Under the pieces are notes generated by a model. The model was not told where the DNA came from and ran no database searches. It was given only the letters and a program-made list of their open reading frames with translations. A stretch of 64,000 nucleotides of DNA from Microthyrium microscopicum (taxonomy: Eukaryota). The stretch covers positions 127,067 through 191,066 of the forward strand of contig MU004233.1 of assembly GCA_010405405.1 (NCBI GenBank), written 5' to 3'. Both the position numbers and the translations under genes were made by a program. Every line of letters starts with the position of its first letter. Position 1 is the first letter of the stretch. This document shows, piece after piece, positions 1-64,000 of the stretch.

Positions 1-172
1 CCATTGATACGCCAACTTGTCTTGTCCCCTATTCGCCAACTTGATCCTTCAATCCCACGAGTGCATCCTCATCCCTCAACCTTGTCGCAACTGCCTTGAT
101 ATTAACCCCTAGCATCTGCCGATGCCTTCAAAGAAATGCCTCCAGGTTGAATGACCCGGCTCTTATATCACC

Positions 173-2119
173 ATGTGGTTCCTTATCCGTGTAGCTCTGG
201 CGGTAGTGACGAGCTTTGTCTCACTATCTTATGGTTCTCAAAGCGTCCTGTCTGCAGGAGATCATCATATTCCTCAAGCAGTAAGCACATAATCTCCAAC
301 AGGAACCCTGCGCAGGTATATTAACAAGCCAGTGTAACGCCATTGAACTGGCCATCAATGGCGATGTCTACCACCGCCGTACATCCGAGTACAATGACCA
401 GCAAAAGGATTACTGGCTACTGCAACAAGCAAAGGACTATTCGCCTCATTGCCGCGTCACTCCTCGGGATGCCAAGGATGTCAGCATTGCTCTGAAGCTT
501 TTTGGCAAACATCAGACTCCATTTGCTGTCAAGAGCGGTGGCCATAGCTTTCTCTCCGGGGCTTCCAATATCAACAATGGCATTACGCTCGACCTATCGC
601 GCCTAAATTCAATCAAGCTATCAGAAGACAAGCAAAGCGTTCGGCTGGGTCCCGGCGCTACCTGGAAGGAAGTCTACCAGGTCCTTGAACCACTTGGTCT
701 CACAGCACTTGGTAAGATTTCCCCATTTGGCATCTGAAATGTCTTGACAACATTCGATAAACGGGAAAAACGTCGTTTCATCATCGGAATCAATGGTAGC
801 GTTTCTAATCGAGTGCTATGGTTCCCACTGAGTACGATGAGCCCTCCATGGTTTCACCCCGAAAAGATATGATGGTTGTCTCGGGCGTGTTTGCTCTCAC
901 TGTAATAAAATACTGACAATGCCAGGTGCGCGAGCCGGTAGCGTGGGCGTAGGAGGATTCATTCTCGGTGGAGGATCAACATGGCTCTCGAATCGCCATG
1001 GATGGGCAGTAGACTCAGTACTGGAGTTTGAAGTCGTTGTCTACGGCAAGATCAAAACTGCATCAAGCACAGAGAACCCCGACCTATTCTGGGCTCTCAA
1101 AGGAGGCGGCAGCAACTTTGGCATCGTTACTGCCATCGCAATGGCCACTCATCCCCTTGGCGATCTTTATGTCTATGGTCAAAGCTGTCCCCAAGAATCA
1201 GTACCGCAAGGCCTTAAGGCGCTACAAAGCTTCACTGACGCCGGCTCAAACGATACTGGCTCTAGTGCAATAATGGGCGTCATGTTCACTCCGGGCCAGG
1301 AAGAACTCGCCGCAGCCATAACAGTTGTGAATATAGACAACGACCTGAATGCTGAAGGCTTGAAGTATTTTACGGACATACCGCAGTTTCATGCTGACAA
1401 CTTTACGATCAAGTTGACTGAACTCAGTGATCAAATGAGCCAGTATGCTGATCGAGAATATCGGAAGATCAAATTCTCGATTACTGTACATAACAACGCT
1501 ACTCTTCTTGGTCATTTATTTGAGGAATTGGAGAATTTGGTCCGCGATCATGATCTTGATGATATGCTTGGTAAGTTCATTTCGTCTCAAGTGGATTCTG
1601 AGAGCATGCCAACATAAAGTTCGTGATTTACGTATGACACCTCGGCCAGTCTATTACAGCTCTGGCTCCCATTTTGCCATTCTCATGCGTAAATCAATGA
1701 CAAATTTCCGCTAACATCGTACAGCCTTGGGCACTAGCTTCCAACCACTCACCAGATCGCATATCAGCAACCGCAACAATGCTCTCGGACTCTCTCACGT
1801 CACCTCTGGTCTAATGCTAGTCTCCTTTGAAATCTACTGGTCGGACGCCGCCAACTCCACCTACTTCGAAAAGCTCTCCAGAAATTTACATGACAAGCTC
1901 TGCGCTCGGGCAAGCGAGAAGCAAATGCTGCACAGATTTACATATCTGAACTATGCGGCAAGCTGGCAGGAACCGTTCAGTGGCTATGGAACAGAGAGTT
2001 TATGCAAGCTGAAGGATATACAGAAGCAACTGCAAAGGGATGAGGATCCCATGGGTTTGTTCTATGGGCTGATGAAAGTCGGGAAGATGTTGCCACATGA
2101 TGATGAGGTCTGTGGATAG
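173..2119 (+). CDS. Secreted FAD-linked oxidoreductase (FAD_binding_4 / BBE-like family), 4 exons
   Basis: ATG 173 with hydrophobic signal peptide. GT-AG introns at 281-332, 712-925 and 1571-1724 join the frames. Motifs FAVKSGGH (covalent FAD His), GVGGFILGGG, DLFWALKGGGSNFGIVT and C-terminal YLNYA. Confidence 0.9.
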
Positions 2120-3334
2120 TTTGCTCGGGGTATACCTGCGGCATACCACGACTGGACAATCGATAAGGCGCCATAGACGGTCACCACCATCGTAAATAGA
2201 GACTGACTATTGATTAGCTTAGTTCTTTTACCACAGTGCTAAAGCTAACATGCATCAAGCTACAGGTTTGAAGCTGCTGAGTTTGTGGGATAGTGGGCGT
2301 AGTCTGAAGAGAGTTGAAGCACATGGCACCGAAATGACATCTGCTATTCATGCGACCCTCCAGCTATGAAAGCGCGAACCGGAGTCGGGATGCTTGTGTA
2401 TCATTTTGATTGAATGGGAATTGTAGGGACGGACAAGCACGAGTCTAGCATCATTGTAATCGAGACTCAGCTAAGATTCCTCCGTGACAATGATCAACAA
2501 ACATCACTCGGTCATGTTCGATGCATTTGGGAGATATAAAAAGCACGACTTATGGAACCACACAGTCATATGAGACAGTCTGAAATACCTGCTTTTCCCG
2601 GCGCTTGAAGACGAATCAACTTTGACGAATCTACAGGAAACGTACACAATTACTATTCTACTATGGCGCCGGAGGTGGTAGCACGTCTCTACAGAGCGAA
2701 CGCCATCCATCGTGTAAATACTGATCTGCTACTACCAGGAGAGAATATGCAATTAGCCATCTTCCCTCCGGAAAATCAGGTGGCACTATGCAAACTGGAG
2801 GCTTCCTGCTGAATCAAAAAAAACTTTCTTCTCCGCGTACGCAATTCATGTTTTTCCTCCACATCATTTCATAATTTCTCATACGCCGGCACACCAACTG
2901 ATGAGCTCTGTTTCTCTAGCTTCCTTTCTGCGTCCTGACGCCACTCAAGCCAGTATCCGGTTGCCACACGTTCTATCAAGTCTTTCTCAGCTTGTGACCA
3001 GGCAGTGGGTTTAAAGATACACCGAAACCCTTTTCGAGAAGGTAAACCTGGCACAAGGCGCCGGATCTCTGGACGCATAGGAAACTGGGCTTGTTCGACT
3101 ACCATGCGGGCAAGCCAGACTTTGTCCCATTCTTTCGGTTTGAAGAGAAACTCTCCTGAAAGTTGTTAGCATGATGTGACGAAAGAGCTCTATTATAGGC
3201 ATGCAGAACTGAAATGTATTGAGAGGATGATAAGGCATGGTGCAGTGGAGTGTTATCACACTTCATGCTCATTGCTGGCTATATCGCACTATGGCAGCGA
3301 GAGGATACCAATGGCACAAGCAGATGTTTCGGTA

Positions 3335-4150
3335 TCAACGGAGGTGGTTTAGTGATGTGTGTTCGCACGGGACGAACTTACCAGTTGGTATATTATCTTT
3401 GACGTAATCACAAAAGATAAGCCAGTCTGGATGTTGCTCTTGGTTTTTCGTATCACAGTCAAGAGTCCATCTCAAGCCTTTGATATGTCCTCGATTCCTG
3501 AACATGGATTTGATCTCCCATTTTTTCTGTGTCTTACTATAGAAAAGGTAGTCTGGGGCACAAAGAGGTGCCCTCTTGGTTCGAAAGGAAGCTCGAACGA
3601 TCCTCTGGAAAAGACACTGGTCAATTGTAAGATCCATGCCGTACCTGTCCACATCGACTGGCCATCGGTGTTGCCAGGGGTAGCCATGAAACTCTGGGCC
3701 AGCCAAAATATGAGTTACTTGATGCCAATACGGATAGCTGGAGTGATTCTGTATAATCTGAAATAGGTCTTCGAATGTTTGAGGCTTGTCTACCCAGATG
3801 GGAACAGTATCGATCGAGTACTGGCACTTTCTGTTAAACGTTTTGGCAATAATACGGCCTGGGTAAACAAGTAGTCGTATCTGACCAGTATCTCGGCCGT
3901 CTTGAACTAGATGAGGTCCAGTTGGTTTTGTCAGCCAAGCTTGCCGCTGGATCGAGGTTTTATTCGACTTCTCATCCACAGCGAAATCGACGGACGTTGA
4001 TTCTTCAGACCGGATAAGTCGATCAGGTTCATAGTAGCCACTACATAAATCATTTGGCGTTCGCAGTAGCGCATCTGCCCAGCGGTTCGTAGAGCCTTCT
4101 TCAATTTTCTTTATCTTAGCGTTCATTTTGCGGACCACGGTGTGGATCAA
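3335..4150 (-). CDS. Hypothetical protein, possibly part of a degraded multi-exon gene spanning ~2869-4760
   Basis: 271-aa ORF with no recognisable motif. An in-frame stop lies just upstream, and neighbouring minus-strand ORF fragments do not splice together cleanly. Confidence 0.3.
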   Translation of the reverse strand: MIHTVVRKMNAKIKKIEEGSTNRWADALLRTPNDLCSGYYEPDRLIRSEESTSVDFAVDEKSNKTSIQRQAWLTKPTGPHLVQDGRDTGQIRLLVYPGRIIAKTFNRKCQYSIDTVPIWVDKPQTFEDLFQIIQNHSSYPYWHQVTHILAGPEFHGYPWQHRWPVDVDRYGMDLTIDQCLFQRIVRASFRTKRAPLCAPDYLFYSKTQKKWEIKSMFRNRGHIKGLRWTLDCDTKNQEQHPDWLIFCDYVKDNIPTGKFVPCEHTSLNHLR

Positions 4151-5217
4151 AGTTGCTCTGACAGGTGCTGAGTAGTATTTAGGTGACTATTCGTTTTGCG
4201 GAGACAAGCTGCTTGGAATGTGAGCAAATACTAGAAGTATTTGTACCCAGATGTTGCGGGTCTTGAAAAATTAGTATCAACTAAAGGTGGTAACCAAGAA
4301 CTTGGCAGACACACTTTGGTAGGTTTTGTATCAAGGTCCCGCTCACATCTACTAAGACGACATAACATAGTTATCCGGCTTGTAATTCCCCGTTGGCATT
4401 TGACGCAGTATCGTTTTTTTGTCAGATTCCAAAGGCATGTATCAGAATGATGAAGAATCGTAACCTTACTAGCTCTATCGCAAGTGATTTTCGATTGCTT
4501 CAGGCTCTCCCATCTGTTACCTACTAGACAGGTATCTCTCGGCCGACATATATAGAGTGCGACCACAGATAAGTGTACCGTATTGTGCAAATCGTATCCC
4601 GTTTAGGGACCGCCGAGATAGGAACCAATTTTGACATAATGTTGAAGCTTGGCAGTTCCCACGGAGTGCCGCAACGACATGGCGAGCCAAACGGCACGTT
4701 TCATCAACCCCGCTGGCCTCCACCATCGCTGTTTCGCAAAGGGTGCTATATCTTCCATTGCATTCGATAGAATGTCTGATTCTGTAACTCTCTTTATGGT
4801 GAATAAAGCACTCGAAAGCCGAGCGTGTCGTATGGGAGCCATCGAAGGCGAGGGGGGAAGACCAGGCATATCACTGCCATCTCAAGCAATAAATTTGATG
4901 CTGAATCGCGCGATCTGGATATTTTGGACCCGGAAACAAATCAAAAGCCCCGAACCATTGTAATAAACATGCTGTAATTCGCTATCAGCTACCAACCGTC
5001 CTGACTCCGAGTAGTGCGCATATATACTGAACTCCCTATCCCAAAGGTCCGATCGATTGCTCCATGAACCTGTTCCCAAACAGTAACCGTAACTATACAT
5101 TTCTGGAATATGTCGTGGGCAGCAAATTCCCAGGGATTGATCCATACGAATCGTCAAAGAAGAAATACCATCATGGTGACGCGGTATCGATGAAGTTGTG
5201 GTTTGTCGCGCTTCGCT

Positions 5218-5936
5218 TTAGGACATGCCCGAGTTTGACCTAGAATTCGAGGGCTTCTGCGACCTAAAAGCTTTCATCAGTGCTCGTCCATCCATATCGC
5301 GGCAAGTTATTGGACATACGAACTGCGAGACGTGCTACGTCCCTTGCTTTCAGCAGCAAGATTCCATGTATTCACTAACATTCTGCGTGCGTATGGTTAG
5401 CTAGGTGGCTTCGGGTGGGTAGCTGCCGCTTGACAGGATAAATGACGCGCTTCCATCAACTACGATGTCTCCCATCGCACTCTATAACGAGAAAATGCAC
5501 TGATTACCAGCGCATTCGATAAGAATCGGCGCTTCTTCGCATTTGGTGGGAATTAAAGCGCTCTGTTTAATAGAGTAGCCGATGTTAGCCACCGCAATTG
5601 ATGGGAGCGCGTCATTTATTTTCGTCGACTGGTTGCCAAAGTGGGGATTGGGGTTGCATGTGTACTTTTGTGTCGAGTCTTCGTAGTCCTCAGCCGATTT
5701 TCCCTTGACGCCAACTTTCATGCCCTCTTTGTTAAAGCTGATATTCTTCTTCTCCATGTGTTGGCGCCCGTGATGTGCAAGATCGTGGGTGTAGAGGTAG
5801 ATCTGCTCGTTTGTTAGGCACGTATTGACATGGGCAAGGCGCAGAAGTGGCGATTTACTTGATATCCGAACCATCCCAGGCCACCCACGACGGAAAAGAG
5901 GATGATGAGAGGGATGAGCGACAAAATGCCTGCCAT
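5218..5936 (-). CDS. Small fungal protein with N-terminal TM helix, 4 exons
   Basis: MAGILSLIPLIILFSVVGGLGWFGYQ | IYLYTHDLA..MEKKNISFNKEGMKVGVK..DSTQK | MLVNTWN.. joined by GT-AG introns with branch sites. Intron 2 (~5383-5664) contains a MITE. Confidence 0.75.
5423..5635 (-). mobile_element. MITE copy 1 (diverged, intronic)
   Basis: Imperfect ~45-bp TIRs (..GACAGGATAAATGACGCGCTTCCATCAAC / TTGATGGGAGCGCGTCATTTATTTT..GGTTG). Length 213 bp, the same family as copies at 37790, 45184, 48390 and 57014. TSD no longer recognisable. Confidence 0.75.
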
Positions 5937-6756
5937 TGTATGTGATTTCGGAAGGAGTAGTTCGATTGAAGGTTTGCGATTAAGGGGCGCGCGGGGGCGA
6001 TAACGACGATGGGGTTATATGGGTGACGGCGACAAGAGAAGAAGATGAGGAGAAAGAGAGACTAGAAGAGAAAAGTGAAAATGAAAAGTAACTGGTGCTC
6101 GGCGTTGGCAAGAGAAGAGAAGGACATGTACGGATACGGAAGAGTGATGTTGTCTTGGTACAGTAGGACATGTGGCTCGTGGCTGAAGTTGGCAACAATG
6201 AAGAAAGCCGGCCCCCAAGCCCCTCAGCCCCTCGAGTATTACATCTTATGCACGAGTTAAGATCCGGTATCCATATCTCCTATACCAAGGCTATTATGCA
6301 TAAAGCGGGAGAAATCTACGTAAATCTACGCCGTATCCGCTGTAAAGGGGGCTTAGTCTTACACGTTAATTGATCACTAGCCCAATCAGGTCCTTTCACA
6401 TGCACTCAGCCTCGTGCTAACTTTTGGCTGCAGAAAGCGATAAGGCTGAAGCATTAAATCAATTCGCGGAAATATCATTCGTCAACTTCCAGTCATCACT
6501 AGAGCTTCATATAGCTTCGAAGCTGAGGATATCGGCGAATTCTACCATTCAAGATAAATCTTTGTCAATACGTCTTCGGATTGAGTCGCTAAATTCGATA
6601 TGTCATCAAGACATCTCAGTTCTCCATCACCCACAATTTTTACCGCCACTGGATACCATTATGTACAGGGGAATCGTCTTCCAAACCAAATAGCTGTCGT
6701 CGTCATCAACGTTCAAACCTCATAAAATAGCCTCCACAGTGCCCACAACTCTCTAC

Positions 6757-9117
6757 CTAGCAGCAAAGCTCGGTTCCAACCTTTTCTCTCCAGTTCTTGT
6801 CCGCGTACGATTTTACTTGTGTCTCGTTCATTCCATGTCCGACTCCGATGTAGATTAACCGAGCAAGTAGCCACTTCCGTTGCTCTTCTGGGAGGATTGG
6901 GACCTTCTTTATCACCCATAGTGGCCACGAAGCAAAGTATCCTCCTGTTGCTATTGTTGCTAAAAAGAGGTTAGTTGAAGCCAGAAAAGTTATGAGAAAA
7001 TCTGTAAACTCACATTTTTCATCTTCTATACTGGCGCCTGGGCGTGAGTAATAGTCAAATCCCAGCATATACGGCACAGTGGAGCAGAAATCATCAGCCA
7101 TCAACTGCATGATATACACCGCTTCCGTAAGCGCTCGCTGAAGGCTATCGGTCTGCGATGTGTTTGGGATTGCTTCAACGCAGTTCATCACTAGCGTCTG
7201 GCAGAAGATACGTCCAACGCGGTACTCGTTCATGACATTGGCAATATTCAAGTCCTGGTATGTGAAAATTGGACCGGGCCAGAATGGTGCTGTCATGACA
7301 TTCTTGGGTGGCTCTGTCACAATCTTTGCAATGTCGGCCTTCCAAATGTTGGGTAAGCTGTGAACCCAGGCTTCTAACCGGCGGTCGATGTCTTGGGCTT
7401 GTTCGATTATGCTTAGCATGTCCATGATCTTCTCCGGTGATGGTCTTCGCTCGAGGACTTCAGTTGCCCACCATTTCAGGTTAGGAAGATCCAGTGAGAT
7501 GAGAGTGAGACGGTTGGCGGCGTTCATTCCTATGTGCTCGTCGCATTTCCAGCCTTTGGCGTGGGGAAAGTCCTCGAGTGTGGCTCGCTTTTGAATTGCA
7601 GCAGTCAACTGTCAATTTGTTAGACTTGATCTGATTTTGAATTAGAAACAACGTACCATCACTGTCCTCACAGCTCGGAAGAGAGCCGCTGATCGCGGAT
7701 TACTGAATTGATCACTGCTTCTCAGCTTTACCAACGTCACTGCACCATTAATATGCCCAGTCCACTGCGTCTTCGCCTTCAAGTTCACAGTAATTTGCTA
7801 GCATCCAATTAGTTCAAATCCACATCAATAGATTCTGGTAAACTCACCTCATATAGCGAAAACAGCAAAATCGTCATCAACACCTCATCCGAAGTCGCCC
7901 TCAACGGATCCTGAATCGCCATGCCTAATTCCTGCAGTGCCCGTCCGTAGGCCTTCCGCGCCTCTTGCCTCAGCGCCTGACTCTTGTACGCATTACTCAT
8001 ACATCCCAAGCTCAGCGCATACGTCGCCTTGTGCAGCAGCGACGATGGGCCAGCCTCATCATACATGTCCGTCAACAGCTCTAAAAAGCCTCTCCGGCTA
8101 TCTGAATGGCGCTGCCAGAGTACATGTTTGCGAAAAAAATAGGGGATTGCGGTACTCTCGGATGGAATGCTGTTGCTGAGACTCCATGGGACTGTGCTGG
8201 CGTTAGGTGAAAAGCAGTACGGGTCGTAGGCCATCCGCGCGGCATTTTCGAGGCGCGCGGGCTGTACTATTGATTGAAGATCAAGGTAGGAAAAGTCGAC
8301 TGGAAGCGGGTTGTCTGGGTTGGGTGCTTTAATGAGAGCGGTGCTGTCTTTGGATGTCGTTATAACATGGCTGTAGGTTTCGAGAGTGTCGTCTGAGATG
8401 TCAGGTGGGCTACCGTATGAGTCGCTGCTGTCGCATGATGATGCTGGATCGAGGGATGGGAGTGTGTTTTTGTCGAAGATGAACCTGTCGAAGAAGTGTC
8501 GTTGGTCAATGGGAGTGAAGTTGGAGTCGGCACTGATGCTGCTAATGGCACTGCTCGTGTCGAACGTCAATGTGCTGGGATCAAAGGTCTGGACTTGCAC
8601 TTTGATCTTGGGTTGTTGGACTGTTACTTTCGGTGATACAGATGATGATGTAGTAGTTGATAGTGGCGATGTTGCTTTGCTTGCGGGGGATTTCCTAACT
8701 TTACGTTAGTGACTGCCAACGCATTCCCCGGGTTGATATCGTACTTGACTTTTGCTTTGTTGGACGACTTGGATTGCGATAAAGCTCTTTGCGCTTTTCG
8801 CTTCACTGCCATAGTCTCATTGCGAAAGATGAGATCGAACTCGTCCGGATAACCTGGACAAGTTCGATTTGATTTCTTACATTGCGTACAAGCTGGTTGA
8901 ACTTCGTCACACTGGACTAAGGTTAGCTCATGGTCTAACTATCCCAAGGTAGTGGATGAGGGGCGAGTCGAATCCATGAAAGTCGTGAAGATGTCCCAAT
9001 ACGTACTTTGATGCGTCGAGTCTTGCAGTTCTGGCATCCTCGACTTGGTTTTCCCTGGAATATCGTCAGTTACCAGATCTTCGCTAACACTCATTTTACA
9101 CTTACGCAGTAAACCAT
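6757..9117 (-). CDS. Zn(II)2Cys6 transcription factor with fungal-specific C-terminal regulatory domain
   Basis: Spliced N-terminus MVYC|GKPSRGCQNCKTRRIK|CDEVQPACTQCKKSNRTCPGY gives the six-Cys binuclear cluster. Downstream exons include ARKAYGRAL..SDEVLMTILLFSLYE and a WTGHINGAV motif. ORFs 7809-8600 and 6757-7608. Confidence 0.9.
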
Positions 9118-11007
9118 ATTTTCTAACTTTCGGACTTGTTGATGATATCAAGGAATAATTCAGATAGGTTTGTTCAAAACTGTTGACCATAAAGGGCAGT
9201 GAAGCCGTTGAAGAAGAAAAAAGAAACCGTGCGACTGTATACTATCCAGACTACAAGGCATATACTGTCATATGATTGCAACTTGTAAGCAACTAGCCAG
9301 TCGTTTACCATGAAACTTCCTTGAGACGTTCTTTCAGACTAACGGTCTCTGTATAAGACAAACCCACTGCAGAATGGAATGGCAAACACGAACAATGGTG
9401 CATCTTCTCCGCCACTTTTACGGCAGCACCCTAGGCTTAGGAACCCGCGTCCATTGTCTATGCATACAGTTCATGGGCAGCTTCCAGGGGCCTTGAAATT
9501 TGTCGCAACTTGTACCGTTTCGGGTATGGCGGCGTCTGAGACAGACAAACACGCGGGTGATTAGCCAGGGCTTGACAGCTACGGGAGGAGGCAGCCGAAC
9601 CCTTCACCAGAGGAATCTCTCCTACCGTTCAGAAAAGCCGATTTCAATTATAGATCTGAGTGGAGAGTCTAAATGATCCTTGAACAATCTACAGAAATAG
9701 GGCTTTCCGGGTAATGAAGCGATCGAATACGATTCCAAGGTTTAGCGACATGATGACCAGTTTTTAGGATTCTACAAAATACAAGTACAGCAGTGATCTG
9801 TAGCCAGGTGTCGGCGTGGCAATGATTGGGTCCCTTGGGTATAGAAACAATTAGCATTGTAGGTTTGGGAAAATAGTTTCAGGGAGAGTCGTTGCCACTC
9901 GTTATAAGGCCTCACGTTTACTTCTCTCCGCATTTGCAGTATTCCGGGGGAATCTCACGCCAGACTCAGCCTCCACGAGGCCTAGCTGCAACAAATATGT
10001 CAGGCACGTTCTAGCGGGGAATCGAAGGTTCGATGCATATTGATTGGCGCTTCCTCCTTATTATAGTACCTCGAGTACTAGGTTCAGAGAACAGTCACTA
10101 CCGCCTATCGGCGTGAGATTTAGGAGAGTCCAACCAGAAAGCAGTGCAATATTAAGCGAGAATCTAAACGTGTACTCGAGCTTTCAAAAATTTCTAGTAC
10201 AAGCTGTAGGCCATCTAAGATTGACTGTCCAGGTGCTTTGCTTACTGGTCGATTCTTGTGCCACACGTTGCAAAATTAAGAAAATCTGTGTGGGGAAACG
10301 TTGAATAGGGAATGTTTACAAAGCAAAATCAGTCTCAAGGATATGCTAAACGGTTTGGCAGATAGTTTGGATGCAAAGAGAATACAAATCAGCATATGAC
10401 ATGTGGAAAGGAAGCACGATTCTTCGCATGTACCTGCACGTTCTGGGATCGAGCAGCGGGTATGAAAACTCCTGGCCATGCAAGATGCAAGCAATAACGC
10501 AAGACGTGCTTCCGTAGTCCTGCAGTGCATGAAATGCAGAGTTATGTGATGATCATCCGATAAACATAATTTTCAGATGCTCTCTTTCTACGTCGATGGC
10601 AAAGACCATACACTTTAAGAAGAAAATAGCAAGCTACCATTGCATTCGAAGATGTTGAGATCAAAATGTCTTCTATGGGTAAAGAAGCCTTCGATATTGA
10701 ATCTAGTGGATAGCAGTTCTCGTGGAGAGTGGAGCAAGCCAATTATGTTGCTCAGGATGTTTTTATGTCGATCATAAATAAACTTCTATTGAGGCAGCCT
10801 GCAGATAAATATAAAGGATTAATGATAGGCAATAAAGAAAAGAGTTTCGCAATTCTTTGTAGGACGTAACATTCCACACAACTGGAATGTGCTACTGTGA
10901 CAACCACATTATTATCGTAAAACCTTTAGAACCATACTATAAAACGATCGATATAGTGGGCATCCTATAAAGATCATGTATTAAAGCTTCGTTTTAAATT
11001 CACTACA

Positions 11008-12283
11008 ATGGATATCACACCTCAGGACGACCAGTCGTTCAACTCGGATTTGACCAAATTTGCCCAATTGACGGTAGCGATCCTCGTCTTCTACGTTCTT
11101 TATCTTCCAGGATCTGTTTATGTGACTTATCGTCACGGATTGCGAGGCCTTCCTACGACGACATGGCTGATTGGTCTCGCCCTGATACGCATTATTGGCG
11201 CCGCGTGCTACATTGCTGCCGAAACTACAGACATTACCAACCCAAGCGAATTTGATGCCTTGTTCACCGTTGGAGCGGTAGGCAATATCGCTGGCATATT
11301 CTTCCTTCTGTTCTGTATATCAGGCCTGATTTTGCGTCCCCATGTCCACTTGTTACTGGTGAGTCGTCCACGATGAATCTAGCGAATAGTTGTCAAGAGC
11401 ATTATACGGCTCCCATAGCAGTCTATAGTTGCCATGTAGTGCGACAAGATATATTCTGCAGCGCACATTAGCTTTGGCAGGATAGCATAGTGACATTCTA
11501 CCATACTGACCACTTCCCAGGTAAGGCCACAAGTCGAGCCAAATACTGCCCTCCTACGATCTCTCTTCCATCTGTTTTCATGGATTGCGAAGATCCTAAC
11601 AGCAGGGGCATTCATCCTAGCCATTTTTGCAGCCGCTAAGCTAGGAATTGGCGCGAGCTATGATTTCCGCAGGGCTTTTGCGATTATTCTGCTGTTTGCC
11701 TGGCTGCACTACATCGCAATGACCTTACTACTCTGGCGGTAGGATATCCCCAGAAACATTCGATAGATTTTGATATTCCGATACAATACTGACACATCGC
11801 AGACAAATGCCAAATGTACTAGGATTTGATCGCGGCATCGTCAACACACTCACTCTCATATGGCCCATATTCTTCCTGCCAGTTCTATACTATCTGCTGG
11901 CAGCCTACTGGGAGAATTCACCAAACTTTACCATCCTAGAACCAAACGTCTACTTCCATGCCTTCCTCCTAACCGTTCCAGAATTCGTAATCGCTCTACT
12001 CCTACTAGCATGTCTCTCGCAGCTGCTAATCATGGGCTATGGCCCCATACCCGCTGAACTCACCGTCGAGCAAGCAGTCCGTCTTGGCTGGCCTGAAATC
12101 CGCGTCCTCTTACCTGCAGAGAAAGGCATCGTAGGCGGAGACGACATTCTGCCCGCACACCCGGTCCCTGTTCGCCCATTGCATAATGATGTTGATGACG
12201 ATGCTATTAGTGCCGATAGCATTCCCGTAGCTAGTCCCCAGCAGCATCGGGACCTTACGCCAACAATGCCACACCCGATATAG
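11008..12283 (+). CDS. Multi-pass (about 7 TM) membrane protein of unknown function, 3 exons
   Basis: Series of hydrophobic helices in ORFs 11008-11376 and 11807-12283 plus a middle exon from 11521. Introns at 11359-11520 and ~11739-11802. Confidence 0.75.
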
Positions 12284-13581
12284 GCCATTATGACTAGAGC
12301 GTGGGACTGTATTGGGAAAGGGCCAGAGAAGGGCTCGTGGGATTTGTAGATCTGAGATTCAGAGCGAGCGCGAGCGTTCGCATGTCGTGCAGGGATGGAC
12401 GTTGGAGGCAGGGGGGAAATGCGCAATCAAGTCTGGATGCACTGTGTGTGGAGAACCAGGGTGTGAAGTAATGTATAATATAACCAATGTGAGATAACCT
12501 AAATTCCAGGTAGCTTTTTTGACAGTCACCTTTTTCCATTGTGAGGCCATGGATTAATGATATGTTTGGCACGCTTTCACATTGTTTGTGAATCTGTGAT
12601 GTGTACGACTTGCTATGCTTTGGAATTTTGATAGCCAACAGTCCGTGAATTTGTATTCAAGAAGTGGTTCGTATGAGTCCAAGCGTAAAGTTGCTGCTTA
12701 GATGGAAATTGAATAATCCTAGGCAATCTAGATGACAGCTGACAAGTGGCAAACACGCAATTTCAGAAGGTAAGCCCTACGGCAGTCGGATAGTTTGATC
12801 TGTGGACTCAACCATTCTGCTCGAGCCCATTTGGCCCCAGCGAAAGACCAGAGAAAGCCCGACGAACTGTATTCTGGGTCCAGATATGGCCCTAAAACGA
12901 TAGATCTCTGATCTCCAAATTGCATCTTCTCAGGGACAAGGATCCGGGCATGCTATAAGGTTGGACAGTAGCCCACTACGGTGGAAAGTCGGATTGCTCC
13001 CGATTACGACACCCACATGCTCAGAGGGCTTGGTCACCATCGCAAAGTCTTCCCAAATAGGCAATATTGGGATAGTGAAAAGAGCAGACCGCATCTGTGT
13101 TATACATGTTTCGAGTATCCGCGGCCACGGCTCGGTGTGAGCGGGGAAACGTGGAAAGCAATAAACATGATGATCCAGTAAACGAATTGTCTATTTTTGA
13201 GATTGCGTGGGAGGATGGATCGCTGGAGAGCAAATCAGAGGTGATGTTAATGATTGACTGTCTGGCTGGATGGTCACTATACTCAACTTGGTACCCAAAA
13301 CATGCGAGGTAGCAAGGAGGAAACGATTATCAAAGGCTATACGTTTTCTGGAAAGCCATGCAGCGTGGAAAGGAGAAAGTTTGATTTCGAATTACAGTCC
13401 ATGGCTGCTGACAATTTGTCTTTACAAAGTCTAAACTGGGTATGGAACTCCTGGTACATGCCTTCCTGACAAGGGGTAATTCCTCGGAATAGATAGAAAC
13501 GAAGTGCAAAACTATATTGAATTCGTGGTCTCGTGCAAACATTCATGTGTCTGTTGAACAAGGTTGATGGCGTGTACATGA

Positions 13582-15712
13582 TTATGGCGGAGCCGGGTTA
13601 CTGGTAGGCGCCGTTGTCTGGCTCCCCGGTGCAGCGTTGTTGAACCATTGCGTGATTTGTCCTGGTATCCAGCTTTGTCGATTGTTGTTGTTCTTCTTCT
13701 GTTCCTCATTAAGTAGTCGAAGAGGTCGCATCTTGTTGCCGGATAACACTTGACGATCGTCTTTGCTGCCTAGACTACGCGGTGGGCTGGGTGTATCGAT
13801 GGATGGGCCATTGTCTGATGATTCACCACTACCGTTCAAGGCATCTAGAGCTTGCTTTCGAGCATTTTCCGAACCTGAGCCATCCACGGAGTTGGCAGAT
13901 GATGAGAGTCTGCGCTCGGATTCTGAGGCTGTCGTTGGTCTAGGTCCAGAAGGTACCCGGTTGAACATAAATGAGGCTCGTGGAGAGCCAATACCAGGGC
14001 GATTTCCCATAGGCATATCTTCCTGATCGCCTCCGCGGGTCATGTTGCTTACTACAGCCGCAGCACCAGGCATATATTCCCCACTAGTTTGCACACGTCG
14101 AGGCAGCGCCATGCTATGGCGTTGCGACTGATTGCGCTGTAGGGGAATACGTGGAGCTGTATCCGGGTCTTCAGTGACGCTAGGAGCAGTTCTTGCTGGC
14201 ACCATGGATTGAGGCCGTGGCCGTGATCGTGATCCTCCATATGCAATCGACTTGACTCTTTGCAAGACACCTTGCGGTTCAGCATCATCATTCTCTTGCT
14301 GGACAGGTGGCGGAGGTGGCAATGCCTTGTCTTTGGGAGGTGGTGGTGGTGCACCAGCGCCAGAGTCCGTAGGCACCGCTTCATCATCATTAGTGCTGAG
14401 AATGCTTTCGAATCCGCCTTGGTGCTGGAGGATGCGCTCAATAATCCTGTTGATATATAACGTCAAAGCTCTGTTTTCAGCTTTTTGTCGCTCAACTTCG
14501 AGCTCGAGACGGCGCGTATGGTCGCCATCCGTACTTGTTTCATCGTCCTCTGCAACAGCTGAGAGTTCATCAGCCAAAGACGCACCCAGTGCGCTGTGTG
14601 ACCCAAGGCGTCCATTTGCAGCATCCCCTGCCTTTTGTGTGAAATCTCCATTCAGTGTCTTCTCCATCAACAGCGTTTGGAAGCTCTCGTTTTCTTCCAT
14701 CAATCGGGCATTTGTGACACGTGCTTCCATAAGTGCTCTTTCTAAATCTTGGGCTCGTCCTCCTCCCTTGTTCTCAAGCTCCATCAACTTTATTTGAAGT
14801 TCAGCAAGCTCAAGTCTGAGCTCTTCAATGATCTTGTCCTTTTGCATCACCAGCTTGGAATTATTTCGGAACGAATTGTTGCGTGTTAAACTGGGCGGCG
14901 CAAAATGATTTGCATCAAGAGTTGGGGATGATGAACCTGTTGTTCAGTTAGTTGCCATTAAACACGTAAGGAAGCGAGCGCATCGTCAATGTGATAAAAA
15001 AATGTGTATGTTTTTCATCAAAAAGACATTGTAGTCGATTGAACACACCTTTAGAAAAGTCAGAATCGTTACCACTCAGCCCTTTGGATTCCTTTTGCGA
15101 CAACGAGTCTTTGAGTCGCTGTATGATGCTCTGGAGCTCTTCTTCACGCGCGTTCGTCACATCCTTCTCCTTCATCACAGCAGCTCTTTCCGACTCATAG
15201 ATCGTCTCCAGCTCGCGCTTCTGTTTGAGGAGATCGCGCTTCTCGTTCTCCAATATCTCCGCGCGCTCTTCATCTTCGTGCACCTTCTCCTCTAGCTTTG
15301 ATTGTTCCTTGGTCGCGTCATCAAGACGTGCTTGAAGCGCATCATTCTGCCGCTTAGCTTCCAGCGTGGCCTGTTCAGCCAGTTGCAGTTGTTCTTTCAA
15401 ATCAGCCATTGCAGACGCGACCTCTGCCCTTGATTCTTCGTCCTCGGATTCGTTTCGTTGCAAAGCCGAGTTTGGTTTCTTGACAGCCGCGCGGGCAGAA
15501 ATGGGGTTTCCAGCAGCGTTGCGCAAGGACCTTGATCGTCCGACCGAGGCAGCAGCGGACGAGTTTGCGGCGGCGCTTGGCTTGGAATTGGATTGTATGG
15601 TATGCGGCGAAGCTGGACGACGTGTATTTGAGGTGCCAGTTGGTGTTAGTCGGCCGGCGGAGGCGGAGGTGGCAGATAGGGGAGTCTTCTTAGGAGTTGT
15701 GTTTGATGCCAT
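13582..15712 (-). CDS. Coiled-coil protein (fungal 'M protein repeat'-type) with S/P-rich disordered ends
   Basis: ORFs 14948-15718 and 13582-14850 joined by intron ~14937-15048. Long E/K/L heptad segments; KDKIIEELRLELAE, NARLMEENESFQTLL, NRALTLYINRIIERIL, NKMRPLRL. Confidence 0.85.
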
Positions 15713-17006
15713 GGACACGGGTGCCTGCAGCAGTACAGGGAGATTGGCAGGCGATGGTAGAAGGGGGCAAGGTAAGGATTTGCGGGACCGAGCACGAGCT
15801 TGCTATAGGAGGTGAAATATATGTTCCGACAGAGAAAGTAGTGGAGTCATTTGATGTTAACTTAGGGATGCGGAGAGTTATGGTTGTTGTGTTGCTAACG
15901 GTTGAGAAGTTGATGTTGGATCCCCGTCATTCGCTGACAACTGACAACCTTAGGCCAGTGCAGTGCCACTTGAATCTAATCTCAATTCGGCAGTTGAATC
16001 CATATCGAACCTCAATTTAAGCGACTTCCATCTTGAACTTACTCCAAAGAACCGACCGCCATGAGATTGCGGCAATCCAACGTAAATATTATCTTAGATT
16101 CAGGTTCGCTTATATTGAAGCCATGAACTGAGTCCGTTTTGGGACAGTGTTTGTGGCTCTGTTACTGTTACAGAAGGCAGTGCTCTATTTTTGACATTTG
16201 TACCTGACCACCCGCTCTCCGCGTTACTGTACCTCTGTGTCTCTTAAGGTTGTCATCAGTGATTTCAAAAGTAGCTGAAATCTTGGTTTTCTGTCCCTTT
16301 GAAAACCATCTCATCTATTTCGGCATTACATCAGGATTTGCTCACAATACCTGATTCCGGACATAAAAGGTAGGGCAGCGGGCCTTTCACGCTCTCAAAT
16401 TAGGAGCATGGATAACGCGTCTAGAGTCACTATCTTCAAGAAAAACCGGTACCTATTCACGCGTCGCGCCATACACGAGTCCCTCATGGTTGTGTTTCAC
16501 GTGTTGTTGGGTTCACATTTCAACGACATCCCTATTTCTTCATTCCAAGGAGTTGAGATTGGATTCAGGTATTATTGGCAGAAACAAACAAATTGCTTGT
16601 TTATTTGATGCCCATTTCCTGGTATCCAGGCAACAGTTTTCTGCCCTGTAGCTCACAAATGGCGTGCAACTTTCGTTAGCCAAACCCCCAGAGAATCTGA
16701 CATTTATAGGCAGCAGTAACAAGTGCGTGAACATCTCGCTGGCTACTAAAGTAGAACTTCCTGGGTTCCAGAACCGTTCACGCACCATCTAGGGGAGTAT
16801 AGTGTACAGGTGAAGGTCGTTGCTAATGTTGATGATCCGCAATGATATTGGATCAAGTATCCATCAAAATGAGGTAAATGTTGTCGGTAATGCCTACGAA
16901 CAGTACGTGTTCACGCAAGCCTTTCGCGGTGTCTAGTGCCTTCAGCGGCCTAGTGGGCTAACAAAGTTCCGCTTCACTTTTTGAGAGCAAACAAAGTGTT
17001 TGGCCA

Positions 17007-17025
17007 CCTTAGCGGAACCCTAGGT
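17007..17025 (+). repeat. Left terminal inverted repeat
   Basis: CCTTAGCGGAACCCTAGGT; reverse complement at 35306-35324 with 1 mismatch. Confidence 0.9.
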
Positions 17026-17499
17026 ATCCGCACACCAACCTTACACCATGTTCACACCAAAAAATATTCCACACCATATAAATAAACACACTAAATAAAT
17101 ACAGTGTTTTAAAAACTTAATAGTATAGATTTAAACACGTATAGAAAATATAAAACAGTATATAAATTTTCTACACGGTATATTTTTAAAAACATAGTAT
17201 AAAAATAAGAGTCTAATTATATAGATTTAGATACTAATAATATAGAAATCTAAAGCAGTATAGGAATTCACATTTTATCTCTAGCTCTTCTAATCTACTC
17301 CTACTTAACCCTAAATACTAGCCTAATTACTACTAATTATTATAAACTAATTAAATAAATTAATTATTTATATTGCTTCTACTACTATACTAGATCTTAC
17401 AAAGTTTACAAACTATAATCTATTATATTCCAACTATCTAATTAAACTACTTACCTTACTACTCCCTCTACCTCTCTACTACTACAACTAAGCTAAGCT

Positions 17500-19700
17500 A
17501 AGCTAGCTAAATACAACGTTAGTCTTTAATCTATATACTAAGATTAACTAAAAATAATAGCGAAGGAGTAATAAGAGATAGTAAATTATATAACGTTTTA
17601 TAGAGAGAGAAAGTATATAACTATAATTACTAGAAGTTCTAATTAGTAGAGATCTTAATAAATTAAATACCTAAGGAATATAAAGATTAAGTTTAGTTTA
17701 ATACTAAGAACCATTAGAAGCTACCCTTAAGTTTAAGTACTTATAAATTAATATTAGCTAGTATTACTTTAACTACTATAGCTAAAAATGTAAGAAATAC
17801 ATCTAAAGCTAAGATATAGTTAGATTATATAAAGCTAAAAGACGTAATATCTATAGTATTAAGAAAAGGTACTTTTAACTTTATATCTAGACTTACTAAT
17901 CTTATAATATCTATAGTATTAAGAATTATAGGATGCTAAGTCTATTAATCTTATAATATCTATAGTGTTAATAATACTATAAAAGCTACTAATATTATTA
18001 TAATACTTATAGTATTAAGTAAAATAAGAGTATAACCTAGTATATAAAGGGTTAGTAATAATTTATTTTAAGCTAGCTATAACTAACTTCTCTATACTAC
18101 TATAAGTACTTATTAGATAATAAGGTACCTATATTAGTTAATTTTAGCTTAATATAAGTAGACTTTATATATATATAACTTACTAGGAAAGTTATAAGTA
18201 TTATAATCTTTTATATAATATAAGAAAAGATAGGTTAGTATACTATAATCTAAGCCTTAAAAATTATTAACTATTAATAATACTACTATAATTTGCTAAA
18301 ACTATAAGTCTTAGCATATTATAGTTATTATAAGAGATAAGTATAGAAATTTAGTTATATAGTAGATAATAATAAACTAAGGAAGCTATAGGTCTTAGTA
18401 TATTATAGTAGAATTATTAATAATTAAGAAGTTATAAAGAGGCTAGGTAGAAATATTATATAGTATAGTGCACTAATATTAAGACTCTTTAGAAGAAGAT
18501 ACTCTACCTAATATATATAGTAAAGATATAATATATAGATAAACGTTAGTATAGATATAGAATAACTTATATAAAATTTAATAGTAGTAGTAAAAGGATA
18601 GCTAAGAGGGTAGAGAGATAGATAAACCTTTAGATATTTAAGGTTATATAGTATTATACGTAGTTCCTATTATCTAGTATTAGCTAAGACTAAATTAAAG
18701 ATAGTAGAGTAAGGATAATAGAATTATACCAAAATATAAGCACTATAATAAGAATAGGCTAAGCAACGAGAATAAGCTAAGGTAGTAGTTAGTAAGTAGT
18801 AATATAAATAGATATAAGATATAGAGGAATTAAGATTAGTATATAGCTTCTTACGTAGATATAAATTAGTTATTAGTAGCTTTTAAAGGATATTTAGATA
18901 GCTTAAGTATACTAAAAGATAAATCTATAATTTATTAATACGTTTTAGTAGTAGTACTTACCTTAATTCTTAGTATAAACCTTAATAGTATAGATTATAT
19001 TAAATTATTTATATAAGAGTAGGTAACTAATATATATATAATAATCTAAAGTAGATAAATAAGTTAAGGTAAGAGAGTATTAAGTAAGTAGATAATAAAA
19101 ATACTATACTATAAACCTATTTATATTAGACTAGTATCTATAGTAAAGGCTTACTATAGTATATACTTAAAGTTATATAAATTTAAAAATAGAGGTATAA
19201 TATACAATAATAAAGCTAAAGCTAAAAGCGTTAGAATCTAAAGTATAAGGTATTAAGTAAGAATAATATACTATAAAATAATAGTTAGTAGTAATAATAT
19301 TAATAAGTAAGGGTTTATAGTTCTTAAATTATTTAGATAAGAAGTTAAAGTAGGCAATAATAAATATCTAGATTAAGTTAATATTAAAGATCTACGTTAG
19401 TTAGTAACTAGGTTAATTAGTATCTAGTAGTAAGCTAAAAAAGTATATAAAGTAGTAGTTCTTTTATCTAAATATATATAGTAGGCTTTAGACCTTACTA
19501 GGTAGAAGAAATAGGCAAAGTATATTAAAGTAAACGTTTTAGTAGTAAATACTAAGTAAGTATTAATAATAATAGGTAGTAAGATATAAATATAAGTCTA
19601 ATTTAAGACATTAATTTAGAGAGAAAGACTAAGTATACTTATAGTTCTTATTAGGTGTATCTAGGAACTAGAATTTAAGGATAAACAAACTAGTAGACTA
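17500..19700 (-). pseudogene. RIP-destroyed multi-exon gene relic inside the transposon, product unknown
   Basis: Minus-strand GTAAGT donor at ~18961, several CTAAC/CTAAT..YAG acceptors and a codon-like repeated peptide (Y[TA]KTYSF twice, ~18240-18405). Boundaries approximate. Confidence 0.35.
17844..18020. repeat. Four dispersed copies of TAATATCTATAGTATTAA-like unit at ~50-60 bp spacing
   Basis: Units near 17845, 17905, 17954 and 18001. Confidence 0.6.
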
Positions 19701-19829
19701 AAAATAGAGTAATAAAAAAAAGAGATAAATAGATAGAATAAGTAAGCTAGTAAGCTTAAAGAAGAGATATATAAAGGGCAAAGTAATAGTCTAATAGCGC
19801 TTCTATATGTAGGTTAAAGTATCTAAAGC

Positions 19830-22800
19830 TATAAATAGTACTATTTAATATCGTGTTAATATTCCTTACTCTTATAAAAACTTAATCTCTTAATTATTAT
19901 ATAAGAAGCAAGTACTAGTCTTTACTTAAGTCTTTTTAAGAAGACTTATATAATTACTAACTAACTTTTTAACTAGGATAATATATAACTTTTTTAGCTA
20001 AATTATAAGTAAACTAATTATAATAGTAGTATTACCTATCTTAAGTATAAAGAGATTAGTAATATAGTCTATACTAAAAAGCTTCTTATAAAGTATAACT
20101 ATAAAGAATACTTAATAAGTACTATAGTAAATACCTTAATAAGATATAATCTACTTAATATAGCTAATATAAATACTATTTTATATATACTTTATAAAAT
20201 CTTTCTAATTAAAAATAATATAATACTTAGAGATACTATAAATATTAGTTACTTAGTTATAAACTTATAATATAGATAGAATATAACTTATAAATTATTA
20301 TAGCTAAGCTAATGCTACTACTATAGGCTTTTAATAAAATCGTTAATCTAATACGTATAGTTAGTAGTATATATAGTAATAAGACTAGAGTAAGAGTAGC
20401 TAACTATCTTATTATCCTTAGTTACTAAACTAAGCTATTTTTTAGTATACTTAATAAGAATTTAATTTTAAATTATTATATTTAGATAGCTAGCATCTTA
20501 TATAATTAAAAAAAGCTTAGTATTAACATCTTTCTCTCTATACTCTAATTAAGGAAGAATTAACTTAAATAGAAGAGGATAATATTTATTAAAGTCTTAA
20601 ATAATCTTTATAATTTCTAAATTATTATTCTTATATCTATTAAGTATAATAGCGTAAATAATTTATAAGATTATATTAAGAAATAGTAAATCTTATTCTA
20701 GATTCTAAAAATTAGTAGTATAAATTAAATCCTTAAGAAATTTATATAAATCTTTACTAAATAGAGTAGAATTATTAGTAAGTAGGCTAAAGAAGCAAAT
20801 AGTATCCTTATAATATAAGCTAAAATATATATTAGAGTAGTACTAATTTATATAAAGTTATTAACCTTTAATTATCTCTAACTCTATAATATATCAAGTT
20901 AAACTAGTCTAAAGATTCTTACTAATATCTTATACTATAAGGTTTATTATAAAGTAAGTAGAAGTATTAAGTTATATTAAAAGCCTAATTAAAATAAGTA
21001 AAAATAGCTTACTTTATAGGTTATTCTCTATACTAATTGTACTAGCTTTAAGTAGAGTTTAAATTTAGTATATCCTTAAGATAGTTTAGCTTTACGTTAT
21101 AAAATATAAGCTATATATTTAACTAAGTAAAGAAGCTAATAATAGTAATAATTATATTAATAGTAGATAGTTTATAAATATAAGCTTTAAGTAGGCTATC
21201 TAGAGTAATAATAAACTTCTTTTAAATATACTTCTTAAAAAACTAAGTTTAGAGTATAACTAGAATAATAATTAACTAATAAGCATATTCTAAAAGTTAA
21301 TAGCTTCTAAGATAGTTAATTAGAGACTATAGCTAATACTATTTAAGAAGAAAAGAGAAGACTTATAATTTCTAAGTATACTTAGTTTTTATAAAAGAAG
21401 TAAAGATAAATTATAATAGAAGTTTATATATTATTTTTATAATACTACTATACTTAGAGTATACTAAGTCTAGTAAATAAGTAGAGATTAGATCTAAGGC
21501 TAAAGTAATATAAGTTATAAGATATCTAGTAAAGAAAAGTCTATTCTTATAAAAGAAGTTAACTTTAGCTAATTTTATTTATAAGCTATTTATTTTCTTA
21601 TAAGCCTTAAGAACCTTATAATAGTAGTTACCTATATAGACTATATTAAAGTTAAGTTCTTATTACTTCTTATTAGTAACCTTATAATATCAATAGCTAT
21701 AGATAGTAGTAGTTCTTATTATACTAGAATTCTTTTATTACTAAGGGAAGTCTATATAGAAGCTAATAATAAGAGTATATATAAATATATTAATACTATT
21801 AACCTTTATAACTACTCTCTAATTTATATTACGTATAGTATATAGAGTTTTATAAATATCTTTAAAGTTTAATCTATATAGACTAAATATAATAATTAAG
21901 ATATTAGCTTAATAAGATTATTCTTTAAAGTTAAAGCTACTAATAAAAGCGTATATACTTATAAGTAAATAATATATATTTTAATATAGACTAAAGCTAT
22001 TATTATAGAGCTAGATAGGAATAGATATAACTAGTATTAAAAATAAAATAAATTTAGCCTTAAGCTTAGTATAAAAGAAGTACTAGATTTTAAGCTCTAT
22101 ATAAATTAGATAAGATTTAAAGTAAGGCTAAAGCTTTTTATCTTTACCTATAATTTGCTAAATTATAAAGGTAGCTAATAATTAGAATATTAAATACTAA
22201 GAATATTTAGAACTAAAGTTATAGTCTATAGATACTTAATTATATCTAATTACCTAACTCTTAAGAATAAACTTATTATACTTATTATCTTTAATAAGAA
22301 ATAGCTTAGTAGTAGATGCATTAGCTAGGAAATCCTTAATACTAAAGTAATCTAGTATATTAGCCTTTTCTACTTATTAAATCTAAATAATAATATAGCC
22401 TTAAGGCCTAATATAGGTACGCTTTAAACGCTTATTAAGTCTAATTGCTACTATATAACTAATATAACCTTTAGTAGTAGAGAAACTATCTTTACTATAG
22501 TAAAGGCAAGATATATTATAATACTAGTAATAAATAAAGTCTAATAAAAAGACTAAATCTTCTTTATTACTCTAATAAAAGGTAAACTTACTAAAAGTAA
22601 TATAAATAAATAAAGACTAAGCTAAAGCTTTCTATAGCTTAACTAAATTATTAATAAAGTAACTTATACTTTTATAATATTTCTTATAAAGAGAAGGACA
22701 CTATAGAAAGCGCTTAAAATACTCCTATATATTATAGAAGTATAAGTACTTATCTTTAGCCTTTTCTTCCTCTTTCTTAAACTCTAATAATATTAGCTAA

Positions 22801-23059
22801 ACGTCTTATAATAAGGTAATTAGCTACTTTTAGATTTTAAGGTATAAAAGTTAGCTAGTTATATGCTCCTTTAGATAGCTAAGCAATTTTAGAAGATATT
22901 TAAGAAGTATATATAGTATAAAATATCTAATAAGTATATAAATAGTTAAATACTTCTTATAAAAGATTTTAGATAGAATATACTAAAGGCTAAGGCTAAT
23001 TTTAAACTCTAATAGCTAAAGCTTATTTTAGAGGTATAGTACGACCTTTAACTTATTAT
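19830..23059 (-). pseudogene. DDE transposase, catalytic and C-terminal part (RIP-mutated)
   Basis: One minus frame reads NNSFSLY*NIYYLL, FSLYRLNFKD, DFP***KNSS..SY*YY and ALDLISTYLLDLVYSKY. A shifted frame reads SNIYFSLYY..FSKDLYKF. Reversing C>T/G>A gives DGFGLYRNMYHSL, GPHGSNFED, DFPQQQKNSG..GCRYC, DPAHSEY and PNMHFGLHY..GEDLHK, i.e. the D..D..DxxH..E layout of CMC-type transposases. Confidence 0.85.
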
Positions 23060-23286
23060 TGTAATGATTCCTCTTTATAGGCTTTATAGTAGTATTATAA
23101 GAAAGATCTTGTTATAAGATTACGCGCTAGACCTAAGGGGGTTAGCGCGCTTAAGGATCTACTAAGCGAACTTACTTCCCTCGTAGATCTATAGCTCTTC
23201 TAAATCTTCTTCTCTTTCTCTCCTATTTGTAGATTCTAGAATATAATCTAATTATCTACTTGCTCTAAGTCTTATAGCTCGTTATA
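23060..23286 (+). repeat. 5' LTR
   Basis: Colinear with 30485-30711; differences are almost all C/T or G/A transitions. Confidence 0.95.
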
Positions 23287-23949
23287 TAATTTATAAACTA
23301 TTTAACTACCTATACGCTTATATTACGTACCTTAGAATTTATTTCTAAAAAAGCGTCTATATAGATTAATATCCTATACGTATAGTCTTAGACCCTATTA
23401 AAGATCCTTTATAGATTTACTAAATCTATTAGCCTTGCTAACTTTTTATCTAATTAGAGCATTAAGATTCTTTAATACTCTTTAACTTATTAATAGTCTA
23501 AACGTTAATTGCCTCTTATTCTTAGTTCTATAGAATACTAAAGTTTGTCTTCTATATTATTACTAAATATTTATAATTATACTTAATATACTTACTATTA
23601 AAATGCGCTAAATAAATAAGCGTTTCCTTCTAGTACTCTTCTTTATTATTTATAATTATAGCTAATAAGGCTCTTAACTAATAGACTTAAGTTAATAGCT
23701 ATATAGCTTGCTTACTATCTCTAATTACTTATACTTAGCTTAATAATTAGCGCCTATCTTTATCTCTTATATACTTACGTTATCTATCTCTATCGTATTA
23801 TCTCTTTGCTATATATACTAAGTATTAAAGTAGACCTAATATTTAAGATATAGTATAATTAGATACTACCTAGAAAGTAGTAAATTTAGTAGAGAGCATC
23901 TTAAGACTATTAAAATTATTAAAACTAGACTTAAGAGCATTATTAGAAG

Positions 23950-25890
23950 ATAAAGATAAGTTAGAAAATGATTATCTATTAGAATAAGGCTATAAAGATA
24001 AAGAGACTAAAGTATTAGAAGACGTTCCTTAAAATACTAGTTAAATAACTTTACTAAACTAAATAAATATAGGAGATAACTAGTTGCTAGCTTCTTTTTA
24101 ACCTAATAATAATACTAGACTTTCTTTTAGAATATATAAATAGTTAATAAAACTACGTTAGTAAGCTAAAAGCTTTAGAGTACTATTTATATTAATATTT
24201 TACTATCTTATAATAATAGACTTTAATTAACTAGTTACTTTAACTATTAATAAGAATTCTCTAATTTTCTAAGTTACTTAAGTACGAAAGATACTTAGTA
24301 AAGAAGGTAATAAGCTAAAAGATATAGGAGTATACCTCTATTATAAAGAAAAGTAATTAGATCTCTATTATTACTCTTATTACTTAATTAAATTAGGTAT
24401 AGACCTAGAATATTTATTAAAAGAAGAGCTTATACTAAATAACTTAATTATATAGCTTTACGCCTCTTTATTAGCTTCTTAAATTATAGCCTACCTCTTT
24501 AAAATTAAGTAGAATATAAATACTTATAATATAAACTTAATCTATACTCTCTAGGAAGAAGCTCTAAAAGCTTAGAGAGAGATATAGGACTTAGCTAAAA
24601 CTAATAATAAATGCGTAAAGTAGATTACTTACCTTAAAGCGTAAATCTAAGATAATATTATTACTTTTAAGGAAATAGCAACTATTTACTAAAAGGTATA
24701 AGAATTATAATATAATAATAATCTACTTAAGGAAGTACTTACTACTTATGTTAATAAGATTAATAAATACTATAAAGCTCTATAGAAAAAGGTAGATAAA
24801 GCTACTATTTTTTAAGCCTAGGTTAACGCCCTTTAAAAGAAACCCTTAGCTATTAAGGTAACTAATTCCTATTTTAATTATAATAAGTTAGTAGATAATA
24901 ATCTATTTTACTAAACTTCCTTAGCTTAAAATATAGACTAACCTAACTTAAATATATTTCTAAGGGTACTAGACTTATATTAAATTATTTTTTTCTTTAA
25001 CTTTAACTTAGTTAGTAGCGCTTCTCTTCTTAAAGTATAGAGTAATAAGCCTTTACTTTTTTTAAGGAAAGATAAGTAAAAGTATTACGCTTAGAAAGGT
25101 AAGGTACTAGATTACTTAGATAATAATACTTAAGTCTACCTTATTAAAGCCTTTAAGATCTAAGTTATTTAAAGAGTAATAAAGAATTAAGCGTTTAGTA
25201 CTATTAATAAGTAGAGTAACTATAAGTTAACTAACTTATATTTATTTATTATAAAAATATAGTCTAATTTAGATTATAAATATAGTATTAAGGATAGCTA
25301 TATTACTACTAAAACCTAGCTTAAAAGTTAAGAAGCTATAATAAAGCTTATTAAGAAACTTAAAGAGTTTTTAGCCTACTTCTTAGAAAATTTATATAAA
25401 GCTAAGCTAAGTAATTAAGATAAGATTATTAAAATATAACCTCTCTTACTTTTAAAGTTTATAAAGAGAGTACTCTTTATAGAATTAAAGACTTTTACTA
25501 ACTTCTTAGAAAGCTTATATACTATAGTTTATTATATTAAATATATTTTCTCTATAAATCTATATAGCTATAATAATAATAATTATCTAGTAGCTAAAGA
25601 TAGTAGATAGAAGCCTAAATATAACTATTCTTTAGAAATTTATAATACGTTAAAGGTAGATAACTACTATATAAAATATAGCAAAAAGGGTTATAGCTAC
25701 TAATAAAATAAAGCACTATATAAAGATAGAGATACTTTATTAAATATTAAGATATAACTAAAGGTTATAGCTATTATTATAAAGTTTATTATTATCTATA
25801 ATTAAATTACTACTTAATCTCCTTAGTTCCTAATTATAAAAGATAATTATAATAAGTATAATTATAGTAATAATATAGAAAACTAAAAGC
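23950..25890 (+). pseudogene. gag relic
   Basis: Decayed CCHC knuckle at ~25660-25710 (YIKYSKKGY = CxxCGKKGH). Ends at an AGAAAAC-TAA slippery-like site ~25877-25886. Start approximate. Confidence 0.55.
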
Positions 25891-25899
25891 TCCTTTATA

Positions 25900-28800
25900 G
25901 AGACGCGTAAAGAAGCTAAATAAGTAAGAAGTATATAATTAGTAATAAAAGAAGAATAAACTTAACTCTAAGCTAGTTCTCTCTAAAGAATAAATCTAAT
26001 ATAAGGTTAATAAAACTATCTAATACCTAGAAGGTAATCTCTAATAAGCATTATTCTTAGAGCCTATTATATTTAATAATACTAAGCTAGCTATTATTAA
26101 GATATCCCTTATCTTTATAATATATAATTTCTACTCTTAAGAAGTAGCTATTATACTTATAGTAAGTAATTAGTAGACTACTTATAGTATTATATTCTCT
26201 TTAAAGTAAGGCTACTACTTAAAAATTAATATTCTTATAGATACTAGGAGTAGAGTAATAGGAATCATCTACTCTAACTTTATTAAATAATATAAGATCC
26301 TTACTATTAATCTCTCTACTCCTTAAATTATATAATTAGCTAATAGTAAAGCTATTATAAAAGTTAATAAAGCTACTATAGTTAACGTTTATTTAGAAAG
26401 GTATATTAAATAAATCTACTACTTTATTATAAACGTTACTAGCTATAATCTTATTCTTAGTAACCTATAGATTAACCTCTATAAGGTTACTCTTAAAGAA
26501 AGAAAGAAGTAAATTCTTTTTAATTTAGACTACTACTTAATATACTACTTACTAGCTAGTTATTTAATCTTAATAGATTATAAAGGTTACTTAGTTAACT
26601 TAACTAATTTTTACTTTAAGAATATTACTATAGTTAGCGCTACTATCTTTATTAAGTTACTTAAATAAGACTAGTAATTTAGTAAAATTTAGCCTAATAA
26701 CTTTAAAGATAAGAAGAATAAGAAACCTCTAAACCTAGACCCTATATTAAAAGAAGATATTATTATTAACTTAGATAAAATCTTACTTAAGGACTTTAAA
26801 AAGTAGTAAGAGAAATATAATAAGCCTTCTCTTTTATAAGAAGTGATTCTTAAATACTTACTAAAAGAATATTATTATTATATAGACGTCTTTAATCTAA
26901 AGTTAGGTAATAAACTTATACTATATTATAGTAAATAGGATTACTTTATTAATATTATTTTAGATACTACTATTTTTAAACGCTACTATAATAGCCTAAG
27001 TTACTAAGAATTTCTTATAGTTAAATAATATATTAATTAAATACTTAGCTAAGACTAAGTTTAAGTTAGTAAATTATATTACGCTATACTAATATTATAT
27101 ATATATAAGCTAGGAGAAGGAATTTAAGTTTATATTAACTACTATAGACTTAATAAGATTATATAAAAGAATTATAACGTTTCTTTATAGCTACTAGAAA
27201 TACTTACCTATATCTATTACGTAAAATACTTCTCTAAATTTAATATTATTACTACCTTTATATATATCTATATTAAACCTAGTAATAAATATAAAACTAT
27301 ATTTCTAACTTATTATAAGTTATATAAATTTAAAGTTATACTCTTTAGCCTTACTAGAGCTCTAAGGACTTTTTAGGCTTATTTTAACTATATCCTAATT
27401 AATTACTTAAATAACTTTATTATAGGCTATATAGATAATCTATTAGTCTTTAATAATACTAAAGCTAGCTATACTACTTATATTTACTTAGTCTTAGAAG
27501 TAATAAATAAAGTAGGATTATACTTAAATATTTAGAAGTATAAATTTAATACTTAATAAGTTAAATACCTTAGCCTAATTATTACTATTAAAGGTATTAA
27601 GATAGACCTAGAGAAGATTTAAAGCATAGTTAATTAGTAATGTTTTTCTTTAGTAAAAGATATTTAAGCTTTTTTTAGCTTTGCTAATTTCTACTACTAA
27701 TTTATCTTTAAATATTTAAAGACTATAGTACTACTAATAGTACTTATAAAGAAGGACGCTATAGTAATTTTTCCTTAGGACCTTAATAGGCTAAAGGAAC
27801 GTATATTTAAGAAGTTAAAATAAGACTTTATATTTACTAAAATATTATATTACTTTAACTATATAAAAGAAATATAGCTAGAGATAGACGCCTTAGATTA
27901 AGTTTATACTATAGTTCTCTCTTAAAAAGGTAATAATAGAAAGCTTTACCTAATTATATACTTCTTAAAGAAAATAACCCTAGCTAAATATAATTATAAT
28001 ATTTATAATAAAGAGCTTCTAGCTATTATTTATATATTTAAAGAGTAGGAACTAGAGCTATTTAGCTCTATTAACTCTATTTAAGTATTCTCTAATTATT
28101 ATAACCTTTAGATATTTATAATAATAAAACGTTTCTCTTAATAATAAGCTAGATAGGCTAAGTTTCTCTCTTAGTTTTACTTTAAAATAAAGTACTACTT
28201 AAGTATAGCTAATAGAAAAGTAAATGCCTTTACCTATTAGTTATAAGATATTTTATAAAGTAATAATAATCCTTACGTCTCTTAATAGGTTTATTCTTTA
28301 CTATTTCTATACTAATTTAATATAAAGTATATAGTAAAGCTAGCTATATTGCTTATTAAACTTATCTATTTCTTAATACTATACTTAGCTATTATTATTT
28401 AGGATAAGTTAGATATTTCTAATCCTATAGGTAAGCTACTTAATCTTATAGAAGAGTCTCTTAGTAATAATAAAACGCCTAAGGGTAAGCTACTTAATCC
28501 TTTAAAAGATAATCTATTCTTAGATTTTAATAGTAACTAGTTTCTATAAGATATTATAAACGTAGTAAAGTATAACTAAATAATAATTACTATTTATTAT
28601 ACTAAAACTAACTACTAGCTCTTCTTACTTTTTAGTACTCTAGAATAAGAATAGATTAAGCTTAAGGATTACGTAGTAGCTACTAATAAGATAATTCTTT
28701 ACTATAACTAAATCTTTATTTCTTAAAGTAAGCTTTAATATTACGCTATATAGAGCGTATATAGCTATAAAGCTATAAGCTATAATAGAGTAGTAATAAC

Positions 28801-30150
28801 TTACTACTACTTATAAGAAGATTACTAGTAGCCTAAAATATTATAAGACGTTAAGAGCTTTATTAAAGGCTATAAATACGTATTTACTAAACTTATTTAT
28901 TAAAAGAAGTAAGGTTTCCTATATTAATTTCCTCTCTCTAAGCATATATAGTCTAATATTTCTATTAACTTTATTATCTTACTACCTTACTATTTATATT
29001 AAGGCATAATTTACTAATATATTATAGTAGTTATTAACTAATATATATAGACTTAACGTTTTATTCTACTACTAAACCTATTTATAGACTTAATAGTACT
29101 AGCCTTTATTAACTATATATAGAAGCTTATTAGCTAGCTATTAATAATTCTTTTAAATTATAGTAGTTAATTTACTTTTATATTTTAGAAGCGCTTATAT
29201 AAACGCGTAGGTATAATACTCTATCTTAGTATAGTATTTTACTCTAAAACTAATAGTATAATAGAAATCTTAGTTACTATACTTAAGTAATTCTTACGCA
29301 CGTTTATTAACTAGAATTAAGATAACTAAGTAGCTCTTTTGCCCTTTACTAAATTTGTAGTTAATTCTACTATAAACATTATTATAGAAGTTATACCTTT
29401 TAAAGCTTAAAATAGATTTAATTCTTAATTAAGCCTTAAGTCCTTATATTATTTTTTAAAACCTATAAATATCTTTATAGCTATTAATAAGGAAGCTATT
29501 AATATAGATATAATATAAAAGAATTACGTTAAGATATATAATTATTTAATAAAGTAATTAATTTAGATATAAGCTTAGTAGGTAGAATATACTAATCGCT
29601 ACTATTATATAGCTCTAGACTTATTACTAGGCAATTAGGTTTGCTTAGATATATAGAACTACTTTACTTTACGTTTCTTAAAGACTCTAGATAATAAGAA
29701 TATAGGCCTTTTCTATATAATTAAGAAGATTAATACTATTACCTATAAACTTAATCTTCTATCTTCTATAAAGATATATAATATTTTCTATACCTAGGTT
29801 TTTTACTATATTATAGACGACGCTAAGCTACTTAAGTATACTAATCTACTACTAGTAGTTATTAAAGAAACTATAGATAATAATAAATAGTTTATTAATA
29901 CTATTATTAATAGTTACTTTATTAGTTAATATAAGAAGCTATAATATAAGATTAAGTATACTAGTTATAATAAAGTAGAATAGTATAATTAGATAGCTAT
30001 TAAGAATATACTAAAGCTTATTACTAAGTTTTACGCTTAGTATCTTAGTAAGCTAAGCCTATATTCTACCTAGATACTACTAATACTAGAGCCTACTAGC
30101 AATAGTATTAATTATAACTCTAATAGCGTTCTTACTAATTAGGAGGCGTA
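25900..30150 (+). pseudogene. pol relic (protease, RT, RNase H, integrase, chromodomain)
   Basis: Protease ILIDTRS (=DTGS) ~26231. RT YINYYRLNK (=CVDYRGLNK) ~27131, VILFSLT (=MPFGLT) and YIDNLLV (=YxDD) ~27428. RNase H EIDALD (=ETDASD) ~27881 and NYNIYNKELLAII. Integrase ISINFI (=ISMDFI), LSIVFYSKTNS (=STAFHPETDG) and a GPF-like motif ~29705. Chromodomain-like YKIKYTSY (=YKVKWTGY) ~29945. Confidence 0.9.
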
Positions 30151-30362
30151 AATAATTATATTACTAATTCCTCTATATTAATAGAATTACTAACTACTAA
30201 ACTACTAGGACTTAAGAACTAGAGTATTCTAAAAATATTTTAGAGTTTATTAATGCTTCTTAATAGTTACCTTAGTAAGCTAGAAGTTAAAATACTCTAA
30301 ACGACTAATAATTAGTATTGTACTATAAAAAGATTAAAATATCATTTATTACTAAAAGTTTA

Positions 30363-30428
30363 TTAGACTAGACTAGACTAAACTAGACTAGACTAAACTA
30401 AACTAGATTAAAATAGAATAGATTAGAA
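30363..30428 (+). repeat. (TAGAC/TAAAC)n pentamer microsatellite in the Gypsy 3' UTR
   Basis: TAGACTAGACTAGACTAAACTAGACTAGACTAAACTAAACTAGATT.., directly upstream of the PPT region. Confidence 0.8.
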
Positions 30429-30484
30429 AAGTAGATATAATTAATAGTCTATAGCCTAGAGAGCTATACTAAAGAAAAGGGTTA

Positions 30485-30711
30485 TATAATAATTCTTCTT
30501 TATAGGCTTTATAGCAGTGTTATAAGAGAGATCTTATTATAAGATTACGTACTAGACCTAAGAGGATTAGCGCGCCTAAGGATCTACAAAACAGACTTAC
30601 TTCTCTCATAGATCTATAGCTCTTCTAGATCTTCTTCTCTCTTTCTCTTATTTATAGATTCTAGAATACAATCTAATTATCTACTCGCTCTAAGTTTCGT
30701 AGCTCATTACA
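30485..30711 (+). repeat. 3' LTR
   Basis: 227 bp, preceded by polypurine tract AAAGAAAAGGG, ends CATTACA. Confidence 0.95.
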
Positions 30712-30716
30712 ATTAT

Positions 30717-31520
30717 TATAAAAGTCTAATAAACGTAGAAAAGGTACTATAGAAAAAGGTCCTAGTAGAAGTATTATAAAAGATAAAGCCTAAGAAGTAT
30801 TAAGCTAAGTAGCTAAAGGAACTCTAATAATAGTAAGAGGAGCTAGAAGGATTATAATAAGACTAGTAAGAATCTAACTAATTATAGTATACTATTTTAT
30901 AGAAAGCTTATTCTAAAGCTTAAATAACTTAATAAATAAAGTAGATTTATTAATCTTATTACTATTATTATCTAGATTATTATTAAGAATAATAGGAACC
31001 TTATTATTATTCTTAATAAGGGCATTATTACTATATTCTTAGTAGTCTATAATAGCTAATAGTTTACTAAGCTGCTTAAGACTAAGCTTAAAAGTATTAA
31101 AAATAATACCCTCTAGATTAGTAAAAGATTCTATTTCTTAATACTCTATAAGGGTATTATAAAGTTTACTAAGATTAAGGTCTTATTTAATAGTTATTAG
31201 TATATATATAATAGTTAATTAATATTAAAAGTACTTACTATAATAGTATAAGTATTAAAATTACTTACTTAATTATTATTATTATTATTAACGTCTATCC
31301 TATTACTATTCCTACTAATATTACTACTATTATTAGATTTATTATTATTATTAGAGTTATTAGAGTTTTTATTATTACTACTATCTTTATTATTACTATT
31401 TTTATAATAATGCTTTAAAAGGCGATACTCTAACTCTAATAATCTACCTATAGTAGTCTACTATACTACTTCTTTTTACTAACGCTTAGCTACCTTAGTT
31501 AGCTTACTAAAGCTATGAAT
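30717..31520 (-). pseudogene. 5' part of the transposase gene (acidic, low-complexity N-terminus), split off by the Gypsy insertion
   Basis: Reading frame continues across the ATTAT TSD into 23059 (..RLLDFYN|NKLKVVLY..). AAT/GAT-rich (poly-Asp-like) tract at ~31270-31400. Start approximate. Confidence 0.55.
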
Positions 31521-31999
31521 TATTTTTAGTTAAGCTATAACTACTTAGAAGTACAATATAGATAGTAGAACTAAATATAAAGTTAAGCGTAGTAAAATTA
31601 TAATAAATTAAAAGAATTAAATAATAGAGAATAGGAAGAGAAAGAGAAAGATAAAGAGAAAGAGGAAGAGGAAAATAAAGAAATAGACGATAGAACGTTA
31701 TTTAAAAAAATAAGGTTAAATATTTCTAGGTAGACTACCTAGTAAATAAAGGCAGAAGCAAATAACTAGACATTAAGGTATTAATAACCTCTTATAGCTA
31801 CCTACATATAGTTTTCTAGGTAGTTTAATCTAAATAGAACCTTAAAACTACTTAGTAATTATTTAGGTTATTTAGTATTGTAAATTAGTAAAATCCTATA
31901 TTATTTACTATAGTAATAGTAACTTTAAGATTAGAATTTTAGGAGTTTAGAATAATAGATATAGGAACTAGACTAGAAGGTATAATATAGACTATAACG

Positions 32000-34800
32000 T
32001 ATTATATAGGGTAAAGACTTAGAGAAATTCCTATCTAATATCTTCTTATATACTTATAAATATTAGATATAAATATAGTTAATTAATTTACTTTATTAAT
32101 ATACTATAAACAAATAATAGATATTATTATAAAGCGCTCTATTTACTACTTTATCTTCTTTACTAGCATTCTCTCTATCCTTATTAAGTAGCCTACTAAG
32201 TAAAGTAGTTAACTTAGCTTATCTAAACTATATTAAACTTAGACTTAATTAGTTTTTTAATCTACTACCTAATAATAAATATAATAATAGAGCTAGCTAT
32301 TAGCTAGATGCCTATAAAAAGCAAGTTAGTAGTAATTAACCGCCTAGATAATATATAAGTAGAGTAATAAGTAAATAAACTATTACTATAAGAATATTAA
32401 ATAATAATTAAAATAGTTAAAGAATTAGACTTATATATTAGTTAGGCTATACGTAAATTAATAAAAGGTCTTAGACTTATTATTAAGCTATACCTAAGCT
32501 TATAAGTAATAATAAGTATTTAATTTATTTAAGTAACTTAGAAATATATTCTATAGTCCTCTATAAAAGTATAATATCTTTTTAGATATAGATCTTACTA
32601 TAAGTACCTAAACGCTACTATTAGCCTATAGTATTACCTATAATTTAAGAAAGTAGAGGATAAGTAGGCTAATAATATTAACTAAGTAATAAAGAATCTA
32701 GAGAATCTATAATACTATTAGATTTAATTACTAATAGTAAGGCTTTATCTACCTTAAATAGAGATAAATATTCTAAGTTTAATAGAAGCCTATAAGCTAA
32801 AGCTTATAAGTATATATTTAAAAAGATTTATTAAAGGTTTATACCTATAAATATATATCTACTCTTTAATCTCTAACTACTTAATCTTATTAATATACCT
32901 AACTATAGTATATAGCTAAATATAAATACTTATAAGTAGAAGAAGCTAAAGTCTAGACGTAATATTATAGAGTAAGAATATATTAGTAATAACTAAGTAT
33001 AAAATTATATTATAAATAGTAATAAATAATATATAAGGTTAAGAATATAAAAGCTATTAATAATAAAAATATTATATAATAGTTATAATAATAAGATATT
33101 AAGATATAGCTAATATAAGAATAAAAATACTACTCTATACTAACTTAAGGAAGTATTACTACTAGTACTAGTAGCCTAACTAGTAGAACTACTTTTAATC
33201 TAACTAGTAGGTTTACTATTACTATCTAAATAATTATTAATTATAGTTTATTCTAAGGTAAATTTTACTACCTTTACCTTTTTTAAAGGATTCTTTTTAA
33301 TAGAGCTATAGTTCTAAAACGTATGTACAAAATACTTTAATACTATATTATAAATTAGTACTATACTTAAATAACTTTAAAATTAAGTAACTATCTAATA
33401 TATTATTACTAATCTAAAGTATAACGTAATACTATAAAATATAGTAATATATTAGATATAATATAAAAAAAATAAGCTTACTAATAAACTTAAAGTTATT
33501 AGTAAGAATAATACTATTATAGAAAACTAGTAAAAATTTATAAGCTATATAATTATTATTAGTAAGCAAGTTAGTAATAATATACTTATTCTTTTTTTAG
33601 ATATATATATCTACTTATGTACTAAGATTTACGTATATTTCTATAATTATAATTAGTTAAATTTAAATTATAAGTTTAAAATAAAAGTAAATTAAAATAA
33701 AATAAAATATAATACTAGTTATAAAGAATTTACCTTTTTTAAAGGCTAGCTTAGTCTAAGTCTTTTTAGTATCTAAACCTTTTCTTATATACTTTTAAGT
33801 AGTAAGAAAGTTTATAAGTAAATAAATTAGTTAAAGAGTTTTTCTCTAACTATCTAAACTTACCTTATTAAGAAGCAAATATCTAGAGTTAGCTATTAAA
33901 GACTAAATATAAGCCTATTTATCTAGTTAATTTTTATTTAAATATACGTATTTTTAATCTAATCTAGTTAATAAAAATAAATTAAATTAAATTAATTAAA
34001 TTACTATAAATTAAAGTAATCTAAATTAAATTACTCTAAATTAAAGTAATCTAAATTAAATTACTCTAAATTAAAGTAATTTAAATTAAAGTAATTTAAT
34101 TAATTTGGAAAAAGTATAAATAAGAGTATATTTAAGTAATATATATTAATATATAATTAAATAATAGAGAAGTAAAACTAATAAGTTATAAAATAAAAGT
34201 ATAGTAATAAATAAAGTAGAAAGTATAATAATAAATAAAGTAGAAAGAAGAAAATATATTAAGTTAGAATATAAGCTATAACTTACTTTAAAGAATATAA
34301 GTAACTCTTACTTTAACTACTTTATAGCGTCTATAAAAATAATATAACTAATAATAAACTAATTATCTTCTTCTAATATTTCTAGCGTAAGATATACTAC
34401 TTAAATAACTATAAGAAACTAAAACTAAGAATAGAAATAAAATATTTCTTATATATACTTCTTATATAATTACGCTAAAGCTATATCTTTAGCTTTAGCT
34501 ACTACTATAATTATAAGATTTATAATAATATCTAATAGCTACTTAGTAGTTAGAGTAAACTTCTTTTTATACTTCTTATAAAAAGTTACTTTACTATTAT
34601 ATATATTTTATAAATAGTTAAGAGGCTATATTATATTATATTAGATATAAGTATATATAATATATATATACTATTATATAATTAGAGGTTAAGATTAGCT
34701 ATTTTAGATACTACCTATATTTAACTAATTTATTATTAAATTTTAGCTATTTTAGGCACTACCTAGAGTTATAAAAGTTAATAATTAATTTATAAATATT
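32000..34800 (-). pseudogene. RIP-destroyed multi-exon gene relic inside the transposon (P/S/Q-rich C-terminal half), product unknown
   Basis: Minus-strand codon-like exon ~34290-34580 ending in GTAAGT, a further donor at ~33733, and a long frame 32130-33300 rich in TTA/CTA/TAA/TAG codons (RIP products of Pro/Ser/Gln codons). Boundaries approximate. Confidence 0.4.
33989..34106. repeat. Palindromic 30-bp-period tandem array bounded by a 17-bp inverted repeat
   Basis: CTAAATTAAATTACTCTAAATTAAAGTAAT occurs twice perfectly (34021-34080) plus degenerate copies. AAATTAATTAAATTACT at 33989-34005 pairs with AGTAATTTAATTAATTT at 34090-34106. Confidence 0.75.
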
Positions 34801-35305
34801 ACTATAAGAGAAGAAAGAAGCTAAAGAAGAGAATAAAGAAATAGATATAAAATATAAAAATAAGTAAAATTTTTATAATAAAATGTTACGTATTAAATTT
34901 TACTATTAGCCTAGAAGAAGAAGAAAAGAATTAAATTAAAATTAGCTTATAAAGTCTATTATAAAGTTTTATTTTATATTATATTATCTCTATACTATAT
35001 TAAGATCTCTATATTAAATCTATATAACTATTAGCTAGTTCTTATACTAAGATTACTAGCGTATACTAAGGTACTAATTTTATACTATTCTTATACTATT
35101 AACTTATAAATATACTATTCTTATACTATTAACTTTTCTATATATATATTAATTTTTATATATATTTAAAATTATACTATATATATTTCTATACTATTTA
35201 AACATAGTATTAAAAAATATATATATTAAAAATTACACGTATATATTCTTACATCATCTTTACACTATTTAAGCGCCTTACACGGAGTCCACACCGTGTC
35301 TAAAA

Positions 35306-35324
35306 ACCCAGGGTTCCGCTAAGG
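35306..35324 (-). repeat. Right terminal inverted repeat
   Basis: ACCCAGGGTTCCGCTAAGG, followed by CA. Confidence 0.9.
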
Positions 35325-35573
35325 CAGCTGAAGAGCAGGTTCTTCCGCTCAGCCACTCTCACGATATGCTGCGCCCCGCAAGACGAGATATCAATTCGCA
35401 AAGGCTTTTTTTCTTTGCTTGTCTACTCATCATCAGTAAAAACCAAGTCGTCCGACAGGACCTTCAATCTACCATTGATATCCAAGGAGCTAGGATCGTT
35501 CAGCATCATCACTTTTCGAACGACTCGCAAATTAGTAATTAGAGAGAATCGACAACTGCTATCTCAACCATCG

Positions 35574-37783
35574 ATGTCCTCTTCAGCCCCCATCCAGGCT
35601 CAGGAGGTGACGCCTGTTGAACATCTGGATGCCGCTTCGGATCAAAACGAATTTGTTCTTGCCCGCCCTGCTGCAACGGGTAGAGATGAAAGCAACGGCG
35701 AAAATCGCGGCTTCAATGGCTGGCCACGCACCCAAAACCAAAAACGGAACGGTGTTGATGCCTCAATTTGCGACATTTGGAAGAAGTCCAACTTTCAAGA
35801 GGCCATGAGTATATTGCCTGCACCGACTATACTTCTAGAACACACTAGTCTGGCGAAACTCGGCAATTGCTGCGACTTTTGTGCATATCTTAACGGCATA
35901 GTCTCTACGCCAAAGACTGACCAGCCAGATCCAGAACTGATGAAGCCTGAGTACTATATGCTCATACAGTCCACTATCGATTGCACCATTCTCGGCCGCA
36001 TCGTGTGTATGATGGATACCGCGAGCAGTTCGGTTACATTGATTCTACAAGGCACTGATGTGACAAGTGGCAAACGCAAAGCTCATGCTCCAACATCATT
36101 CAATCATGCGGATCTGCATTTAGCGAAATACTGGATGGTAACTTGCTCGAAATCCCAGAGCCAGTGGAACCCGCCTTTTCGGACACTACCTGAGAACCTG
36201 CGGTTTGTAGATTGTGTGACAAGCTCAATCGTTTTAGCACAACTGGCTTTGTCAAAGAGATATCTCTGCCTATCATATGTATGGGGTCGCTCTCACGCAA
36301 CTGACGAAGTAGACACGAACGGCCTTCTACCAGCAACACTACCAAACGTCATTAGAGATGCTATGGACGTTACTCAGGCCCTGGGATACCGATATCTCTG
36401 GGTGGATAGATACTGTATAAAACAGGACGATGAGGACAAGCACTCACAAATTAGGCTCATGGGCGCCATATATGAATGTGCAGAGCTCACGATAGTCGCT
36501 GCACATGGATCCAGTGCAGCTGATGGTAAGTCCTGCATTCTTAGTCAATGGTCTTACACACTTGCACCATAAATCTCGAAAATACTGTTCGATGGAATTT
36601 GGACAGGCTACCCTTGAGAGATTGAATAGACAGTCGTTGCTATAAGGAGAATTCTCTCATGAATGCAGGCTAATAAAAAGCAGGTCTCACCGGCGTTTTC
36701 GGGCAAAGGACAGAAATAGACGAGTTTCTACTCTCGAGCTTGCAGGTGAGAGTCATACTACGGCCCAGCAACCCGGCCTCTATCATCAATAATAGTGTAT
36801 GGTCCAGACGTGGCTGGACCTTTCAAGAAGCCCTTCTCTCTCGCAGAAGGCTTGTCTTTACCAAACATTCCATGTATTGGCAGTGTTGTTGTTTTATGGC
36901 AGTCGAGCCTGAACAGTCCAACGCGGATTCGAACATGGCCCTGACCTTTCCAATGGATCAAGTTGGCAGTGCACCTCTTGAAATCCTGAAACGTATAGAA
37001 GAATACTCCACACGACAACTCTCTCTGCAGGCCGATGCACTCAATGCAATGAGAGGAATATTCAGCGCCTTTACGAAGATGAATCCAGCTGTGTTGTCTC
37101 TTTACGGCATCCCATTTTGGCCCACGCCTCGCTATTCTACGAAAAACCGTTTCATGGCAGGTCTACATTGGAAGATGTTCTCACCTGGAAAACATCGACC
37201 TGAATTCCCATCTTGGTCCTGGCTCAGTCAGCAGGGAGCTGTCCATTTCGACAGAGATGTCCATTTTCCGCTGTTTTTGTCTATCGAGATCAAATTTACA
37301 CAGCCCAACGGACGTAAACTTGCATTGTCCGATATCTACGATAAGTTGGCAAAATCTCAAATATATGAGCGAGATGTTAGAAGCACATTGACTGTAAAAT
37401 GCTGGACTTTACCAGTAAAATCCATTCATTCGCCAAACTGGGATTCCTCCACGGAGATCTTAATCGTCTACCAAATAGCCGGCGAGGAAGTGCGGACTTC
37501 CGCTTGGCTGGACGCTGGACGCGCACGGTACGAAGAATATACGTCTGCTGCTCAAGCAGGAGAAATACAGGCACTATTGTGTGGTATCACGCCATTTGCA
37601 CATACGATTTTGGCAAAGAAGGCCGGGAACTCGTGGGGAAGAATTGGCATTGTTTCTCTGATGTCTTGGTCAAGCATTTCCAAAGTGCCATATGACGAGC
37701 GCATAAAGTCTGCCGTGGAGCCGCATCTACGCCGTCTGATAACGGACAAGGCATGCGTACGACAAACCCTTACTTTAATCTAG
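35574..37783 (+). CDS. HET-domain (heterokaryon incompatibility, TOL-like) protein, 2 exons
   Basis: YLCLSYVWG, LPNVIRDAM, RYLWVDRYCIKQDD, MGAIYECAELTIVAA, WSRRGWTFQEALLSRRRLVF, FPSWSW. Intron 36526-36683. Confidence 0.92.
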
Positions 37784-37789
37784 ACTTCC

Positions 37790-38002
37790 CAACGGCATGG
37801 CAAAATAAATGGCGTACTCCCATCAACTCTGATGGCACCCAGATGCTACGCTTGGTGATCAAGTACTTTGTTTGCTATAATCGGCGTTTAGGCTGGGGAT
37901 CTTTATTAGATACGATAGGAATTAAAGCACCTTTTGGTTAGCAGCGCTGGTGGTAGCCATCAGAGTAGATGGGAGTACGCCATTTATTTTGCCATGCCGT
38001 TG
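37790..38002 (+). mobile_element. MITE copy 2
   Basis: 47-bp near-perfect TIR CAACGGCATGGCAAAATAAATGGCGTACTCCCATC[A/T]ACTCTGATGGC; TSD ACTTCC on both sides; 213 bp. Confidence 0.95.
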
Positions 38003-38031
38003 ACTTCCCGAGGATTTCTAAAATACATGCA

Positions 38032-39212
38032 TCAACAAAGAGGCGACTGGATATCTCCATACATGCCCAGGAAATCACAGATCTTCTTCAACCGCTGGCA
38101 ACGACACCATTCGAATTCGTAGGCCTTGCATGTGTCTTCCTTCTGCAGTCTTTCCCAATTAAAATACGCAGCCATTGCGGATGCTGTATAAAGAGGATCT
38201 ACAGGACCCGAGATTAATTGATCACTTGTTGCCGAAGCAAAGTGATTGAATTGCTCTCCTATCACACTCTTCAAGACCTCATTTAGCCGTTTATTCTCCG
38301 CAGCCTCGCCGATTACGATGACGTTGCTGATATGTTCTATTGGTGGGCCGTGATCTGCTTTGATTGGCATATGAATCATCTCTCGCAACGAAGCTTTCAT
38401 GGTTTCTTCAATGGCTGATACGGAAGCTGCTTGATGCAATGCATCGGCTCCAAATTCTAGACTGTGTAGCACCCGTTTTATTTTGACAACACCATCAGCT
38501 AGGTACAGGAGATGTCCAGTCAGAGCAGCCTTTGTATATTCGACGGATACGAGGACTTTATCATCATCCTCGACATCGCCTACTACATCATATGCGAATA
38601 TTGCGAGGGCGCCGGCTGGTGAACCGGTGACTCTAATGCCCGGCAAAAATGAGTGTGCAGCAGCTGAAAGCTGGTCGCGAAGCTTCTGAGATGTTTTGAA
38701 TGGAAATGCAACTTGAGCGGTGGAGATGGTTGTTTCGAGATAGGAATCGGTTGCAGTTTTGAGCGCCTTGAGCATGGGTATAGCAGACTGAAAAGAATCT
38801 TGCTTCCCGCGCCAGCAAGGAACCCAGTCATCAAGAAACTGCGTGTAGGCACATTTAAGATGCGAACATGCCAGCCCCGTCGAAGAAAGCGGTTTGGAGC
38901 TGGATTGTTTTGGCAAAGCCCCCGAGGATGATGGTCTGTCCTGCTTGAGAGTGTAGGCATCTCTCATAAATTGTCGATAGCTTGCACCACCTGTTATTTT
39001 GGCAATATTGGCAATCGTTTTGTTGGGAAAGTAGACGGTAGCAACTCTGTTACAAGCTTGTTAGCATGTTACCAGCATCCACTATAGCTTTGCAAAGGAC
39101 CGTACCCATAGTCGAGAGACAAATGAAAGCCTACTCCAAAATCGACAGCCAACACTGCACTAAAGTATGAGAAGAGGGCACTCGTAAGAACAAATTTGGA
39201 TAGATATATCAT
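38032..39212 (-). CDS. Secreted hypothetical protein (weak Hsp70/actin-like N-terminal motif), 2 exons
   Basis: Signal peptide MIYLSKFVLTSALFSYFSAVLA, then VGFHLSLDYG|VATVYFPN spliced to the 311-aa ORF 38032-38967 (VLVSVEYTKAALT, VIVIGEAA, VDPLYTAS). Confidence 0.75.
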
Positions 39213-40177
39213 TTCCTGGTACAAGTTGAAGCTAGACTTTGCTTGCTTGGTGCGTATTGTCTTTGCTAGAAATATGGTGAGTGGAGGTTTATATCCTGCC
39301 TCGCCGCATGTTGCTCGCCGCCAAATGTGAAAGGACAGAACTCTTGCGTGTACTCCAATACGTTTACGCCGCAAGAGACTCCTAACGTGTTACTCTTTGC
39401 GGGTTCACATTCTCGCTTCATTACGATTTTTACCACAAAGACTGGATCAAACTCAAGCCCGCCGAATCAGATCGCTAGAGCATAGATTCCGTCTGTTCTC
39501 GATTTTCACTTTATTGCAGCTGATTTCAAAGCGGGGTTTCCTTCAGAACTAATGATATGTTGGTTCAGGATTTAAAATTCCTGCTCTCTAATGATGGCAG
39601 CATCGATGGCACGCTGCGGAGCTAATCGGGTCTGATAATTGCCCGTTCCATCGCCCTGGAGTTCGTATTTCAGCAGGTGAAGCGCTTTAATGTCTTCTCC
39701 ACTTCCTTTCCAGAGCTCTGTTCATGTTATGATCCTATTTTCTGTGTTACAGCGATCTTCTGATTTACATGAAGTCCGGGTGGAATTGAAAGCGATGTTG
39801 AAGTCCGCGTGAGCAGTCTTAGAGGCAGATTGAAGTCGGAATCTGTTTTGGCCAGATTTGGGTCAGATTCACACAAAGCTGGGGCAATGGTCAATTCTTC
39901 ATGGTGTCGAGATACAGAATATATATCGAGAATCATGTCGTCTTTGTAGTAGGGAGATGGCTGTGATATCAGATCCGGAGGCAACTTTGGTGAGGCGAAA
40001 ACCCTCGAGGGCCGCAAATCCAATCAACCCGTATCTAGGTATCATACAAAAACAATTGGTTCACTGCATGTGCTGCACGATGTAGAGGAAGTGGACATGT
40101 TGCAATCCGCGTAAGTAATGCTATAGAACAAATGTATTTCCCAACCCCCATGCTCCGAATGTCAAATCTATCATAAT

Positions 40178-43100
40178 TTACAGTTCATCTTTATCCGACG
40201 GCCGTCCCTTCTCGCTTGACGCCGTCTCACTCGCAGGCCGATCTTTATCCTTCAACTCATCCTCCTGTACACTACCCAACGGCCGATCCCCACCCGCCTT
40301 AGTTCTCCGTGCCAGCTCCGCAATCTCATCGTCATACTCCGTCCACTCAGGTACCTGTCGTCTTGCGCGCTCTAACTTCGGCTCCTTTGTCTCAGGATTA
40401 TTGCACAAGTCAATAGTCTTTGCGTCCTTGAGGCTATCGTCGCTGCACCAAGTTTCGCACCACAGCCAGTTCTGGTCTAGGCTGTGGATGGGAATGACCT
40501 GTTGCATGTTGTTGGGCAGATCTTGGTCCAGATTGCTGAGACTGTTGGGATCGGCGGACAACTGGTGGTACTGCTGGCGTAGGCGATCACCGGCTGCTAT
40601 CTGGCGGAAACGCTTGAGATCTACGACGTACAGCGCGGAGATGTGGTATGGCAGGCCGCGTAAGAAGTTCTTCCAGTAGCCTTGCTTCCAGAACCGGTAG
40701 CCTTCCATCTCCATGCGCGAGTCACACATGGGTGTGAAGCCGTAAGGAGCGCCTTGGAGGTCGACGGCGTTGAGGTTGGCCATATCGGTGCGAACGATCT
40801 GGTCAGCATCGACGAAGATGACTTTGTCGAGATCGAGCGGGAAGAGCACGTCCAAGAAGAGGATCTTGTAGCCCCAGATTTCACGTTGTTTTTCTTTTTG
40901 GGAGCGAAGCCAGTGAGGCCATTTGTAAGTGACCATTTCGTACTCAAAGCCGTATTCCTTGGCCATGATTGGGACAAATGATTTGAAGGAAGGGGAGAGG
41001 AATTGCTCGATGAACCAGAATTTGACAGTCTGATTGGTGTGGCGCATGACGGAAACCATCATGATGTTCAGCATGCGTTCGTACAAGTGACCAGAGGCGA
41101 CGGAGAAGATGTTGATGTCAGCATGCGGTTTTGCTGTGACGCCTTTAGATAGGCCGGCCTTTTGGAGGAGATTGCCGACGAATTTGCTGCCTTGCTTGAC
41201 CATGTCGGAGGATTTGCTGGCGTCCATCTCGAGAACGTCTTCCATCTCCATGCCTGGTTTACGTGAGAGGCGAGGGTACAATGTGACACCTAGGAAGCTG
41301 AGTAGTGCGACTTCCGTCTTGTTATCCTCGGGGCGAGCTTCATAGCCAAGCGAGCCAACGCTGTCAAGATTAAATATCTCTCGGCTGGGACCTGCCTTGA
41401 GATCAATCTTGTAATAGCCTGGGTTCGCCTTAAACTGGAAATAGCCTAGATTGGCCATGATCGTGGTGTCGGCGAAATGTGGATCCTTTGCTGTTGATAA
41501 GAGAAGCTGAGCTCCTTTGGGAACATTGCCCTCGGCGTCAACATCTCTGGAGTGGCCTTCAATCAGAATCGACTCCAGTTGATACGTAGCATCGACCCGA
41601 CTATTAGCAGGTAGTGAGCTTAGTTTCAGGTTATCCAAGTCATGAATCGATTCTTTGGATGCAACTAGCCACGCAGCGGGAACATCCATTCCAAGGTTGA
41701 GTAGAGCTTTAGCTGGAATGCGATTAAAACGAGCGGCTCCTCCGGCGATACTACCGTCGTCGTTGAACGATGGCGCCGAGTCCAAGACGTAACGGTAGAA
41801 CCGCTTTACAGGAAGTTCTTCCAGCATGCTTTGAGGATTCATGTAGATTTTCAAGGAGACACCATCAAGCTCAGTCATGGCCTTCAAAATTGGAATCCAT
41901 CTTTGGGCAGTCTCGCTGGCAGGATCAAGTGCGATGACAAAATTGATGCTCGACGTAGAGTTGTCCCCGATAGCAATTGCAGTGTGCTTATCTTGCCAAT
42001 TGTAGAACATACGAGTTCTGATCATTGGCGGAAGCTCGAATATGCCCTCTGGGATTTCAGAGATCTGGGCAGCGGCAATGAGCGAGTAGAAGTTGGCTGC
42101 TGCGGTCGTGTCTTTGATGTTTTCGATATGCCCATCCTCCTCCAGAGCCTCTTGGGCTGGGGTAATTCGCTTTTTCAATTCGTAGTCGTATAACATCTCA
42201 AGTTCAGCAACACCAAGCTCCGCACCTGCTGGTAGTGGACCGACTTGACGACCGTTCAGCAAGAGAGCTGATTGACCCGGCTCCAGTCTCAATGATTTGA
42301 CTAATTCTGGAAGTTGCGGAAACTCGGGATGTCGGGGACCACTATCTAAATCTCCAGAATCCGCCAAATTATTGAAACCTTTCGCGAAATCGTCTAGCGA
42401 TCCAGGAATCTCTTGCTGAGCAACATAGAAGACATAAGCATGACTTGATCTTCGTTTGTCAGTTGTAGTAGCGTTGTTGTTGTGCACGAAAAGAATTTGG
42501 AAGTTCTCATGCTCTTTCCGAAATAATGCAGCATTTGCTGCCAGTCGAACTCCTTCTGGTGTATCAAAATCGGCAATCACCATTAATTGAGAGCCCTTCC
42601 AACTGGGAAATGCTTTAGCTGCGGAAAGTTTTGGAAGTTTGTTGATCTTGTCCTCAAGTCCCTTGAACAGTACAGGCAAGTTGAGTACAGCCACATCCTT
42701 GTCGCTGGCCGGGATAACAATAGGATTGCGTCGAAGAATCGAATTGTTGAGTAGTACACCTGCGAGCCACTCGTCCTCTTCATATTTCCCTTCAAATGCG
42801 CCACGCTGGATAATTTGAATATCGCTGCCGACCTGTTGGCTCAGAGTTTGCAACCATTCTGCATCTGCTTTGACTGGGACTCCATTGACGAAGATTGGGG
42901 CACTGTCGTGAAAAGAACCCAGTCGTTTGAGGTAGGAGTTGGCCTTCTCGAGTCGCGAGCTAATATCTTCATGGCCAATTACTGCTGGAAGATCGAGCTG
43001 CTCCTTATTCTCTTTGAGTGTGCGTGCTTCGATGATTTGCTGAAAGTACCCCGGTTCAGGTTTGAGCACTTTTGCAGCATCTTCCAAATACTTTTCCAGA

Positions 43101-44775
43101 TAGCCCATGATCGCAACAATACCGTATGATTCTTGCAAGTGATAGATGACCTTTGCTTGATCAATTGCCGCAGGTGAAAGTCCAACGGGAACGATGCCCC
43201 AACGGAGTGGAACCTTTCTTTTGATTATGTTCTGTATCGTGTTGACAATCAAGAATGCCGACTCGCTTTTGGAGAAGTCGACGGGAACGATGGCGTTGGA
43301 AATGTCCTTACGAACTGTAGGTAGTTGTCCTGGATATACTCTTTGGAAGAGCTAGACCATGTCAGCCGATAATCAACAGAGCGAAAAACGTTGATACTCA
43401 CCGAATCCAAGTCAGTTGGCCAATCCTGATATCTCTTGTCCTTTTCGATATCATTAAGCCAGATGATAACATCCCCGCCTTCTTCTTCATCCCTCCAGTC
43501 GAAACGTTGGTTCTCTTGTTGAGTATGTGTTGCCATCAGAGCTTTGTTAGACAGAATAGTGATAGCTTCAGCAGCAGTCAAGCCCATATCCCGAAATTGA
43601 TTAATCAGCTTCCGTTCTCGTTTCAAGTGATCTAACAAGGAGAACGCATCGACTTTCCGAGGATCATATTGTATTCCATTGATCCACATGACATTGAGTC
43701 CAGCTGGCAGGAACTGTTCTCGATTGACTTGATACTCTTCAATGAATTCGTTTGAGGCATTACGGGATGCAAGAGATGCCGAGTGCTTTGGAAAATCCTG
43801 CGTCATCTTCAAAAGTGTGTCCATTGGATTCTTGCTTGCTACCGCAAATTGTGCTGCGTTCATGGAAAGACCAGTAACTTCGGACCTAGAAAGTGGTTTC
43901 ATATCTACAACTTCATCATCCTCGAGGCTAGTCTCCGAGCTTCCTTTGTGTTTTTCTTTCTCGGTAACCTCTTCATCCTTCTTGCGGTCATCTATGACAA
44001 TGTAATCGGTTCTCTTGAGGGCCAACTCTACTCCATAGCCACTGATGACCAGTGGCCGCTCTTCAGTCTTCTTCGCAGGCTTATAGCGCACACGGTATCT
44101 TGATGATCCTTTTACTGCGGCATCATAGGAGTGTCTATGAACCTTCTGAAACTCCTTAGAGGTGATATCGGCGTAAACTGTCACAATCACGTCTTGCGCC
44201 TCCGGTCCTAATACACGATCGAAGGGAACAACATCCAGAAGGTCTTGATTCTTCAAAACAGCATTCGCCTTTTCCATTGTCAGGTCACAGTACTGTTTCC
44301 CAGCTATCTCCATCCACACCTCGCAATCCAACCCATCAAGTGATGGTTGGACTGAAGTTTCATAGAACTGGTAATGTGCTTGTATCCGTGGTGCCGAATT
44401 GCGTATGGAAAGTGCGAATTTGAGGGCGGATAGGGATTCGGGATCGGTAATGAGCTTGTCATTTTTAAGGAGTGTAAGGAAGCGCTGGTATAATTCCTTG
44501 TCGGTATTTGACGATTCGAAGTAGCCTTCTGCGATGCGATCGAGGATAGGAAAATAAACGTCAGGCTTCTCATCTGCGGCAGTTTCACTTGAAATCGTTA
44601 GCAAGCAACCGGGTAATTAGAGTTGTGGACCTTACAGAAGCTCTATTATGAACGGTGGAGAAGCGAATGCTGCTTGGACGTCTACATTTATGGAGGGATT
44701 AGCTGTTGCGCGCAGAGGGAAAGCCGCAAACAGGAATAGCAGATGGGCAGCGGACCGCCATGTAAAAGAGCGCAT
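40178..44775 (-). CDS. UGGT: UDP-glucose:glycoprotein glucosyltransferase (GT24; KRE5/gpt1 family), 3 exons
   Basis: Signal peptide; GYGVELALKRTDYIVIDDR; INIFSVASGHLYERM; WGYKILFLDVLFPL; FVDADQ; DPNSLSNLDQDLPN; WLWCETWC; C-terminal KDEL. Confidence 0.97.
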
Positions 44776-45183
44776 GGCGCAAATTATATCATACAAAAGC
44801 CAGCAGGTATAGAAAGAGAGAATCAGCTCAACATTTGGTCAAATGTGAGAACGTGGGAGTTCTTAGGGGGTTGCCCAAGGCTGTTCAAGATGCAACGTAG
44901 CTCGTTCTGTCGCAGGGAGATGGACCTGGTGCCGGCTGCGTCAACACCGGGATATCAGAAAATCAAGCTCTAGACTGGGTGATACTCGCCAGGCTTGGCT
45001 TCAAATGAGTGCAAGAATTTGACAAACAGGTTGAAGAGGTCGTTCTCGAGTTCGTTGGTTGAAGGCATTTGATCTTTGGGTAGCGGCATTAGCAGCGTCT
45101 GATTGGCTATAATTCTCACCAATAAAAACGTGGCTGCTGCGTGTCCAAATAAGGCTAGGATTCAGCCTTATCTTCACGTCGTC

Positions 45184-45394
45184 CAACGGCATGGCAAAAC
45201 TAATGGCGTACTCCCGTCAACTCTGAAGGCCCCCAGCCGCTACGATCTGTTTGAGTGCCTTATATGCCACAAAAGGCGTTTATGCTGGGAGTTTTAGTCA
45301 GCTACGGTGGGATTTAAAGCACCTTTTGGTTAGCAGCGCTGGTGGTAGCCATCAGAGTTGTTGGGAGTACGCCATATATTTTGCCATGCCGTTG
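45184..45394 (+). mobile_element. MITE copy 3
   Basis: CAACGGCATGGCAAAA..TTTTGCCATGCCGTTG; internal part shared with copy 2 (TTAAAGCACCTTTTGGTTAGCAGCGCTGGTGGTAGCC); flanks GTCGTC/GACGTC (5/6); 211 bp. Confidence 0.93.
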
Positions 45395-45860
45395 GACGTC
45401 ACAATTTGGCGATTGCGAGCGATTGATAGAGCCTATCTTTTGAAGCTTAATCGCCGGGAGTTTTAGAATCTGGAAACCACATCCTGCATAAGAAGGAGTG
45501 GTAGAAGGTAGTCGTAACTTAAATGGCAGGTAGCTCTTGGAGTACCTCAGTTCATTTCATCATCTCGCCGGATTTGATCCAATAACTTGATCACCTCACG
45601 CATCGACTATCCAAATACGACCTAGGTGCTCATATCAAGTCACAATTCTAACACGCCTCACTCTACCTCATCACGCCCTCAGTATTGATCTTCGTCATCT
45701 TTTGCACAGCATAAAACTTTCATCATTCACCTCTTTGACACCATCTCCACTCCACGACCTCTACTCCGCAACCTCCACTCCAACCTCTACTCTCGCATCC
45801 ACAACAAATCCTTACATTCACCTTCAAATCCATCGATATCGACATCGAACTTCACCAGCA

Positions 45861-46539
45861 ATGCGTTTCCTTGCTATCGCATGTGCTGGCTTCGCCGCCA
45901 TTGCTACAGCTGCTTCAATTTCAGGCGCAAAAGCTTCAGTCACCGAGCTCGTTCCACTCCGGAACATCACCATCAACAACGTTCAGTACGGTCTTATTTG
46001 CAATACGGAGCAACTGAACCCGGCCGACACCCAGCGCTGCGTCGATCTGCTCGAAGGACGCGGCATGTGCTTCGTGGCTCGAGAACGTAAGTGCTTTCCG
46101 TTCCCAACTTTTATATGTTTCCCCTGGGCCATGGAAAACAGAGTGTTCTCTGGGAGCCATCGACTTCGATGTGCCAAAGGCTTCTATGGGGCCCATCGGC
46201 TTTCATGGGAGCCAATTGGTTTTACGAAAGCGTTTTCTGGCAGAAAAGTGATCGCATTCGATGGGCGCCATCGCCTCTTGTCCGGGTCGCTGCATAAATC
46301 GTTACTGACCAGTACTAGAATCTGCTCACTTCTGCGAGTGGGGTAGCGTCAAGATCTCGGGTCGTGTCTTTACCCAATTCGGCGCGCAGGGTCAAGATAT
46401 GACCACACGATGCCCATATGTTGCTCATACCGTTGATGTCATCAACCAAAATTGTGGCGGTAGTGGTGGATCTCTGGGTGTTGCGGGTTCTGAGGTCCCA
46501 ATTGACATCGTTGCGCATGTTTCTGGTCATTGGGTCTAG
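45861..46539 (+). CDS. Small secreted cysteine-rich protein (148 aa; candidate effector)
   Basis: Signal peptide MRFLAIACAGFAAIATA; intron 46087-46318; six Cys in the mature part; stop TAG 46537-9. Confidence 0.85.
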
Positions 46540-47462
46540 GCTCAGATGTCAGATTGGGTAACTACCCACACCTCTCTAAAATGATGTGGAGGCCCATCAG
46601 CTTCGGTGGCTCCCATCAGCGGTGCTATTTTATGTAGATGTCAAATGTCATCGAATGCGTATCCGGCAAGATACTTACACCTTCCAATCTGGATGCTACT
46701 CTGCTTTTACTTCACACTCACAGTTCCATTTTAGCCCTGTGATGTGCCTGTGACCTGCAAACATGGCTTTGAGCTCGCATCGGTTTTCTATGGTAGTGTA
46801 GTAGAAAAGTAGTCCGGAGCACCAAGTGGACTTCTCCCAGATCTCAAAGAGGCTCGAAGGAGTGCCTGAAACCAACTTCAATCATTGTCATGCTCATCCC
46901 GTATGGTCGGCCCATTTTGGGAGCTCAGGACAGGCCATCGGTGTTGCCACAAATATCCTCTGAGTCCGGACATCCCATCGCGTATGGGGCCTGATGCCAA
47001 ATGGAAAACTGGCGTAGGTCTTGACAATTCGAACTATTTGAAATGATCGAGGAATATCTATCCAGATAGGCACTAAACTGGTGCGAAGACGACCATGCTT
47101 GTTGTAATTCTAGCAAACCGGATTACCTTTGTTTGCAGATTATGTGCAAGAGAACGGAAAAGGAGAGATGAACTTTGGAATGCTACGCAACTGTTAGGCA
47201 GGGCAGTGGCTGATCTATTTTTAGGAAGGTTCTACCTACGGAGTAAAGTTCAACTTCTAATCGCCCAGCCTACTTCTCATCTTCTTGCGTACAGCCTCGT
47301 TTGCAGCAACTTCCCAATGGCATTTCATGGAAACTTGCGGCGTGAATAACCCTCATTGATTGGGTGGTTGTCGAACAAAGGTTCTAGGATTTTCAAACAA
47401 AGTACATAAGAGCTCCTCTAAATGCATCTTGAATGCTTAGGACGCGTCGATGCAAACCCATT

Positions 47463-48120
47463 TTACTTCAAGACCTTTTCAGCAGCCGACACTATAAAGG
47501 TTAGTTCGTTCAAGTCAAGATTGACAGGTCAAACATACCATTCAAACCAGTGTTATCAGGCTCCACAAAAGCCTCCTTGACCTTTCCATCTTCCACGAGC
47601 AGAGCATAGCGCTTGCCGCGATGTCCACCAAAGATCGCGCTTCCATCGAATGACAAATCCAACCCATCAGTAAACGACAACGCCGGGTCCGCGATGAATC
47701 GCACACCACTCTTTCCTGATGGATCAAGATCACTGCCCCAAGCCTTCATAACGAAAGCATCGTTAACAGACACCACAAACACCTTGCCAGCATCCTTGAG
47801 TTTGGCTGAGTTGATATAGCCCGGCACGTGGCTTTCTGAGCATGCGGGACCTAAAATCGGAATATTAGCGCCTTTAACCTTACTACCATGGAACATATGG
47901 AAACGTGTTACGTACTGAATGCGGCCGGCACGCCGATGATTACTCCTTTGCCGGATTTGAGCTCTTTGGCGAGGTTGACTTTGTTGCCGGGGCTGCCTTC
48001 CATAAGCTCGACGTCTGGAATGGCATCGCCAACTTTGACGAAAGCGCGGGGAGTGGCATGGAAGGCGCGGGCGCGTACAGCGGTGCGCAGAACCGGGGAA
48101 CGGAGCGTTTTTGAGAACAT
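47463..48120 (-). CDS. Type-II (Prx5/AHP1/PMP20-like) peroxiredoxin with mitochondrial presequence, 3 exons
   Basis: R-rich presequence; VKVGDAIP; GVPAAFS|PACSESHVPGY; VVSVNDAFVMKAWG; KRYALLVEDGKV. Confidence 0.93.
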
Positions 48121-48389
48121 GGCGAATTATGATGTTTGATGAAGTCGAAGCTTGAATGATCTCGATGTCCCGATTTCATCCATGGATGATGCACAAACAA
48201 GCCCACTTGCATGAAGGGAGGCGTCATTGTGGCGTGTGCCTGACAAGCCACAGTTACAGTTGGTAGGCTCCATCTATTCTGATTATTCTTTTCCAAAAAA
48301 TCGGAGACCGGATGACTTTCTGCGTTCCATGATCCATCAACTGGTCAAGTCATCAGAGCAGCGGCAGAGCCTGCATGAACTATCGAAGG

Positions 48390-48595
48390 CAACCGACAGA
48401 CAAAATAAATGGCGTGCCCCCATCGACTTCGATGGCTCCTACATAACACGCTCTAGTATTGAGTGCTTTATACAGGGGTTTAGCTTTGGGGATTTTATCG
48501 AATATGATGGAAAGCATAACAACCTCCTAATCAACAGCGTTCGTGGGAGCCGGCGAAGTTGATGGGAGAACGCCATTTATTTTGTCATGCCGTTG
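48390..48595 (+). mobile_element. MITE copy 4
   Basis: CAACCGACAGACAAAATAAATGGCG..CGCCATTTATTTTGTCATGCCGTTG; TSD CGAAGG on both sides; 206 bp. Confidence 0.92.
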
Positions 48596-49167
48596 CGAAG
48601 GCTTGGACGCGTCTTCTCTATCAAAGATCGATATGAGCCTACCTTGCTTGGAGTTGGCCATCCCCTGGTAGAGCGATATCTCTGGCCAAGAGGTTTCTAT
48701 TTCTCCCTCTTGACTCTACTACTCCAGTGCTTGGGTCTTTTTGGAGGAAGTCTTCTCTACTGAGCAGACCCCGTAGGCATCGGAATTTTCATCCTTGCCA
48801 ATGGTTTAACGGACACAAGACATAGATCCTTCGGGGCTCAGATGCGTCTTATGTCCTTCTCTCATCTTGCAGGTTGCAAGTATGCCTTGACTGATTGCCA
48901 ACTCTACCATCCACACGGAGAACATTCGTTGGCTGTCATCAGACAATACTGACATGTGCTGTACTGAGCTGCCTGTTGTTGATCCAGATGCCTATAGTTG
49001 GCGATTCTCGCAGTCAGGTTCTGCAATTCGTCTATAAATATAGTCGCAAGGTGAGCAACACCTCCATTCCCCAATTTCGACATTATTCCTGGTTCCAATC
49101 GCCATACATTTCTTTACAGCTTGTTTTACTTATATCAACCAACACCAGTCCTTACACTGCAACGAAT

Positions 49168-49494
49168 ATGGATAGCATAGGAAACGTCTGCTTTGTCTGT
49201 AGAAGAATGAGAGAGACGCCGAAGCATGCAGATCTAAAAACAGTCGGCGAGTTGCACCATTGCTTACTCTGCCGCCGCGATTACTGCGATACACACAAAA
49301 GCAGCGACAAAGACAACATTTGCGAGATCAACCATATAACATACTACGGAAGGCACCCTCATCTACATGATATATGGCCCTCCCTGGAGAGACGAAGCGA
49401 AGCAATGGATGCAAAAGCCGAAGTATCTTTCAATATACTGGCTCACAGATCGAACTTCAACAGCAGTACAAAGGATACGGAGCGTGTTGTGTAA
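49168..49494 (+). CDS. Small Cys/His-rich putative zinc-binding protein
   Basis: CFVC..HHCLLCRRDYCDTH..CEINH; ATG 49168 downstream of TATAAATA (~49032). The 3' end may be spliced. Confidence 0.6.
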   Translation: MDSIGNVCFVCRRMRETPKHADLKTVGELHHCLLCRRDYCDTHKSSDKDNICEINHITYYGRHPHLHDIWPSLERRSEAMDAKAEVSFNILAHRSNFNSSTKDTERVV

Positions 49495-49679
49495 CGCGCA
49501 AGGTCGACATCGGGACTACTCGAACTGGATCGACGCTCTTGCTATTGGGGTGCTGTCTTGTGCTGTAAAGTGAAGCACAAAATCTCAGATTACTCGAATA
49601 AATAGTGCTTACTTCGACGTTCAATTTCTGTGCAGATGAACTTTCGAAAGGTGTTTTTGTATTATCATATTCTGGCACA

Positions 49680-51020
49680 TCATTTAGCTATGGCATACTG
49701 GAAGAACGCAATGGCCATTGCTTCAGCTTCAGCATGGGAATCCACAGAGTCTGGACGTCTGTTTGAATAAGTGTCAGTATAGCTCTTCCACTCGTAGGTC
49801 CAAGAAAAGAAACTCACAATCTGTGCTTGGTAAGATCATAATTCGCTATCATGGAGATATTGTCATTCTTGTGGACTTGAATGCCTCCCAGGCAAGGCGA
49901 ATATCCAGTAATAGTTTGCCATTTCTGACCGTCGACTGTAGTGCCGCCATCTCCTCCGTAAATCGCATCGGAGCTGCATGCTGCTTTGCCGTTTACCATT
50001 ATCTTCATGTCAAGGGCTCCATCGTGAAGATGCGGGTAAGCGCCAACAATATATCCGTCTGCGCCAGCTCGGTAGATTGGCGTCTCGAAAGTGATCGGTT
50101 TGTCTTTTGGAGGACGTAGAGCAAGTCCAGTAGTCGAGCAGGCAACCTGGAGCATCCCCCATCTGACGTCCAAATACTCCTTTGGTGGTCCACTAGGAAA
50201 GCTCAGGTAATCCATGTCTACAGTAAAGTAAACTTCTTGCGGCTCGTTCTGATAGTTGACGACTTCAGTCATCAACAACAATGGATCATCTTTGCCAATC
50301 CAGTAACCACTCTTCACCGTATCATTGACAGACGAGAACACAGTAGTATCGCCTTCGTTACCCTTGGCTAACATCAGACTTGGGGCGGGGTTTCCGGTGG
50401 CGCCGTTGAAGCCTTGCGGGAAGCGCTTGTTGAGGCTTTTCATATGGCCCATTCCACCCATTCCACCAGAGTGAGATGTTCCAGATGCACCAGCTGGACA
50501 TTGAGAGGTGAGTGGCATCAAAGGAGCCATGGTCATTCCTCGTCCTGCATCAGCAATGATGATGTGATGAACATATATTTTCTTATCCAGTCCAAGACGG
50601 GTGCCAGTCTTATCGGTAAACTCCCCTTTGGCTTGGAGAACCATACAGTCTTTGCAAAGACCAGAGAGTTTTCTTTCGATGGTGTCACTCTGCGCATCCA
50701 GCTTCAATGGCGTTGCCTCATGCTTGCCCTTGTGATAATGTTAGTATCAACCCATTACTTGACTGAGAATGCAGACCCACATTGGATGGTTGGAGAGTAT
50801 ACGGCCCAAATATGAGCTTCTCTCTGGTTGCATTTGGAAAGACCGTAGAGTTGGATTTGACTACTTGGAATGGTGAAGTGGGACTTTTAGCTTTGGTGCT
50901 GCTCACTGCCCCAAAGAAGCCAAGTCCTAGGTTTGACTGGCGCTTCTCTAATCTTTCAAGTTGAGGCAGAACTGCAGCTTCTACCGCCGTTAGTACTACT
51001 GCAAACGTAGACAACCTCAT
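49680..51020 (-). CDS. Secreted protein with PHM/DBH-like (copper type-II monooxygenase / SURNod19-like) motif set, 3 exons
   Basis: Signal peptide plus KR propeptide; IYVHHIII; GAYPHLHDGA; terminal exon RPDSVDSHAEAEAMAIAFFQY; GT-AG introns near 50730-50780 and 49759-49818. Confidence 0.75.
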
Positions 51021-52552
51021 TTTTGTAGACTGAATCGAGATTGTTGGCGGTCACGACAACATCTCCTGAAGTAATGCGAACTGCACACATATATCTTCGG
51101 GACGACCGCGTACATACTCCCTTACCACCCGATCGTGTTTATTATAGTATAGTGGTCATAATCGAAAGAGGTAGAAGCGTCGATTCGTTTAAAAAATGGT
51201 TCAGGGCATGGGCAGTAATCTTTCAGTGACATTTCATCTCGAGCAAAGTGCTAAAGGCTCATATTGTTGCCCTGATTGGTTCCTTGAACGTAAACGACAT
51301 CGTCAAACAATTGCCATTAAATCGCCAGAGTACAAACCCCCGCATAGTATATGCCAGCGCATAGGTTGTTGTAGACTAAAAGGTGACAATCGCGCATTGG
51401 TGTTTGGCAAGATTGACTCAGAAGGATGTAGGAACAACTCTTATTTCTATGCAAAAAAATTCTTCAGCATAAGTCTTCTCTCCAGTGGCTATTCTTGAAG
51501 ATATCTGTGGTTTACGACCCCATCATACACTTTGTTACTCCAGGGAAGAGAATGATAGTTTTTAACGGTGATTCTGCTCGTACAGCCATCATATAACATA
51601 CAAAAACAAGGCCTTCTAGAAATCATAGCAGGAGCACTCATGAGAAAACTGTAGCATGGGCATAAGCAGCGAATAAGTAGAACACCCCTTGTAGAGCTGC
51701 CAAAATATCGCTCAAAGACTCACGCAAGAGAAATGATCGATCTTTCTCAGGCGGACAAAAACCACGATTTCTGGGATCATCATACTTTTTAGTATTCTGG
51801 TATCTTTACAAGACGATGGGCTTTTTATATAGCTCTATTGAATCAATCTGAAAAAGATAGTCTTGGCTAAAACCATTATAGAGTCTGATGGGGTATCTCC
51901 TAGGGGGATCTCTAGTCCTCGATTTATGCTGCCGCAGCATAACAGTGCAGGATAGAGCACAATGGACATAGTCAGTCGTACGAGAGTAGTAAACATGGCT
52001 CTGATTTTGAACATTCACAGAGAGCCAGATATGGAGTAAGATAGCAAAAGCTAGCGGAGAGTAGTAGGTTTTTACGAAGGTGCCGCAAATGGTGGTTGCT
52101 AATGTGCCGCCATAAATGAGGCGAGTCTGATACATAATGATCCATATCAGAATCGGCCAGCAGCGGCCAGGACTGGCTGTTTGCACTGAGCGGCGAGACA
52201 TCAAGCATGAACCGCGTGGATGCACCAAGTTCAAGTCCCTTAGATGCTTATCATAACCAACGATATCACACCATGCAGTCATGATCGGGAAAATCTTCTT
52301 CTTTTCGTAGGCAGAGACACTCAGCATTTGCATATAGTAGTATTGGCCTATATGAAATATGACAGCGGTTCTCTACACCGATCATCCTCCTGATATCTCT
52401 AGCAATAAACCACTAGGATCCGAAAAGTGATTATCATTAAGGTATTACCATTTGTTTGTAGCCTTGTGACAAATCGAACCAAGATACACAGTTCTTTTAT
52501 ATTGGAAAACATTCATTATTTCTCGTTACTTCGTAGTCGATCGTAGCACAAT

Positions 52553-53839
52553 TCACCTTATCGGCGAAACAGGCGATTGGATAGAATTCCCTGATGTTGC
52601 CGAAGTGGGACTTGCAGCAGTCGATACCGGAGACTGGTGAGGTGTCTCTGGTTCGGGATTTGTTGGCCTTGATACATTTTCTGGCATTTCTGGTGCGACC
52701 TTGACATCAGCAGGCCATGTCTGAGTTGTTGATGCTGGTAGCTCGTGTCTATGGCCTTTTTCGTCGCCGGTAGCAAGCTCTACCATGCTATTGCCAGAGG
52801 GTGCCATTTCTGGTCTGTAATGTTTCTCGTCATTGGCAACTAGTTCCGCTCGGCTTGAGCTCGTGCCGTCGACTTCCCTGGGTACGTCGGCGGCGGGCAG
52901 TTCGGCAGCGAAATGTTGCTTGCTTCCCAGGTCGTTGATGCTGTTGCCCCTGGTGGTCATGAATTCGGATGAGCTTTCATGCTCCTTAGCTGCAAACTTT
53001 GCATCGGAGGCCGACTTTTTCCGTCTTTGTAGTAGCAAAAACAAGGCGAGAAGTATTAGTGCAGCTAGCCCGACAAGGGATCCAATCACGATTCCTGCAA
53101 TGGCACCTCCGGAAAGATGGTTTCGTTGTGAAGTCGACGAGCTACCCTCGAGTGAACCGGAGGTTGGAGCTGCAGTTGCGGAAGTTGAAGACGTGGGAGG
53201 TGCAGTTGCATTGGCTCCAGCAACAAGACCAGCGGCGTACACCAGTGCAGCATCGGTGACGTTATTGTCCACAGTGTTATTGCCACGAATGTCGGGATTG
53301 CAGATTTGGGGATAAGATTGTTCGTTTTCAAAAGCAGTCTGGAACGATATCTTGGAGCACTAAGCGAGATCAGTTACAAGTTCCGTAGACGTCGCAGAGA
53401 TATTCCTTACCGCGAATATAATTCCAGCAGGTGTATTGGCGATGAGTTGGAAGATGGTCTCAACCTCCGGTAGTATGCTCGCAGGGATTGAAACTGGAAT
53501 ACAGAATTGTGCTTTATCGCGACTGGCCTGATCGAGTTGGGCCTCCAATGCAGGCACCAATTGAGTCCAATTGCTCGGAGTACCGGTGTCATCTACAGTC
53601 TGAGAGACTCGCGTCATGTAGCTGATTTCGGTCTCTGTTTGGTTCCATCTGAGCTGATTGAGTAGATTTGTCGTTGAATTGTCCTGAACGAAGAAGCCGC
53701 CGCATGGTGATATTGATTTTTGAGATGGCACAAGACCAAATGGTGGAGGCCAGATCCAGTCGAAACCTACATCCGCCGCGCGAGCAAGAAGTGATGTTGA
53801 AGTGATGACAATCGCGAAGGCTTGCAGATAACGCGCCAT
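52553..53839 (-). CDS. Type-I membrane protein with BIM1/X325-like ectodomain
   Basis: Signal peptide; WPPPFG..SPCGG..FCIP..FQL..FA|CS with four Cys; intron 53360-53410; S/T stalk; TM LSGGAIAGIVIGSLVGLAALILLALFLLL followed by RRKK. Confidence 0.8.
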
Positions 53840-54858
53840 GTTGAACCGTTGAGCGAAGGGACAAAACGGGCCTTAGAAGGCTATACAGCACGTGGAAGTA
53901 TAACGTACTTGAGGCATAAGAAGGCGCAAAGAAAAAGACCCTTGATGGCGATAAGAGAATTCAAGTTCGTACAGGGCTGAGGAAGAGAGGTTGAGAAAAC
54001 GGCGACTTGGAAGAAATATTGCATGAAATGATGCACGACAACAACTTCGGATAAGATCAACGCGCCATTCTGCGATTGCTATCACTGTCTTGCATTTGTG
54101 GCGTTATGGTGGAGAGCTTGGCTTTGATTCAAGAGTACCATTGGGCCATATTCGGAATTGATATGAGCTAGCATGATTAAAGTTGGAACAAGTCATGTAG
54201 CTCCCGCTTGCTTCTAATCCGCAATAGGCTGTTATTCCACCATTATTCGAAGCTCGGATATCGGTGTGGGGATACTTATTCCAACCCCGCGAATCATACA
54301 TGAAGTCTTTGTGCATCATTGTCGAGTGCGTCACTTTACATCCTGTTTTCTGTGGGTTTACTGCAAGATGGAAGTATTTACCAGCTGGCCCACAACCGCT
54401 CGTGTGCTCCTATCATTTTCAGAATCCCTATCGCCAATTGAATAAGGTTCAAATGTTTGTAGGTGGCCGCTTCACCATACCATCTGGCAAATACTGATGG
54501 TCGTGAAGAGTTATGATAAGCGTACGCGCAAAAAGAATGACAGCCAAGCAAAAGATATATTGGTTATCTCAAGGCTCCAGCGAGAACTTTGAGATAATGC
54601 AATACCTACGTCGGCCAAGTAATATGCTTCTCATCTCTGTGCTCTGAGTCGTCGACTCTTCGGCCTTTCTGCTTGCCAAGGACTTCTTGATCCCAAGAGT
54701 CATCCCAGTGCGTTAACCGATTCCACCACTGATTGAGGCTATCGTTTGAAGAGATCTTGGCTCCTTCCAGACTTCAAGGTGGTTCGGCCGACTCGTGGGT
54801 GAGATTCATCAGACAACCAGTTCAGACGAGTCAAATGCCCAAAAACTGTAGAAGTCCA

Positions 54859-56499
54859 TCAAGTCTTCAGTTCCTTGCTTGCTGGAATATCCATCTTGTA
54901 TTCACTTTCTTCGTCTTCAGAGTCAGAATCGAGCAATCCAACAGCCGAGTCGTCATCATCATCGCCATTGACCACCACCCGTCCATCAAGCATGATACTT
55001 TCAGGGACTTCAACTTCTTTAGTACTTGAATCGCCAAAACCATCTCCATTTTCAATCCAGTACATTAACAAATGTCCAAATATCGAGACAATAGCCAGCA
55101 GCCAAAAAGCTGCGACAATGTAGCCAGCGCTAATACTCCAAGTCAATGTCTGGCCTGCAATGAATGGTCCACAGGCGCGACCAATAGCTGCGATCGACGT
55201 TGCAATTCCGTTGAGGGTCCCGAGAACCTGCAGACTTGTAGCAGAGTTGGTAAGGAGAATAGTAAGACCTGGGAAAGCAAATATTCCTCCCAGAGACTTG
55301 GCGAACATGTTGAGGAGGAGAGTGGATTGCTGTAGAAATGGTGTCGGCATGAGGACTGTGAACGGAGTGATAACGTAGGTGACGGAATATATCAAGGTCG
55401 CCCACCGAAGACAGACTACAAGTCCGTATCGATTGACTAATGGAGGGAAGATGGTGAATTGCGCAAATGTACACCAAGCTCCATATGCAGTAAATATGGC
55501 ACCGATTCGACCAGATTCCAGGCCAAATCCGCCTGCAAACTTGAAGGGAAGTATCACGCCTTTTCGATTTACCGGAAGATGCAAGAATACTGGCAATAGT
55601 TGATCGTATGCAACCTGATGGAAGGCAAGAATGAAGTAAGAGATGAGGACTAAGATCGTGTTGTGAGTGAATATTGCTCTGTAATTTACAGGAGCCGTCT
55701 TCGTATCTCGACTTCTGTTCTTGCCTGATTCTCCATAGTTGAGGGATTCATAGTCTCCCAGAGTATCTGCATGTCCCTTCTTTCTTGTAGTGCACTTAAC
55801 AAGAGCTTGTCCGATTTCGCGGCCACGATCTCGATCGTATTTCTTGGTTTCCAAGGATTCTTTTAGAAATAGCCAGCCAACGGTGATGCCAAATGTAAAC
55901 ATGATTCCGCTTGCAAGATTTGGTAGGAGATAGGGAAACATGGTGAAGAGCTTGCTCTTGCCGAATATTGCTGGTAGATTCTTGACCGGAGAGGCAAGTG
56001 CTCCACCGATCATGGGCCCAACTGCTGTTCCAAATTGGCCTACCAATGGCATAGTGCTGAATGCTCTTGGTTGTAGTTCTTTGTAAGGTACCATTTCGGC
56101 GACTGTGGTTCTCAAGATTCCAACATTTCCTGCGCTGGCTCCAGACAGAACTCGAGCAAATATGGCCCACCATATACTTCGTGAGAAGCCAAACAGGATG
56201 CTAGAAGTCATAGCACAAGTCATGGCCAAGAGAATCATTGGTTTTCTTCCATAACGATCCGATGCTCGACCCCAAGGTATCGCAGTACAGCATTGTGCTA
56301 TTGAGAAGATGGCAGATATGATTCCAGCCCACTTTCCAACTTCATTCGGTGGCACATCGAAGGACTCTATCATTTCTGGAAGATATGGAAATACGCTCGT
56401 CAAAGACATGGGCTCTGCTAAACGACATATTGCCAGAATGCTGAGTTGCGCGACTGGAAGTCGAGGCCGACCATCGGACTTGTTGGGACCAGACCCCAT
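54859..56499 (-). CDS. MFS transporter (YCR023C/ZIFL-like)
   Basis: QLSILAICRLAEPMSLTSVFPY; motif A WGRASDRYGRKP; about 12 hydrophobic segments; LGTLNG..GRACGP. Confidence 0.93.
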   Translation of the reverse strand: MGSGPNKSDGRPRLPVAQLSILAICRLAEPMSLTSVFPYLPEMIESFDVPPNEVGKWAGIISAIFSIAQCCTAIPWGRASDRYGRKPMILLAMTCAMTSSILFGFSRSIWWAIFARVLSGASAGNVGILRTTVAEMVPYKELQPRAFSTMPLVGQFGTAVGPMIGGALASPVKNLPAIFGKSKLFTMFPYLLPNLASGIMFTFGITVGWLFLKESLETKKYDRDRGREIGQALVKCTTRKKGHADTLGDYESLNYGESGKNRSRDTKTAPVNYRAIFTHNTILVLISYFILAFHQVAYDQLLPVFLHLPVNRKGVILPFKFAGGFGLESGRIGAIFTAYGAWCTFAQFTIFPPLVNRYGLVVCLRWATLIYSVTYVITPFTVLMPTPFLQQSTLLLNMFAKSLGGIFAFPGLTILLTNSATSLQVLGTLNGIATSIAAIGRACGPFIAGQTLTWSISAGYIVAAFWLLAIVSIFGHLLMYWIENGDGFGDSSTKEVEVPESIMLDGRVVVNGDDDDDSAVGLLDSDSEDEESEYKMDIPASKELKT

Positions 56500-57013
56500 C
56501 GCGAGATATGGGGCAAACACTGAATATCGATGGTCGGGAGTCGAAGGTGGTGTTTGTGGTCACTTAATAAAAGATATGATTCGATGCTGTTGTTATTACA
56601 GAACTCGAATCAACATTTCAATCATCACCAGGTGATAACTTTCTCCGCGAACGGTATTAGCATCACGAGAAGATGGTGCAAATATTGACTGCAGGACAAT
56701 ATCATCATTAATATCCCGGTCTTGCAGATCCCCTACCCTCTTTTGCGATAGCAAGCTGCAGCCGATAGACTCTTAACCACTTGTAGAACGCTGTAATCAG
56801 CCTTGCAGGCAAGTCGGAAGCGGGTGCGCTTTGGGTTTGAGGACGAGAATTCAACAGAAATGAACTCCGATTTGTTCCCTTACCTGATTTTCAAGCTAGG
56901 AAAGCTAGAACGAGCTTTGAAATTTATATCTCGAAAGAACTGGTTGAAAGAACTTTACTGAAAGAGTAACACATACACTATTCATAGCAGTAATTTGAAA
57001 GGATTTGACAACT

Positions 57014-57225
57014 TAAGGGGTTGACAAAATAAATGGCAGGTTCCTAGCGAGTGCGATGGCTCCTATACAAGACGATCGATTATTAAGTGCTTTATTTACC
57101 ACCGACCGCGTTCAGACTTGGACAGTTTATCGAAAGCGATGGGAAATATAACACCTTTTATTTAGCAGCGTTCGTGGAGCCATCGACGCTGATGGGAGAA
57201 CGACAATTATTTTGTCATGCGGTTG
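57014..57225 (+). mobile_element. MITE copy 5 (diverged left end)
   Basis: TAAGGGGTTGACAAAATAAATGGC..GACAATTATTTTGTCATGCGGTTG; TSD ACAACT on both sides; internal sequence resembles copy 4; 212 bp. Confidence 0.88.
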
Positions 57226-58021
57226 ACAACTCATGCATCGCCAGAGCGGGCCGATATCGCCAATGCAGCATGTTAAGGATCAGATTGCTCAATTCGTTTG
57301 TCAAGTCCTCAAGAAGCAGCTCTGACGTCTTTTCAAATGGAAAAGCAAGTACTTCTGCAGATTGTATATTATTGTTTGGTGTTTTCTGAAGCCTCAATAT
57401 GGTTTAATATATTGGAAACTGTCAGTGATCATCCCCAGAAGTCTGAAGACATATTGTTTAAGAAAAATATATGCGCGTGCCTGGTTAAAATTATCGTCCT
57501 GTGCGAAGCGGTCCCTATTGCTCATGATCCGTGAGATACATCTTCTCAAAGACGCTTCAGAAGTTTAGAAGCTTCGTGATAAGTTACAGAAAGCAGGTTG
57601 CGGAGTATTTGATATCGATCTACTTGTGTTTGTCATTTGACTTGCTCATGTATCAAATGAAGCATTCCTAAAATCCAACGGCCTTTCCGAATAATTTCCA
57701 TAGATGTAAGTAGCTACCAGATACAGAACCTTTGTTGACTGATTGGAAACCATGCGCTGCATAAAATGGCTGCTCGCACAGACATATATTCACAGTATTA
57801 GGAGTGGAAGAAAGCTGATTGGCTGAATGGTCATAGAGGTTTAATGGCCAATACTACCAAACCGGCAGTCTTGGCCAGACAATCCTGATGATTGGTTTCC
57901 AGGTTTTAACGCTGACATTAGGACTTACCAGGTGCCTTTTACAATACAAACTGATATGGTCGTGTATGCATCTTGAAAACAGGCAACGCTGGACTTCTTC
58001 CTTTCTACACCCTGCCTCATC

Positions 58022-59182
58022 ATGGCTCAAGTTACACCTACACCTTCTGCAGGGCGGAAGCTCGACTTGAGACAATTGAATTCTTTTCTGGGTGCTGGTA
58101 ACTCATTTTTCAGTTCTCTATTTTCTCCAGATACTTCAACAAAAGCACCGGATACACCCGCCAAAACGTCTCCTGTAGCGACCAAGGGACTTGCCAGTCA
58201 GACAACTATCGCGACAACAAGTCCGAATGTCCAAACAACGCCAGCTGCAGCGCAAGCATCAGAGCAACCGGCACCAACTCCTGTAAGTCTCACCAGCTCG
58301 TATCCAATGACAAAGTGAGCTTACAGAATATAGACCGTCACACAAAATACACCTCAGACCACAGCGATCATCAGTTCTGCAACATCGCCGCAGTCCACTG
58401 GGTCAGCTATCACGACAACCAATGCCTCCATTCCGCCTGGCTCACAAACGTCTAGCGTTAGATCCATATCTACATCAAATTCAACATCGACAGACTCAAC
58501 CTCCTCAATACAACCCACTGGGTCTAGCAGCCCTGCTATAACTTCAAACGGAACAAGCCATTCCTCCAAAGCAGGACCCGTTGCTGCTGGTGTTACAGTC
58601 ACCCTCACTCTTTTATTGATATTTGGACTGGTCGCCTTCTTCTTCATTCGTCGAAATCGAAAGCGGAAAGCCAGAGAGCTTAAAGTTCGAAGTCGAACAG
58701 ACTCGTTCCTAAGTGTCTCATCTCGCGATGCGATAGTCCCAGTCACAAACGAATTCACTTCATACTCTCTTCCAACGGAGCCAGAGCCTGTCGCATCTCA
58801 TTCTGGAACACCAAGATGGAACGGTTTTGCTGGAAACAACGGCAGCGCCAGCAACCATGATGCACTTTCAACACACACCCGATTATCTTTTCAAAAACCA
58901 ACGGTGATATATGTTGGTCCCACAGTAGAAGACACAGACCATCGACGCTCTTTGTCACTTAACAGTCACGAGAGCATCTTGGATTATTCACTACCTCAAA
59001 GTCCAGCATTCCAAACTTCAGAGATGTCGAAACTAGGAGGGCCGCCATCCGAGCTCTTTCTGCCTGCTGCCTTGGTTGCTGGGAGAAAGCCGGCGTTTGG
59101 CGCGACTGTCACTTCACCAAACCAGATGAAGGCACCTCTTGTGGGTCAAAACCAAGTACCCAGGAAGCCAGTTCCTGCATAG
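58022..59182 (+). CDS. Ser/Thr-rich single-pass membrane protein (Mid2/Wsc-like architecture)
   Basis: S/T-rich exons joined by intron 58283-58333; TM VAAGVTVTLTLLLIFGLVAFFFI followed by RRNRKRK. The true start may be in an upstream exon. Confidence 0.75.
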
Positions 59183-59727
59183 TTTATACTGCCATGATTT
59201 TCTTTGTTGATAATGAGATACCCCGCGGAAATCATAAATGAATAATAACTTCTATTCTCCGCAAAAGTGCCGGTGTATTGTCCTCGCATTATCCGAGTAC
59301 GCTAGACCCCCAACAATGTCACTCAACTCACTTTAAACATTACATATCAAGTTTTCTTGTCCGATCCCAAAAATAATGGTAAATGTCTCAACTCGATATT
59401 GAATCACCATGCAATTATCTGGCATTGTCAGTAGTGATCACCATTGCATGCTTGGAGCTCACAAAGCTTCTATTATTTGGCCAGTGGCTTCCTATTCGGG
59501 ATGTAATGTATCTTGCCGTCTTCGTATCACCAAAGATGTTTCGAAGAGCGGTGGAACAGATGAAACAAAGGGTCCTATCAGAGTAAGGTACCGATACAAA
59601 CATCTGCCCCGCTCATCATACATCTGTGTGTTCATTCAATCTCAACTTCTTCATCTTTCTGCTATCTGAAGTCAAACAACTCGTTGCATGATATAGAAAA
59701 CCGGCCATTGTAGCGGCACATTCCAGT

Positions 59728-62377
59728 ATGGATTCACTTCCCAGCTTCCTAGCTCTGAACACATATCGTCGCTACAAACAAGACACTGACACTATCGCCA
59801 CATGGCTCGCAACTACAGCTCGCAAGTTTGGCTTCTCATCGGATTTACTCCAAGCTCCTGAGAAGCCAGTACAGAAAAGCGGTCGTCTCAAGGGAAATGC
59901 TCGAAAGCAAGCAAAGAAATTGGCTGGATCTGGCGCGATAGATGGCTCGCTCAAGCCTCATGAGCCTGCAGTACCAAGATATACCATCGAAGTATCCGAT
60001 TTCATCACGATGGCTGAGTATGTCGCTGGTAAGAAGACTTTGAGTGTACCGTCCAGCATCTTGAGCACACTGAACCGGGCTATCAAATTGCGGAAGGACC
60101 ATAGTAGCTTCTATACCAATCAGCCAGAGGAAGTCGCCAAATTACCAGCAGCCAGAAAGAGCGATGAGCGACATGAGCATTTTGTAGGTGTCCTGGAGAA
60201 AGTACGGGAAGTCCTGAAGCCGCGACTCGCACCTGGTTCTATAGAGCCTGTTACTCCAGCTGAATATGGCGATAAACACGACGCAGATCTCTTCACCAAC
60301 ATGTTTCAGGGACTGCAGGTCCAAGAGCCATCAGAGGAGTTCCTTGCTGCACCAGATGTACCGATGGCTACCAATACGCCTGATGCCATCTACCAGCTCA
60401 AGGCGTCAGACGATCCTTTGGAACAATATCTCGGAATTGCTGCACTACTGCAAGATCTTGCCGGCATCAAAAGCGCGGTTCGACAGATCTGGAATCAATA
60501 CTTGCAAGGCGAGATCAGTCTTACTACAGCATCAGTCGCTACGGATATTGCCATCGAGCTGGCAGGTCAGTTGGAAGAACAATACCTGAAGGATAATCCA
60601 CATCAGAAGACCACAGAGGAGGCTCGAGGACAGTTCTTTGGTGTACAATGTGTTCTGCATGGCGAGCATCCTGGAAACAAAGAGCGAGATTCCGATCCCA
60701 TCAACCTCAAGCGCTATGATCTTGTGGAGTTCTCGCTCCTCAACATGCATATCCTAATCGACGCTTTCGGAGATGTGATCAAATCGACTAGTAGCCATCC
60801 TCTCTTCAAGTCGGGGTTCTATGGAACCTACAATGCATCCGCGGACAGAACAAATATGTCAGGACCTAAGAAGTTCGACGAAGACAAGATCCTGCTCCTC
60901 GAGATCATGCCAGATATCATGCTGTATGGCAAGAAGTTCACGCTCAATGGCTGCGATGCATTTACGAAAGCGGTTCTTGAATTCCAAAGAGAGCTCAAAC
61001 ATTCATTGGTGCTTGATTTTGCGGCTCAAATTCATTTGATGATCCATCATATCCTTCGTGGAAAGCCAGATCAGCCCTGGGCAACTTTCAAACGATTTGC
61101 CCACAACAGCCGAGCGTCTCTAGAGCAGAATATGAAATTCCACGAGAATTTGAGGATTGATACCTGGCCAAAACAGAATGACATGGTTCTCCAAGCGATC
61201 ATGAAAAGGATCGACGAGACGATAACTCAGGACACAATACAGGACATGAAGACAAAAATGGTGAGTCCCATATCATCACCTCATGCAAAAATTTGAGAGT
61301 TAACTTTGTTTTAGTCTGTCCAACTTGGCGTTGTAAGTTATAGTTCCATATCAAGCCTTTCCATGTCTTCTGCCTAGATGAACATACAACAGTCTCCACT
61401 AACCCAGTCCACAGCCTCCAGAAACCACCAGATCCCATAATTTCTTCATCAACCACCCATGGCTATGTGGGTCCCTTCTCTTTGGCCTAAAGCTCGACAT
61501 GCAGGAAGTCAGTCTCGGCTTCTGCAACATCTGGGGTTCCATTAAATTCGCCGCCCAAGCCTACAACGCCGTTCGCAAAGAGAAGCTCCTCGAAGACCGA
61601 TGGGCGGATATGGATCTCGCCATGAGTCTCTACGGCCAACAAAGCATCTTCGTCGGCGACGCACCAAACAATGTTGACGATTACCTCAAACGGTTTTGTC
61701 TGTCAATGGGTTACTCGGCCCGAAATTTTGCGAAAGGTCGTCGCAAGGCTGAAAAAGCGATCGAATCGAGCGCTGGGCCACGAGGACAGCTTGAGGCAGA
61801 GAAGATTAGTCCGGTGGCTTACCAGTTGAGACATGGATATACAGAATTTCAGTCTGGTGCTGTGGCTTCGAGCCTTGAGGCTGTTTTGAAAGTATGCTTG
61901 GAGAATGTTGACTTTGTTGATGAGCAGGACAAGCCTATTGCGGGCCTACAGCAAGCTCATGGTCGTGTGCCAGGCCGAAAGCAGTACACACCCGGACAGC
62001 TATTACAAATCATCTGTGGCGGACTCATGTCGGAAGAACTGCAATTGACATTTGACCATTTCCGTCTTCATCGCAATGCCTGGCGTGCTCTTCAATCAAT
62101 CGACAAGGAGAATCACGCAGATTTGGTCAAGTATTATGGCGGCTTGTACAAGGAGACTGAGAGCCAGCTACCGTTTGTAGTTGGGTACGTTTTCATGACT
62201 GCGAGCGGCACGAAGCAACTTGCAGGTATTCTGCAACCGAAAAAGGAGGATGTTGTCACTAGCAAGATGTTGGTGCAGACTGCAGGAGTGTTCAAAGGAA
62301 TGATTGATTCTGGCATTGGCGGTTTGGAGATCAGAATATTGGACAAAATGTATAACATAGCGGTGGAAGTTGAGTAA
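59728..62377 (+). CDS. DUF6604-type fungal protein, 3 exons including an 18-nt micro-exon
   Basis: TYRRYKQDTDTIATWLATTA, LNRAIKLRK, HEHFVGVLEKVREVL, NMFQGL. Introns 61261-61314 and 61333-61414 join the two long ORFs in frame. Confidence 0.85.
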
Positions 62378-63031
62378 AAGGTGAATGTTACTACTCTACC
62401 TAGAGTAGAGTACTCGGGGAGTTGAGAACAATAAATTCTATACAGAGAATCCAGGTGAACTACAACCATGCCAGCTCAGGACAAGACTGTGGGATCTGGA
62501 TGAGCCTTGAAGTCAAACGTTAATCGTGACGGCTCCCCCTGTCGAGATTCGATGTCACCCGTATTTCGGAGCCTTCGTTAACAATGACAGGCTACTGCCA
62601 GCTACAAAATCGAAGTCTAGAACTTGATCATACCAAGACATACTCAGTAGGACGCTTAATCACGTCCATCACCAACCTTCTGGAGAGCTTCGCAGCTTGA
62701 ATGCAACAGTACGTCAGTGGCTGATTCTGTATCAACCAATGGCTTGCTCTCAGCCTTGCACGCCTCCAGACCTTCGACGATTGAGCCTTCTTGAAGATAG
62801 CAAACATGCATGAAATTAGACTCACTTTCTCTTGAACCACAGAGACGAACCATACACCTTATGACAATTACAAACGACATCCCACTCGTGTGGATTCTAG
62901 GCCAGGCACCATGCATGAACAATACTACCTTGCAGTTAGCTACAAATACTGCCCAGATCCTTGCTCAGATCGAGGTCCTTGAAAAAGCTTCATTTTTCCA
63001 AAATTGAGAAACTCCAAGATAAGTAGCAAAG

Positions 63032-64000
63032 ATGAAGATTGGATCGTATGCACGTATCGCTACTGTAGCTCTGTTGAGCACTTCGACTACAGGTCTCAAT
63101 ATCCTGTTAGGAAATGACGATTCCTGGGCTTCTGCCAATATCCGTCAGTTCTACAGTGCTCTCAAAGCTGCTGGGCACAAAGTCTTGCTTGTCGCTCCAG
63201 CTGTCAACCAGTCCGGCAAGGGAGGAACAGTGAGTTGACAATCCGCTTACTGGCAGAATTCAAACTGACCAACAATACAGACCGTCTTCGCGGAGTCGGC
63301 AAATCTCACTGGTCCAGCAGAGTTTAACACCGTCAAAGCTGGCGCCCCTTCTTGGGGCACTGATCCAACCGACAGTAACATCTGGTACTACAACGGCACA
63401 CCCGCAGCCTGCACATTCTTTGCTCTCGATTATGTGATTCCAAAAGCGTGGAATAGCACTCTTCCGGATCTTTTCGTCTCTGGTCCAAATGAGGGTAACA
63501 ACCTAGGCCCCTTCCTCTACACGCTCTCTGGCACCATTGGCGCCGCGTATGCTGCGATCGAGCGAGGTATTCCCGGCATCGCATTCAGCGCTGGCAACGG
63601 TACGCACCGCAGCTACACAACCGTCGCCAACGGCAGCACAACAGACGTCGCCGTATTGAACGCAAAGGCTGCCGTAAAGGTAGTTAACCAGCTCGCCAGC
63701 AGCGTCAAAAGCGGTCGTCTCCTACCATACGGCTATGGCATCAACGTCAACTTACCCGTGCTGAACAGCACCTGCTCCACACCAACATACACGCAAACCC
63801 GTCTCACAGGCGGCGCATTGGGCGATAAAGCCGTGCTCAACACCACAACCAACGTATTCACCTACGGCAACGATGTGAACGACCCAGGTCTAAATACGTG
63901 CATCAACGGCAACTGTAGTCTCCCTGGCGAGACGGATGTTGTGGCTACAAAGTGCAGCGTGGCGCTCAGTCCATTTACAATTGACTATGATGCGCCATCA
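63032..64000 (+). CDS. Secreted SurE-family 5'/3'-nucleotidase / acid phosphatase (runs off window end)
   Basis: LNILLGNDDSW, VAPAVNQSGKG, NGTPAAC, PDLFVSGPNEGNNLG, SGTIGAA; intron 63230-63280. Confidence 0.92.

Follow-up and report, generated by a model that had tools for sequence, protein, structure and literature searches.

An AT-rich block of the Microthyrium microscopicum genome as a probable dead copy of a large CACTA-like TIR transposon with a nested Gypsy element

The window, 64,000 nucleotides of contig MU004233.1 of Microthyrium microscopicum (GCA_010405405.1, positions 127,067 to 191,066), contains an AT-rich block that is very probably one dead, RIP-damaged copy of a large fungal cut-and-paste TIR transposon of a CACTA-like lineage, with a Gypsy retrotransposon nested in its transposase gene. 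The block (17007-35324) measures 18,318 bp and is composed of a 10,661-bp TIR transposon, the 7,652-bp Gypsy element and one 5-bp duplication. The original prediction had described a single transposon of ~10.7 kb; this size holds once the nested LTR element and its duplication are subtracted, but the coordinates span the full block, and the LTR retrotransposon was absent from that account. The features of the locus are as follows.

17005..17006: left TSD copy (CA), from the sequence
17007..17021, plus strand: left TIR, 15 bp, perfect, from the sequence
17022..17206: left subterminal region bearing short ACAC(C/G) repeats (pooling both ends, none of 300 shuffles attains the top 5-mer count)
17300..19950: unreadable internal DNA downstream of the transposase (no Pfam family in six of six frames)
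19965..20216, minus strand: last transposase exon, predicted second BAH-fold domain (HMM domain match, weak alone; motifs 10/10, 9/10 and 5/5 RIP-compatible; the assignment also leans on the fold of an intact relative)
20217..20287, minus strand: probable intron with approximate limits, placed at a frame change where the open frames of relatives also break
20288..21060, minus strand: transposase part with H(3)H (20833) and the catalytic E (20755) (HMM iE 2.9e-12; motifs 8/8 and 5/5 RIP-compatible)
21060..21135, minus strand: probable frameshifting lesion, approximate place, interpreted as a deletion and not as an intron since it is shorter than in relatives
21135..23054, minus strand: transposase core (HMM iE 2.8e-57; codon compatibility), with the first D at 22001, the second D at 21752, C(2)C at 21695/21686 and D-x-x-H at 21470
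22103..22676, minus strand: predicted first BAH-fold domain, immediately preceding the RNase H core (motifs 17/20, 11/12 and 9/9 RIP-compatible; lower limit estimated from residue spacing, fold taken from residues 288-465 of the intact relative P0004)
23055..23059, second copy 30712-30716: 5-bp target duplication of the nested Gypsy element (AT-rich, so weak alone)
23060..30711, plus strand: RIP-damaged Ty3/Gypsy-type LTR retrotransposon (LTRs 23060-23286 and 30485-30711; pol frame from ~25900)
30717..31180, minus strand: 5' transposase part beyond the Gypsy element, in the same codon phase as the core, start codon not placed
31400..35100: unreadable internal DNA upstream of the transposase, the place of the second gene in relatives (no Pfam family in six of six frames of 31400-33900)
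35310..35324, minus strand: right TIR, 15 bp, from the sequence
35325..35326: right TSD copy (CA), from the sequence

Both predicted boundaries are confirmed: the perfect TIR lies exactly at the two GC/AT steps, where GC content drops from 0.47 to ~0.21, and CA stands outside each TIR as a 2-bp TSD, longer duplications giving mismatches. The RIP indices change in the same way, with TpA/ApT at 1.60-1.73 inside the block versus 0.64-0.70 outside and (CpA+TpG)/(ApC+GpT) at 0.08-0.13 inside versus 1.32-1.39 outside; within the left subterminal region the damage increases inwards. The subterminal repeats that had also been predicted are present. At the insertion point the element breaks no reading frame (17 open codons precede the junction), and since both flanks are single-copy in the assembly there is no paralogous empty site. 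The empty site that had been predicted was not encountered. The left flank occurs in six public runs; four of them are possibly the source sample, and of the other two one has 22% and the other 5% of words in common.

The element contains one transposase gene of ~1,200 codons on the minus strand; it has the DDE, C(2)C and H(3)H motifs and is split by the Gypsy insertion in its 5' part, by a frameshift and by RIP. The frame is readable through this damage, as had been proposed: the X-read minus-strand frame matches 250 proteins at E<=0.001 (best E 4.7e-29), and the homologs with names are hypothetical proteins of Pezizomycotina (filamentous ascomycetes). A median of 47.5% of aligned codons (171 proteins) are RIP-compatible, against a mean of 19% and a maximum of 24% in 200 shuffles, and all seven key residues are RIP-compatible. 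The peptide motifs of the original prediction are not literally present, but on the minus strand RIP-compatible sites for all of them follow in order, at 22001, 21884, 21752, 21698 and 21470 in one frame and at 20758 in another; the motif at 22001 is compatible at 13 of 13 codons, six of them exact, and the five-residue GCRYC motif also fits nine other places. Pfam gave no match to the X-read transposase frames, nor to the rest of the internal DNA in 12 frames, and a minus-strand coding signal at ~18650-19950, from a codon model trained on this same window, is weak and only suggestive.

The LTRs of the nested retrotransposon are 227 bp each and differ at 30 positions, 29 of which are transitions. 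Its pol region matches RT_RNaseH_2 (E 8.5e-14), RT_RNaseH, SH3_Tf2-1 and RVT_1, and we take it to be a Gypsy element from its domain order and the presence of SH3_Tf2-1.

The transposase belongs to the CMCT clade: its homologs retain the D..D, C(2)C, H(3)H and E residues, and the model of one of them is RAG1-like. In 34 intact relatives D502, D585, C604, C607, D679 and H682 are invariant and H906, H910 and E930 near-invariant (H906/H910 >=90%). The DDE triad (D502, D585, E930) falls in the RAG1 fold of an intact relative, C(2)C and an H(3-4)H lie after the second D and before the E, and the corresponding window codons are RIP-compatible; the duplication is within the 2-5 bp of the clade. Termini in CMCT elements are CA..TG 'in most cases', and a CA start is seen in seven relatives in the same genome, while the window copy, C12 and the metagenome relatives L042 and L027 start with CC. 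Our transposase tree took in this family only. Sequence search of solved structures returned nothing, viral_contigs contained no relative and word-indexed protein searches gave three and four matches.

The genome contains 17 further RIP-damaged relatives, or 18 loci in total, mostly 10.9-12.5 kb long. Both ends could be located for eight, and all eight have a 2-bp duplication of varying sequence. Six of these have paired CMYTA ends flanked by AA, TG, TG, CT, CT and CC (chance 6.9e-8), and two, delimited by sibling boundaries, are flanked by TA; thus seven of the nine delimited copies, the window copy included, have non-TA duplications. For one element a 3-bp duplication fits as well as a 2-bp one. 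At eight of the 17 other loci one end or neither could be placed, and the ends of a ninth are only probable. The CCTTAG ends had been called unusual; the sequence is correct, but since the ends of relatives read CACTA, CATTA or CCTTA they are a variant of the CACTA-type end within this series rather than an isolated oddity. The intact relatives L042 and L027 have CCTTA ends with TA on both sides; among the five metagenome relatives bracketed by inverted repeats, L049 and L081 are without a 2-bp duplication and L082 requires a terminal mismatch. Subterminal repeats reach 0 of 300 shuffles in six of ten elements, and three of the ten show no enrichment. We also considered TA as part of the TIR throughout the lineage and rejected it, seven duplications being non-palindromic; for the TA-flanked copies only, it is possible.

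Other copies with exactly these termini, which the original prediction expected, were not found, there being no second copy of the 15-bp TIR in the assembly. With at most one mismatch the TIR has four matches: the two ends of the element, a site in GC-rich DNA and a site in a subtelomeric repeat array. No sibling of the window element came up in exact TIR and DNA searches of the genome, nor in purine/pyrimidine seeding against the 17 own and 13 metagenome loci, which did recover a sibling of the nested Gypsy element. Genome-wide, the 9-mer end motif shows no enrichment (372 matches versus 624 for a control). The lack of a sibling showing that the internal DNA moved together with the ends, and the ~6 kb of 10.7 kb without a readable gene, would be expected if the block were a pile of unrelated RIP-damaged repeats, its inverted ends and CA pair being coincidental or from a small separate element. 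This reading is highly improbable, however, because the TIRs coincide with both composition steps; at six other loci the same transposase lies between the same kind of end motif and 2-bp duplication, in elements of the same size class; and the members of each of two sibling pairs, C1/C7 and C6/C9, resemble each other along their entire 12 kb.

A multi-gene layout had also been proposed. It is seen in relatives, but no second gene is readable in the window copy. A conserved second gene lies divergent from the transposase in nine metagenome loci and in one copy of this genome (C1:8 kb), and on the transposase strand in L027 and most own-genome copies. Neither Pfam nor the Atlas gave a credible match to this gene. 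Its profile found no clear match in the window copy (searched to 34500), and a RIP-simulated profile was uninformative, as it lost most known positives too. The two-gene layout parallels TnpA/TnpD of CACTA/EnSpm elements.

The structural model (pLDDT 79) is of an intact relative rather than of the window copy, and its fold agrees with the RNase H-like DDE fold expected for the transposase. The best structural match to residues 183-1004, among 48,161 chains, is RAG1 (Foldseek E 3.6e-6; Z 13.8, rmsd 5.3, 452 aligned); RAG1 chains score Z 12.7-13.8 and HzTransib Z 8.9-9.2. Identity is 10-12%, and the RAG1 match leaves two BAH-fold domains of the relative unaccounted for. RAG1/Transib makes 5-bp TSDs, versus 2 bp in this lineage. 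The first BAH-fold domain matches at Z 10.6 (rmsd 3.4, 123 aligned). For the second, C-terminal domain modelled alone, BAH-containing chains are within the top 14 rows (best Z 7.7, rmsd 3.4, 105 aligned), a weaker match with Z < 8 and a model pLDDT of 68. Thus, by fold match only, the transposase is predicted to carry two BAH-fold domains flanking its catalytic core; Pfam BAH is matched by none of the 34 relatives. The presence of BAH-labelled look-alike clusters in the Atlas suggests that CMCT transposases may commonly carry the domain, instead of its being peculiar to this lineage; this would lessen the novelty and broaden the question. A search of titles and abstract openings of the papers listed found no report of a BAH domain in a transposase, a weak blank given the poor coverage of subscription papers and Repbase.

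Taken together, the homologs, conserved motifs, predicted fold and duplications support reading the element as a large CMC-like TIR transposon of fungi whose TSD is 2 bp. In such an element, the transposase would bind the CMYTA ends and subterminal repeats and excise the element by RAG1/Transib-like chemistry; the ends would then be joined to target DNA two bases apart with a loose sequence preference, producing the 2-bp duplication. The window copy may have inserted between two host genes, with the Gypsy element inserting into it later and RIP hitting both; its close siblings may since have been lost, or be absent from the assembly. Our best guess, and a tentative one, is that the BAH-fold domains might attach to nucleosomes or partner proteins and thereby influence the site or the timing of insertion. 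Were they to bind chromatin, a RAG1-like transposase with histone readers would make the target choice of the clade directly testable. A bolder reading, which we consider unlikely, is of an unnamed Pezizomycotina lineage at superfamily level within CMCT, with CMYTA ends, a non-specific 2-bp TSD, a conserved partner gene of no known family and two BAH domains that read chromatin to steer insertion; if true, a chromatin-reading targeting device would be built into a RAG1-like DNA transposase.

The window copy itself is dead and ordinary, and the lineage matters more. It is little described, as had been supposed: databases list its transposases as hypothetical proteins of filamentous ascomycetes, most of them under Pfam cut-offs, so that annotation overlooks them. 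This one genome has 18 loci that carry them. The end rule (CMYTA plus a 2-bp duplication) allows RIP-damaged blocks to be delimited.

The original prediction had likened the element, by size and multi-gene layout, to Sly1-1 of Neurospora crassa. As described in the available text of PMC4592977, Sly1-1 is an 11,534-bp, low-copy element with TIRs and RIP-damaged copies; it is assigned to CMC by its DDE, C(2)C and H(3)H, its second gene is divergent, and Coccidioides immitis has a homolog. That the window element simply belongs to this named Sly family is fairly probable, in which case the lineage has been described and what is newly specified is limited to its TSD, ends and domains; such membership would refine our explanation of a CACTA-like transposon, not contradict it. 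Most own-genome elements are near Sly1-1 in size (~11-12 kb), the second gene is likewise divergent in the nine metagenome loci, and Coccidioides posadasii proteins are within the transposase family. However, the same source text sets the Sly1-1 TSD at 3 nt or longer, the third base being a mismatch, against 2 bp here, and the second gene is mostly on the same strand in this genome. NCU09969, CHGG_09451 and CIMG_13536 are not among the matches listed (120 of 227 rows; 30 clusters). The accessible parts of PMC5751038 and PMC11969663 give no Sly or BAH details, and a literature search with poor coverage of subscription papers and Repbase found no later classification of Sly and no report of a fungal CACTA element with a 2-bp TSD.

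The element had also been called Plavaka-type, and PlavakaB, as given in the available text of PMC12730594, shares with it the CMCT motifs and has CATCA..TGATG ends, close to CATTA, with 2- or 3-bp TSDs. Plavaka (PF18759) is the sole Pfam family matched by more than one of the 34 relatives (10/34, best E 3.2e-6), and Plavaka-bearing clusters stand at Atlas ranks 2 and 12. Yet these matches cover only positions ~187-323 of 325, the last third of the profile, from the second D to D-x-x-H; in a set of 30 relatives nine match and one reaches the cut-off; none of 14 tabulated elements has TGT..ACA or CATCA..TGATG termini, the lineage being CMYTA-ended; and the families in that text are from Agaricomycotina, not Pezizomycotina. 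It is therefore improbable that the element is Plavaka in the strict sense.

With CACTA/EnSpm the lineage shares subterminal repeats, found in the window element too, the two-gene layout of relatives and a literal CACTA start in two own-genome relatives (C1:4.30 Mb and C7); the window copy lacks CACT(A/G) termini. Transposase_21 is matched by none of the 34 relatives in Pfam, which distance could explain, and a Transposase_21 cluster stands at Atlas rank 26. Fungal EnSpm families, by the available text of PMC12730594, have 3-bp TSDs, whereas a 3-bp match occurs in one of the 14 tabulated elements here. ESTA (PMC12730594) and CNEST (bioRxiv 10.1101/2025.05.19.654958) are likewise fungal CMCT/CMC transposases with 2-bp TSDs. 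According to the accessible parts of these sources, however, they are TA-specific elements of Basidiomycota with a CAC start (16 of 16 ESTA sequences examined; CNEST CACGG), in contrast to the CA duplication of the window copy and the six other non-TA duplications of this lineage.

The window is C4:127,067-191,066 of a 37.1 Mb fungal assembly, and a composition scan along it shows GC falling from 0.47 outside to about 0.21 within positions 17007-35324, where the dinucleotide indices computed in the window are of the RIP type. Both composition steps carry one perfect 15-bp inverted repeat with CA outside it, as the original prediction had placed them, and the duplication is no longer than 2 bp. 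By simple arithmetic, two perfectly matching 15-bp ends would each fall 50 bp or less from a step with a chance near 1e-5. The block is a real, well-delimited dead transposon. The length of about 10.7 kb proposed for it holds for the host element (10,661 bp), but the block as a whole measures 18,318 bp because an LTR retrotransposon is nested inside.

The transposase frame is, as first suggested, readable through the RIP damage: the motifs reconstructed earlier have RIP-compatible places on the minus strand, in order. Independently of those motifs, a search with the raw frame 20904-22601 (X at stops) returned 250 proteins at E<=0.001 (best 4.7e-29), the named ones being hypothetical proteins from lichen fungi, Aspergillus, Penicillium, Xylariales, Trichoderma, Colletotrichum, Alternaria, Coccidioides and others. 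A profile was then built from 34 intact-looking relatives, picked out of 150 by length and motifs.

Transposase profile matches and the nested element
23084-21135, minus strand: first profile match, iE 2.8e-57
20833-20288, minus strand: second profile match, iE 2.9e-12
20213-19965, minus strand: third profile match, weak
23060-30711: LTR retrotransposon, with LTRs, target duplication and RT/RNase H domains

One frame change in the transposase looks like a small deletion and the other like an intron common to relatives. Over 171 proteins, a median of 47.5% of aligned codons could have encoded the relative's residue before RIP, versus 19% in shuffles. The residues kept in the family are D502, D585, C604, C607, H906, H910 and E930 (family numbering), the set that serves as the signature of the CMCT clade in PMC12730594. 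These residues, the fold of a relative and the 2-bp duplication place the host element among CMC-like transposons, in agreement with the original prediction.

The nested element is of the Gypsy type and is flanked by a 5-bp duplication. Its 227-bp LTRs show 30 differences, of which 29 are transitions, and its RT and RNase H domains are readable with X at stops. The transposase profile match reaches the LTR, and on the far side of the retrotransposon the DNA continues in codon phase, which places the Gypsy insertion within the 5' part of the transposase gene. A sibling on contig C11 shares 87.7% identity with it across 6,723 columns; this sibling lies (L153, about 1,408,800 onward) within an AT block holding another member of the transposon lineage, and nested insertions seem to interrupt several further members as well.

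An AlphaFold2 model (pLDDT 79) of P0004, an intact transposase relative, has RAG1 as its best Foldseek match, and RAG1 is also on top among 48,161 chains compared with VIA-align (Z 12.7, rmsd 4.8, 466 aligned). Model residues 288-465 match BAH domains of ORC1, ASI1, AIPP3, PBRM1 and others (best Z 10.6, rmsd 3.4, 123 aligned). The C-terminal domain was modelled by itself on 17 sequences (pLDDT 68); BAH-containing chains stand in the first 14 rows of its matches, with a best Z of 7.7 that is under the tool's safe level. Motifs of both BAH-fold domains have RIP-compatible places in the window copy, and Pfam BAH matched none of the 34 relatives. The nearest Atlas clusters, mostly from Mucoromycota, are automatically named 'BAH domain-containing protein' and adjoin Plavaka, DUF1258 and Transposase_21 clusters, so BAH-fold domains may be a general feature of CMCT transposases. 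A literature search found no paper on a BAH domain in such transposases, which counts as weak evidence. The BAH likeness is a match of predicted folds, and a common fold shows no function.

The assembly holds no close copy of the host element. Searching it with P0004 gave 25 matches at 18 loci, the window locus included, and 18-40 kb were fetched around each of the 17 others for end finding. Paired C(A/C)(C/T)TA ends at composition steps occur at six of these, one pair being matched by end motif with just 14 of 20 bases agreeing. The duplications are AA, TG, TG, CT, CT and CC (the last fits 3 bp equally), and six 2-bp duplications out of six would arise by chance with a probability of 6.9e-8, at a 2-bp match chance of 0.064. 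Two further loci have a TA duplication, delimited by the stop of sibling similarity, a ninth is a probable case, and the remaining eight yielded one end or none. Seven of the eight delimited elements are 10.9-12.5 kb long and one is 18.1 kb. Among metagenome loci, 24 of 73 were inspected for bracketing repeats and five were positive: in L042 and L027 the ends read CCTTA and TA flanks each of them, L082 has a TA duplication with a terminal mismatch, and L049 and L081 have other ends and no 2-bp duplication. On this survey of own-genome and metagenome sequences, a 2-bp duplication with loose sequence preference characterises the family.

The CCTTAG ends, described as unusual in the original prediction, are present, but they are one point in a CACTA/CATTA/CCTTA series rather than an isolated oddity. 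That they are a product of RIP was rejected because the same series occurs also in undamaged DNA.

Within the lineage, C6:261068-273438 and C9:1019054-1031526 are siblings with 82.6% identity across 12.5 kb, TA on both sides and TIRs that barely match, at 7 of 20 bases; of all members, the C6 copy has suffered least from RIP and is best suited for reading the extra genes. The relatives at L082:2564-9996, L049:85-5005 and L081:4340-13425 have ends of another type, CTACC or CTATA, and unclear duplications; they may represent a second sub-lineage in which the terminal base is unpaired. The start of C4 (L004:1-420) carries telomere repeats and then an array, damaged by RIP, whose repeat unit of 16-17 bp resembles the TIR at 14 of 15 bases, probably by chance.

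Upstream of the transposase, relatives have a conserved second gene of no known family, divergent in nine metagenome loci and on the same strand in L027. Its profile has matches at 11 of the 17 own-genome loci (iE 3e-15 to 0.09; one divergent, ten same strand). In the window copy, low-power searches up to 34500 detected no second gene, so about 6 kb of the host element is unread. A low-complexity triplet run occupies 31270-31400; on the minus strand it looks like an acidic tract hit by RIP, of the kind with which the second gene ends in relatives, and on this sequence likeness it could mark a same-strand second gene. The right internal region also holds a short, partly palindromic tandem array of 15-bp period at 33964-34107 (families D1, I8, I24).

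The insertion site is intergenic. It lies upstream of one gene, at a distance of about 1.3 kb, and precedes a HET-domain gene by about 250 bp, probably in the promoter or 5' region of the latter. Among public sequencing runs, X5 shares 22% of the words of the flank.

Features flanking the host element
35415-37783: HET-domain gene, beginning just right of the host element (PF06985, E 9.8e-28)
5438-5619, 37790-38002, 45180-45398, 48389-48596 and 57015-57225: MITE-like copies, plus a partial match near 4800

The MITE-like copies form a dispersed family of about 210 bp in the GC-normal flanks, with 50-60-bp terminal inverted repeats. As for the block, the host element would have inserted into intergenic space, followed by the Gypsy insertion, and RIP would have acted on both. 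Since RIP acts only where one nucleus contains another copy, siblings would once have existed.

The analysis establishes the structure of the element, its signature residues, a relative's fold and the family-wide 2-bp duplication. Beyond these, kinship with RAG1 and Transib suggests that the transposase would bind the ends and subterminal repeats, excise the element and carry out strand transfer with a 2-base stagger. BAH-mediated nucleosome contact might bias insertion, though this is a guess; the BAH-fold domains predicted by modelling are a testable lead. The window copy itself is ordinary, and its lineage is under-annotated.

Set against named systems as their sources describe them, the lineage falls outside strict Plavaka on the Pfam cut-off and the ends, the window copy differs from fungal EnSpm in TSD and ends, and ESTA/CNEST elements are TA-specific with CAC ends, neither of which the window copy has. 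The suggested likeness to the Neurospora element Sly1-1 holds for size and, in relatives, for the partner gene, but the second gene went undetected in the window copy. Compared by description only, the likeness extends to signature motifs and Coccidioides homologs; the difference is that the TSD of Sly1-1 is reported in PMC4592977 as 3 nt or more, versus 2 bp here. On that descriptive comparison, we lean towards placing the lineage in the Sly family.
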